Assembly: GCA_022573895.1 (NCBI GenBank)
Contig: JACZTB010000019.1
Location: 1 to 31,113, forward strand
DNA: 31,113 bases
Reading direction: 5' to 3'
Source: Nitrososphaerota archaeon
Lineage (GTDB): Archaea; Thermoproteota; Nitrososphaeria; Nitrososphaerales; Nitrosopumilaceae
The translations under genes and the position numbers were made by a program. Under the pieces are notes generated by a model. That model was given only the letters and a program-made list of their open reading frames with translations. It was not told where the DNA came from and ran no database searches. Positions 1-31,113 of the stretch are shown here, in pieces (positions within the stretch are counted from its first letter, which is position 1; each line of letters starts with the position of its first letter).

Positions 1-476
1 ATGGTGGTGATTATATTCAAGTAATTGGTTCTGGTAGAGGTGGCTCACCTGCTGCATTACAAGGACGTGAACACCTAACAACAATTCCAAGTACAAAAAT
101 TGCAGCTGAAGCTGCATACAAAATGGCAGGTATCACTGCAAAAGATATAGATTTTGCAGAAGTACACGATTGCTTTACAATTGCAGAAATAATTGACACT
201 GAAGATTTGGGATTCTTTGAAAAAGGAAAAGGTGTTGTAGCTGTTCGTGAAGGTAGAACAAAATTAAATTCTGATATTTCAATTAATCCTTCAGGCGGTC
301 TTAAATCAAAAGGGCATCCAATTGGAGCTACAGGTGTTGGGCAAATAGTAGAAGTATTTGAACAACTAACTGGAAAAACTGGTGCAAGAACTGTTAAAGA
401 TGCAAAAATTGGTTTAGCTCATAACTTTGGCGCAACTGGTGCAAGTTGTGCTGTTCATATATTCCAAAGTGTGTAA
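1..476 (+). CDS. Thiolase-fold acetyl-CoA C-acetyltransferase (archaeal acetoacetyl-CoA thiolase / SCP-x type), 5'-truncated by window edge
   Basis: Frame 3 is open from nt 3 to TAA 474-476 with no start in the window. The translation (..[34 protein letters not shown]..) looks like the C-terminal half of a thiolase, including the GHPxGATG His region. A DUF35 gene follows 1 nt later, as in the archaeal thiolase/HMGCS/DUF35 module. Confidence 0.85.
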
Positions 477-477
477 A

Positions 478-843
478 ATGTCTGTTGAAAAGCAGCTTAT
501 TGAAATTGCTAAACAAGGCAAACTCCTAACCCACAAATGTACTGAATGTAGTTATCTTCATTTATCTACAGCCTATTTTTGCCTAAAATGTGGCAGCAAG
601 GGATTTGAGGATGTCATTTTAGAAGGTAAAGGCTCAATTGCTACTTTTACTATAATTACTATCGCTCCTGCGGGCTTTGAAAAATATACACCATATGCCT
701 TTGTTGTACTTCAACTGGATAACACACATTTGAGAATTTCTGGATTTATGGGAGGAATTGCAACTCCTGCAGATCTGCCAGTTGGAACAAGAGCTAAAAT
801 AACAGGTTTTGATGATCGTGGAATCGTCATCGAAAAGCAGTAA
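478..843 (+). CDS. DUF35 family Zn-ribbon/OB-fold protein (thiolase/HMG-CoA synthase scaffold subunit)
   Basis: ATG 478 lies 1 nt after the thiolase stop. The track ORF begins at 427 inside the thiolase, and I trimmed it. There is an N-terminal CxxC..CxxC ribbon (CTECSY...CLKCGS). It is followed by an OB-like segment (GSIATFTIITIAP..YAFVVLQLDN..ISGFM) typical of DUF35. Confidence 0.8.
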   Translation: MSVEKQLIEIAKQGKLLTHKCTECSYLHLSTAYFCLKCGSKGFEDVILEGKGSIATFTIITIAPAGFEKYTPYAFVVLQLDNTHLRISGFMGGIATPADLPVGTRAKITGFDDRGIVIEKQ

Positions 844-913
844 AATAATTTGCTTGAATCATTAAAAAAAATCAAAATCGATTCTTAATAATTTTACATA
901 GATGATTATTTAC

Positions 914-1075
914 ATGTCAGTAGAAGTTACATGTGGCAAATGTGGAGAAAAGATCACAAACATGAAGATGCTAAAATCACTGAAAGATGTGATGAATCCT
1001 TATAATGGTAAGTGTCCATCATGTGGGCAGAAACTTTCTACATCAGAATTTTCACTTGATGTTCAAGAAAACTGA
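914..1075 (+). CDS. Small zinc-ribbon protein (53 aa), hypothetical
   Basis: This ORF is not in the track because it is under 60 aa. It reads MSVEVTCGKCGEKITNMKMLKSLKDVMNPYNGKCPSCGQKLSTSEFSLDVQEN and ends at TGA 1073-1075. It has two CxxC pairs. An in-frame ATG at 902 is an alternative start. Confidence 0.45.
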   Translation: MSVEVTCGKCGEKITNMKMLKSLKDVMNPYNGKCPSCGQKLSTSEFSLDVQEN

Positions 1076-1229
1076 TTCAAACAAATCCCTAAAAAGATCA
1101 TTTTTATATTTTTAAAAAAATCAGATCTCTGATATTGAAAATCTTTGGTTGTCAGCAATAAATTTGATCTATAACTCTCTGAAATAACATAGTCACAAGT
1201 CTTATTTACCTCTTAAATTAGAAAAATGC

Positions 1230-3323
1230 ATGGAATTGAGTGAAGAGATACCAGAGCTAAAAAGAAGTGGAATCTTACAATCTACATCAAAACGTGTTAG
1301 AATGATCTTCTCTGTTATGGCAAGTCCGAACAGAATTGATATTCTTAGAATTCTAAATTCCAAGGGCCCTTTGACTTATTCCGAATTGAAATCACTTGCT
1401 GGATTTAAGTCAAAAAAAGAAAGTGGTAAATTTGCATACCACTTGAGAAAATTACTAAGACAATCTCTTGTTGCACTTAATAAATCTGAAAGACGTTACA
1501 CCATTACAAATCTTGGAAAACTAGTTTTGAGCTTGGCAAGACAAATTGAAGAAAGATCAATTATTGAAAGTGGAAAAATGTATGTTAGAACATCACACGC
1601 ATCCATTGAAGAATTTAATTCTCATAAAATTATTCAATCATTAGTTCGTGAAGGAAGTCTTCCATTAGAATTAGCACAAAAAATTACTGAAGAAGTTGAA
1701 AATAGAATTTACAAATATCAGACTACCTATCTAACTGGCTCATTAATCAGAGAACTGGTAAATTCTGTTCTATTAGAACACGGTCATGAGGAATATCGAA
1801 ATAAACTCGCACGCCTAGGCCTACCTGTTTATGACGTTCAAGAAATGATTTCCAACTTAGATAATGTGAATAACGGTGCTGAAGGTCTTTTGTTTAACGC
1901 TGGACAGACAATATTTTCTGAACACCTACTTACTAACATCTTGCCAAAAGATGTTGCAGATTCTCATCTTTCTGGAGACTTGCACATTACCAACCCTGGA
2001 ACTTGGTCAATGATTCCTGATACAATATTTGTTAATGTTAAAGAATTGATTGAAGATGGGATAAATCTTGGTGGAAAATATCTCGATGTATCACGAATTC
2101 CTGCATCAAAAAAACTTGATGAGATTACAAGTTCATTGTCTATTATAATTTCTCTTCTTTCTAAAGAAGCTTCACAAGAAATTGTACTTGATGGATTAGT
2201 TCAGTTGTTTTCAAAACATTCAAAATCTCTTCCAGAACTTGAACAAAAACTAACTGCTGCATTTGCAACTGCCTCTACAACTTCCAAATATAACAAAACA
2301 AGTACTAATGTCTCAATTCGGTTACAATTAGGTTCTGAAACAAAAATAATTAATTCAATTATTAATGCATACAAAAATTATACAAAGATAACACCAATTC
2401 CAAAAATTGGTTTGATAATAGATCATGACAAAGGAAAGATAACTGATGTTTCAGAATCAATATCTGAAATAATTTCACTTGGTGGAAAAGTAATGTTTGC
2501 TCAAGGTCAAACATCGAGTAATGGTGTAACAAATGGATCTACAAAGAGTACTAGCATACTTTCAATAATACTACAATCTGTTTCCATAAACCTACCAAGA
2601 CTTGCTTTTGAATCAAATAAAGATGAAACCTACTTTAGAGCAAGACTTGCATTACTAATGAAACCTGCACTATCTTCAATGGCCCTAAGAAAAAAAGATA
2701 TTTCAGATCTTACTAGAAGAGGACTCAATCCAATTCTTGCAAAGAACACCCAATACATGCAAAGAAGTTCTGTTACCCTTGTTGTAAACTTGGTAGGACT
2801 TAAAGAAGCAGTCTTTAACATACTTGGATTCAAAGATAACAAAGAAGGACGTGGAATTCTTTACAAAGTCATTGAAACTGCAGTTGACGTTGCAGCCAAA
2901 AAAGGTACAGAATTAGGCGTTCCTGTGGCTATATGTATGACTGAAACTAAAGGGTCACATCGCTTTGCTACTCTAGATGGTGAAAAATATGGCAAGAATT
3001 CTGCTCTCAATTCAATGGAGGGTGATTCTTATTCTGATGGAGTGGTGATTAACGCCTCTGAAATTCTTGATTATACCAATAAAAGTGAGCCTATTTCTGA
3101 ATGTAACAAATTCTCAAAATTGCTTAATGGTGGATTACTTATAACATTGCAAATTGATAAAAATGCAAAGGTTGATGAAATCAAAAAATCAATTGAGAAA
3201 GCATCTACACTTACACCTTCTTTCAAACTTGTTAAAAGAACTGCAATATGTGGTGAGTGTGGTTTCAAAGATGAACCATTTGAAGACAAGTGCCCAAAGT
3301 GTAAGTCACCATATGTTGTCTGA
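1230..3323 (+). CDS. Winged-helix (ArsR-like) + ATP-cone + NrdD-like (class III RNR-like) fusion protein lacking glycyl-radical tail; putative RNR/dNTP-responsive regulator
   Basis: The ORF is 697 aa. The N-terminus is wHTH (NRIDILRILNSKGPLTYSELK...RRYTITNLG). An ATP-cone follows (MYVRTSHASIEEFNSHKIIQSLV...LVNSVLLEHGHEEY). The long body contains VADSHLSGDLHITNPG, which resembles the HxxGxIHIHD segment of NrdD. The C-terminal ribbon is CGECG-x10-CPKCK and sits only 5 aa before the stop, so there is no RVxGY glycyl-radical motif. Confidence 0.75.
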   Translation: MELSEEIPELKRSGILQSTSKRVRMIFSVMASPNRIDILRILNSKGPLTYSELKSLAGFKSKKESGKFAYHLRKLLRQSLVALNKSERRYTITNLGKLVLSLARQIEERSIIESGKMYVRTSHASIEEFNSHKIIQSLVREGSLPLELAQKITEEVENRIYKYQTTYLTGSLIRELVNSVLLEHGHEEYRNKLARLGLPVYDVQEMISNLDNVNNGAEGLLFNAGQTIFSEHLLTNILPKDVADSHLSGDLHITNPGTWSMIPDTIFVNVKELIEDGINLGGKYLDVSRIPASKKLDEITSSLSIIISLLSKEASQEIVLDGLVQLFSKHSKSLPELEQKLTAAFATASTTSKYNKTSTNVSIRLQLGSETKIINSIINAYKNYTKITPIPKIGLIIDHDKGKITDVSESISEIISLGGKVMFAQGQTSSNGVTNGSTKSTSILSIILQSVSINLPRLAFESNKDETYFRARLALLMKPALSSMALRKKDISDLTRRGLNPILAKNTQYMQRSSVTLVVNLVGLKEAVFNILGFKDNKEGRGILYKVIETAVDVAAKKGTELGVPVAICMTETKGSHRFATLDGEKYGKNSALNSMEGDSYSDGVVINASEILDYTNKSEPISECNKFSKLLNGGLLITLQIDKNAKVDEIKKSIEKASTLTPSFKLVKRTAICGECGFKDEPFEDKCPKCKSPYVV

Positions 3324-3347
3324 AATTCGTAAATGAAAAACTAGTTA

Positions 3348-3398
3348 CGATCATTTTGTAAAACTTTTTGTTCAGTTTTAGGTGTAGCGATCATTGTA
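3348..3398. promoter_or_regulatory. Two copies of CGATCATT(TT)GTA, 40 bp apart, in the nrdJ upstream region
   Basis: CGATCATTTTGTA occurs at 3348-3360 and CGATCATTGTA at 3388-3398. A related GATCATTTTT occurs at 1096-1105, upstream of the wHTH-ATP-cone gene. CG-containing motifs are uncommon in this AT-rich intergenic DNA. Confidence 0.3.
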
Positions 3399-3418
3399 GT
3401 CTACTGTTAAAATTATGC

Positions 3419-3437
3419 TAATATGAACATCATATTA
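3419..3437. promoter_or_regulatory. Perfect 8-bp-arm palindrome TAATATGA-ACA-TCATATTA upstream of nrdJ (candidate operator)
   Basis: Read directly from the sequence; the arms are exact reverse complements. The site lies about 90 bp upstream of the nrdJ start, and about 50 bp upstream of a TTTATA TATA-like element at 3487-3492. Confidence 0.35.
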
Positions 3438-3528
3438 GTGGTGTCAATATTATTGAACCGGGCTTTAAGAAAAAATTGCAGAATCATTTATACCAGAACT
3501 AATCTTATCCTTTATGGGGAGATTATAA

Positions 3529-6180
3529 TTGGATAATTCACAAATAGAAAATACTATCAATCAGATCCGTAAGCGCAGTGGCACAGTAACTGTCTTTAAT
3601 AAAGATAAAATCTCAAATGCAATATTCAAGGCATTGGCAGCCACCTCTAGAGCCGATCGTGGTCTAGCTGAACAACTCACAGATAGTGTAGTTGACAAAC
3701 TAGTAGAACAAGGATTTACAAGTTCTAGAGCGCCTACTGTTGAAGATATTCAAGATATTGTAGAGTCAACTTTGATCGATAGCGGTAATAGTGATATAGC
3801 AAAAGCATACATAGTTTACAGACACGAGAGAAGAAAATTAAGAGATGAAAAAAAGAAAATCTTAAATCTAAAGTCTCTTGATCCAGTTTCCAAAAAATTT
3901 GATTTGAATTGTTTGAGAGTCCTAGCATCAAGATATCTTTTTAGAAATGGAAAAAATGAGATTATTGAATCTCCAACTCAAATGTTTGAAAGAGTTGCAA
4001 TTCTAGTAGGAATTGGTGATATTCTATATGATTCACAAATATTTGACAAAGCAGGAAATACAAACCAGAATATAGATGAAGCAGAATCTTATCTTGAGAA
4101 ACTAGATGCCTTTGACTATAAGTTCAAAGTAGGAGATTATTATCTAAATAAATGGCATTTTAGATCCTTAATCAATCATTATGTAACACTTGCAACCAAA
4201 GGTCAGATGAAGGTTAGCTTCAAAGAACTTTTGACATTACTAGCAGCAAAGAAACTTGATAGTTATGCAGATAGAATAACCGAAAACTTTGAGATGATGA
4301 CCTCACAAGACTTTCTACCAAATTCACCAACAATGATGAATGCCGGTGGAAGATTGGGACAACTTTCAGCATGCTTTGTACTTGGAATGGGGGATAGTAT
4401 GGAACAAATCATGAAATCAACCTCTGATGCAGCATTAATCTTCAAGTCAGGCGGTGGAGTTGGAATCAACTACTCTGATCTTCGTGAGGAAGGTGATATT
4501 GTAGCATCAACATCTGGTGTTGCATCAGGTCCAGTATCTTTCATGAATATCATCAATACTGTAACTGAAGTTGTAAAACAAGGAGGAAAAAGACGTGGTG
4601 CAAACATGGGAATTATTGAAACATGGCATCCTGATGTTGAAAAGTTCATCACAAATAAAACAGAACCAGGTATTTTGGAAAACTTTAACGTAAGTGTTGG
4701 CATCTGGGAAGACTTTTGGCACGCACTTGTTAACACTAAAGATGGTAACTATGTCTTACGTAGCCCACATGACAAAAAACCCGTTAAAGAAATCAACGCA
4801 CATCAGCTAATTGATCTGATTGCATTATCTGCATGGAAAAGCGGAGAACCTGGATTGATCTTCTTTGATCAAATTAACAAACATAATGTATTTGCCAAAG
4901 CCAGACAAGCACCACTAAGAGCAACAAATCCATGTGGTGAACAAAGTCTCTATCCATACGAATCATGTAATCTAGGTTCTATCAACTTGGTAAATCTTGT
5001 AAAGAGACAAGCAGATGGAACTTATGAATTTGATTGGCAAAGATATGAAGAAATAATCAGAAAGACAACAAGATTCCTGGATAATATCATTGATGTAAAC
5101 AATTATCCAGTTGAAGAAATCACTGTAGCATCAAAAGAGTCTAGAAGAATTGGACTGGGAGTGATGGGAGTTGCTGATCTCTTATACAAACTAAGAATTC
5201 CATACAACTCCAAAGAAGGATATGAACTACAGGCCAAACTATCTGAGGCTTTAACATACTATTCAATGGAAGAAAGTGTTGCTCTTGCTAAATCTCGTGG
5301 TGAGTTTCCACTTTGTTCCAAGTCAGAATATCCCGAAGGAAAAATTCCAGTTGCAGGATACTATGAAAAACCAAAAGAATCTCATTCCTATGAATGGGAT
5401 GCACTAATTGAGAAGATCAAAAAGTATGGTATTAGAAATGTCTTGGCTACCACAGTTGCCCCAACTGGTACACTATCTATGATTGCAGATTGTTCAAACG
5501 GAATGGAACCTGCATTTGCTCTTGTGTTTGAAAAGCGAGTCACTGTTGGAAGATTCTTCTATACAAACAAGATTGTAGAAGAAGTCTTAAAAGAACATGG
5601 TCTTTACAGCGATGAACTTCTTGCAAAGATTGCAGACAACTATGGTTCACTGAAAGGATTAGATGAAATTCCACAATGGATGCAAGATACATTCGTTACA
5701 GCAATGGATATCCATTGGGCTGATCATCTTATGGCTCAAGGAGTATGGCAAGACTGGATTGGAAATGCAATTGCAAAAACAATCAACATGCCATATGATG
5801 TGACAGCAGAAGATGTCAAATCTGCATATCTGTTAGCACATGAACTAGGACTAAAAGGAATTACTATTTATCGCGATGGCTCTAGACACAAGCAGGTACT
5901 TCACATGACAAGTGAAAATGCACAAAAGATATTTGAGGTTACACCAACTGAGTATGTTACTCGTTATGTTGCAGCAAATATCACAAATCCATACATCAAA
6001 TCTCAAGTTAATACTGCACTTGCGTTAAAAGTTCATGACGAAGAAATTAAGATTGAACCTCAAAAACAAGAAGAGGTTTCAGAAGATCGTTTATGTCCAA
6101 CATGCAAAAACAATCTTGTCTTTGTAGAAGGTTGCAGTATTTGCATTGAATGTGGATACAGCGGTTGCACTTCTGGATAA
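3529..6180 (+). CDS. nrdJ: Ribonucleotide reductase, class II (adenosylcobalamin-dependent), with N-terminal ATP-cone
   Basis: The ORF is 883 aa with a TTG start. No ATG is available upstream of the ATP-cone (VTVFNKDKISNAIFKAL...AKAYIVYRHER). The RNR active-site signature TNPCGEQSLYPYESCNLGSINL is present. The C-terminus is a Cys-rich ribbon (CPTCKNN..CSICIECGYSGC). A GGGGAG lies about 8 nt upstream of the TTG. Confidence 0.93.
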   Translation: MDNSQIENTINQIRKRSGTVTVFNKDKISNAIFKALAATSRADRGLAEQLTDSVVDKLVEQGFTSSRAPTVEDIQDIVESTLIDSGNSDIAKAYIVYRHERRKLRDEKKKILNLKSLDPVSKKFDLNCLRVLASRYLFRNGKNEIIESPTQMFERVAILVGIGDILYDSQIFDKAGNTNQNIDEAESYLEKLDAFDYKFKVGDYYLNKWHFRSLINHYVTLATKGQMKVSFKELLTLLAAKKLDSYADRITENFEMMTSQDFLPNSPTMMNAGGRLGQLSACFVLGMGDSMEQIMKSTSDAALIFKSGGGVGINYSDLREEGDIVASTSGVASGPVSFMNIINTVTEVVKQGGKRRGANMGIIETWHPDVEKFITNKTEPGILENFNVSVGIWEDFWHALVNTKDGNYVLRSPHDKKPVKEINAHQLIDLIALSAWKSGEPGLIFFDQINKHNVFAKARQAPLRATNPCGEQSLYPYESCNLGSINLVNLVKRQADGTYEFDWQRYEEIIRKTTRFLDNIIDVNNYPVEEITVASKESRRIGLGVMGVADLLYKLRIPYNSKEGYELQAKLSEALTYYSMEESVALAKSRGEFPLCSKSEYPEGKIPVAGYYEKPKESHSYEWDALIEKIKKYGIRNVLATTVAPTGTLSMIADCSNGMEPAFALVFEKRVTVGRFFYTNKIVEEVLKEHGLYSDELLAKIADNYGSLKGLDEIPQWMQDTFVTAMDIHWADHLMAQGVWQDWIGNAIAKTINMPYDVTAEDVKSAYLLAHELGLKGITIYRDGSRHKQVLHMTSENAQKIFEVTPTEYVTRYVAANITNPYIKSQVNTALALKVHDEEIKIEPQKQEEVSEDRLCPTCKNNLVFVEGCSICIECGYSGCTSG

Positions 6181-6226
6181 ATAACAGAATCACAACTTTT
6201 TTACTTTCTTTTCTTTACCAATCTAT

Positions 6227-7345
6227 ATGAACAAGAAGATTTTAGGCGTAGTTGCAGGCATAGCAATAATTATTGCAATAGCAGCTACAGTTTTGACCTT
6301 ACCAAGTTCAGAAATTATTACTATTCTAGAACCTAATGAAAAAATTGGTCTTGTAATTAATTCTCCAAATCAATCTATAACCCTACAAGAATTAGATCAA
6401 ATTTACTCTGAAGCATCAAACACTGGAATTGGAAGAAGCAATGTCTATCTTTTTTGGAATCTAGTTGAACCTGTACGAGGAGAATATGATTGGCAACAAT
6501 CCGACATACTGATGAATCTCAATAAAAAAAATAATCTCAAAGTCACACTTTACTTTTCTATAATTAACGGAGAAACACTTGGACCTTTTCCAAGTTGGAT
6601 TGGAAAGCCGCCTCTTAATTCCTTAGGAGAAGATAGAGTTGTTAGTGTCCTTGATGCAATATTATCTAGGTATGACATTATAGATACTCTAATTCTTTCA
6701 GGTGATACGGAATCTCAATTTAGATATCATGAGCAAAACATTCCTGTCTACAAAGATCTATTCAACATAGTCTATGATAAAATAAAAGAGAAACATCCAG
6801 ATGTAAAAATAGGAAATGCATTTGCATTACATAATGTTTTGAATAAAAATTTGCAACATATCGTATCTGATTTAGCTATCGGTGATTTTGTTGCCTTTTC
6901 TTATTCCCCAGTAGATATTCTCAATGAAATTGTTAAAACTCCACAACAAGCAAAAAAAGATCTACAACAAGTATTTGATCTGGCAGGTGATAAAAAAGTT
7001 GGAATCTTTGAGATTAGTTGGAGCACCTCAGATTTTGTTGAGGGAAGCGATTCTACACAAACAGAATTTTTAGAAAAATCCTTTGAATTTTACACTGAAA
7101 ATGAATCTGAATTAGAATTTTTTACTTGGTATAGACAGTATGATAGGCCTGAAGGAACATGTATAATTGATGAACTAGAAATTGGTGAAGATACTCTAAC
7201 TGTTGGGGGCTCTGGTTTTGGAAGTAGTGAGTATGTAATTGAAAGACTAAGCAAGTACATCTGTAATGCTGGTTTGATAAATAATAATGGGACTCCAAAA
7301 TCAAGTTGGAATGAATTTAAAAAACAAATTGAAATGATCAACTAA
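6227..7345 (+). CDS. Membrane-anchored/secreted protein, glycoside-hydrolase-like (clan GH-A TIM-barrel-like), function uncertain
   Basis: There is an N-terminal hydrophobic anchor (ILGVVAGIAIIIAIAATVLTL). The segment YLFWNLVEPVRGEYDWQQSDILMNL resembles the W-x-x-EP-x-x-G-x-YDW motif of GH-A enzymes. A possible nucleophile context is VGIFEISWS. Confidence 0.4.
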   Translation: MNKKILGVVAGIAIIIAIAATVLTLPSSEIITILEPNEKIGLVINSPNQSITLQELDQIYSEASNTGIGRSNVYLFWNLVEPVRGEYDWQQSDILMNLNKKNNLKVTLYFSIINGETLGPFPSWIGKPPLNSLGEDRVVSVLDAILSRYDIIDTLILSGDTESQFRYHEQNIPVYKDLFNIVYDKIKEKHPDVKIGNAFALHNVLNKNLQHIVSDLAIGDFVAFSYSPVDILNEIVKTPQQAKKDLQQVFDLAGDKKVGIFEISWSTSDFVEGSDSTQTEFLEKSFEFYTENESELEFFTWYRQYDRPEGTCIIDELEIGEDTLTVGGSGFGSSEYVIERLSKYICNAGLINNNGTPKSSWNEFKKQIEMIN

Positions 7346-7346
7346 A

Positions 7347-8015
7347 ATGATTTCCTTAATTTTATCTGAATCAGCATTAGAACTTGTTCCATCTGAATTA
7401 AAACATCATTCATCAGTTATCTCTCATGCAAGAAAACTTGGAAAACATACATCAGAAATCTTACTAGATAATTCTTGGCATTTTGCAGCTATGAAAGGAA
7501 TCAACAATGAAATGAAAAGAGGACGACCAGATCTAGTACACTTTTCGATACTTGAAGCTACTACAATTCCATTATATCTTCAAAATAAAATGAAACTTTT
7601 TGTTCATACAATAGATGACAAAGTGATATACTTTGGTCAAAATGTTCATGTACCTAAATCATATCACAGATTTGAAGGTTTAATTGAAAAATTGTATCAA
7701 GAAAAAAGTATCACAGTAAATAATGACGTATTACTTGAAATTAAGGAAAAAACATTTTCAGAGTTGATAGATGAAATTAATCCCTCAAAAGTAATTGGAT
7801 TTTCAACTAAAGGTATACTAAATTCATATGAAAAAATTGCAGCAGAGATTTCAAATGATACGTGTATTGTGATTGGAGGATTTCAAAAAGGAAATTTTTC
7901 TGATTCAATTGAAAATAAAATAAGTACTTTGTATTCCATTGGTAATGAATCGTTTGAAGGTCATGTTGTAGTTGCTAGGATGCTTTATGAGTATGAAAAA
8001 ACCATTTTTATGTAG
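7347..8015 (+). CDS. nep1: Ribosomal RNA small subunit pseudouridine methyltransferase Nep1/Emg1 (SPOUT)
   Basis: MISLILSESALELVPSEL...EMKRGRPDLVHFSIL...VHTIDDKVI..PKSYHRFEGL is colinear with archaeal Nep1, including the RGRPDxxH motif. It starts 2 nt after the previous stop. Confidence 0.9.
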   Translation: MISLILSESALELVPSELKHHSSVISHARKLGKHTSEILLDNSWHFAAMKGINNEMKRGRPDLVHFSILEATTIPLYLQNKMKLFVHTIDDKVIYFGQNVHVPKSYHRFEGLIEKLYQEKSITVNNDVLLEIKEKTFSELIDEINPSKVIGFSTKGILNSYEKIAAEISNDTCIVIGGFQKGNFSDSIENKISTLYSIGNESFEGHVVVARMLYEYEKTIFM

Positions 8016-8037
8016 GAACTAAAATTTTCATTCTGTT

Positions 8038-8111
8038 GCAGTCATAGTATAGCCTGGTTAGTATTCGGGGTTTCCAACCCTGTGACGCGGGTTCGAATCC
8101 CGCTGACTGCA
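8038..8111 (+). tRNA. tRNA-Gly (anticodon UCC)
   Basis: I folded the cloverleaf by hand. The acceptor is GCAGTCA/TGACTGC. The D-arm is GTAT-AGCCTGGTTA-GTAT. The anticodon stem is CGGGG/CCCTG with loop TTTCCAA (anticodon TCC at 8073-8075). The variable loop is 4 nt. The T-arm is GCGGG-TTCGAAT-CCCGC. The discriminator is A, and CCA is not encoded. Confidence 0.93.
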
Positions 8112-8162
8112 TTTTTACATTATAATGAGAAGCAATTTTTAGGTGTACTTTTAGCAATTATT

Positions 8163-8465
8163 GTGAAACCTGCAGTAAGAAAAATTGCCATGGAGAGAAT
8201 GCAAATTCTCATTGAAAATGCAATTAGTAATGCAAAGACAAATCCAGAACTTTCTCAGCGTCAAGCTTTACTTGCTCGTCGAATTAGCAGTAGACATAAA
8301 ATTCGAATGCCTTATGATCTTAGGATGGTTTTTTGCAAAAAATGTAAGTGTTTTATTGCGCCTGGAATTAATTCTAGAGTTCGTATAGGAAGAGCATCTG
8401 TCAAGTCGATCAGAATTTCTTGTTATTTTTGCGGGCATACTTACCGTAAAATAATATCTCAATGA
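8163..8465 (+). CDS. rnp4: RNase P protein component 4 (Rpp21/Rpr2 family)
   Basis: ..RKIAMERMQILIENAI...FCKKCKCFIAPGINSRVRI...ISCYFCGHTYR matches the Rpp21 pattern (IAxERIxIL helix plus CxxC..CxxC Zn ribbon). The track ORF starts at 8082 inside the tRNA, so I trimmed it to GTG 8163. ATG 8190 is the alternative, but it would clip the conserved IA residues. Confidence 0.8.
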   Translation: MKPAVRKIAMERMQILIENAISNAKTNPELSQRQALLARRISSRHKIRMPYDLRMVFCKKCKCFIAPGINSRVRIGRASVKSIRISCYFCGHTYRKIISQ

Positions 8466-8496
8466 TTTATAAGACGATTCTCAATTTTTTCATTTT

Positions 8497-8949
8497 ATGG
8501 CAAAGGTATACGATGTACCATCGGATAAATTGATAGGAAGACTTGCAGCTATTCTAAAGAATGAAGATATTCCTGCACCTTCATGGATTCCATTTGTCAA
8601 AACTGGGGCTCATGCTGATAAACCACCACAAGACAGAGAATGGTGGCATACTAGATGTGCATCATTGATGAGAAAAATTTACCTTAATGGTCCTATTGGA
8701 ATTAATGAATTAAGAAATGAATATGGTGGTGGTAGACCATCTGGATATGGGGCTGCTCACCACAAAGATGCTAGCGGTGCAATTATTCGTAATGCCCTTC
8801 ATGGATTGGAAAAACTTGGCTATATAGAAAAAATTGAGAAGAAAGGCCGTATTATTTCCAAACAAGGAATGCAAAAACTCGATAGACTAGCAACAGAAAT
8901 TCTTAAAGAACTAATTGTAGAAAATCCTCAATTGAAAGTATACACTTAG
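8497..8949 (+). CDS. rps19e: 30S ribosomal protein S19e (eS19)
   Basis: MAKVYDVPSDKLIGRLAAILKN..PSWIPFVKTGAHADKPPQDREWWHTRCASLMRKIY..GGGRPSGYG...ALHGLEKLGYIE has the typical eS19 sequence and length. Confidence 0.93.
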   Translation: MAKVYDVPSDKLIGRLAAILKNEDIPAPSWIPFVKTGAHADKPPQDREWWHTRCASLMRKIYLNGPIGINELRNEYGGGRPSGYGAAHHKDASGAIIRNALHGLEKLGYIEKIEKKGRIISKQGMQKLDRLATEILKELIVENPQLKVYT

Positions 8950-8956
8950 ATTTAAA

Positions 8957-9304
8957 ATGAGTTTTCCAAATCCTGATGAATCAGAATTTCATGGACATTC
9001 CCATAATGATGGAACAGAACCTCATTCCCATGATGGTTCAGAACCTCATGAACATTCACATAGTGAGGCAGAAATTTCAGCACAAAAAGAACAGATTCTA
9101 AAACAGATTCTTACATCAGAAGCTAGAATGAGATTAAACAATATCAAAATGGTAAAACCAGAATTAACTAATCTTGTAGAACAATATCTTATTGGTATGG
9201 CAACTCAAAGAAAGATCCCTGCTCAAATTACTGATGATCAACTAAAGCAAATATTACTCTCTATTCAACAACCAAAACGCGATTTTAAGATAAATCGGAT
9301 CTGA
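8957..9304 (+). CDS. PDCD5/TFAR19-like DNA-binding protein with His-rich N-terminal extension
   Basis: The core EQILKQILTSEARMRLNNIKMVKPELTNLVEQYLIGMA...ITDDQLKQILLSI matches the archaeal PDCD5-like family. The N-terminus FHGHSHNDGTEPHSHDGSEPHEHSHSE is an H-x-H-rich tract. Confidence 0.8.
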   Translation: MSFPNPDESEFHGHSHNDGTEPHSHDGSEPHEHSHSEAEISAQKEQILKQILTSEARMRLNNIKMVKPELTNLVEQYLIGMATQRKIPAQITDDQLKQILLSIQQPKRDFKINRI

Positions 9305-9345
9305 TCCAGAGAAAATATAATTATGGGAAAAAAGTTGATGTAGTC

Positions 9346-10422
9346 ATGAAAGCAGTAGTTTACACTGAATACGCACAAGATGATAATTTTGCTAAAATCC
9401 TCAAAGTCCAAGATATAGATGATCCAAAACCAAAAGCAGATGAAGTAGTGTTCACAGTAAAATCTACTTCTATAAATTATAACGATATTTGGGGAATGAG
9501 AGGAGATCCAGTTCCTGTTCCATTACCACACGTGTCAGGTTCTGATGCAGCAGGAGATGTAACAGCAGTAGGTGACGATGTTAAAAATATCAAAGTTGGA
9601 GACAAAGTAGTTTCTCATTCTAACATGTCATGCAGAGTTTGTAAAGCGTGTACTGATGGTAGAGAATTTGATTGTCTTAAGAGAACTATTTGGGGATTCC
9701 AGACTGGTCCAAATTGGGGAGCCTTTTCTGAAATAACTCATTTACCAGAAGTTAATGTAGCAAAAATTCCAGAAGGATTATCATATGATGAAGCAGCCGC
9801 TGCATCAATGACTTTACTGACATCATGGCACATGTTAGTTGGAAGAGCCAAAATTACACCAGGGCAAACTGTCTTGATTATGGGTGGTGGTTCTGGAGTA
9901 GGTAGCTTTGGTATTCAAATTGCAAAACTATACAATTGTGATGTTATTGCAACAGCAAGTCCGGATAAACTAGACAAATGTCTAAAACTTGGAGCAGATT
10001 ATGCAGTAGATCATAGAAAAGAAGATTGGCATAAAGAAGTTAGGGCAATTACAAAAGGAATTGCAAAGAAGAAAGGTGAAGCACCAGGAATTGATGTCTC
10101 CTTTGATCACATTGGTGAAACACACTGGAATAAACAACTAACCTTACTCAAATATGGTGCAACTCTTGTTTCATGCGGTGCAACAACTGGATACAATGCC
10201 CAAACTGATCTAAGACATGTCTTCTTTAAAGGAACTAATATCTTAGGTTCAACACAAGGAACAAAAGCTGAGCTTGAACAAGGTCTTTACTGGATGGGTC
10301 AAGGCAAAATCAAAGCAACAATTGATTCAACCTATACCTTTGAACAAGCCGCAGAGGCTCACACAAAGATGTTAACTGGAAGCCTCTTTGGCAAAGTCTT
10401 ATTGAAGCCAGAAGGCGTTTAG
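9346..10422 (+). CDS. Medium-chain (zinc-type) dehydrogenase/reductase, enoyl-CoA (crotonyl/acryloyl-CoA) reductase-like
   Basis: GroES-like N-domain with SINYNDIWGMRGDPVPVPLPHVSGSDAAGDV (the NYNDxW segment is typical of the Ccr-like subgroup). Rossmann motif LIMGGGSGVGSFGIQIAK. The substrate is not determinable from sequence. Confidence 0.75.
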   Translation: MKAVVYTEYAQDDNFAKILKVQDIDDPKPKADEVVFTVKSTSINYNDIWGMRGDPVPVPLPHVSGSDAAGDVTAVGDDVKNIKVGDKVVSHSNMSCRVCKACTDGREFDCLKRTIWGFQTGPNWGAFSEITHLPEVNVAKIPEGLSYDEAAAASMTLLTSWHMLVGRAKITPGQTVLIMGGGSGVGSFGIQIAKLYNCDVIATASPDKLDKCLKLGADYAVDHRKEDWHKEVRAITKGIAKKKGEAPGIDVSFDHIGETHWNKQLTLLKYGATLVSCGATTGYNAQTDLRHVFFKGTNILGSTQGTKAELEQGLYWMGQGKIKATIDSTYTFEQAAEAHTKMLTGSLFGKVLLKPEGV

Positions 10423-10429
10423 TCATTTA

Positions 10430-11290
10430 ATGACACAGCTTTTTCGTAGCCTCATTTTTGTTCCCGGAAATAATTCAAGATTTCTTGAAAAAGCCAAAAA
10501 GCTACATGCTGACATTGTTTGTTTTGATCTAGAAGATTCTGTTCCAAACAATGAAAAGACAAATGCAAGGAAACTAATCAAATCTGCATTAAAATCTTAC
10601 AAATCATATGAATCTTCAATTTTTGTTCGTACTAATTCTCCAGCATCTGAAGAAATTCCTTCTGATCTTAAAGAAGTAGTTCAAAAAGGTATTGATGGAA
10701 TAGTTATTCCTAAAGTAAATAATATTAGAGATATGAAAAAAATTGAAAAAATCTTATCTAGATTAGAAAAGACGCGAAAACTAAAACCGATCCAAATAAT
10801 TCCTTCTATTGAATCTGCAGAGGGAGTAGTTAACATGTTTAGTATTGCATCTTTTGGAAAAAGAGTTTCTGCAGTAGTCTTTGGTGTTTTTGATCTGCTA
10901 AATGATCTAGGAGTTGAATATTCAAAGGAATCAGAAGGAGCCAAGTATTCAAGAGCAAAAATTCCTGTTGATGCACATGCAGCTGGAGTTGTAGCAATAG
11001 ATGCAATTTGGCAGGATCTTAAAGACTCTAAAGGATTAGAAAAAGATTGTAAAATTGGCAAAAGTCTTGGGTATTCTGGAAAAAGTATCATACATCCAGA
11101 TCAAATTTCTGTTGTACACAAATTGTTTCACCCAAACAAAAGTGAAATTTTGTGGGCCAGAAAAATCTGCAAAGTCTATCTTGAATCAACAAAAAAAGGA
11201 AAGGGTGCAACAACAGTTGATGGAAAAATGATAGATGAAGTACATTTTAAGCAAGCAAAAGCACTTCTTAAACTTGTAAAACAATCATGA
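10430..11290 (+). CDS. HpcH/HpaI aldolase / citrate lyase beta (CitE)-like acyl-CoA lyase
   Basis: The N-terminus FRSLIFVPGNNSRFLEKAKKLHADIVCFDLEDSV and the later SIESAEG..GYSGKSIIHPDQI are characteristic of the CitE/malyl-CoA lyase family. Confidence 0.8.
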   Translation: MTQLFRSLIFVPGNNSRFLEKAKKLHADIVCFDLEDSVPNNEKTNARKLIKSALKSYKSYESSIFVRTNSPASEEIPSDLKEVVQKGIDGIVIPKVNNIRDMKKIEKILSRLEKTRKLKPIQIIPSIESAEGVVNMFSIASFGKRVSAVVFGVFDLLNDLGVEYSKESEGAKYSRAKIPVDAHAAGVVAIDAIWQDLKDSKGLEKDCKIGKSLGYSGKSIIHPDQISVVHKLFHPNKSEILWARKICKVYLESTKKGKGATTVDGKMIDEVHFKQAKALLKLVKQS

Positions 11291-11991
11291 TTGATCTTCT
11301 TGATTCTACAAATGTAATTACTAGGATGTTTAATTCTGGACAATATGATGATATGTACAATTATTGTAAAAATTTACTTGAAAAAATTCCAAATGATATG
11401 GTTGCACTGCAGAATATTTCTTTATCTTTGATATATTTAAAAAAATATGAAGAATCTATTGTTTATTGTGACAAAGTTCTAAAAATAAAAAATTCAGATA
11501 CTTATGCACTAAAAAATAAGATTTATGCTCTAGAAAGTTTGAAACAATATGAAAAAGTTCTAAAATTGTGCAAACAAATTCTTTCTAAAAATTCTAGAGA
11601 TGCTTGGGCTCTAAACAGTATGGGATTATCTCTAAATGAACTAAATCGACATCAAGAAGCACTTGAATATTATGATAAATCTCTCGAAATAGATCTAGAC
11701 GATGTTACTGCTTTGATGAATAAAGCTATTTCCTTTAGTCATTTAGGTAACTACAAAGATGCAATAGACTATTACGATAAAGCCCAAACGATTGATTCAA
11801 GTCTAAAAGAAGCATCAATTACAAAATCACGATTATTTGAAAAATTGGGTATGGAAGATGATGCATTTTTGGCAGCACAAGGCGTACTTAACAAAGAAAT
11901 GGAAAAAATCAAGATGAATGCCAAAAAAAATAATTGTTCTGTTTTTCATCAATTTTGTGAAGATGAATTTGAAAAGTATGATTCCAAATAA
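11287..11991 (+). CDS. TPR-repeat protein
   Basis: Its ATG overlaps the CitE-like stop (ATGA). It contains repeated 34-aa units with the A..Y/ALxxxG..eEAlxxyDKaLeid pattern (for example HQEALEYYDKSLEIDLDD and YKDAIDYYDKAQTIDSS). Confidence 0.8.
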   Translation: MIDLLDSTNVITRMFNSGQYDDMYNYCKNLLEKIPNDMVALQNISLSLIYLKKYEESIVYCDKVLKIKNSDTYALKNKIYALESLKQYEKVLKLCKQILSKNSRDAWALNSMGLSLNELNRHQEALEYYDKSLEIDLDDVTALMNKAISFSHLGNYKDAIDYYDKAQTIDSSLKEASITKSRLFEKLGMEDDAFLAAQGVLNKEMEKIKMNAKKNNCSVFHQFCEDEFEKYDSK

Positions 11992-12046
11992 TTACTTCTG
12001 ATATTGATCAAAATAATTTTATACATAGAATTTATATCAATTTTTG

Positions 12047-12631
12047 ATGTTTACAGGAATTATAGAAGGAATTGGTAAGGTAGAAAAGATTTCCAAAAAT
12101 ACAAAAAATAGGAGTGCTATTCAAATGACTGTAAATCTAGGAAAATATGCTAAGGGATTAAAAATTGGACAAAGTGTTGCTCTTAATGGAGTTTGTCTTA
12201 CTGTAACAAAACTATCAAAATCTAGTTGTATTTTTGAAATGATTGAAGAAACTACAAAAAAAACTGATCTTGGAAATCTAAAGGTTGGTGGAATTGTAAA
12301 CATTGAACGAAGTTTAAAGGTAGGTGATAGACTGGAAGGACATTTTGTTTTAGGTCATGTCGACGGAGTGGGAACAATTAAAAAAATTCTAAAAAAACCT
12401 AAAGAAGTTCAAGTTTGGTTTGAAGTTCCAAAAAAACTATCAAAATATGTAGTGAAAAAAGGTTCTATTGCTATAGATGGAATCAGTTTTACTATTGTTG
12501 ATATTAAAAACACTCTTGCAACAGTGTCAATAATTCCTCATACTATTAACGTTACAAACTTTCGCACCAAAAAAGTGAGCGACAAAGTTAATATTGAAAT
12601 TGATATTCTTGGAAAATATATTCTAAAATAA
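12047..12631 (+). CDS. ribE: Riboflavin synthase, bacterial-type alpha chain (two lumazine-binding repeats)
   Basis: MFTGIIEGIGKVEKIS...SVALNGVCLTV...GDRLEGHFVLGHVDGVG...GSIAIDGISFTIV is the canonical MFTGI(I/V) family. The track start TTG 12044 immediately precedes ATG 12047. Confidence 0.92.
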   Translation: MFTGIIEGIGKVEKISKNTKNRSAIQMTVNLGKYAKGLKIGQSVALNGVCLTVTKLSKSSCIFEMIEETTKKTDLGNLKVGGIVNIERSLKVGDRLEGHFVLGHVDGVGTIKKILKKPKEVQVWFEVPKKLSKYVVKKGSIAIDGISFTIVDIKNTLATVSIIPHTINVTNFRTKKVSDKVNIEIDILGKYILK

Positions 12632-12709
12632 AGCCAATTATCTACCATTTTAGTGGTAATTACTACTTTTTTAGTAAACTATATAATTAGTTTGTAACAA
12701 TTTTTGTAT

Positions 12710-13375
12710 ATGTACCTTGAATCTGGATTAGAATCTCTAAAACGTGGAGAATTTATTCTATTGTTTGATTCAGCTGGACGAGAAAATGAAATTGATATGG
12801 TTGTAGCAGCAGAATTTATTACACCAGAACATATTGCAAGAATGCGTCAACATGCTGGTGGATTATTATGTATTGCAATAGATCATAATTTTGCAACATC
12901 GCTTGAATTAAGATATATGCATGAAATTCTTTCTGATTCTCCAATTTCAAACAAGGAAATGATTATGGGTTTAGCACCTTACGGTGATTATCCAACTTTT
13001 TCATTATCTGTAAATCATTATCAAACTTATACCGGAATTACTGACAAAGATAGAGCATTGACAATTAAAGAAATGGCAAATATCTTTAATGTTGAAAATA
13101 AACAGAAAAAATTTGCTTCATCTTTTAAAACTCCAGGTCATGTTCCTTTATTGATAGCATCCAAAGGAATGTTAGCTGCACGTCAAGGACATACTGAAAT
13201 GTCTGTTTATTTAGCTCAAATTGCAGGATTGACTCCAGTTACTGCAATTTGTGAAATGATGGATGCTGAAACATATAATGCACTTTCTGTAGATAAAGCA
13301 GAAAAATTTGCAAAACAAAATGGGTTTCCATTAATTGATGGGAAAGAACTTTTAGAATACGCTAAGGTGCATTAG
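12710..13375 (+). CDS. ribB: 3,4-dihydroxy-2-butanone 4-phosphate synthase
   Basis: GEFILLFDSAGRENEIDMVVAAEFITPEHIARMRQHAGGLLCIA...GHVPLL..GMLAARQGHTEMSV matches the DHBP synthase signature. ATG 12710 is preferred over the track's TTG 12704. Confidence 0.92.
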   Translation: MYLESGLESLKRGEFILLFDSAGRENEIDMVVAAEFITPEHIARMRQHAGGLLCIAIDHNFATSLELRYMHEILSDSPISNKEMIMGLAPYGDYPTFSLSVNHYQTYTGITDKDRALTIKEMANIFNVENKQKKFASSFKTPGHVPLLIASKGMLAARQGHTEMSVYLAQIAGLTPVTAICEMMDAETYNALSVDKAEKFAKQNGFPLIDGKELLEYAKVH

Positions 13376-13377
13376 TT

Positions 13378-13794
13378 TTGAATATTGCTATAGTGGTTTC
13401 GGAATTCAATGAAAAAGTGACATCTAGGATGCTTTCTGTAGCTCAAGAAAAAGCAAACTCGATGAAATTAAAAATAGTCTATACATGTAAGGTTCCAGGT
13501 GCCTTTGACATGCCTATTGTTATAGATGCATTATTGAAGAAAAAAGATGTTGATGGCGTAGTTACTTTAGGTGTGATAATTAAGGGCCAGACAAAACATG
13601 ATGAGGTGATCTCTCATTCTACTGCAAAATCCTTTATTGATTTATCCATAAAATACCAAAAACCTGTTTCTCTAGGAATATCCGGTCCTGGAATGCAGGA
13701 AAGGCATGCTTATGCTAGAATAAGACCAGTTGCTGAACGTGCCGTTGAAGCTGTTGTAAAAATCTCTAAAGAACTACAGAGGATCCAAAAGTGA
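13378..13794 (+). CDS. ribH: 6,7-dimethyl-8-ribityllumazine synthase
   Basis: IAIVVSEFNEKVTSRML...VPGAFDMPIVIDALLKK.DVDGVVTLGVIIKGQTKHDEVISH matches the lumazine synthase pattern. The TTG start lies 2 nt after the ribB stop. Confidence 0.9.
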   Translation: MNIAIVVSEFNEKVTSRMLSVAQEKANSMKLKIVYTCKVPGAFDMPIVIDALLKKKDVDGVVTLGVIIKGQTKHDEVISHSTAKSFIDLSIKYQKPVSLGISGPGMQERHAYARIRPVAERAVEAVVKISKELQRIQK

Positions 13795-14543
13795 TTCAAC
13801 TTAGCATCTTGAAAATTAGTGGATATGGTTCTTGGACATTGACATTAGGAAGTGATAGAGAGCATGAACTTCAAATGCTTCAAGCATCCCTTTACAAAGA
13901 AGTACAGAAACTATTTTCTGAAAAAAATTGTCTAGTTTTTCCTAATCGAGCAGATGAATTTTTTGTAGTTTCAAACGGGCTTGAGTTGGATGATCACATT
14001 CAAATCCAAAAAACACTCGAAAAATTATTTGATATACGTTTAACAATTTCTATCGGTTATGGTCAATCTCCATTTGAAGCAAACTTAAACGCATATGAAG
14101 GAAAGAAAAATGAAACCATCTTAAATAAAGAACACAATATTTTTGGTTTTGTTAATGGTAAATCTGACTTAAAAGTTACAATTATGCATTTAGATATAGA
14201 TGATCTTACTTCAAAAAGACAAACTAATTCTCCTTATGAGATTTCATTAATGATTTTTGAGCTATATTCAAAGATGTCAAAATTCTTTCTGGAAAAAAAT
14301 TCTCTTACCTTTTTTATGGGTGGTGATAACTTTATAGTAATTGCAAGTGATGATGCAAAAAATTCTGTACAGAATTTTATTGATATAATTAAAAGTGATG
14401 ACAAAATTTCTTTAAACTGTGGAATTGGTAATGGACATACTGCTAGAGAAGCAGTAAAACTAGCCACACAATCTCTTGATACTATACGAAAAATTCGTGA
14501 TTCAGGAAAGAAGAAACCTGAAGTTTATGAATTATCATGTTAA
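13791..14543 (+). CDS. arfA: GTP cyclohydrolase III (archaeal, FAPy-forming)
   Basis: MIQLSILKISGYGSWTLTLGSDREHELQMLQASLYKEV..LVF..RADEFFVVSNG...FFMGGDNFIV...CGIGNGHTAREA is colinear with MJ0145-type GCH III. The GTG start overlaps the ribH stop (GTGA). Confidence 0.88.
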   Translation: MIQLSILKISGYGSWTLTLGSDREHELQMLQASLYKEVQKLFSEKNCLVFPNRADEFFVVSNGLELDDHIQIQKTLEKLFDIRLTISIGYGQSPFEANLNAYEGKKNETILNKEHNIFGFVNGKSDLKVTIMHLDIDDLTSKRQTNSPYEISLMIFELYSKMSKFFLEKNSLTFFMGGDNFIVIASDDAKNSVQNFIDIIKSDDKISLNCGIGNGHTAREAVKLATQSLDTIRKIRDSGKKKPEVYELSC

Positions 14544-15727
14544 TTAAAAATCTAAGTATTTTATCAGGTCAAGAATTAAACTTTGTTTTAAATACTAATA
14601 TTAAAATTCAGAATAAAATATTTAAAAAAATTCAACCAGAAATTAGACCAAGTGTTAAAGAAGAATCTATAGATTGTGAAGGCCTTCTATTAATTCCAGG
14701 ATTCATCAATGCTCATACACACATAGGTGATTCCATTGGAAAAGATGTTTTACTTAACAATTCTGTTGATAAAAGAATTCATCCTGTATTCGGAGCCAAA
14801 TCTAAAATTCTAAAAAATACTTCTCAAGAAAACCTAGCTAATTTTATGAAAAACACATGTCATTCAATGATCAGAAAAGGGATTACCACATTTGTTGATT
14901 TTAGAGAAGGAGGATTAGATGGTGTTACTTTACTCAAAAAAGTATTATCCGATGTTCCTTTACGTTCAATTATCCTAGGTAGAGTTGAATTTTTTCAAGA
15001 ACACGCTGAAATCAGAAAAAACCTACCTTTTCCTAGAGAAAAAATTAAAGATCTTGCTAAGATTCTCAAAAAATCTGATGGAATTGGTATAAGTGGCGCA
15101 AATGAGAATAGCACATCAGTACTAAATTATTATTCAAAAACAACAAAACTTAGAGTTATACATTCCTCTGAAACGAGGCAAAGTGTTTCCACATCAAAGA
15201 AAATTACTGGAAAATCTGAGACAGTTCGAGCATTATCTCTAAAACCTCATTTTTTGATTCACATGACTTATGCTTCAAAAGGTGATCTTAATGCTGTGGC
15301 AAAGAGAACTAGAGGAATTGTAATCTGCCCAAGGGCTAACTCATCTCTAGCAGAGGGAATTCCAGACATAGAATTGATGCAAAAGGCAGGATGCACATTA
15401 GCTTTAGGTACGGATAATGTGATGATAAATTCTCCTGACATGTTTAGAGAAATGGATTTTCTTTGGAAAGTAACTATGGGAATTCACAAAAAAAGAATCG
15501 ATCCAAAAGAAATTCTTAAAATGGCTACAGTTAATGGAGGAAAGATTTTGAAAAAAAACATTGGAGTGATTGAAATTGGGAAAATTGCTGATTGTATTTT
15601 TCTTGACAAGCATGCATTAGATTTAGAACCAATGCACAATCCACATGCATCAATTGTTCATCGAGCATCAGAATCTGCAATCAAAGCTGTAATGATTGGA
15701 GGTAAAATCGTACATGGAAAAATCTAA
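14537..15727 (+). CDS. Amidohydrolase-superfamily enzyme, deaminase-type motif set (ATZ/TRZ / guanine-cytosine deaminase-like); candidate riboflavin-pathway deaminase or deformylase
   Basis: Motifs seen by eye are PGFINAHTHIGDS (HxH), VIHSSETRQ (HxxE), FLIHMTY (His) and LALGTDNV (Asp). The ATG overlaps the arfA stop by 7 nt (ATGTTAA). Its 3' end overlaps the reductase start by 14 nt. Confidence 0.8.
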   Translation: MLIKNLSILSGQELNFVLNTNIKIQNKIFKKIQPEIRPSVKEESIDCEGLLLIPGFINAHTHIGDSIGKDVLLNNSVDKRIHPVFGAKSKILKNTSQENLANFMKNTCHSMIRKGITTFVDFREGGLDGVTLLKKVLSDVPLRSIILGRVEFFQEHAEIRKNLPFPREKIKDLAKILKKSDGIGISGANENSTSVLNYYSKTTKLRVIHSSETRQSVSTSKKITGKSETVRALSLKPHFLIHMTYASKGDLNAVAKRTRGIVICPRANSSLAEGIPDIELMQKAGCTLALGTDNVMINSPDMFREMDFLWKVTMGIHKKRIDPKEILKMATVNGGKILKKNIGVIEIGKIADCIFLDKHALDLEPMHNPHASIVHRASESAIKAVMIGGKIVHGKI

Positions 15728-16370
15728 ACCTTATGTAATTCTAAGTGCAGCAATATCCGTTGATGGAAAGATTGCTACTAGAACAGGTGATTCAAATCTA
15801 TCTTCAAAACAAGATAGAGTAAGACTTCATAAACTAAGATCTAAAGTAGATGCAATTCTTGTTGGAAAAAATACAGTTTTACTAGATAATCCTTTGTTAA
15901 CTGTACGATATACTAAAGGAAAAAATCCAATTAGAATAATTTTAGATTCTAAAGGTACTATATCTGAAAAATCAAAAATCCTACAAACAAGTTCTAAGAT
16001 TCCAACAATTATAGCTGTATCCGAAAAAATCAGTAAATCAAACTTTGATAAACTATGTAAATTTCCTGTGGATGTAATTATTGTTGGCAAAAATTCTGTG
16101 AATATAAAATTATTATTGAAAAAACTTTTCGATAAAAAAATTAATACAATACTTGTTGAAGGTGGTGGAACTGTTAACTGGGAATTTATCAAACATAATC
16201 TTTTTGATGAATTAATTATTACATTATCTCCATTTTTAATTGGAGGAAAAGATGCTATTTCTTTTGTTCAGGGACAAGGTTTTGAAAAAATTTCAAACTC
16301 ACCTAATCTCCGCCTTAAATCAATCACGAGGCTCAAAAATCACCTTGTTTTGTGTTATGTTAAGGTCTAA
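15714..16370 (+). CDS. arfC: 2,5-diamino-6-ribosylamino-4(3H)-pyrimidinone 5'-phosphate reductase (RibD C-terminal-domain type, archaeal)
   Basis: MEKSKPYVILSAAISVDGKIATRTGDSNLSS..D..RLHKLRSKVDAILVGKNTVLLDNPLLTVR...ILVEGGGTVNWEF is colinear with the MJ0671 family, which also begins MEKKPY. I therefore prefer ATG 15714 over the track's TTG 15696. Confidence 0.88.
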   Translation: MEKSKPYVILSAAISVDGKIATRTGDSNLSSKQDRVRLHKLRSKVDAILVGKNTVLLDNPLLTVRYTKGKNPIRIILDSKGTISEKSKILQTSSKIPTIIAVSEKISKSNFDKLCKFPVDVIIVGKNSVNIKLLLKKLFDKKINTILVEGGGTVNWEFIKHNLFDELIITLSPFLIGGKDAISFVQGQGFEKISNSPNLRLKSITRLKNHLVLCYVKV

Positions 16371-16405
16371 GTTATATACCTAATTTAAAATAAAATTACA
16401 AGAAA

Positions 16406-16642
16406 TTGGCAGTAAAAAAGAAAGCTACAGTAAAAAGAAAAACTACAGCAAAAAGAAAAACTACAAAAAAGAAGGTTACTAAATCAAAAACAAAAAAACT
16501 ACCATTTGGTGGATATGCAATCAACTTTGCAGGTCGTCAAGAAACTGTAGAACAAGTTTTTGGAAATAAACCAATTGCACCAAGTGAAATGACCAAAAGA
16601 ATTTGGAAATTTGTAAAATCAAATAGCCTTGCTAATAGTTAA
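16406..16642 (+). CDS. Small basic protein: Lys-rich repeat tail + N-terminal half of a SWIB/MDM2-like domain
   Basis: TTG start, 78 aa. The N-terminus is VKKKAT/VKRKTT/AKRKTT, encoded by three tandem 18-nt units at 16413-16466. The C-terminus VFGNKPIAPSEMTKRIWKFVKSNSLANS resembles the first helices of SWIB domains (G..M.R.E..K..W.YIK.N.L) but stops about 40 aa early. Confidence 0.6.
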   Translation: MAVKKKATVKRKTTAKRKTTKKKVTKSKTKKLPFGGYAINFAGRQETVEQVFGNKPIAPSEMTKRIWKFVKSNSLANS

Positions 16643-16648
16643 ACTCAC

Positions 16649-16672
16649 TAGTTAACGAAAAGCCGTTAACTA
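16649..16672. terminator. Perfect 9-bp hairpin between convergent genes (TAGTTAACG-aaaagc-CGTTAACTA) followed by a T-rich tract
   Basis: Read directly from the sequence. It lies 7 nt after the stop of the 16406-16642 gene. A second 10-bp inverted repeat, TTTTTCTTAA (16690-16699) / TTAAGAAAAA (16729-16738), abuts the ALDH stop on the other strand. Confidence 0.4.
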
Positions 16673-16739
16673 ATTTCATCTTTTAATTATTTTTCTTAAA
16701 ATGAAATAGATAATTCTTAATTCCTCACTTAAGAAAAAT

Positions 16740-18131
16740 TTACTCTACGTAGTGATGATGTGTAAGATTATCATAAAATCTGACAGATTTAATGTTTACA
16801 AATTCTAACATTCCATATCTTGATAATTCTCTTCCAAATCCACTATGTTTTATTCCTCCAAATGGAATTCTGGGATCTGAGATTACTACATTGTTGACAC
16901 TGACAATTCCCGATTCAATTAGTCTAGACATTTTTTCTGCTTTTGCAAGATCTTTTGTCCAAATACTTGCACCTAAACCAAATTCAATATCATTAGCTAA
17001 TTTGATTGCCTCACTTTCGTTATCCATTATTGTAATTGGTGCCACTGGTCCAAATGTTTCTTCATTACTAATTCTCATGTTTGGTTTAACGTTTGTAAGA
17101 ATAGTTGGTTCGTAGAAGAATCCTTTCCCATCAATCTCAGAACCCCCCAAAAGGATTTCAGCACCTTTCTCTTTTGCATCCTCTACAATTCCTGAAATTG
17201 TTTCTAGACCCTCTTTATTTGAAATTGGTCCAATATCTGTTTCCATAGATGTTGGATCTCCAATTTTGAGTTGTGATGTTTTTTTGATAAATAATTCAAT
17301 GAATTCTTTTGCAATATTTTTTCCAACAAAGAATCTTTTTGATGCTACACAACTTTGACCACAGTTGATGAATCTACCCTTTACTGCTCCTTCTGCCGCT
17401 TTTTCAATAATTGCGTCATCTAATACTATGAATGGATCACTTCCACCTAATTCTAAAACACATTTTTTCAAATGCGATGCAGCTCTTTGACCTACTTTTG
17501 CTCCTGCACTTGTACTTCCAGTAAAGGTTACAGCATTGATATCAGAGTCAATTAGGTGATTAGCAACATCTACACTTCCTACTACTGTCTGAAAAATTCC
17601 ATCTGGCACACCTGATTCAGTAAATGCTTTTTCAATTTCAATTCCTGATTGCATTGTTATTCTGGATGGTTTCATCACAATTACATTTCCAGCTATTAAA
17701 CATGGAGCTGCAAATCTTAATGCCTGCCAATAAGGAAAATTCCAAGGCATGATCGAACCAATTATCCCTATTGGTTCAAAAGTTAGAAAACTCTTTCTTG
17801 CATCTGTATTTAATACTTCATCCGAAATAAAACTGTCACCATGATCAGCATAAAATTCTAACGCCCAAGCACATTTTTCAACTTCTCCAATTGATTCTTT
17901 GATGGGTTTGCCCATTTCACTTGTTTCAATTTTTGCAAGTTTTGTTTTGTTTTTCCTTAGGTATTCTACTACATTGTAAATGTAACTTCGACGTTTTTCA
18001 TAATCTTTCTTCCATTCTGGAAATGCTTTTCTAGCTTTTCCCACTAATTCAAACACTTTGTTTTTATCCATTACTGAAAATGTTGCAATTTCTTCACCAG
18101 TAGCTGGATTTACTGTAGTAATTTGATTCAA
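16740..18131 (-). CDS. NAD(P)+-dependent aldehyde dehydrogenase (succinate-semialdehyde dehydrogenase-like)
   Basis: The ORF is 463 aa. ALDH hallmarks are present: PWNFPYWQ, FTGSTSAGAKV, the catalytic region LELGGSDP and FINCGQSCVASKR, and EETFGPV. Confidence 0.9.
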   Translation of the reverse strand: MNQITTVNPATGEEIATFSVMDKNKVFELVGKARKAFPEWKKDYEKRRSYIYNVVEYLRKNKTKLAKIETSEMGKPIKESIGEVEKCAWALEFYADHGDSFISDEVLNTDARKSFLTFEPIGIIGSIMPWNFPYWQALRFAAPCLIAGNVIVMKPSRITMQSGIEIEKAFTESGVPDGIFQTVVGSVDVANHLIDSDINAVTFTGSTSAGAKVGQRAASHLKKCVLELGGSDPFIVLDDAIIEKAAEGAVKGRFINCGQSCVASKRFFVGKNIAKEFIELFIKKTSQLKIGDPTSMETDIGPISNKEGLETISGIVEDAKEKGAEILLGGSEIDGKGFFYEPTILTNVKPNMRISNEETFGPVAPITIMDNESEAIKLANDIEFGLGASIWTKDLAKAEKMSRLIESGIVSVNNVVISDPRIPFGGIKHSGFGRELSRYGMLEFVNIKSVRFYDNLTHHHYVE

Positions 18132-18184
18132 GAATCTTTCACCTCTTTTCTCCTATATTTAATTTAGTTTTATTTTCACTCTAA

Positions 18185-18700
18185 TCAGAATATTTGTTGC
18201 ATATCCTTTTTCAATTCATCAATTTTCTTTGAATATGCTTTTTTAGATTTATCATTCTTTTTTAGATTTAGAACATTTCCACATGTTGGGCATTTAAACA
18301 TACCATCAAGCGCTGACTCAAAGGTCACTCTTGGACAATCTACATTTCCACAATGATAAAAGTCAGAAGCATTTTCATAATCTAATCTTTGTTGTAATCT
18401 TTCTGTAATTTTCTTTTTTTGACTTTCAATAAAATGTTCAACTTCTTCTCTTCTGGTTCTCCATCTGTAGACAAACCAACCTTTTCTTTCATCTTTTACT
18501 CTGATTCCAGTAATGAGAGATTTTCCAAATAGATCATACAATACTTTTCTTACCATGTTAATTCTAAGACCAGTTGAACTTGCAATTTCTTCATCGGTTG
18601 CATCTTCAGCTTTTAGTAAAGATCTAGCTACTTTGAGATATTCCTCTCCTCCAATCATTGAAGCAATTCTAACAAAAGGATCTTCATATTTGCCTATCAA
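18185..18700 (-). CDS. tfe: Transcription factor E (TFE alpha, TFIIE-alpha homologue)
   Basis: The winged helix is ATDEEIASSTGLRINMVRKVLYDLFGKSLI...GWFVYRWR. The Zn ribbon is YHCGNVDCPRVTFE...FKCPTCGNVL. Length and architecture are typical. Confidence 0.88.
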   Translation of the reverse strand: MIGKYEDPFVRIASMIGGEEYLKVARSLLKAEDATDEEIASSTGLRINMVRKVLYDLFGKSLITGIRVKDERKGWFVYRWRTRREEVEHFIESQKKKITERLQQRLDYENASDFYHCGNVDCPRVTFESALDGMFKCPTCGNVLNLKKNDKSKKAYSKKIDELKKDMQQIF

Positions 18701-18726
18701 CTCTAATCCCTCAAAATTTTCTACTA

Positions 18727-19260
18727 TTAATCTCTTGTTTCTTTTACTTGTACATTTTTACCCTTTTTTGTGGGTATTATCTTCCTTTTTGCATCTGGAA
18801 ACCCTTTCTCAAATTGTTCACCTTTTTGAATACGATCTAAAAGTATTGCTAGCGCACTAATCTCTGAGTGTGGTTGACTTCCAACTCCTACATTATAGTC
18901 TGCTAATTCATAAATTTCTCTAGGTACTTTTTCAGCACCTACAACAACTAATAGATTTTCTTCTTTACGAAGTTTCTCCTGTATTTCATTAATGTTTTCT
19001 CCATACATTGTAAGATGCACAACTCTAAAGTTTTCCTCCTTTTTCTTTTTTACAATAGATTTCCATTTATCAATAAATTCAACAACAAAATTTCCTCCCC
19101 AAGTTTTATTGATCTTTTCTAAAGATTTTTTGATTTCAGGATTGACTTCAGTCATAAAAATCCTATTTGCCCCAAATGCCCTTGAAACTAGGGCAACATG
19201 TGTTGTAACTCTATCATCTCTCACAAGACGTTGTCCTATTCTAACTACCTCAATTACCAA
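18727..19260 (-). CDS. trm56: tRNA (cytidine56-2'-O)-methyltransferase aTrm56 (SPOUT)
   Basis: [27 protein letters not shown]...HLTMYGENI...[39 protein letters not shown] is colinear with Pyrococcus aTrm56, which starts right at this strand. I therefore prefer TTG 19260. The track's ATG 19296 would add 12 aa and overlap hflX by 47 nt. Confidence 0.88.
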
Positions 19261-20371
19261 ATGTTTTTTTAACTCCTTCCAAAATATTTCTCTCAAATTT
19301 AGGTGAATTCTGATTTTTTATAATATTTTTGATCAATTCTTTAAGTTGCTTAACATTTTTTCCTGTTTTTGCAGAAACTGAAATCCATTTTTTATTTTCA
19401 GTTAAGTTAAGAATGTCGATTTTTTGCTCAATCTCTTCAATTTCTAACAAATCTACTTTGTTTAACGCATAGATCATCTTGTCTTTTTCAACTCCTAATT
19501 CACTTAATGTTCTCATACAACTAGCAAATTTCTTTTTTAATTCAACTAATGAATCACTAATGTCAATTACAACAATTATGATATCTGTATGTTTTAATTC
19601 TTCTAATGTTGATTTGAATGCATCTATCATATATGCAGGTAATTTACTGATAAAACCAACTGTATCTGAGATTAAGAATGGTTCTTCATTAATTATTACC
19701 CTTCGTATAGTTGTAGAAAGTGTTGTAAACAATTCTTTACTCTCAGCTTTTGTTTCTCCTGTCATTTTGTTAAACAATGTTGTTTTTCCAGAAGAAGTGT
19801 ATCCTGCTAGTGAAATTATCTTGAATCCCATTCTCTTTCTTCCCTGTCTATGAAGCTCTCTTTGTTTTCCGGCTTTTTCCAGTTTAGATCTTACTGTCTG
19901 CATTCTATGTTTGATATCATTATAGTAAACATCAACCTCAAATTTTCCTATTCCCATAAATCCTGGTTGCTCTCCCATATTTGAAAGACGGACTTTTTCT
20001 TTCGCTCTGGACATCTCGTACCTTAATTGAGCTAGTTTTACTTGCAATTTTGATTCTGCACTTGATGCTCTACTTTCAAAAATTTGAAGAATTAATGCTT
20101 CTCTATCTAAAACTTCTTTATGTAAAGCGGATGCAAGATTATAGTTTTGGCTTGGTTTTAAAATTTCATCAAATACAATTACATCTGGTCTGAGTTTTTC
20201 TGTTAATTCTTCTAGTTTCTCTAAAACTCCACCACTAATTCCATATTTTCGTTTTTGTAGAACTTTTGGTGTAAGTGTATGAACTATGTGATATCCTGCG
20301 GAATCACACAATCCTTTGGCTTCATTAATTGCATCCTCTTTATCGTATGTGATTAAAATTGCCGACTTCAT
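19250..20371 (-). CDS. hflX: GTPase HflX
   Basis: The HflX N-domain is [44 protein letters not shown]. The G-domain P-loop is [19 protein letters not shown] and NKVD motifs are also present. Confidence 0.9.
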
Positions 20372-20427
20372 TTTTATTCAATATTTTTTGTATAATTCAT
20401 GTTAAAGATTCTACCTGTTTTGATAAA

Positions 20428-21474
20428 TCATTCAGTTTTTTTTAATGTTTTTTCTATATTCATATTTAACACAATTTCTGCTATATCACTAGCATATTCA
20501 GAAACTCTTCTAATATTCTCAGTCATTCTTCTAATTCTGTATACTTCCTCTTCATCTGTTAGTGATTTTGAAGCATCTCTAACTTTTTTCTCATATTTGG
20601 AAATTTCATTTGTTTTTTCAATGGTTTTTTCTGCCTGTGCATAATCTTCTTTGAATAATGCCAAACAAGAATCATCCAAAACTGATAAACAAAATTCATT
20701 CATATCTTGGAGTTTTTCTAAAATCTCTTTCTTGACTGGTTTCTTGAACTCGAGAAGATCTTTTGCAATAAATGCTGCATGATCTCCTGCTCGCTCTATA
20801 TTTTTTACAATTAATCTATATCCAAGGCAAATTCTAGCATTTCTAAAACCCATCTCTTTTAGCATATGTTCATTTTGTATTGCTATCTTTAACTGACGAA
20901 TAATATAAAATCCAAATCTATCTACTTCGTCATCAGTATTGATTACTTCTTGAGCCAGTTCTAAATTATTTTCCTTTACTGCTAAAATTGCATCACTAGA
21001 CATTGATTTAGCTAAGTGTATCATTCTTTTGAATGCTCCATCAACTGATAATTCTAGTAAATTGACAAGAACCTGTACTGTAATTCCCCCACTTGAGTCA
21101 GAAATAATTTCAGAACCCATTAACATTCGTTTAACAGCTTCTTTTACAGTTTTTCTTTGATTGGGACTTAATCTACCATTTTTTGGTTTAACATTAATCG
21201 TTTTGAATCCCAAAAAATACAGCGAAATTAATTTTCTAACAATGGGAGGCCCTTCTTCTTCAATACCAATCTCTATAGTTGCATCTTCTTTTGTCCGTAT
21301 CCTGGATTCAAATTTTGGTGGATAAAGTTCTAATGTTGATGATCCTTTTCTGATCATTCGAATCTGATCTCCCTTTTTAAGACCCAATTCTATTACCCAT
21401 GGTTTTGGTAATGAAACTATGTATGATGATTTTCCTGTAAATTGAATTTTTCTTGTCTCACTTCTTTCTTCCAT
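20428..21474 (-). CDS. AbrB/SpoVT-domain + tandem PhoU-domain regulator (PhoU-like phosphate uptake regulator homologue)
   Basis: The N-terminus KIQFTGKSSYIVSLPKPWVIELGLKKGDQIRM is an AbrB-type swapped hairpin. The C-terminal half has two PhoU-like helical repeats (DDEVDRFGFYIIRQL.. and ..ERAGDHAAFIAKD, SEYASDIAEIV). Confidence 0.8.
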   Translation of the reverse strand: MEERSETRKIQFTGKSSYIVSLPKPWVIELGLKKGDQIRMIRKGSSTLELYPPKFESRIRTKEDATIEIGIEEEGPPIVRKLISLYFLGFKTINVKPKNGRLSPNQRKTVKEAVKRMLMGSEIISDSSGGITVQVLVNLLELSVDGAFKRMIHLAKSMSSDAILAVKENNLELAQEVINTDDEVDRFGFYIIRQLKIAIQNEHMLKEMGFRNARICLGYRLIVKNIERAGDHAAFIAKDLLEFKKPVKKEILEKLQDMNEFCLSVLDDSCLALFKEDYAQAEKTIEKTNEISKYEKKVRDASKSLTDEEEVYRIRRMTENIRRVSEYASDIAEIVLNMNIEKTLKKTE

Positions 21475-21498
21475 AATCTAAAGAGAAAAAACTAATCT

Positions 21499-21528
21499 AT
21501 ATAGTTTAAGATTCATAATATAGTTTAA
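21499..21528. promoter_or_regulatory. 11-bp direct repeat ATATAGTTTAA x2 (19-bp register) in the divergent promoter region
   Basis: Exact copies lie at 21499-21509 and 21518-21528, between the PhoU-like gene (-) and the PUA gene (+). They could be two TATA-like elements or an operator pair. Confidence 0.3.
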
Positions 21529-21564
21529 CACTGAACTAATATTTAGAAAAGATCGCCTATATGC

Positions 21565-22038
21565 ATGGATCAAATTCAAAAGCTTCAGCATTCACTAGAT
21601 GCTTTATTTGGAAATGGTGTATCCAAATATTTGCCAAAAGATGTCGAAATGACTTTTTCACGAAAGACTGGAAGAATAAGAACTGTTTTACATAAAGGAA
21701 AATTATTATGCACTTTGAGAATTGATGGCGGTTTAGCAATCAGTCCTTATTTTGCTCAAATTTTACTGAAAAGTAAAACATTCCGAGAAAACTGTGTTGA
21801 GATAAATAGAGACGCTGCTCCGTTTGTCAAGGAAGGAAGATCTGTATTCTGTAAGCATGTAGTATGGTGTGGAAAAAAAGTACGTATTTCTGCTGATACT
21901 CCAGTATTATTCAAAAATAAAGTTATTGCAGTTGGCAAGGCTGTTCTATCATGTGAAATGATTTTAGATTTTGATAGAGGTGTAGCAATTAAGATCAGAG
22001 ATAGTTTAAAAAGTCGTAAAGAGAAAATAGAATTATGA
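21565..22038 (+). CDS. PUA-domain RNA-binding protein
   Basis: The C-terminal half EGRSVFCKHVVWCGKKVRISADTPVLFKNKVIAVGKAVLSCEMILDFDRGVAIKIRD is a typical PUA domain. The N-domain is unassigned. The stop overlaps the next gene's ATG. Confidence 0.75.
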   Translation: MDQIQKLQHSLDALFGNGVSKYLPKDVEMTFSRKTGRIRTVLHKGKLLCTLRIDGGLAISPYFAQILLKSKTFRENCVEINRDAAPFVKEGRSVFCKHVVWCGKKVRISADTPVLFKNKVIAVGKAVLSCEMILDFDRGVAIKIRDSLKSRKEKIEL

Positions 22039-22376
22039 TGCGAGGAGGAAACCGCGAAATGCGAAGAATGATGGACAAGATGGGTCTTGATATGAGTGAG
22101 CTCCAAAATGTTCAAGAGGTAATAATTAAGACAGACAAAAAAGAAATTATTCTTACCAAACCCTCCGTTACTGAAATGAAAGCAAAAGATAGCTCTATTT
22201 TTACAGTAACTGCAGATAGTTATGAGGAAAGAGAATTAGAGGTTCCAATTTTCTCAGAAGAGGATATTCAGCTGGTCGGCCAACAAGCTGGAGTCGATGA
22301 AGAAAAAGCTAAAAGCGCTTTAGAGGAAGCTAAAGGCGATCTTGCAAGAGCAATATTGCTTCTAACTACCGGATGA
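22035..22376 (+). CDS. nac: Nascent polypeptide-associated complex protein (archaeal NAC alpha, NAC + UBA domains)
   Basis: GGNREMRRMMDKMGLDMSEL..VQEVIIKTDKKEIIL.KPSVTEM is the NAC domain. The C-terminal EEDIQLVGQQAGVDEEKAKSALEEAKGDLARAILLL is the UBA domain. Confidence 0.9.
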   Translation: MMRGGNREMRRMMDKMGLDMSELQNVQEVIIKTDKKEIILTKPSVTEMKAKDSSIFTVTADSYEERELEVPIFSEEDIQLVGQQAGVDEEKAKSALEEAKGDLARAILLLTTG

Positions 22377-22451
22377 TATCTTAATTTTTGTGCCTAAAAA
22401 CCTGTTAAAAATGAATGATTTAAGTAACGGAATTGCTGAATTTTGGGTGTA

Positions 22452-22787
22452 ATGAGCAGCATGGCTGAATCTAAAGTTACTGGAATAATCAAGACTTTAA
22501 ACGCCTTGGAAAATGATCTGGATTCCATAAACACCAAAGTATCCGATATGAAAAAACAACTTGCTGTAAAGACACAGAAGGAAATTGATGTCTTATTAAA
22601 AGAAATTCGAGAAATGGCTACAAAAGAAGCTGAAGTTATTATTAATGCATCAAAAAAAAAGGCAAGCACTGAATCTGCAAAAATTACTCAGGAAGGTGAG
22701 GCCAAATTATCTGAAATCCAGTCGAATGTTGATGCTAATTTTGATAAAGCTGTAAAACACGTCGTGTCAACTGTTTTGAAAGCATAA
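22452..22787 (+). CDS. Coiled-coil protein resembling A/V-type ATP synthase subunit H
   Basis: All-helical and K/E-rich. The C-terminal ..NFDKAVKHVVSTVLKA resembles the conserved end of archaeal AtpH. It is not in an ATPase operon here. ATG 22452 is preferred to the track's TTG 22443. Confidence 0.45.
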   Translation: MSSMAESKVTGIIKTLNALENDLDSINTKVSDMKKQLAVKTQKEIDVLLKEIREMATKEAEVIINASKKKASTESAKITQEGEAKLSEIQSNVDANFDKAVKHVVSTVLKA

Positions 22788-23057
22788 ACCTAAATCATAT
22801 ATTTTATTTTATCAAATATCGATCCTTTACTTAATGCTCGTATTGGAATTGCAACTACTTACGGTAAACCATATTATAGATTTTCAACATATCTTAAGAT
22901 CCTGAAATTATCTTTTGATTCTATACTTCCTGAAGAAATTCTAGATTATTCTGGACAACTAATTCTTACTACCATAAAAGAATCTCCAAAAAAATGTGAA
23001 AAACCCCTAATTTATGAAGATATCTTTGAACATCACCCAACTGTAATTAGAGGTATA

Positions 23058-23471
23058 ATGATGCAAAGACTCGATCAAGATTTTGAAAAAGAAGATCTAA
23101 TCTTAGGAGTTGATCCAGGACAGAGAACTGGTTTGTCGGTATTTTACTATGAAAAAGAAATTGAAAGCTCATTTCATTCTTCAGTTGAAGAATTGGTTTT
23201 TCATATTATTCAAGTTTTAGGCGGTCTTAGGGCAAAAAGAAAAATTGTAAAAATTGGAAATGGAAATATGAAAATTGCAAAACAAATTGTAACTATGCTT
23301 AATCTAAAATTTTGTTCATCTTTTGAATTGGAATTTGTTGATGAGAGAAAAACTAGTCTAAAAATTAAAAATTTTAATCAAAGAGGAAAACGAGATATGC
23401 TTTCTGCAAAGTATATCTCACAACGAGATGGATATAGACATTCTATCCTACCTCTATCAATGACAGGTTAA
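23058..23471 (+). CDS. RNase H-fold (RuvC/YqgF-like) protein; real N-terminus probably upstream (frame open from 22794)
   Basis: DLILGVDPGQRTGLSVFY is a RuvC/YqgF-type first strand with the catalytic Asp. FVDERKTS and RDMLSAKYI are later acidic motifs. The 88 codons upstream of the ATG are stop-free and protein-like (see finding). Confidence 0.6.
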   Translation: MMQRLDQDFEKEDLILGVDPGQRTGLSVFYYEKEIESSFHSSVEELVFHIIQVLGGLRAKRKIVKIGNGNMKIAKQIVTMLNLKFCSSFELEFVDERKTSLKIKNFNQRGKRDMLSAKYISQRDGYRHSILPLSMTG

Positions 23472-23506
23472 AAAAATTAGAAATTACGTTGTAAAAATTT
23501 TAAAAA

Positions 23507-23660
23507 TTTTTGGAAAAACGTGAATTTGGTATTTTTTATTCTTACATTATGTGTATAATGATGAAAGTATGAATATATCCTAAATTTTCTTTGTTTTTAT
23601 GAAAAAAAACGAAATTTTTTGTTAAACAATTATATTAGTACCGTCATTTTTTGGAAAAAC
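23507..23660. repeat. 13-nt direct repeat TTTTTGGAAAAAC (two exact copies 141 bp apart) in a 357-bp intergenic region
   Basis: The copies lie at 23507-23519 and 23648-23660. Each is followed by (A)CG(T/A). Confidence 0.5.
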
Positions 23661-23711
23661 ACGATAATCAAACTAGCTATACATATTTATTGAAGATTAT
23701 TCGTTTTTTTT
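23602..23711. repeat. 12-nt inverted repeat AAAAAAAACGAA / TTCGTTTTTTTT with 86-nt spacer
   Basis: The arms lie at 23602-23613 and 23700-23711 and are exact reverse complements. They are low-complexity apart from the CG core. The second TTTTTGGAAAAAC copy sits between the arms. Confidence 0.35.
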
Positions 23712-23828
23712 GAAACTAATAACTTTGATCGTAAAATAATTGAAAATAATTTCATGTTTTTGTATTTTTTTTATAGATTTTATCGATCTATTCTTATATA
23801 GTTGTGAATTCTATAATAAAATACCAAG

Positions 23829-24272
23829 ATGACTTGTAAAGGAATTTGTGTTAGATACAAGGCTCAAAAGCCTGTTGGAACCGGAAGATATGCTTCTGGA
23901 CAACGTCGATGCCAAATTTGTGAAATCTTCATCAAATGGGAAGGACTTTGGTGTCCATGTTGTGGATATAGATTAAGGACAAAACCACGTAATCTAAAAT
24001 ACAAAGCAAAATTACGTGCTAGAGTTGAGGCTGATTCTATTGAAGCTAAAGCAGTTGCAAAAATTCAATCAGAAGAGATTGAAGTTGATATAGCAGTAAA
24101 AGCAAAATCAAAAGCTAAAACAACAAAATCCAAAGCAACGATAAAGGAAAAAACCCCTTGTACATATTGTGAAAAACTGTTTGTATATACCGACAAACAT
24201 GAAAGGAATTGCAAGAAAAATTCAAATATTAAAATTTCCCAAGAAAGTGAATCAATAGCAATAAAAGCATAA
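23829..24272 (+). CDS. Zinc-ribbon protein with Lys/Ala-rich linker and C-terminal CxxC..H..C finger; hypothetical
   Basis: The N-terminal Cys cluster is CKGICVRYKA...RRCQICEIFIKWEGLWCPCCGYRLRTKPRN. The basic linker is KAKSKAKTTKSKA. The C-terminus is CTYCEKLFVYTDKHERNC. TTATATA at 23794-23800 lies about 30 nt upstream of the ATG. Confidence 0.7.
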   Translation: MTCKGICVRYKAQKPVGTGRYASGQRRCQICEIFIKWEGLWCPCCGYRLRTKPRNLKYKAKLRARVEADSIEAKAVAKIQSEEIEVDIAVKAKSKAKTTKSKATIKEKTPCTYCEKLFVYTDKHERNCKKNSNIKISQESESIAIKA

Positions 24273-24289
24273 GATTTGTTCATAGCTTA

Positions 24290-24631
24290 TTGAACTCTCC
24301 AAATGGATTTTCCCATAAAGTGGTAAATTTGGAGAACCGAACTTTTTTTTTACAGATTCTAAAGTTTGAAAATGGATATTTTGTTTCTATCGCAGAAGGA
24401 ACTAACAAAATAGGTTCTATGGTTGTTTCTTTAGCAACTGGACCTACACCAATTACAACAACTGTTATTCCATCTAGAACTGAATCTCTTTTTCTAAAAC
24501 TTATCGCTGAACGAATCAGCACTAGGATGAGAGGTATTGCTCTAGTTTCTACCTTTACTCAAAAAGAATTAGACTCCAATACTGCAAAAGCCTTAATGTC
24601 TGAGATTATGGAGATGATAGAAAATGGCTGA
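24290..24631 (+). CDS. Small protein translationally coupled to UbiD-family decarboxylase; LpdD-like (prenylated-flavin chaperone/accessory subunit-like) by motif resemblance
   Basis: The ORF is 113 aa with a TTG start; GTG 24320 is an alternative. SIAEGTNKIGSMVVSL..TTTVIPS resembles, from my memory of the family, the GGTNPHIG core of LpdD-type partners of UbiD enzymes. The stop overlaps the UbiD ATG by 8 nt. Confidence 0.4.
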   Translation: MNSPNGFSHKVVNLENRTFFLQILKFENGYFVSIAEGTNKIGSMVVSLATGPTPITTTVIPSRTESLFLKLIAERISTRMRGIALVSTFTQKELDSNTAKALMSEIMEMIENG

Positions 24632-25955
24632 TTTAAGAAATTATATTTCTCAAATAAAAAATAGTAAAGATCTTAAAACTGTAAAAATAAAAGTTTCTAC
24701 AAAATTTGAGATTGCTGGAATCACTGCAAAAGTTGACGGTTTACATGCAGTTTTATTTGAAAATATCAAAGAAAGCAACTTTCGTTTAGTTGCTAATTTA
24801 GTGGGGACTCGAAAAAGATTTGCTCTGGCAGTTGGAAGTACAGAAGATAATATTCACGAAAAAATAATTTCAGCAATCAAAAAGGCTAAACAACCAAAAA
24901 TTATTTCTGCAGGAAAATTCATGGAAAACAAGTCAAAAAATCTTATTTCCTTGCCTATTGTAACTCATTTTGAAAAGGAATCTGGCCCATTTATCACATC
25001 TTCTATTGTTTATGTTAGGAATCCTGAAACTGGAAAACAAAATTCCTCTTTTCATAGATTAATGCCAATTGATAAAACTCATTTTTCTATTAGAATGGTA
25101 GAAGGACGTCATCTCCATCGATGTTTTGTTGATGCAAAAGAACATGGCGAAGATCTGAAAATTGCAATTACTGTTGGTGTGCATCCAGCAATTTCTATTG
25201 CAGGTGCATATCAAGCTGAATGGGGAAAAGATGAAATTGATATTGCAAATTCTCTTTTAAGCGGAAAATTAACTTTGGCAAAACTTCCTTTTACAGGATT
25301 GAATGTACCGTCAGGTGCTGAAATTGTAATGGAAGGAAAAATTCTTCGTGATGAAACTCACCGTGAATGGATGGTTGAAATGCTTCAAACATATGATCAT
25401 AAAAGATCTCAACCAGTTTTTGAACTTGAAAATCTGTATTTTAGAAATAATCCCATTTTTCATGATGTTCTATCTGGTTATTCAGAGCATAGATTACTAA
25501 TGGGAATGCCAATTGAATCCAAGTTAAATTGGGAATTGAAAAAAACTTTTCCTCAAACACTACAAGTCTCAATGACTAATGGTGGATGCAATTGGTTACA
25601 TGCTATTGTACAAATTAAAAAGAAAAGCAAGTCTGATCCTAAAAAAATAATTAAAAAAACATTTGATTCTCATCGCTCCCTAAAACAAGTAACTGTAGTT
25701 GATGAAGATATTGATCCTAATAGTGCAGAGTCTGTAGAATATGCCATGGCTACAAGATTTCAAGCGGATAAAGATCTGATTATTCTCAAAAATGTTCGTG
25801 GTTCTAGTCTTGATCCTTCTAGTGATCAACAGAAATTAAGAACTGCAAAAATGGGTATTGATGCAACCAGGTCCCTTTCAAAACATTCAGATGAATTTGA
25901 AATAGCAAAAATTCCAAAAATTGATAAAATCAAACTAGAGAAATATTTCAAATAA
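24624..25955 (+). CDS. UbiD-family (prFMN-dependent) decarboxylase; in archaea plausibly anhydromevalonate-phosphate decarboxylase
   Basis: The ORF is 443 aa. LRNYISQIKNSKDLKTVKIKV...AVLFENIKESNFRLVANLVGTRKR...GPFITSSIVYVRNPETGKQNSSFHRLM...GVHPA match the UbiD family pattern. The pathway assignment is inference. Confidence 0.85.
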   Translation: MADLRNYISQIKNSKDLKTVKIKVSTKFEIAGITAKVDGLHAVLFENIKESNFRLVANLVGTRKRFALAVGSTEDNIHEKIISAIKKAKQPKIISAGKFMENKSKNLISLPIVTHFEKESGPFITSSIVYVRNPETGKQNSSFHRLMPIDKTHFSIRMVEGRHLHRCFVDAKEHGEDLKIAITVGVHPAISIAGAYQAEWGKDEIDIANSLLSGKLTLAKLPFTGLNVPSGAEIVMEGKILRDETHREWMVEMLQTYDHKRSQPVFELENLYFRNNPIFHDVLSGYSEHRLLMGMPIESKLNWELKKTFPQTLQVSMTNGGCNWLHAIVQIKKKSKSDPKKIIKKTFDSHRSLKQVTVVDEDIDPNSAESVEYAMATRFQADKDLIILKNVRGSSLDPSSDQQKLRTAKMGIDATRSLSKHSDEFEIAKIPKIDKIKLEKYFK

Positions 25956-26072
25956 TTAAAGTCAACTGATTAAATTAAATCAGATGAATGAAAAAACGAT
26001 TAAAAAATCGTCAAAAATCGTAATTTGATTTTTATGGATCAATTTAAGAATAACAAACATAATCTTTAGTCA

Positions 26073-26486
26073 ATGTCTGAACAAGAAAAAACTAACGAGT
26101 GGGACTCATTATGGCAACAATATACAAAATCTCTAGAGAATTGGAAATCACTCTTTGAACAAATTCAGAATGCAAGTAATGATATGCAATCTAAATTCAA
26201 TCAAGTTTGGGACAAGGCTACTGTTGAATCAAGCTCCGAAACCATGAAATTATTTGGAGAAAATTGGCAAAAAGCCATGAATGATGTGGGAATGAAATCC
26301 TTGAAGGAATTTAGTGAAAATTGGCAAAAAGCTCTCAATGATTCTAATGCTTCTGTTTTCAAACAATTTGCTGAAAATTGGCAAAACACTCTAAGTTCAT
26401 CTGGATTAGAACAAATGCAAGCGTATGGTGAAATGATGAAAAAATTTGCCGAAACTTGGAATTCTATGTGGCCAAGATCCCAATAA
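26073..26486 (+). CDS. Trp-rich helical-repeat protein A (19-aa F-x-E-N-W-Q-K-A repeats), unknown function
   Basis: The ORF is 137 aa with the repeats KLFGENWQKAMND / KEFSENWQKALND / KQFAENWQNTLSS / KKFAETWNSMW. It is a paralogue of the minus-strand ORF at 28401-28634(+). Confidence 0.8.
   Translation: MSEQEKTNEWDSLWQQYTKSLENWKSLFEQIQNASNDMQSKFNQVWDKATVESSSETMKLFGENWQKAMNDVGMKSLKEFSENWQKALNDSNASVFKQFAENWQNTLSSSGLEQMQAYGEMMKKFAETWNSMWPRSQ
26259..26387 (+). repeat. 57-bp-periodic intragenic repeat (GAAAATTGGCAAAAAGC core)
   Basis: Exact 17-mers lie at 26259-26275 and 26316-26332. A 15/17 copy starts at 26373. These encode the 19-aa protein repeat. Confidence 0.8.
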
Positions 26487-26524
26487 TTTCCTAACGAATA
26501 AAAACTTGATTTAGACATTATTTT

Positions 26525-27193
26525 ATGATGACAATTACTCAGAGTGAATGCTTTATTGAACTATCTAGTTTTGAAGATTTAGCAAGATATGCCTGTGCAT
26601 TTAGAGAATTTCCAAGAAGAGTATATACTCAAGAATTTGATGGTTCAAGAATTATTTCAAGTGGTTTAACTCTTGCAAATACTTTATTGATTTTTTATGC
26701 CCAAATGCCAAAATCTGGCAGATATATTTCATATCAAGTTAATGCAGGAAAAGAAATTTGCGAAATTGTAGAATCTACAAAAAACATCTCAAATTATGCA
26801 CCTATTGTACATATGGAATCAAAGATTTCTTCATTATCTGTAAAAACCAAAAAAATTCCTGATCAGTTTCATCCAATTCAAGTTAAAGATTTGGGAAGTT
26901 TAGCACGATTAACATATGATCCTGAGTTCCCAGATGAACAAAATCTTACTTTATACACATTACCTCACAAAAATTCTTGGGTAATAGGATACATTACACA
27001 ATTAGATATGGATGACATAATCTATAATTTCAATTATGTTGAATTAGATTCTGAACCTACCAAGCATTTTATAAAATATCAGGGAAATCAAGGACGAAAT
27101 CCAGAATTTTCAGATCGTTTTGATCATGGATATTCGTATTTACCAATCATCAAAATTAAGAATGAGCATACAATCTTTGGATTTTCAGATTAA
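26525..27193 (+). CDS. Hypothetical protein (222 aa), no family recognised
   Basis: An ATG-ATG start lies 38 nt after the previous gene, which is probably co-transcribed. The composition is protein-like and the ORF is long for this AT content. No motif is identifiable by eye. Confidence 0.7.
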   Translation: MMTITQSECFIELSSFEDLARYACAFREFPRRVYTQEFDGSRIISSGLTLANTLLIFYAQMPKSGRYISYQVNAGKEICEIVESTKNISNYAPIVHMESKISSLSVKTKKIPDQFHPIQVKDLGSLARLTYDPEFPDEQNLTLYTLPHKNSWVIGYITQLDMDDIIYNFNYVELDSEPTKHFIKYQGNQGRNPEFSDRFDHGYSYLPIIKIKNEHTIFGFSD

Positions 27194-27202
27194 ATTTTAA
27201 AA

Positions 27203-27886
27203 CTATTTCCACATCGTTAATTCTTTTATTTTCTTTCTTGATTCTTCAACTAATCGTTTCATAACTTGGATGTAAATTTCGGCTGCATATACAATTTCAA
27301 TATCTTTGTATTCTTCAATATCTAGAAATGTAGATGCTATAACCTGATTTTTTCGTACTTTAGGCTCATTATTTTTATTTCTTTTATTATTTATGATTTC
27401 TAAAAATATTGGTAATTGTCTTTTGATTTCAATTTCTAATTCTTCTTTTGAACATAATTTTTCATGACTCAAATTTACTTTAATCTGTTGACAAGTATCA
27501 TCTTTATATCTACTTGATGCCATGATCATGATTTTAATCTTAGGTAGTTTTTCAAATTTGTTCTTGAATTGACAGATTTTTTTAATGAAATTTGGATATG
27601 GATTTTCATGTTCCTGATTGTATTTGATTGAATACCATTCTGAAAATTTAATTGCATTTTGATCATTTTTCATTTTTGCTTTTCTATAAAAATTTTTTTG
27701 TGAAATCTTTTCTGAAATAAATAACCCAAAATCTGTATTTCCTTCTTCAAAAATTCCATTAAATGTGTCATTTACAGAATTGATGTATTGATTAAAAAAA
27801 TAATTTACATAGTAAGGATCAGGATCGTATTGTTTAATCTGTTTTAGATATATCTCACAGTTTTTTATCGTTTTTTCAATATTCAT
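27203..27886 (-). CDS. Hypothetical protein (227 aa), no family recognised
   Basis: The start ATG shares one base with the upstream gene's TAA (TAATG on the minus strand). The protein is Lys/Asn/Tyr-rich and helical, with no catalytic motif recognised. Confidence 0.7.
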   Translation of the reverse strand: MNIEKTIKNCEIYLKQIKQYDPDPYYVNYFFNQYINSVNDTFNGIFEEGNTDFGLFISEKISQKNFYRKAKMKNDQNAIKFSEWYSIKYNQEHENPYPNFIKKICQFKNKFEKLPKIKIMIMASSRYKDDTCQQIKVNLSHEKLCSKEELEIEIKRQLPIFLEIINNKRNKNNEPKVRKNQVIASTFLDIEEYKDIEIVYAAEIYIQVMKRLVEESRKKIKELTMWK

Positions 27887-28266
27887 TAGTCTTTGCTAGA
27901 TTCAAAAGTTACATATTTTGATCGTGCTTTCAAACTTGTTGCTAATTCTTTGAAAATTTCATTTACACTAACATCAACTAGATTAATGGTTGCATTTTCC
28001 TTTACTATTTGTTTTTCAAATTTTTCTTTAATTGCAAAAGATACTGATGACCAATGTAAAGTTCCTTTCAATTGTTCTTCAACCGTGATATTTGTTGTTG
28101 GGAAATTTGCTGGCGAGAAAACAATTCCATTTGTCCATTGCATTGTGGGAATTCCTCCACCTGATGTTTTTGTACTAAACGCTATTTGTTTTACCCAATC
28201 ATCAAATTTGTATTCAATTACTTCATGAATAACCAATTTTTTCCATGGTTCTATAGAGATTTCCAT
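27886..28266 (-). CDS. Hypothetical protein (126 aa), no family recognised
   Basis: ATG 28266 opens a 126-aa ORF. The composition looks like mixed beta/alpha (..IPTMQWTNGIVFSPANFPTTNITVEEQLKGTLHW..). It is coupled to the 227-aa ORF. Confidence 0.7.
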   Translation of the reverse strand: MEISIEPWKKLVIHEVIEYKFDDWVKQIAFSTKTSGGGIPTMQWTNGIVFSPANFPTTNITVEEQLKGTLHWSSVSFAIKEKFEKQIVKENATINLVDVSVNEIFKELATSLKARSKYVTFESSKD

Positions 28267-28400
28267 TTGATCATGGTACTCTTAAACCAATTATAATCTT
28301 ATTTTTTCAGCCTAATTTGCTCTATTTATCACTGTTAAGTTTTCCAAATTAAAAAAATGAACAAATGTGAAATCTTTTCTAAATTTACAATTTTACAGAA

Positions 28401-28634
28401 TCACATCTGTTTTGATTGCCATGCCTGATTAAATTTTTTGATGGCTTCTTGGTATGCCATAATTGAATCGTCACCTGATGTTTTAAGAAATTTTTCCCAC
28501 TGCTCATTGAATTTTTTGATTGATTTAATATTGGTTTCTTTGAAAATATTTTCAATCATATTTGATTGTTGTTTAATATATTCAGGGCCAATTTCTTCCC
28601 ATGTATTCTCCCAACTTGAAGTTACTTTTTTCAA
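28401..28634 (-). CDS. Trp-rich helical-repeat protein B (paralogue of 26073-26486); reading frame stays open and homologous-looking up to 28898
   Basis: The track ORF starts at TTG 28634. KKFNEQWEKFLKTSGDDSIMAYQEAIKKFNQAWQSKQ aligns with KEFSENWQKALND...MQAYGEMMKKFAETWNSMW of protein A. The upstream 88 codons encode a further W-repeat (EFEKVWTKYNIALTGWKESLAQWQKATNE) and a Lys-rich tail. Confidence 0.75.
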   Translation of the reverse strand: MKKVTSSWENTWEEIGPEYIKQQSNMIENIFKETNIKSIKKFNEQWEKFLKTSGDDSIMAYQEAIKKFNQAWQSKQM

Positions 28635-29327
28635 TAATTCCGCATCTGTTTCTAATGCTTTTTGACATGCATCATTATATGCTATTAGAGTTTCATTTGT
28701 AGCTTTTTGCCACTGTGCAAGAGATTCTTTCCAACCAGTTAACGCAATATTGTATTTTGTCCATACTTTTTCAAATTCTAGTTTTTTTGTTGATGGTTTA
28801 GATTGTTTTTTTGGTCTAGCAGATGTTTTTTTGTTTGATTTCTTTTTATGAATGCTTTTTTTCTTGGTAGTTACATAATAGTTTGAAAATAGTAGATGTT
28901 AAATCTTTTAATAATTTCAAAGTTTGAAAAATCTAATAGATTTTCATTGAAATCCTGATGCTTTGATAAAATTTGTAAGATACTTTTTGTCCTTATTTTT
29001 GAATAATTTGTAGTGCTCTTTGCATAGATTTCTCGTTTCTTTAAAACTAATTTTTACTGTTTCTGTTGCTTTTAACTTACACTTTGATATACTACATCGC
29101 AATATAGTAAATAATCCGTATTATCTAATAAAACTTTGAAATTATGTTATTACCTTCTGTAAACCATTACTAACACAGCAATTAACCTCTACCTTTTTGT
29201 AAGATTTGGATATTTTGTACATCAATGCAAGAATCTACTACTGACAACGAGAGGAAATCTCTCAGAGTTCTACAATTAGGGGTAGCGCCTTTGATATTTT
29301 CTTTTTCATCTCATGCATTTTTTCAGA

Positions 29328-29642
29328 CTATCTGGAAAACAGTCTTGCAAGAAATGAACTCTTTTTTACTACAGGCGTATACATCTCTGTACTTTCTGCA
29401 TCTTTTCTATCAATGATTTCATCTAATTCTTCGTTTGAAATTAGCGTCCTTGAATCCTTTTCTTTTTGTTTTGCATCTGTATTACCTTTGAATCTCTCTA
29501 TCCTCTGTTCAAGTTGGTCATTCATTGACTCTAAAAATCTTATGTCCGTCTTGTAAAGTGGTTCGTTCTTCTCTATACAACTAAGGATAAATTTTAGTCT
29601 GCCTTCATCTCCCATTCCTGTATTCAAAAGATCAGTTGCCAT
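29328..29642 (-). CDS. Hypothetical protein (104 aa; helical/coiled-coil)
   Basis: ATG 29642 is preferred; the track's TTG 29657 would add 5 aa. The sequence is MATDLLNTGMGDEGRLKFILSCIEKNEPLYKTDIRFLESMNDQLEQRIERF... with no family recognised. It is preferred over the overlapping + strand ORF 29225-29416, whose sequence is low-complexity. Confidence 0.5.
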   Translation of the reverse strand: MATDLLNTGMGDEGRLKFILSCIEKNEPLYKTDIRFLESMNDQLEQRIERFKGNTDAKQKEKDSRTLISNEELDEIIDRKDAESTEMYTPVVKKSSFLARLFSR

Positions 29643-29965
29643 TGTTTTGTGGTTCAATTTTTTATCTTATCTGCTTTGAATTAATATTCTTTCTTTTTTT
29701 ACTATTTGATACGAACTGTTAACAGCTTATGCAAACTGGAGTTGGATTTTAGTAAAGGATCAACTTTTCTTCTCTAGTCTTCTTTTCTCATCACATCAAG
29801 AAAATACAAAGATGAATTTGATAAATAATGTCCACAGACGGGTTATAGAGTATCAAATCAAGCAACTAAAGAACGAACTCGCAAAATTCGAGGAATAATT
29901 CTTCCTCTTTTTTATTCCAACAAACAAACTACTGTATTATAATGTGGATTAATGTAACTTTCTAC

Positions 29966-29995
29966 GAGTAAAACGGGGGGCTTCTATTTTTACTC
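29966..29995. other. Perfect 8-bp inverted repeat GAGTAAAA-(14 nt, contains G6)-TTTTACTC in non-coding DNA
   Basis: Read directly from the sequence. The G6 run in the loop stands out in this AT-rich non-coding stretch. Confidence 0.3.
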
Positions 29996-30175
29996 TTTGT
30001 CGATGAACTCATTCACATTTCATAATCCTATACAAGATTACGTATTTTGTACCATGTAATAATATCATTGAATTTTTAGTCTACCTTTTTCTACTTATAA
30101 CGAAGTTTATTTGGTGCAGGAAGTACAGATCAATAACTTATATCCATAAATCCTGACATTTTATGTGATTTCTAA

Positions 30176-30727
30176 ATGAGCTCTGATGAACATTCATCAC
30201 ACGATCTACTTCCAAAATTATATTTTGATATTAATGCATGGATGAGACCTTTTCAAGTGAAAAACAGTACTACACAACTAGAATCTGATGCAATATTGGA
30301 AATAATACGTAATCATCAAAGTTTTGCTATACATTCATCAGAATTTGAAACTAACTTTTTTGAAGGAACGCAACACAGTCATTCATTAAGCGATGCTAAG
30401 AAAAGTGCTTTTGCAAAAGCCTATACTATTTGTAAAAATGTAGTAATTGATTTAGACAAAAATGATCCTTACTGTTTTAATGAAATAAAAGAGTTTCATG
30501 ATAAAGTTTGTTTGCATGATCGTGAAGACAGATTTCATATTGTAATTGCTTGGATGAAAGAAATTGATTATTTTATCACTGCTGACCGTGAATTATTTTT
30601 AGATAGAAAAAATGATATTCAATTAACTTTAGCGTCAATGCATCATATTCTTGCTGACTCTAATTCTCATAAAATAGAGATATTAAACCCGAGGGAATTT
30701 GTTAGTCGTTTTATAAAGAACCCTTAA
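30176..30727 (+). CDS. PIN-domain protein (VapC-like ribonuclease toxin family)
   Basis: LYFDINAW carries the first Asp, ESDAILEII the Glu, and EDRFHIVIAWMKEIDYFITADRELF the D-x-x-H-x-x-x-A...F-I-T-x-D pattern typical of PIN_3-type domains. Confidence 0.7.
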   Translation: MSSDEHSSHDLLPKLYFDINAWMRPFQVKNSTTQLESDAILEIIRNHQSFAIHSSEFETNFFEGTQHSHSLSDAKKSAFAKAYTICKNVVIDLDKNDPYCFNEIKEFHDKVCLHDREDRFHIVIAWMKEIDYFITADRELFLDRKNDIQLTLASMHHILADSNSHKIEILNPREFVSRFIKNP

Positions 30728-30771
30728 TTTAATTTCAAATTATTACTACTTTAAGCTTAAATAGTGAGATC

Positions 30772-31113
30772 ATGAGTTTTACTAATATATTGACATATGA
30801 TTCTGATAAAAAAATGAAGGAATATGATGAACTAGTTAAAAAATTTGGTTTGGATAAAGCATTAGAAATCTTGAGTTCTACTGGCGACATCTATGATGGT
30901 GATGTAGTTGAAGATAAAAAGAATAAAATGATTCTTGATGATGAAACAATTAAGCGACTTGCTGGTCATTTGAAAGCTCCAGAAAAAATTGAAATCCATT
31001 TGCCTAGTAAAGAAGTAAGCATGATCATCACAGATGATGGTTCTATTACTATTTTCGAAACAGCTGATACTTCGAGCAGTCAAGAAATTCAAACAATAAT
31101 TCCACTAGATATA
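30772..31113 (+). CDS. Hypothetical protein, 3'-truncated by window edge
   Basis: It is not in the track because it has no stop in the window. ATG 30772 opens 114 stop-free codons running to the last base (MSFTNILTYDSDKKMKEYDELVKKFGLDKALEIL...). This frame is antisense to the track ORF 30862-31092. Confidence 0.6.
   Translation, partial: MSFTNILTYDSDKKMKEYDELVKKFGLDKALEILSSTGDIYDGDVVEDKKNKMILDDETIKRLAGHLKAPEKIEIHLPSKEVSMIITDDGSITIFETADTSSSQEIQTIIPLDI

Follow-up and report, generated by a model that had tools for sequence, protein, structure and literature searches.

An ArsR-type winged helix, an ATP-cone and an NrdD-like body are encoded upstream of nrdJ

The stretch of archaeal DNA analysed here, 31,113 nucleotides long and referred to below as the window, encodes near its start a 697-aa protein, followed in the same orientation by nrdJ, the gene of a class II ribonucleotide reductase (Table 1). 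An earlier note on this DNA, made from the letters alone, had described the 697-aa protein as a single open reading frame (ORF) combining an ArsR-like winged helix, an ATP-cone and a body resembling class III reductase (NrdD). Pfam searches recover all three parts above their curated cut-offs: the winged helix matches HTH_20 (residues 30-82, E 7.9e-8) and DUF7347 (residues 26-100, E 2.8e-10), the cone matches PF03477 (residues 117-189, E 3.9e-8; 34.2 bits against a cut-off of 25.8), and the body matches NRDD, PF13597 (E 2.1e-26, best stretch residues 448-693). The winged helix carries the recognition-helix signature GKFAYHLRKL followed by a beta wing, RRYTIT, and the string HLSGDLHITN, quoted in the note for the body, occupies residues 246-255. 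The C-terminal Zn ribbon is arranged as the note described, C674-x2-C677-x10-C688-x2-C691, with the trivial correction that six residues (KSPYVV), not five, separate the last cysteine from the stop codon. The assignment of the downstream gene likewise holds: NrdJ scores 720 bits against TIGR02504 (cut-off 400) and has an ATP-cone of its own (E 1.7e-22).

Table 1. Features of the nrdJ locus, numbered from the first letter of the window
Feature	Position	Strand	Remarks
Putative promoter of the gene for the 697-aa protein	1195..1208	+	TATA-like TTATTTA (1202-1208) and imperfect dyad
Putative regulator gene (stop codon included)	1230..3323	+	697 aa, ATG start; winged helix, ATP-cone and dead NrdD body
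ArsR-type winged helix-turn-helix	1305..1544	+	residues 26-105; Pfam HTH_20 and DUF7347
ATP-cone	1578..1820	+	residues 117-197; VRTS...F...KI ... LIRExVN...EEYR
NrdD-like alpha/beta-barrel body without catalytic residues	1821..3224	+	residues 198-665
C-terminal NrdD-type Zn ribbon	3225..3320	+	residues 666-697; C674, C677, C688, C691
GATCA elements, each followed by a T run	3349-3353, 3389-3393	+	degenerate copy near 3369
Palindrome TATGA-N3-TCATA, candidate protein-binding site	3422..3434	+	here TATGAACATCATA
Conserved block past the palindrome	3435..3458	+	consensus GTAGCGGTGTCAAnATTATTGAAC
Putative nrdJ promoter and leader	3487..3522	+	blocks conserved in 64 aligned spacers
nrdJ, class II adenosylcobalamin-dependent ribonucleotide reductase, presumed target	3529..6180	+	TTG start; N-terminal ATP-cone

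The ORF at 1230-3323 is not a product of chance, since an identical protein is on record in the databases, 4100 proteins scored at E<=1e-3 in the first homology search, and its overall dN/dS is 0.09 (32 orthologues, dS about 1). At least 596 species-representative genomes carry it as an intact ORF.

The 697-aa protein has lost the chemistry of class III reductases

The residues on which NrdD catalysis depends were located by alignment with the characterised T4 enzyme. The RVxGY glycyl-radical motif, which the earlier note had reported missing, is indeed absent from the 697-aa protein, and no residue aligns with T4 G580. The finger-loop thiyl cysteine (T4 C290) is gone as well: T4 'PMGCRS' aligns with 'AQGQT-S', and the protein has no cysteine at all before about residue 570. 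The position of the second active-site cysteine (T4 C79) is taken by Thr265; the residue found there across 61 family members is T, E, V, A, S, N, G or K, and none of them has C. In place of the triphosphate-binding motif HxHD (residues 111-115 in T. maritima; PMC4493059) we find H252-I-T-N255, the family pattern being H-x-[SNCTAP]-N. Every Nitrososphaeria member checked shares these losses of the tail, the two cysteines and the triphosphate motif with the 697-aa protein. What has been kept is the Zn ribbon: C674, C677, C688 and C691 align with T4 C543, C546, C561 and C564 and are invariant in 61/61 homologues. Against TIGR02487, the NCBIfam equivalog model for NrdD, the protein reaches 83.2 bits, below the cut-off of 326.35. 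No radical-SAM CxxxCxxC motif of an NrdG-type activase occurs in the plausible ORFs of the 31-kb window, as had been noted before, and a Pfam scan of 22 window ORFs returned neither an activase nor NrdR. With no glycyl-radical tail, active-site cysteines or HxHD, the 697-aa protein cannot be a reductase.

A sequence search of solved structures was nearly blind (best E 0.044), and fold comparison was therefore needed. The predicted model of the protein has a pLDDT of 82; its winged-helix part comprises helices at residues 21-77 and strands at 81-84 and 89-92 (pLDDT 84-89). Class III reductases head the Foldseek matches in the PDB (9d3x, 9dca, 8p2c, 4coj and 1h79; E 5e-21 to 1e-13), with TM-scores per target of 0.51-0.66. 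As modelled, the dead body clearly has the fold of the NrdD-type ten-stranded alpha/beta barrel, so that the homology of the middle region to NrdD, on which the earlier interpretation had been made to depend, is found both in sequence and in predicted structure. The description of the protein as a catalytically dead NrdD scaffold is thus well supported, and more firmly than could be seen from the letters alone: the catalytic residues are lost, and the predicted fold is still that of NrdD.

The winged helix and the ATP-cone are the parts under strongest selection

When dN/dS is resolved by part (dS about 1), it falls to 0.009 in the winged helix and 0.030 in the ATP-cone and is 0.109 in the body; purifying selection is strongest on the winged helix, then on the cone, and the body is less constrained. 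Across 61 diverse homologues reaching down to 25% identity, 38 positions are invariant. They include G66, F68, Y70, H71 and L72 of the winged helix; in the body, NLPR (N454, P456, R457), D583, Y601 and G634-G635 are kept. The same gradient is seen over longer distances. Identity to distant Nitrososphaeria members is 73% in the winged helix and 63% in the ATP-cone, and body identity to distant members is 15-44%. In comparison with Bathyarchaeia members the ATP-cone is the best-conserved part of the protein (57% identity). The Caldarchaeales members show further erosion of the body and have lost the ribbon; the winged helix and ATP-cone persist.

The family probably arose by duplication of nrdD

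The dead-NrdD family spans Nitrososphaeria and Bathyarchaeia. In Bathyarchaeia the position of nrdJ is occupied by a genuine nrdD, with RVTGYY motif and CC finger loop, and a redoxin gene. The Bathyarchaeia family member and the nrdD immediately downstream of it are tandem paralogues (35% identity, E 6e-127); the 697-aa protein is 24% identical to the same nrdD product (E 9e-35), and its ATP-cone aligns to the N-terminus of the genuine Bathyarchaeia NrdD. These alignments support an origin of the putative regulator from nrdD. An nrdD bearing an ATP-cone would have been duplicated in tandem in the ancestor of Bathyarchaeia and Nitrososphaeria, and the upstream copy would then have acquired an N-terminal ArsR-type winged helix, losing its radical chemistry.

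Judging from the sequences of the lineages, this loss appears to have been stepwise, with the tail going first, the ribbon next and parts of the barrel last. About half of the Bathyarchaeia members keep the finger-loop Cys and have Ala instead of the radical Gly. Alanyl radical enzymes are known from other glycyl-radical families (PMC11528403). An aminoacyl-radical enzyme is excluded for the 697-aa protein, which has neither the tail nor the cysteines, and the idea may apply only to the Bathyarchaeia members. The family thus seems to display a radical enzyme eroding step by step into a regulator, which makes it of interest for the evolution of pseudoenzymes.

nrdJ adjoins the gene in all informative loci of ammonia oxidisers

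Conservation of the gene pair, which the earlier note had proposed to check, is complete where it could be scored: nrdJ lies directly downstream in 75/75 loci from species genomes and 72/72 from metagenomes, giving 147/147 for ammonia oxidisers when informative loci only are counted. The pairing is likewise seen in Nitrososphaerales, Methylarchaceae and a convergent arrangement. No adjoining reductase gene was found in Caldarchaeales (3 loci) and two other lineages, and these lineages run against a role as regulator of the adjoining reductase gene. The Caldarchaeales gene and pyrB point away from each other, only about 80-90 nt apart, and a reductase gene is not found in their vicinity.

The genes pyrB, pyrI, NAC, PUA, HflX, Trm56 and TFIIE form an old conserved block around the locus, so adjacency to nrdJ may partly reflect inherited gene order. 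pyrB and pyrI stand beside the gene pair in Bathyarchaeia and in several Nitrososphaeria lineages; no pyr gene was detected among the 22 window ORFs scanned against Pfam. The Nitrosopumilaceae have the pair without pyrB, yet its spacing to nrdJ and the elements of the spacer are conserved. The putative regulator apparently outlasted a switch from class III to class II reductase at the same locus.

The nrdJ spacer contains a candidate operator

Upstream of the gene for the 697-aa protein, the TATA-like TTATTTA lies 22-28 nt before the ATG, a spacing that would fit a leaderless mRNA from this putative promoter, and overlaps an imperfect dyad, ACAAG-T-CTTAT (1195-1205). Among 80 orthologous loci TAGTCAyAAGTCTTATTTAC is the best-conserved block of the upstream 200 nt, and the dyad ATAAG-N1-CTTAT is exact in 18/80 of them. 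The putative promoter and leader of nrdJ consist of TTTATA (3487-3492), which resembles a TATA box, and GGGGAGA (3516-3522), which resembles a Shine-Dalgarno sequence, followed by the TTG start at 3529.

Between the two genes, the palindrome TATGA-N3-TCATA is the top dyad of the Nitrosopumilaceae spacers, exact in 49/76 of them, usually once per locus and in the same place. Its arms are conserved and its centre is variable; changes in the arms are not compensatory, which favours a DNA site over an RNA hairpin. In the window taken alone the palindrome is not above chance, and across spacers its conservation (0.81-0.87) is in modest excess of the synonymous-site baseline of 0.70. We regard it as a candidate, on sequence grounds, for the binding site of the 697-aa protein. 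About 60 nt separate the palindrome from the nrdJ TATA-like box downstream of it; this position is atypical for a repressor and counts against the regulator reading. The block that follows it (3435-3458) is recognisable even in the most divergent Nitrosopumilaceae spacers, in which the rest of the spacer has diverged. Phylogenetic footprinting as such was rejected as strong evidence: the majority fraction is 0.75 for the spacer and 0.70 for synonymous sites, so just the best blocks stand out, and modestly.

Several other candidates were discarded. GATCAT is enriched in the spacers, with a mean of 1.57 copies each, or about 7.6 per kb where the locus background is 0.38 per kb, and with two or more copies in 40/76. 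It was rejected as an operator, as the GATCA repeats coincide with T runs just past the stop codon; rather than binding a protein, they may serve the upstream gene as oligo-T terminators. As to a riboswitch or another structured leader, Rfam at a relaxed threshold gave no relevant match in positions 800-3700, which include the 205-nt spacer, and the changes in the palindrome arms are non-compensatory. For NrdR boxes, ACACNANATNTNGTGT at up to two mismatches gives 3 matches against 1.9 expected, none of them in the nrdJ spacer. No dyad is common to the sets of own promoters and nrdJ promoters, and with no shared motif the suggestion that the protein possibly also regulates itself gains no support. 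Nor is there one operator across clades: another clade has TTGAC-N5-GTCAA, and no dyad is conserved in 10 Nitrososphaerales spacers. That palindromes differ between clades although the recognition helix is nearly invariant is a further observation against the regulator reading.

A probable nucleotide-sensing regulator of the reductase locus

On balance, we think the 697-aa protein is probably a transcription factor that senses nucleotides and acts on the reductase locus, built from a whole dead class III subunit. This reading draws on domain homology, on strong selection on the winged helix and ATP-cone, and on a linkage to reductase genes that persists across the change of class; from these we infer that the protein binds DNA and ATP/dATP, as well as its operator and the direction in which it regulates. 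The earlier interpretation is thus supported in part, its proposal of a nucleotide-sensing factor for nrdJ being the reading best backed by domains, selection and linkage. In the mechanism that we envisage, the dead NrdD-like body would serve as a dimer scaffold, NrdD enzymes being dimers. The two ATP-cones of the dimer would read the ATP/dATP ratio. In NrdR as in genuine NrdD, nucleotide binding alters the order of the cone and the oligomeric state. ATP and dATP move NrdD between dimer and tetramer and change the order of its ATP-cone (PMC11226230), and in NrdR they control DNA binding (PMC9110341). The winged helices lie directly N-terminal of the cones, so nucleotide binding would alter their geometry and hence DNA binding. 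The bound DNA would lie upstream of the adjoining reductase gene, nrdJ here and nrdD in Bathyarchaeia, and pyrB/pyrI and similar nucleotide-metabolism neighbours may be further targets. NrdJ has an ATP-cone of its own, so ATP/dATP control of enzyme activity exists independently, a point against the regulator reading.

A bolder extension, which we put forward tentatively and think rather doubtful as a whole, is that the full reductase subunit acts as the sensor, reading ATP/dATP at the ATP-cone and individual dNTPs at the specificity site of the NrdD dimer interface. Such a sensor would be ancestral in the Bathyarchaeia-Aigarchaeota-Thaumarchaeota and would have kept its place when, as the lineage turned aerobic, a B12-dependent class II enzyme supplanted at the same locus the class III enzyme from which the sensor had been copied.

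The nearest alternative to a regulator of the reductase locus retains the nucleotide-sensing factor and gives it a wider regulon, including for example pyrB/pyrI, with adjacency to nrdJ mostly inherited order. The age of the gene block, the pyrB/pyrI neighbours in Bathyarchaeia and several Nitrososphaeria lineages and the divergent Caldarchaeales arrangement, about 80-90 nt from pyrB with no reductase gene near, all point that way; we nevertheless find it unlikely, given that the 22 scanned window ORFs hold no pyr gene, that the Nitrosopumilaceae pair keeps its nrdJ spacing and spacer elements without pyrB, and that the protein is itself reductase-derived, a tandem paralogue of nrdD. Somewhat less probable still is a partner of the reductase at the protein level, such as a pseudo-subunit with a regulatory or scaffolding role or a buffer of nucleotides, whose winged helix would make protein contacts. 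Dead enzyme paralogues are frequently regulatory subunits, a heterodimer with the closely paralogous adjoining NrdD is possible in principle in Bathyarchaeia, and the body and Zn ribbon are under purifying selection (dN/dS 0.11). In ammonia oxidisers, however, the partner would be class II NrdJ, an enzyme of another class than the parent; the most constrained part of the protein (dN/dS 0.009) is a winged helix of the ArsR DNA-binding type with YHLRKL; and in Caldarchaeales it is the body that erodes while winged helix and ATP-cone remain.

That the protein is still an enzyme, either an unconventional radical reductase with a partner in trans or a new activity in the old barrel, we consider very improbable. 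The conserved barrel, NLPR, D583, Y601 and Zn ribbon would suit an enzyme, as would the reductase name given to the family in databases and the Bathyarchaeia members with finger-loop Cys and Ala for Gly, alanyl radicals being known (PMC11528403). Yet the protein and all checked Nitrososphaeria members have lost the tail, the two cysteines and the triphosphate motif, the TIGR02487 score is far under its cut-off, the window holds no activase, and the fused ArsR-type winged helix would be left unexplained. The host clade, moreover, is aerobic. A decaying nrdD relic with no present function could account for the lineage-by-lineage loss of the tail and then of ribbon and barrel parts, but it is effectively refuted by the selection data (dN/dS 0.09 overall at dS about 1; 38 invariant positions across 61 sequences) and by the intact ORF in at least 596 species-representative genomes.

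Comparison with known systems

Like NrdR, the 697-aa protein joins a DNA-binding module to an ATP-cone and is encoded at reductase loci, and it would be expected to follow the same logic, in which binding upstream of nrd genes is governed by the ATP/dATP ratio (PMC9110341). NrdR, however, is a protein of about 150 aa with an N-terminal Zn ribbon, whereas the 697-aa protein begins with a winged helix of ArsR type, includes an entire dead NrdD body, and has as its sole Zn ribbon one of C-terminal NrdD type. The earlier label of an archaeal NrdR analogue is therefore fair as a functional analogy and does not extend to membership of the NrdR family; the protein is an independent invention, in archaea, where NrdR is rare (PMC9110341). 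Given that rarity, the family bears on the question of how ribonucleotide reductase transcription is controlled in archaea. Our search of the full-text literature, with subscription-only papers outside its scope, found no description of a dead-NrdD regulator family, and the family is most likely a regulator of DNA-precursor synthesis that senses nucleotides and has so far gone undescribed.

With NrdD the protein shares homology from the ATP-cone through the Zn ribbon, the predicted barrel, and the position of tandem paralogue of archaeal nrdD; it differs in having no glycyl-radical domain, thiyl cysteine, second cysteine or HxHD, in its extra winged helix, and in occurring as a family in aerobic ammonia oxidisers beside a class II enzyme. 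With ArsR/SmtB-type regulators (HTH_20, HTH_5, DUF7347) it has in common the winged-helix fold and the recognition-helix signature; unlike them it is fused to an ATP-cone and an enzyme-derived body of roughly 500 aa, and metal-sensing sites are not expected. A further parallel is offered by enzyme-derived transcription factors such as NrtR, a Nudix-like domain with a winged helix (PMC2330246), in which an enzyme fold of the regulated pathway, with lost or reduced catalysis, likewise senses the ligand for a winged-helix regulator. Folds and ligands differ, and the sensor proposed here comprises an entire reductase subunit and, as a separate domain, an ATP-cone.

In the databases some family members are annotated as ArsR regulators. 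In the protein databases searched, family entries, some of them from Nitrosopumilus and Nitrososphaerales, bear the name 'anaerobic ribonucleoside-triphosphate reductase', an erroneous name for the family that could mislead metabolic reconstructions, for example of anaerobic capacity.

Domain architecture and loss of catalytic residues

Upstream of nrdJ lies an ORF that the earlier note had described as a winged helix and an ATP-cone on an NrdD-like body, and all three parts are borne out by Pfam matches above curated cut-offs (Table). On the NCBIfam NrdD equivalog model the query scores 83 bits against a cut-off of 326, and it is therefore an NrdD relative rather than a standard NrdD. Its C-terminus reads CGEC-x10-CPKC-KSPYVV-stop: the ribbon does end the protein, but it is followed by six residues, not the five originally counted. 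The next gene is an undoubted class II nrdJ with an ATP-cone of its own, as had been claimed. The reported absence of an NrdG-like activase from the window also held: in six frames, no plausible ORF carries the radical-SAM CxxxCxxC motif, and Pfam scans of 22 ORFs found neither an activase nor NrdR. The initial observation as a whole is confirmed.

Table. Features of the regulator/nrdJ region and its surroundings (nucleotide positions in the window; residues of the query protein)
Feature	Position	Remark
Double Zn-ribbon ORF, 53 aa	914-1076 (+)	between thiolase + OB-fold (ChsH2-like) genes and regulator gene
Inverted repeat ATCAGA-TC-TCTGAT	1120-1133 (+)	perfect; ~100 nt upstream of regulator gene
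TATA-like TTATTTA	1202-1208	conserved; query upstream region
Query (putative regulator) gene, 697 aa	1230..3323 (+)	
ArsR-type winged helix, HTH_20	residues 30-82	Pfam E 7.9e-8
ArsR-type winged helix, DUF7347	residues 26-100	Pfam E 2.8e-10
ATP-cone	residues 117-189	Pfam E 3.9e-8
NRDD family, best stretch	residues 448-693	Pfam E 2.1e-26
T-rich GATCA elements	3349-3393	right after stop of query gene; may be termination signals
Palindrome TATGA-N3-TCATA	3422-3434	nrdJ spacer
Conserved block	3435-3458	nrdJ spacer
TATA-like TTTATA	3487-3492	nrdJ spacer
GGGGAGA	3516-3522	before nrdJ TTG start
nrdJ	3529..6180 (+)	
ORF, 372 aa	6227-7345 (+)	directly 3' of nrdJ
Riboflavin biosynthesis cluster	12044-16370 (+)	
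Part of conserved gene block	18188-19296	

We aligned the query with a T4-type NrdD (T4 numbering verified), E. coli NrdD and two genuine archaeal NrdDs. Opposite T4 Cys79 ('NCCL') the query has Thr265 ('DTIF'), and opposite the Cys290 finger loop ('PMGCRS') it has 'AQGQT-S'; no query residue stands opposite T4 Gly580, and there is no cysteine upstream of about residue 570. The HxHD motif, which holds the substrate triphosphate in NrdD (PMC4493059), is H-I-T-N in the query and H-x-[SNCTAP]-N family-wide. Invariant or nearly so among 61 diverse homologues are the four Zn-ribbon cysteines, NLPR (N454, P456, R457), D583, Y601 and G634-G635. Judging by these alignments, the query lacks every catalytic hallmark of NrdD and cannot be a reductase, yet by its model it keeps the reductase fold. 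A plain sequence search of the PDB is almost blind (E 0.044). For an AlphaFold2 model built on the homologue alignment (mean pLDDT 82.3, pTM 0.75), the top 36 hits of a Foldseek search against the PDB are without exception class III reductases (E 5e-21 to 7e-13, TM-score per target 0.51-0.66), with class I and II reductases far behind. Homology of the middle domain to NrdD is thus present by both the NRDD match and structure comparison, and the proposal of a dead NrdD scaffold is well supported.

Family grades, selection and origin

Near-identical copies of the query are on record in many Nitrosopumilus genomes, where the protein goes under the name 'helix-turn-helix domain-containing protein' or else 'anaerobic ribonucleoside-triphosphate reductase'. 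When representatives of 50%-identity clusters were searched exhaustively, 1252 of the clusters matched at E<=1e-3, of which 192 reached E<=1e-30, and at least 596 relatives were confirmed in species-representative genomes. By the erosion of the NrdD part, the family falls into three grades. Grade A, which includes the query, measures 630-720 aa and occurs in Nitrosopumilales, Nitrososphaerales, Methylarchaceae and other Nitrososphaeria; its NrdD part stops right after the ribbon. Grade B (740-800 aa; Bathyarchaeia) keeps a vestigial C-terminal tail, whose conserved 'SRxSAKYLP' corresponds to 'SRVTGYYQ' of genuine NrdD, with Gly changed to Ala; examples are L083:8001-10310, L084:8001-10307 and L085:8001-10301. 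The finger-loop cysteine ('TGCRF') is kept in about half of grade B members, and the Cys79 position is Glu or another non-cysteine residue in all of them. Other glycyl-radical families do include enzymes with an alanyl radical, but a published survey (PMC11528403) found none among class III reductases; residual radical chemistry might conceivably persist in the Bathyarchaeia subgroup. Grade C, the most eroded, comprises proteins of 480-590 aa from Caldarchaeales ('Aigarchaeota') that carry the annotation ArsR regulator; here the winged helix and ATP-cone remain, while the ribbon is gone together with much of the barrel; examples are L091:6001-7698, L093:6001-7581 and L094:6001-7740.

The query protein is plainly functional. 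Across 32 gap-free orthologues (dS ~1), dN/dS is 0.009 for the winged helix, 0.030 for the ATP-cone, 0.109 for the NrdD-like body and 0.091 for the whole protein. Query identity to other Nitrososphaeria and to Bathyarchaeia, respectively, is 73% and 37% in the winged helix, 63% and 57% in the ATP-cone, and 21-44% and 15-34% in body segments. The strongest constraint falls on the modules that are, by homology, DNA-binding and nucleotide-sensing, the two that survive in grade C.

At three Bathyarchaeia loci a redoxin gene and a second NRDD gene come immediately downstream of a grade B gene. The product of this second NRDD gene is a genuine NrdD: its motif is RVTGYY or RITGYY, and it has both the CC finger loop and the first cysteine. 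Over the stretch that runs from the ATP-cone to the C-terminus, the regulator-like protein there shares 35% identity with its NrdD neighbour (E 6e-127). The query shares 24% identity with this NrdD (E 9e-35) and is far nearer to it than to bacterial or phage NrdDs. Most simply read, these comparisons point to a tandem duplication of an ATP-cone-bearing nrdD, after which one copy gained the winged helix and lost catalysis. In one genuine archaeal NrdD, P0263 (1206 aa), a large insertion sits at the cysteines of the finger loop.

Linkage to reductase genes

Conservation of the gene pair, suggested earlier as a check across Nitrosopumilales, is complete where it can be read: of 80 Nitrosopumilaceae species-genome loci, 75 have a long enough contig, and every one of these continues with nrdJ on the same strand, usually after a spacer of ~205 nt. 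A further 80 loci, from metagenomes, were collected with a Nitrososphaerales member as query; 72 of them extend >330 nt beyond the stop, and all 72, which include clades only 46-56% identical, have nrdJ next. Adjacency also holds in single Nitrososphaerales and Methylarchaceae loci, and at one locus the pair is tail-to-tail. Anaerobic Bathyarchaeia have nrdD as the neighbour, ammonia oxidisers have nrdJ; thus the reductase class changes and the partnership persists. This linkage must be read with some caution: the wider neighbourhood is itself an old conserved block (pyrB, pyrI, NAC, a PUA protein, an HflX-like GTPase, Trm56, TFIIE), part of which is present in the window. With a reductase, an HTH_3 protein and TFIIE-alpha, the block recurs from Bathyarchaeia to Nitrosopumilus (L083, L085, L087-L090, L096), which suggests that class III reductase was replaced by class II at the same locus.

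The pairing with a reductase gene is also not universal. At three Caldarchaeales loci the regulator gene is divergent from pyrB, ~80-90 nt apart, with no reductase gene nearby, and pyrB may be a target there; two other lineages likewise have no adjacent reductase gene. The NrdJ proteins of L087:8462-10774 (Nitrososphaerales) and L089:8309-10513 (Methylarchaceae) have precomputed Pfam matches to lgN, lgC and TSCPD and no ATP-cone, so the regulator-like protein would hold the sole cone at such loci. In several loci (L056:10267-14076, L080:10287-13412, L082, L143) the nrdJ match does not go beyond residue 469, and the distance to the downstream gene is 1-1.7 kb greater than usual, consistent with an intein or other insertion in nrdJ at this position.

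Candidate DNA sites

The top dyad of the nrdJ spacer, TATGA-N3-TCATA, is exact in 49 of 76 spacers, mostly single per locus and at a fixed place, with conserved arms, a variable centre and uncompensated arm changes. Evidence for it as a putative regulatory site is modest, because its conservation (0.81-0.87) exceeds that of synonymous sites (0.70) only modestly, it occurs at chance level in the window alone, other clades have other palindromes (TTGAC-N5-GTCAA in 5/8 loci of one clade; no conserved palindrome in Nitrososphaerales nrdJ spacers), and no dyad is common to the spacer and the query gene's upstream region. In the latter, a dyad ATAAG-T-CTTAT overlaps the TATA-like box; the perfect inverted repeat farther upstream is not among the conserved dyads of 80 orthologous upstream regions. 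NrdR boxes match the window at chance level and are missing from the nrdJ spacer, and no known RNA element in Rfam matched the regulator/nrdJ region. Upstream of nrdJ in a Methylarchaceae locus (L089:8101-8308), three direct repeats like GGAGATGTTTTRAAT, ~30-37 nt apart, form a candidate regulatory pattern unlike the Nitrosopumilaceae palindrome.

Proposed mechanism and comparison with known systems

When ATP or dATP occupies the cone of genuine NrdD, the balance between dimer and tetramer changes, as does the order of the two paired cones (PMC11226230); in NrdR the ATP-cone switches DNA binding (PMC9110341). Since the query has a winged helix immediately N-terminal to its ATP-cone, and its body derives from an enzyme that is a dimer, we propose an ATP/dATP-dependent switch: cone occupancy would alter the relative placement or oligomeric state of two winged helices, and this would change binding near the reductase promoter. 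The position of the candidate site, upstream of the TATA-like box, would fit activation or a less simple arrangement better than plain occlusion.

NrdR would be a conceptually similar regulator, but the query lacks its N-terminal Zn ribbon, small size and NrdR boxes; to NrdD the query is homologous, yet it fails five defining features. The description that suits it best is that of a nucleotide-sensing regulator with a new architecture, an exapted reductase subunit. The earlier note's role for it, a transcription factor for nrdJ, is unproven and inferred; it stands as the best-supported reading on architecture, selection and linkage, and we rate it slightly above an even chance. No description of the family was found in openly accessible full-text literature, and a 2024 survey of non-canonical glycyl radical enzymes reports only the canonical Gly in class III reductases (PMC11528403), which suggests that the family escaped notice. 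It is a widespread, mis-annotated and strongly conserved candidate reductase regulator in ecologically dominant archaea, and its role is directly testable.

Other genes in the window

Pfam matches among the 22 ORFs include thiolase-related, ribosomal and RNA-processing genes, TFIIE-alpha, Trm56 and a riboflavin cluster (riboflavin synthase, DHBP synthase, lumazine synthase, archaeal GTP cyclohydrolase III, an amidohydrolase and RibD_C). DNA of the small double Zn-ribbon ORF is matched in nearly all Nitrosopumilaceae loci, though the comparison query was translated one base out of frame, and in L088 a thiolase pair is followed by a similar small Zn-ribbon gene. The 372-aa ORF, with an N-terminal hydrophobic segment and no Pfam match, is conserved right after nrdJ in most Nitrosopumilaceae loci.

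Follow-up and report, generated by a model that had tools for sequence, protein, structure and literature searches.

In archaeal riboflavin and F420 biosynthesis, few steps still lack an assigned enzyme, and the pyrimidine deaminase reaction is one of them. Earlier in the pathway, GTP cyclohydrolase III (ArfA) yields 2-amino-5-formylamino-6-ribosylamino-4(3H)-pyrimidinone 5'-phosphate. The two known formamidases, ArfB and BrbF, both have a creatininase fold (PMC9478397). For the Methanocaldococcus jannaschii ArfC, a reduction-first order has been established (Graupner et al. 2002, as cited in PMC5397151). A candidate for the deamination is already in print. The MJ0699/HVO_2483 family has been put forward as this deaminase, under the name 'PyrD' (PMC5397151, PMC8305020), by Osterman et al. 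2010 (as represented in the later papers), Rodionova et al. 2017 and Pfeiffer & Dyall-Smith 2021. The role was predicted from gene clustering and phyletic co-occurrence (PMC5397151, PMC8305020), the co-occurrence of the family with ArfA and ArfC being a claim of Osterman et al. 2010 as PMC5397151 cites it. Elsewhere, thaumarchaeal COG0402 genes have been interpreted as components of a creatinine degradation route (PMC7848895). In the searchable literature, neither an enzyme assay nor a knockout was found for any MJ0699-family member, and there was no experimental work on MJ0699, HVO_2483 or MMP1380 (a guessed M. maripaludis locus tag).

In the window, the whole 31,113-nucleotide stretch of DNA analysed here, the ORF list and a reading of the sequence place a gene of this family in a tightly coupled plus-strand Nitrosopumilus operon, ribB-ribH-arfA-amidohydrolase-arfC. 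The features of the locus are:

12044 to 12631, plus strand: ribE, bacterial-type (trimeric, Lum_binding) riboflavin synthase; PF00677 155.9 bits, NF006767 (riboflavin synthase) 224 bits against a cut-off of 155
12642 to 12677, no strand assigned: tandem RbkR-type operator, CTACCATTTTAGTGGTAA then TTACTACTTTTTTAGTAA, two adjacent TTAC-N10-GTAA palindromes
12704 to 13375, plus strand: ribB; PF00926 (DHBP_synthase) 196.4 bits, TIGR00506 212.5 bits against a cut-off of 177
13378 to 13794, plus strand: ribH, 6,7-dimethyl-8-ribityllumazine synthase; PF00885 (DMRL_synthase) 114.6 bits, TIGR00114 126.2 bits against a cut-off of 84.6
13791 to 14543, plus strand: arfA, GTP cyclohydrolase III; PF05165 (GCH_III) 162.7 bits
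14537 to 15727, plus strand: amidohydrolase of 396 aa, MJ0699/PRK07213 family (NF005552), the published candidate 'PyrD'
15714 to 16370, plus strand: arfC, archaeal 2,5-diamino-6-ribosylamino-4(3H)-pyrimidinone 5'-phosphate reductase; PF01872 183.1 bits, TIGR01508 (rib_reduct_arch) 204.9 bits against a cut-off of 186
16649 to 16672, plus strand: weakly supported terminator-like hairpin downstream of arfC
16740 to 18131, minus strand: Aldedh gene, convergent to arfC (ORF list and Pfam)

The initial annotation had described the five genes as one coupled unit with four close junctions, and all four are confirmed by reading the sequence: a 2-nt gap between ribB (stop at 13375) and ribH (start at 13378), a GTGA overlap of ribH with arfA at 13791-13794, a 7-nt ATGTTAA overlap of arfA with the amidohydrolase gene at 14537-14543, and a 14-nt overlap of the latter (stop at 15727) with arfC (ATG at 15714). 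The ORF list offers an alternative arfC start, TTG at 15696, upstream of that ATG. By Pfam, ArfC is a stand-alone RibD_C protein without a cytidine-deaminase domain. ArfA scores 154.7 bits against NF002587 (the GTP cyclohydrolase IIa subfamily), under that model's cut-off of 306. The ribE gene, absent from the initial annotation, adjoins the coupled unit on its upstream side. At the other end, the terminator-like hairpin coincides with the end of the co-directional block, ahead of the convergent aldehyde dehydrogenase gene; the hairpin scan found one site against 1.5 expected by chance, which alone is not significant.

The 72-nt spacer between ribE and ribB holds the tandem RbkR-type operator (located by pattern match and sequence reading), with a TATA-like TATATAA just 3' of it and the ribB start at 12704. 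The motif and its tandem arrangement agree with the published thaumarchaeal RbkR consensus (PMC5397151). Among 73 sequences (72 related loci and the window), an exact site is present in this spacer in 67 and two sites in 64. The operator had likewise gone unremarked in the initial annotation. A scan for sigma-70 promoters, a bacterial pattern applied to an archaeal host, returned 24 sites against 25 expected.

Membership of the amidohydrolase in the MJ0699 family is established by profile search: it scores 327.6 bits against the equivalog model NF005552/PRK07213 (cut-off 294; the second-best model reaches 127 bits), the model against which MJ0699 (Q58110) scores 589 bits, and BLASTP aligns the two proteins at 36% identity over 322 aa (E 3e-54). 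NF005552 is matched by all 61 of 61 diverse homologues, and is the best model for the window protein, for MJ0699 and for each of six homologues checked individually. Separation from the DadD/MtaD, guanine deaminase and SsnA clades, against which the initial annotation had proposed that the protein be placed, is judged here by curated HMM scores, and the protein lies outside all of them: DadD (NF005557, 103.7 bits against a cut-off of 522), MtaD (NF012037, 66.6 against 779), guanine deaminase (TIGR02967, 68.1 against 375.4) and SsnA (NF005540, 78.7 against 444). The score for 8-oxoguanine deaminase is also far under its curated cut-off. Identity with ArfB (NF033501) is rejected for want of a creatininase-fold domain (PF02633) in the Pfam matches, and identity with RibD/Rib2 for want of a dCMP_cyt_deam domain. 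Names in the databases vary: NCBIfam (June 2026) labels NF005552 'chlorohydrolase', UniRef labels MJ0699 'uncharacterized', and the M. lauensis orthologues carry the label 'Pyrimidine deaminase archaeal predicted'. A protein scan found no relatives of the amidohydrolase among viral contigs.

The only Pfam matches of the protein are Amidohydro_1 and Amidohydro_3, PF01979 spanning residues 52-392. Its AF2 model (pLDDT 96.1) is a single Amidohydro_1 barrel with no additional domain, and Pfam, AF2 and Foldseek together identify the COG0402 fold, a (beta/alpha)8 barrel with a flanking beta-sandwich. Foldseek aligns the model with COG0402 structures at TM 0.80-0.87 and 14-22% identity; every one of the closest solved folds belongs to a COG0402 deaminase or dechlorinase, and the set includes guanine, isocytosine and 8-oxoguanine deaminases. 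The full deaminase-branch motif set that had been read from the sequence (INAHTHIG, IHSSE, LIHMTY, LGTDN) is borne out: all four motifs are present, and the catalytic residues they carry (HxH on strand 1, His and the HxxE Glu on strand 5, His on strand 6, Asp on strand 8; H60, H62, H209, E212, H242, D293) do not vary among 61 diverse family members, and neither do D65, N294 and R376. The catalytic residues align column by column with NAHGH, HxHET, VHMT and GTDG of the solved MTA/adenosine deaminases 3lnp and 4dyk. Because dechlorinases and deaminases that act on unrelated substrates have these active-site residues as well, the residues do not specify the substrate. The family has, in addition, an invariant signature of its own (HTHxGDSxxK, DFREGG, CPRxN, GTDNVMxNSPDMFREM and R376), which is missing in the aligned deaminases. 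The conserved K69, K88, R123, R266 and R376 might bind phosphate or the ribityl chain.

The neighbourhood of the gene is conserved well beyond this genome. In all 80 of the best 80 loci from a 12-sequence profile search of genome contigs, every one of them in Nitrosopumilales, the amidohydrolase gene lies directly 5' of arfC, mostly overlapping it, and the order arfA-amidohydrolase-arfC is retained in 80/80 as far as the contigs reach. The wider comparison consists of contig look-ups for 11 single proteins. Outside Nitrosopumilaceae, 8 of 12 loci examined (L083, L085-L088, L090-L092) show clustering with rib genes; L091 and L092 share one Jordarchaeales protein and are not independent, which makes 7 of 11 distinct proteins. 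In other Nitrososphaerota (L085, L087, L088, L090), the gene immediately precedes arfC, mostly with an overlap, and in L085 it has no arfA beside it. Bathyarchaeota (L083, L086) have amidohydrolase-arfC-cofG-cofH without arfA, and the Asgard Jordarchaeales have ribB-ribH-ribC-arfA-amidohydrolase-arfC. The initial annotation had made the deaminase proposal depend on synteny outside the source genome, and such synteny is seen. No clustering with rib genes was found at the Methanotorris igneus (Methanococcales) locus, at the Methanobacterium sp. SMA-27 locus, in one Thermoplasmatales MAG or on one Logan contig; on one contig the family gene stands beside a Bmp/ABC transporter. Across phyla it is arfC, rather than cofGH or a transporter gene, that stays with the family gene.

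The proposal of the initial annotation that the embedded gene is a candidate for the missing deaminase draws support from the family assignment, from the active-site residues and from the conservation of gene order. What does not stand is its novelty: the idea is sound, and well supported as such, yet it is a rediscovery of a prediction published in 2010 and extended to thaumarchaeal genomes in 2017. The window supplies supporting context for it.

The same annotation had offered, as its alternative, that the amidohydrolase replaces ArfB as the formamide hydrolase that deformylates the GTP cyclohydrolase III product. Amide hydrolysis is possible for enzymes of the superfamily, the gene directly follows arfA with a 7-nt overlap, and the operon has no creatininase-fold gene. 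Indeed, the absence of any ArfB-type or CDA-fold gene, first noted for the operon, extends to the whole 31-kb window, in which tblastn with the two operon-encoded creatininase proteins of L087 and L088 also found no match. Those two loci nevertheless tell against replacement, since in each a single operon carries the amidohydrolase together with a gene of the fold shared by ArfB and BrbF (PMC9478397). The creatininase-fold protein of L087 scores 39.6 bits against the ArfB equivalog model, under the cut-off of 180; operon context and the BrbF precedent suggest that it is the formamidase. A creatininase-family gene is present in 23/23 thaumarchaeal genomes surveyed (PMC7848895), and on the basis of that survey one is expected elsewhere in the Nitrosopumilus genome of the window. 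Bathyarchaeota, moreover, pair the amidohydrolase with arfC without arfA, L085 has no adjacent arfA, and the HxxE catalytic set and closest folds are of the deaminase type. A formamidase in place of ArfB is therefore disfavoured, and we regard it as highly improbable. No more credible is an enzyme that is bifunctional in Nitrosopumilus (deaminase and formamidase) or that acts on the ribosyl intermediate, as in the bacterial order of steps: a place between arfA and arfC would permit action before or after the reductase, and the operon has no formamidase gene, but the family offers no precedent, the protein is a single Amidohydro_1 barrel without an extra domain, and in M. jannaschii reduction comes first (Graupner et al. 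2002, as cited in PMC5397151).

An enzyme that deaminates or hydrolyses some other substrate and is only loosely linked to the pathway is unlikely, if less far-fetched. It might clear 5'-deoxyadenosine, MTA or SAH for the radical-SAM proteins CofG and CofH, or deaminate guanine, pterin or cytosine (creatinine). The closest solved structures are MTA/adenosine deaminases, the bathyarchaeal gene adjoins the radical-SAM genes cofG and cofH, one contig has the Bmp/ABC transporter neighbour, and thaumarchaeal COG0402 genes have been assigned to creatinine degradation (PMC7848895). Set against these points are the DadD, MtaD, guanine deaminase and 8-oxoguanine deaminase scores far under their cut-offs, the invariant family signature missing in the aligned deaminases, the constancy of arfC as partner across phyla, and the place of the gene within the predicted RbkR riboflavin regulon. 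The L088 block (cofG, cofH, ribB, ribH, arfA, amidohydrolase, arfC, creatininase-fold protein, ribE and a HAD hydrolase) provides a plausible gene for every other step, which leaves the amidohydrolase for the deamination.

The 396-aa amidohydrolase is thus probably the 2,5-diamino-6-ribitylamino-4(3H)-pyrimidinone 5'-phosphate deaminase of archaeal riboflavin synthesis. It would most likely be a mononuclear-metal (probably Zn or Fe) deaminase of the amidohydrolase superfamily, taking the 2-amino group off the ArfC product, 2,5-diamino-6-ribitylamino-4(3H)-pyrimidinone 5'-phosphate, to give 5-amino-6-ribitylamino-2,4(1H,3H)-pyrimidinedione 5'-phosphate. After dephosphorylation this product would pass to lumazine synthase (RibH) and, in F420 producers, also to FO synthase (CofG/CofH). 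The gene would share a transcript with arfA and arfC, be coupled to both in translation and lie 3' of an RbkR operator that responds to riboflavin, and its product would be a non-homologous substitute for the deaminase domain (CDA fold) found in bacterial RibD and yeast Rib2. In this picture the fold, the catalytic residues, the family membership, the gene order and the operator are observed, while the substrate, the reaction and the metal are predicted.

The ammonia-oxidising Thaumarchaeota are vitamin producers of global abundance. It seems likely, on balance, that the MJ0699/PRK07213 family as a whole is the missing archaeal deaminase of riboflavin and F420 synthesis and that the thaumarchaeal 'creatinine-route' genes are that deaminase and the formamidase. 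If so, a gap in the pathway closes, widespread 'chlorohydrolase' and 'cytosine deaminase' annotations are to be corrected, the thaumarchaeal 'cytosine deaminase' and 'creatinine amidohydrolase' become riboflavin deaminase and formamidase, respectively, and reconstructions that use family genes for creatinine or cytosine catabolism are affected.

Compared with its nearest relatives, the window protein is the Nitrosopumilus orthologue in the MJ0699/HVO_2483 family (NF005552; 'pyrimidine deaminase, archaeal predicted' in SEED), with the same invariant residues and the shared association with arfA, arfC and further rib genes that underlies the published prediction. It differs in small ways: MJ0699 has CVRAN where the window protein and most members have CPRAN, and the Methanococcales family gene, unlike the window gene, is not clustered with rib genes. 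We know of no solved structure of a family member. With the solved COG0402 deaminases (the MTA/SAH/adenosine deaminases 4gbd, 4dyk, 4f0r and TM0936; guanine deaminase, 2uz9 and 6ohb; isocytosine/8-oxoguanine deaminase, 7ww2) the protein shares barrel, beta-sandwich and catalytic set, but at only 14-22% identity; it misses all their family cut-offs, and its family has motifs of its own where they have substrate-binding residues. The substrates of guanine and isocytosine deaminases also contain a 2-amino-4-oxopyrimidine ring, which loses the same 2-amino group. ArfB (MJ0116) and BrbF act at an early hydrolytic step of the same pathway and differ from the amidohydrolase in fold and family; genes of their fold co-occur with it in the L087 and L088 operons and are not replaced by it. 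The step predicted for the amidohydrolase is equivalent to that of the RibD N-terminal domain and yeast Rib2 (EC 3.5.4.26), which have a cytidine-deaminase fold, whereas the window protein is a TIM barrel without PF00383. In keeping with the order of steps in archaea and fungi, and unlike bacterial RibD, it would take the ribityl form as its substrate once reduction has occurred; its position beside a gene for a RibD_C-type reductase mirrors the deaminase-reductase fusion of that bacterial enzyme.

The riboflavin genes of the window, identified with both Pfam and NCBIfam, all lie on the forward strand, with the 396-aa amidohydrolase (AH) between arfA and arfC:

12044-12631, +, ribE
12704-13375, +, ribB
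13378-13794, +, ribH
13791-14543, +, arfA
14537-15727, +, AH, 396-aa amidohydrolase
15714-16370, +, arfC

The initial annotation had described four tight junctions, and these are present as a 2-nt gap, a GTGA overlap, an ATGTTAA overlap and a 14-nt overlap (counted from the ATG at 15714); the four AH motifs that it listed are likewise all in the sequence. It had also reported no creatininase-fold or CDA-fold gene in the operon, and none was found across the whole 31-kb window. ArfC is a stand-alone RibD_C reductase that exceeds the TIGR01508 cut-off, and Pfam and NCBIfam detect no cytidine-deaminase domain in it. The source is a Nitrosopumilus genome, GC in the window is low (~32%), and AH orthologues in Nitrosopumilus metagenome-assembled genomes (MAGs) and isolates are 82-94% identical. 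ArfA (13791-14543) shows weak similarity to the palm domain of mCpol, the minimal CRISPR polymerase (PF18182, 35.6 bits, residues 136-221), and ArfA of a comparison locus, L090, has a faint GGDEF_2 match; both fit a common palm/cyclase-like fold, as judged from profile matches.

AH is a deaminase-type amidohydrolase that forms a clade of its own: it passes its own family model and misses the cut-offs of the other deaminases, and its active-site columns and closest folds are deaminase-like. The Amidohydro_1 match spans residues 52-392, and the only NCBIfam curated cut-off that AH passes is that of the equivalog NF005552 (PRK07213, 'chlorohydrolase'; 327.6 bits vs 294), the runner-up model scoring 127 bits. 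AH falls far under the NCBIfam cut-offs for guanine deaminase (68.1/375 bits), 8-oxoguanine deaminase (86.6/532) and SsnA (78.7/444), and equally under those for 5'-deoxyadenosine deaminase (103.7/522) and MTA/SAH deaminase (66.6/779), which places it outside DadD/MtaD, the clade whose membership the initial annotation had named as telling against its proposal. Searched exhaustively, a set of 1.8 billion cluster representatives yielded 202 relatives at E <1e-30. The family alignment comprises 61 of these, all full-length, divergent from one another and sharing 28-74% identity with AH; it establishes family membership (NF005552 is matched by 61/61, and is the best family for six individually checked representatives as well as for AH and MJ0699) and the catalytic residues: P54, H60, H62, D65, G115, H209, E212, H242, G291, D293, N294 and R376 are invariant, and K69, K88, D121-F-R-E-G126 and C264-P-R266 almost so. 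Over its full length the family profile can be aligned with MTA/adenosine deaminases of solved structure, and the HxH, the HxxE, the strand-6 His and the strand-8 Asp occupy the same columns in both. Water is activated in COG0402 deaminases by one metal ion bound to the HxH, His and Asp, with protons shuttled by the Glu of HxxE and by the strand-6 His. There is no solved structure for any family member; the fold is established by a very confident AlphaFold2 model built on the family alignment (pLDDT 96.1, pTM 0.94). Every solved structure among its closest folds is a COG0402 deaminase or dechlorinase, with identities of 14-22%. Guanine deaminase and isocytosine/8-oxoguanine deaminase are among them, enzymes whose substrates contain the 2-amino-4-oxopyrimidine ring also present in the proposed AH substrate.

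Some family members of 475-502 aa match the query in two stretches, a split that points to a ~50-80-residue insertion mid-barrel. With one cluster including a member from the bacterial Trueperaceae, the family is not confined to Archaea.

As a prediction, the deaminase idea is already known from publications and from the annotation of some genomes. According to Rodionova et al. 2017 (PMC5397151), Archaea apparently lack orthologues of the RibD deaminase domain; the same paper credits Osterman, Overbeek and Rodionov (2010) with proposing a candidate archaeal pyrimidine deaminase, 'PyrD', on the basis of its chromosomal clustering and its phyletic co-occurrence. Rodionova et al. 2017, whose analysis covers Thaumarchaeota and places PyrD in 15 RbkR regulons, state that the proposal 'remains to be tested' (PMC5397151); Pfeiffer and Dyall-Smith 2021 name the candidate as HVO_2483, homologue of MJ0699 (Q58110), and list it among open issues for experimental confirmation (PMC8305020). 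The AH family leads to the same protein. A search with its representative from Methanotorris igneus retrieved Methanococcales orthologues, which cluster look-ups identified as including AAB98692/Q58110 ('Uncharacterized protein MJ0699', 380 aa) and M. lauensis proteins deposited as 'Pyrimidine deaminase archaeal predicted'. MJ0699 scores 589 bits against NF005552 and aligns with AH at 36% identity (E 3e-54); the initial annotation had thus arrived independently, and correctly, at a prediction already in print. Literature searches on the family found no assay, knockout or structure, and the archaeal deaminase goes unnamed in a review of riboflavin biosynthesis from 2026. What is added here is gene context from lineages whose sequences have become available since 2017 (Asgard, Bathyarchaeota, the L088 supercluster described below), together with caution over competing 'creatinine degradation' annotations.

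An operator was also established in the 72-nt ribE-ribB spacer, where CTACCATTTTAGTGGTAA is directly followed by TTACTACTTTTTTAGTAA (12642-12677) and then by a TATA-like element. The tandem palindromes, CTAC-N10-GTAA then TTAC-N10-GTAA, agree in consensus (TTAC-N10-GTAA) and in tandem layout with the prediction of Rodionova et al. for thaumarchaeal RbkR (PMC5397151). Among 73 spacer sequences (72 related loci and the window), 67 contain an exact site and 64 contain two. This conserved RbkR-type operator puts AH within a predicted riboflavin-responsive transcription unit; ribE, lying upstream of the operator, may be transcribed separately from ribB-arfC.

Elsewhere in the window, a 697-aa protein is encoded at 1230-3323, immediately upstream of the gene for the large subunit of a class I/II-type ribonucleotide reductase (3529-6180). 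It has an HTH at the N terminus (DUF7347/HTH_20), an ATP-cone and, at the C terminus, a fragment similar to anaerobic ribonucleotide reductase (NRDD, profile positions 279-529), and may be an RNR-derived regulator. ORFs of 109-372 aa at 6227-7345, 22443-22787, 23058-23471, 23829-24272, 26073-26486, 26525-27193, 27203-27886(-), 27886-28266(-), 29328-29657(-) and 30176-30727 have no Pfam match at E 1e-5 or better. GC is lowest from 27 to 30 kb (0.25-0.28).

The best 80 loci in the genome scan are all Nitrosopumilales (63-93% identity), and arfA-AH-arfC is kept in 80/80 as far as the contig extends. Eleven single-protein look-ups added 12 loci outside Nitrosopumilaceae, establishing the following gene orders:

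L087, ENA contig: ribB-ribH-arfA-AH-arfC-creatininase-ribE
L088, Nitrososphaerota MAG GCA_029785885.1, 1098-10364: cofG-cofH-ribB-ribH-arfA-AH-arfC-creatininase-ribE-HAD supercluster
L085: ribE-ribB-ribH-AH-arfC
L090: ribE-ribB-ribH-arfA-AH-arfC
L083 and the similar L086, Bathyarchaeota: flavin reductase-AH-arfC-cofG-cofH
L091 and L092, Asgard Jordarchaeales: ribB-ribH-ribC-arfA-AH-arfC

Clustering with riboflavin genes is absent in Methanotorris igneus, Methanobacterium sp. SMA-27, one Thermoplasmatales MAG and one Logan contig. The last enzyme differs within the same operon core: Nitrosopumilus has a bacterial-type, trimeric, Lum_binding riboflavin synthase (12044-12631), whereas the Jordarchaeales operon (L091 4302-5228) has two DMRL_synthase-family genes instead, ribH and the archaeal pentameric ribC. 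The HAD-family gene of L088 (9699-10364) is a candidate for the archaeal 5-amino-6-ribitylaminouracil-5'-phosphate phosphatase (EC 3.1.3.104), a step that Pfeiffer & Dyall-Smith list as a pathway gap (PMC8305020).

The initial annotation had allowed that AH might instead replace ArfB as the formamidase. The window operon indeed lacks a creatininase gene, although this does not imply its absence from the genome, since a COG1402/PF02633 gene was present in 23/23 thaumarchaeal genomes surveyed (PMC7848895). The known formamidases of the pathway, archaeal ArfB and bacterial BrbF, both have the creatininase fold (PMC9478397), and in the L087 and L088 operons AH occurs together with a creatininase-fold gene (PF02633); L088 has one plausible gene per pathway step, which leaves AH as the sole candidate for deamination. 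This co-occurrence makes replacement of ArfB very improbable and sustains the main claim, that of a deaminase. The L087 creatininase-fold protein is under the ArfB equivalog cut-off (39.6 vs 180), so that its formamidase role is presumptive. Both genes (L087 7903-8640; L088 7935-8750) are nearer to MftE and creatininase models than to ArfB and, from these comparisons, may represent a separate line of formamidases, either ArfB-like or BrbF-like. In sponge-symbiont genomics, two thaumarchaeal genes, a COG0402 'cytosine deaminase' and a PF02633 'creatinine amidohydrolase', were interpreted as creatinine-degradation genes (PMC7848895); operon context suggests that at least AH, which may be the COG0402 gene counted there, and possibly the creatininase serve riboflavin synthesis instead.

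The assignment of AH as the deaminase is, in our judgment, probably correct. Its substrate would be the compound made by ArfC, 2,5-diamino-6-ribitylamino-4(3H)-pyrimidinone 5'-phosphate, deaminated at C2, in keeping with the archaeal order of reduction and then deamination attributed to Graupner et al. 2002 in PMC5397151; speculatively, the family-specific conserved K69, K88, R123, R266 and R376 could bind the phosphate and ribityl chain. The linkage to cofG/cofH fits, since FO synthase uses 5-amino-6-ribitylaminouracil (PMC8498797), which is what the proposed reaction would yield after dephosphorylation. Common to every cluster is the location of AH directly upstream of arfC, with the two genes overlapping except in L086, a pairing that resembles the deaminase-reductase fusion of bacterial RibD.

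Follow-up and report, generated by a model that had tools for sequence, protein, structure and literature searches.

A lineage-specific gene block with two paralogous Trp-rich helical proteins in ammonia-oxidising archaea

Organization of the locus

The window analysed here is a 31,113-nucleotide stretch of DNA from an archaeon of the Nitrosopumilaceae. It contains two paralogous genes, A and B, that face each other around three orphan genes, with a PAC4-like gene and a UbiD gene on the left and a small ORF, o52, on the right:

24290..24631, + strand: PAC4-like protein of 113 aa in the conserved left flank (Pfam PF16093, E = 6e-9)
24624..25955, + strand: UbiD-family decarboxylase of 443 aa (Pfam UbiD_N/UbiD/UbiD_C, E = 8.5e-49)
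26073..26486, + strand: protein A, 137 aa, acidic, Trp-rich and all-alpha
26525..27193, + strand: X222, a 222-aa orphan that is dispensable in many species
27194..27202: spacer of 9 bp separating the convergent X222 and Y227 stops
27203..27886, - strand: Y227, a 227-aa basic orphan and the second gene of the Z126-Y227 unit
27886..28266, - strand: Z126, a 126-aa orphan and the best-conserved gene of the block
28267..28400: Z126-B spacer of 134 bp, the site of gene W in most relatives; W is missing here
28401..28874, - strand: protein B, 157 codons, with a Lys-rich N-terminal tail and an A-like helical domain
28944..29102, - strand: o52, a 52-aa ORF with a C-x4-C-x18-C-x2-H pattern

The first-pass annotation had given the same coordinates for A, X222, Y227 and Z126 and the same 9 bp (27194-27202) between the X222 and Y227 stops. 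The stop codon of Z126 and the start of Y227 share 1 nt, and these two genes form a unit of their own. On the minus strand, no stop interrupts the B frame between 28898 and 28401. Scans for tRNA genes, Rfam families and tandem repeats returned no tRNA, no family and no notable repeat in the region, and a sigma-70 promoter scan of it has no meaning for archaea.

Proteins A and B

A and B are cytoplasmic, all-alpha, Trp-rich paralogues. Their BLASTP alignment covers the whole helical domain (29% identity over 123 aa, E = 2e-17) and bears out the paralogy proposed earlier. The first pair of segments that had been aligned in that proposal was out of register by one 19-aa repeat; BLASTP matches VFKQFAENWQNTLSSSG to SIKKFNEQWEKFLKTSG. 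Protein A (pI 4.8, 6.6% Trp) contains four 19-aa repeats with the pattern F-x-E-N-W-Q-K-A and, at its C-terminal end, a conserved TW-x-x-MWPK motif. The hydrophobic period is 3.7-3.8 residues (3.8 for A), and the hydrophobic moment is 0.4-0.59. GRAVY is about -1.06, and no hydrophobic N-terminal or membrane-spanning stretch is seen by eye. The AF2 model of A is all helix at low confidence (pLDDT 61), and a Foldseek search of the PDB with this model finds nothing at E<1. Alignments used as AF2 input were too shallow, at 67-88% identity for A (the window's B aside) and 79-88% for Z126. There are 202 homologues of A, with 67-88% identity among the matches listed, and its dN/dS versus relatives is 0.10.

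The N-terminal tail of B is ~32 aa long, with pI 11.6, 14 K/R and zero D/E. A Lys-rich tail opens every recovered B homologue that has a complete N-terminus (41 loci), and in locus L079 it reads KKTAAKKKTPAKKTAAKPKK. The B homologues are 154-173 aa long and all begin with MA[TAV]KKK. In the DNA alignment, the conserved start region of the relatives is ...TTGTATGACTACC, which encodes M-T/A-T-K-K-K. The same region of the window is ...TTATGTAACTACC, where a GTA (28874-28872) is in frame and an ATG-TAA is out of frame. The ATG at the conserved position is lost and no canonical start codon remains there; further in-frame starts are an ATT at 28853 and a TTG at 28634. Because the conserved ATG is replaced by GTA, the window's copy of B may be a pseudogene or may use a non-canonical start.

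Gene o52 lies upstream of B on the same strand at a distance of 69 bp in the window. It is directly upstream of B in 52/52 species-level loci that hold B, with a dN/dS of 0.15. The idea that B heads its own transcription unit has to be given up, since the conserved o52 precedes it on its strand.

The A/B family is small and confined to ammonia-oxidising archaea: only 120 clusters are found at E<=1e-3 among 1.84 billion representatives, and nearly all of their members are 120-185 aa long. In L090, two members form a tandem operon with an 8-nt overlap. Long matches to the A/B profile (phage tape-measure, TPR, HhH and zinc-finger proteins) were taken as repeat or composition matches, and a DesA/ISL3 tail match (E = 2e-4) was rejected because it occurs in just 4/33 family members.

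None of the five proteins A, B, X222, Y227 and Z126 is matched above noise in Pfam, NCBIfam, PADLOC or PHROGs. PDB profile searches with the wider A/B family and with A, X222, Y227 and Z126 return designed helical bundles and noise. Values of dN/dS versus relatives are 0.08-0.18 for all five, that of B being contaminated by cross-hits to A, and they indicate that these are real genes under purifying selection.

Conservation in related genomes

The block has the order PAC4-like–UbiD–A–(X222)–Y227–Z126–(W)–B–o52 and is syntenic in about 150 Nitrosopumilus and Nitrosarchaeum loci, so that it belongs to the core genome and not to the accessory one. It occurs in 80 species-level loci from genomes and in about 45 from metagenomes, and it lies at one chromosomal position in all relatives. 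In nearly all related loci the PAC4-like gene keeps its synteny with UbiD and A. The block had been thought to open the accessory part of the window, which is contradicted by this synteny and by similarity to relatives that ends only at about 29177. The linkage of A and B with intervening genes, also proposed at first, is conserved across both genera. The survey corrects the picture of the region. The gene block is specific to one lineage, the ammonia-oxidising archaea (Nitrosopumilales), and is passed on vertically; it belongs to the core genome, includes a variable slot, and is not an accessory, mobile or defence island.

A and B are the oldest elements of the block. The interval between them is the variable slot, which is filled by unrelated orphans: the Z126-Y227 unit, X222, W and sometimes Q, a gene of a second small helical family. 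Its content in 52 species, with genes given by their initials, is XYZW in 26, XYZ in 10, YZW in 8 and YZ in 6, and a Q gene is added in 2. In six loci (L004, L132, L133, L139, L165 and L167), A and B converge directly, without any gene in between. Lineages with A at 52-67% identity have no B, X222, Y227 or Z126 in the retrieved flanks (<=10 kb), and more distant lineages carry B at unrelated loci.

Genes between A and B

Constraint is strong on Z126, a core protein, and weaker on the add-ons Y227 and X222. Identity of Z126 is 81-96% across the genus (dN/dS 0.08), which equals the conservation of the neighbouring enzyme. In L087, Z126 is still 72% identical while A is only 50% identical. It has 650 homologues, and 0/120 of those listed bear a functional name; its AF2 model is unusable (pLDDT 47). 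Assignment of Z126 to DUF6659 was rejected (Pfam E = 0.044 over just 32 residues; hhalign probability 0.2% versus six DUF6659 proteins). DUF6659 proteins flank archaeal phaE.

Y227 evolves fast, with 38-92% identity among relatives and a dN/dS of 0.18, and it is disrupted in about 4 loci. At its position L087 has a PAS-domain protein, to which comparison finds no relationship. X222 is found in 38/52 species-level loci and absent from 14/52 (27%). It is pseudogenised in 4 species (in-frame stops in 4/59 copies), and its dN/dS is 0.15. The gap between A and X222 is about 40 bp in some clades only and about 250 bp in others. Neither Y227 nor X222 has a family or PDB match, and the first-pass view that X222, Y227 and Z126 fit no known family holds. 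Compared with each other, the three are mutually unrelated.

W has a DUF5679 zinc ribbon in addition to an N-terminal domain and acidic Pro/Glu repeats. It occupies the opposite strand between Z126 and B in 35/52 species (67%), and the gap between these two genes ranges from 61 bp to 5.1 kb among relatives.

Possible association with PHA granules

In L093 and L096, phaC-phaE is convergent with the gene of an A-type member that is 43% identical (E = 6e-39) and has KPKQS repeats in a C-terminal tail. This adjacency is limited to one lineage, and the two loci are 92% identical. No A/B member is present within 10 kb of phaEC in L094 and L095 (Nitrosopumilus and Nitrosopelagicus), and phaEC is absent from the window and from the 10 kb around A. 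UbiD, and not any PHA gene, accompanies A most constantly, which counts against a granule reading. Q is present in all three phaEC loci examined (L093, L094 and L095), where it is joined by an AbrB-like protein and a hydrolase, and one Q member matches Phasin_2 with E = 4.9e-4, below the curated cut-off. Paralogues of Q are convergent beside A in L054, L055, L070 and L162, and one lies beside the tandem A/B-family pair of L090. The hhalign probability for the A/B family versus the Q family is 14%.

The first-pass annotation had likened A and B, in composition only, to phasin or PhaE-type scaffolds. A search for homology to the corresponding profiles found none; what speaks for the phasin idea is weak and indirect, namely the A-type gene beside phaC-phaE and the tail of B. 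A has no significant match to Pfam Phasin (E = 0.0094, 16.4 bits, cut-off 28.8). Pfam Phasin_2 is matched by 4/33 A/B family members at a best E of 0.013, which is not significant, and NCBIfam phasin_2 by 1/33 at E = 0.035. BLASTP of the archaeal PhaE of L093 versus A gives E = 0.058. A PhaE relationship of the A/B family is ruled out by an hhalign probability of 2% versus this PhaE and by the lack of any Pfam match to PHA_synth_III_E (PF09712) at E<=1.

Phasin families are phylogenetically heterogeneous. A has their general form in being small, helical (AF2, pLDDT 61) and amphipathic. Like phasins (PhaP; PF05597, PF09361) and haloarchaeal PhaP, A and B are small, non-enzymatic, cytoplasmic, nearly all-helical and amphipathic, and one member of their family adjoins phaC-phaE. 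They differ in their unusual Trp richness and 19-aa repeats, in having no significant sequence or profile similarity to phasins, and in that their genes in Nitrosopumilus are not near phaEC. Because their mean hydrophobicity is low, the A/B helices presumably plot as 'globular' by the Eisenberg surface-seeking criterion, which speaks against a phasin role. Their hydrophobic moment (0.4-0.59) compares with 0.34-0.40 for the helices of PhaP1 (PMC5658603). In position, Q with its neighbouring AbrB-like gene corresponds better than A/B to the haloarchaeal phaR-phaP pair.

PhaF of Pseudomonas and PhaM of Cupriavidus are granule-nucleoid tethers. B likewise joins an amphipathic helical domain to a Lys/Ala/Pro-rich, histone-H1-like tail. 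The tail of the B relatives is comparable to the AAKP tail of PhaF and the PAKKA tail of PhaM, which is a resemblance and not homology, and the A-type member beside phaC in L093 also carries a repeat tail (KPKQS). However, the tail of B is N-terminal and theirs are C-terminal, and B has no sequence homology to either protein. PhaE of the class III PHA synthase (PF09712) is similarly helical with scattered W/F motifs. Apolipophorin-III and other exchangeable apolipoproteins are amphipathic helix bundles of similar size, but the matches to them are at noise level (Pfam E = 0.013, Foldseek E = 7-9) and give no evolutionary link.

Taken together, we give a probability of roughly 0.4 to A and B being phasin-like, granule-associated proteins. 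The amphipathic helices, with their F/W/L stripes, would attach to the PHA granule surface, and B, through its polycationic tail, would link the granule to nucleic acid or some other polyanion, in the manner of bacterial PhaF and PhaM. The Q family, beside an AbrB-like regulator in phaEC clusters, would be the more likely main phasin, and A and B would be auxiliary coat or tether proteins. An extended form of this reading is unlikely: that A/B are a new archaeal family of storage-granule coat or tether proteins, functionally analogous to PhaF and PhaM and of independent origin in ammonia-oxidising archaea, and that Z126, Y227, X222 and W are a clade-specific module associated with the granule or regulating it.

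Marine ammonia-oxidising archaea are among the ocean's most abundant cells. PHA-like granules and PhaE/PhaC expression have recently been reported in them, with PhaE, PhaC, a Raman band attributed to PHA and carbon-rich granules in N. maritimus, and that report names no phasin (PMC11082331). Literature searches that covered Nitrosopumilus phasins, DUF5679, and UbiD in connection with menaquinone turned up no earlier description. If A and B, together with Q beside phaEC, are granule proteins, then they are concrete candidates for how these archaea build and partition their carbon store. A true coat or tether role would offer a handle on carbon-store partitioning in slow-growing oligotrophs.

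Alternative explanations

A competing reading, which we consider a real possibility if short of probable, is that the five genes share no function and represent the inherited synteny of unrelated orphans. A and B would then be generic small helical proteins that do something else, for example associate with the nucleoid or RNA by way of the basic tail of B, or act like a chaperone. It is consistent with the mutual unrelatedness and independently varying presence of X222, Y227 and Z126, with the unrelated loci of B in distant lineages, and with the fact that no database match gives any function. The whole PhoU-PUA-NAC-PAC4-UbiD flank is also syntenic, which indicates that synteny in the region is generally high. 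However, A/B members are adjacent in three arrangements (convergent, convergent around inserts, and as a tandem operon), and they recur beside Q-family or PHA genes, more than inherited order predicts. If A and B are not granule proteins, five well-conserved, purifyingly selected families that are restricted to these archaea and have no known relatives still stand. The constant proximity of UbiD raises a further and distinctly improbable explanation, in which A and B would assist menaquinone biosynthesis as accessory, non-enzymatic factors, namely carriers or scaffolds for lipid intermediates with a role like that of UbiJ/UbiK, and would work with the neighbouring UbiD and UbiA-type enzymes. 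A adjoins UbiD in every lineage with enough flank, in two orientations, including those with A at 50-67% identity. In Nitrosopumilus, UbiD-4HBT thioesterase stands on one side of the block and a highly conserved UbiA gene on the other. L085 has a B-type gene with a CofH_C-type radical SAM gene 90 bp after it and a VitK2_biosynth (futalosine pathway) gene nearby; L091, the other B-type context examined, has zero quinone genes. Yet the convergent orientation of A and UbiD in distant lineages excludes co-transcription there, and UbiD is part of a larger syntenic housekeeping block, so that its adjacency to A may be merely inherited. The menaquinone role of this UbiD and UbiA is itself assumed.

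The first-pass annotation favoured a scaffold-plus-cargo system of two modules, perhaps for conflict or defence, that would pair A with X222 as its cargo, and B with Z126 and Y227. The mirror-like layout of the window suggests such a system, and fast evolution of Y227 and occasional loss of X222 or Y227 are typical of conflict genes. The gene-content survey nevertheless largely refutes the scaffold-plus-cargo model. X222 is absent in 27% of species and its spacing from A is unconserved, Z126-Y227 is a separate unit that the opposite-strand gene W parts from B in 67% of species, and A-B pairs without cargo exist. A defence role finds no signal in PADLOC (best E>=0.015, 6-12 bits) or PHROG, nor do phage searches match X222 or Y227, and the single position of the block in all relatives, with dN/dS of 0.08-0.18, also argues against it. 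We regard a two-module system as very improbable, and the mirror layout is clade-specific.

Organization of the block in the window

The ORF positions of the first-pass annotation are confirmed in the window, and the block and its flanks can be laid out as follows:

24290-24631: PAC4-like gene (proteasome assembly chaperone 4), overlapping the UbiD start
26073-26486, + strand: A, Trp-rich helical protein, 137 aa
26525-27193, + strand: X222, orphan ORF, 222 aa
27203-27886, - strand: Y227, orphan ORF, 227 aa
27886-28266, - strand: Z126, orphan ORF, 126 aa
28898-28401, - strand: open frame of B, the paralogue of A
28944-29102, - strand: o52, 52 aa, with a C-x4-C-x18-C-x2-H pattern

The stop codons of the convergent X222 and Y227 lie 9 bp apart, as had been described, and the Y227 start shares one base with the Z126 stop. 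The proposed paralogy of A and B is real and spans the whole helical domain: BLASTP aligns A with the entire frame of B at 29% identity across 123 residues (E=2e-17). Of the two pairs of segments aligned earlier the second is correct, and the first is displaced by one 19-aa repeat. The original observation was largely right. The GC profile crosses the block without a sharp break, and the remaining window holds housekeeping genes (ribonucleotide reductase, EMG1, HflX and PhoU).

A conserved core with a variable slot

A has 202 homologues, and those listed are 67-88% identical and belong to Nitrosopumilus-type genomes. A scan with one genome per species yielded 80 loci, whose gene order was mapped by tblastn. 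Essentially all of them read PAC4-like - UbiD - (4HBT thioesterase) - A - (X222) - Y227 - Z126 - (W) - B - o52 - o69 - UbiA, where parentheses mark genes that may be missing, o69 is a 69-aa ORF and the UbiA gene is highly conserved. The PAC4-like gene is syntenic with UbiD in every lineage examined. The 4HBT-family thioesterase (162 aa) sits between UbiD and A in 75 related loci; the UbiD-A gap of the window is only 117 bp (25956-26072) and includes a palindromic sequence, TGATTAAATTAAATCA, along with short repeats of AAAAATCGT.

Gene content between A and B in the 52 species-level loci with both genes
X222, Y227, Z126, W: 26 loci
X222, Y227, Z126 (the window type): 10 loci
Y227, Z126, W: 8 loci
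Y227, Z126: 6 loci
As other types, with a Q-family gene added: 2 loci

The interval is empty in five metagenome loci (L132, L133, L139, L165 and L167), and another carries A-Z126-B (L171); two have A-Z126-W (L147 and L149). A and B are convergent with nothing between them in L004, a 63% GC relative on a 1.86-Mb contig. Lineages whose A is 52-67% identical have A convergent with UbiD and the PAC4-like gene, and B, X222, Y227 and Z126 were not found in their retrieved flanks (up to 10 kb). In L087, where A is 50% identical, UbiD-A is followed by a PAS-domain protein at the Y227 position, a Z126 homologue (72% identical) and then W. This replacement (L087:6407-7286) hints that Z126 has an exchangeable downstream partner with a sensor or regulatory function. 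The conserved block holds a set of orphan families restricted to ammonia-oxidising archaea (AOA), and it is core genome carrying a variable slot. These data do not support the earlier picture of accessory, possibly defensive modules that each pair a scaffold with cargo.

W lies on the opposite strand, divergent from Z126, in the Z126-B gap of 35 of the 52 species (e.g., L052:12296-13816). Its N-terminal domain is conserved, its acidic PEPVTEEPEP-type Pro/Glu repeats are long and vary in length, and its C-terminus carries a single or a double DUF5679 zinc ribbon. W is gone from the window's clade, which accounts for the apparent B-Z126-Y227 operon there.

Purifying selection acts on all five proteins of the block.

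In-frame stops or frameshifts, and dN/dS, by gene
UbiD: 3/81 copies; 0.09
A: 0/84 copies; 0.10
X222: 4/59 copies; 0.15
Y227: about 4/80 copies; 0.18
Z126: 1/76 copies; 0.08
B: none seen, with cross-hits to A counted in; 0.12-0.18, a value contaminated in the same way

The truly unique, accessory part of the window lies beyond the block. Similarity to relatives ends at about 29177, where relatives continue from o52 into o69 and UbiA. Of about 170 related loci, none matches 29178-31113 or its ORFs (29328-29657, - strand, and 30176-30727, + strand), and tRNA and Rfam scans of the segment were negative. This segment is probably a strain-specific insertion.

The start of B

B homologues have 154-173 aa and begin MA[TAV]KKK. 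Their start region reads TTGTATGACTACC, whereas the window has TTATGTAACTACC (site 28868-28880), which turns the conserved ATG into an in-frame GTA at 28874-28872 and also creates, in another frame, an ATG that runs directly into TAA. The closest relatives in the alignment (L005-L007 and L012) all lack this change. The window copy is either a recent pseudogene, a gene using a rare start (ATT at 28853 or TTG at 28634) or the product of an assembly error. o52 lies 69 bp upstream of B in the window and directly upstream in 52/52 species-level loci holding B. It could be a small zinc-binding protein that acts with B or regulates it.

Protein families and possible functions

A, B, X222, Y227 and Z126 have no match in Pfam, NCBIfam, PADLOC or PHROGs, and the family profiles found nothing in the PDB. 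No mutual relationship was found among X222, Y227 and Z126, nor any phage match for X222 or Y227. AlphaFold models A as entirely helical (4-52, 55-72, 75-89, 93-109 and 112-132) at low confidence (pLDDT 61), and the last four of these helices match the positions of the 19-aa repeats; the model has no fold match. The Z126 model (pLDDT 47) is unusable. A profile of A and B retrieved only 120 clusters from 1.84 billion cluster representatives, nearly all of 120-185 aa. The few long matches (phage tape-measure, TPR, HhH and zinc-finger proteins) were taken as repeat artefacts. Distant subclades contain both A-type members, with a TW-x-x-MWP/K C-terminus, and B-type members, with a lysine-rich N-terminal tail, and the duplication is therefore taken as old.

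A phasin-like role for A and B is plausible yet unproven, and we give it a probability of about 0.4. Phasins are as a rule highly abundant proteins whose levels rise as PHA builds up. A is acidic (pI 4.8), hydrophilic overall and rich in Trp (6.6%), with an F/W/L stripe that recurs every 3.8 residues; its hydrophobic moments lie between 0.4 and 0.59. The B tail carries 14 basic residues (Lys/Arg) and lacks acidic ones, an architecture that parallels the AAKP tail of PhaF and the PAKKA tail of PhaM (PMC5658603, PMC9049629). An A-type gene of L093 and L096, whose product is 43% identical to A and ends in a KPKQS-repeat tail, is convergent with phaC-phaE, the PHA synthase genes. This neighbor and the B tail lend indirect support to the phasin-like character first suggested from composition. 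Profile tests of A/B against phasins and against PhaE failed. The adjacency to phaC is confined to a single lineage, and no gene of the A/B family was found closer than 10 kb to phaEC in either Nitrosopumilus or Nitrosopelagicus. PhaE and PhaC are present in N. maritimus, together with carbon-rich granules and a Raman band that was assigned to PHA, in an account that does not mention phasins (PMC11082331).

Q, a second small helical family, is a better candidate for the main phasin. In each of three lineages (L093:652-8678, L094:9436-16893 and L095:9047-12687), the archaeal phaEC locus contains a gene for a hydrolase, one for an AbrB/MazE-like protein and one for a Q protein of 138-149 aa, and DUF6659 proteins flank phaE. 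Q with the AbrB/MazE-like protein resembles the haloarchaeal phaR(AbrB)-phaP arrangement (PMC9049629), and the two probably correspond to PhaR and PhaP in AOA; literature searches found no description of them. Phasin_2 matched one Q protein below the cut-off (E=4.9e-4). Q paralogues are convergent with and adjoin A in L054, L055, L070 and L162, and they also lie beside two A/B-family genes arranged in tandem in L090. The hhalign probability between A/B and Q is 14%.

The phasin-like reading gives specialists a concrete, testable hypothesis. Ranked just after it, and only slightly less probable, is that the block genes share no function. A role for A/B in a quinone pathway comes third and is unlikely: adjacency to UbiD, in two orientations, is the most constant association of A, and futalosine-pathway genes adjoin one B-type gene, but UbiD is part of a larger syntenic housekeeping block, so its adjacency to A may be mere inheritance.

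Two short motifs were also observed. The C-terminus of A-type proteins reads [TA]W-x-x-[MI]W-[PK]-x (residues 125-135 of A) even in the most distant clades, and that of Q proteins reads SWI[TSA]AFTPK; these C-termini may be a shared motif. A GEPSRM motif is common to the tail of protein P0249 and a 66-aa ORF adjoining the A-like gene in L093.
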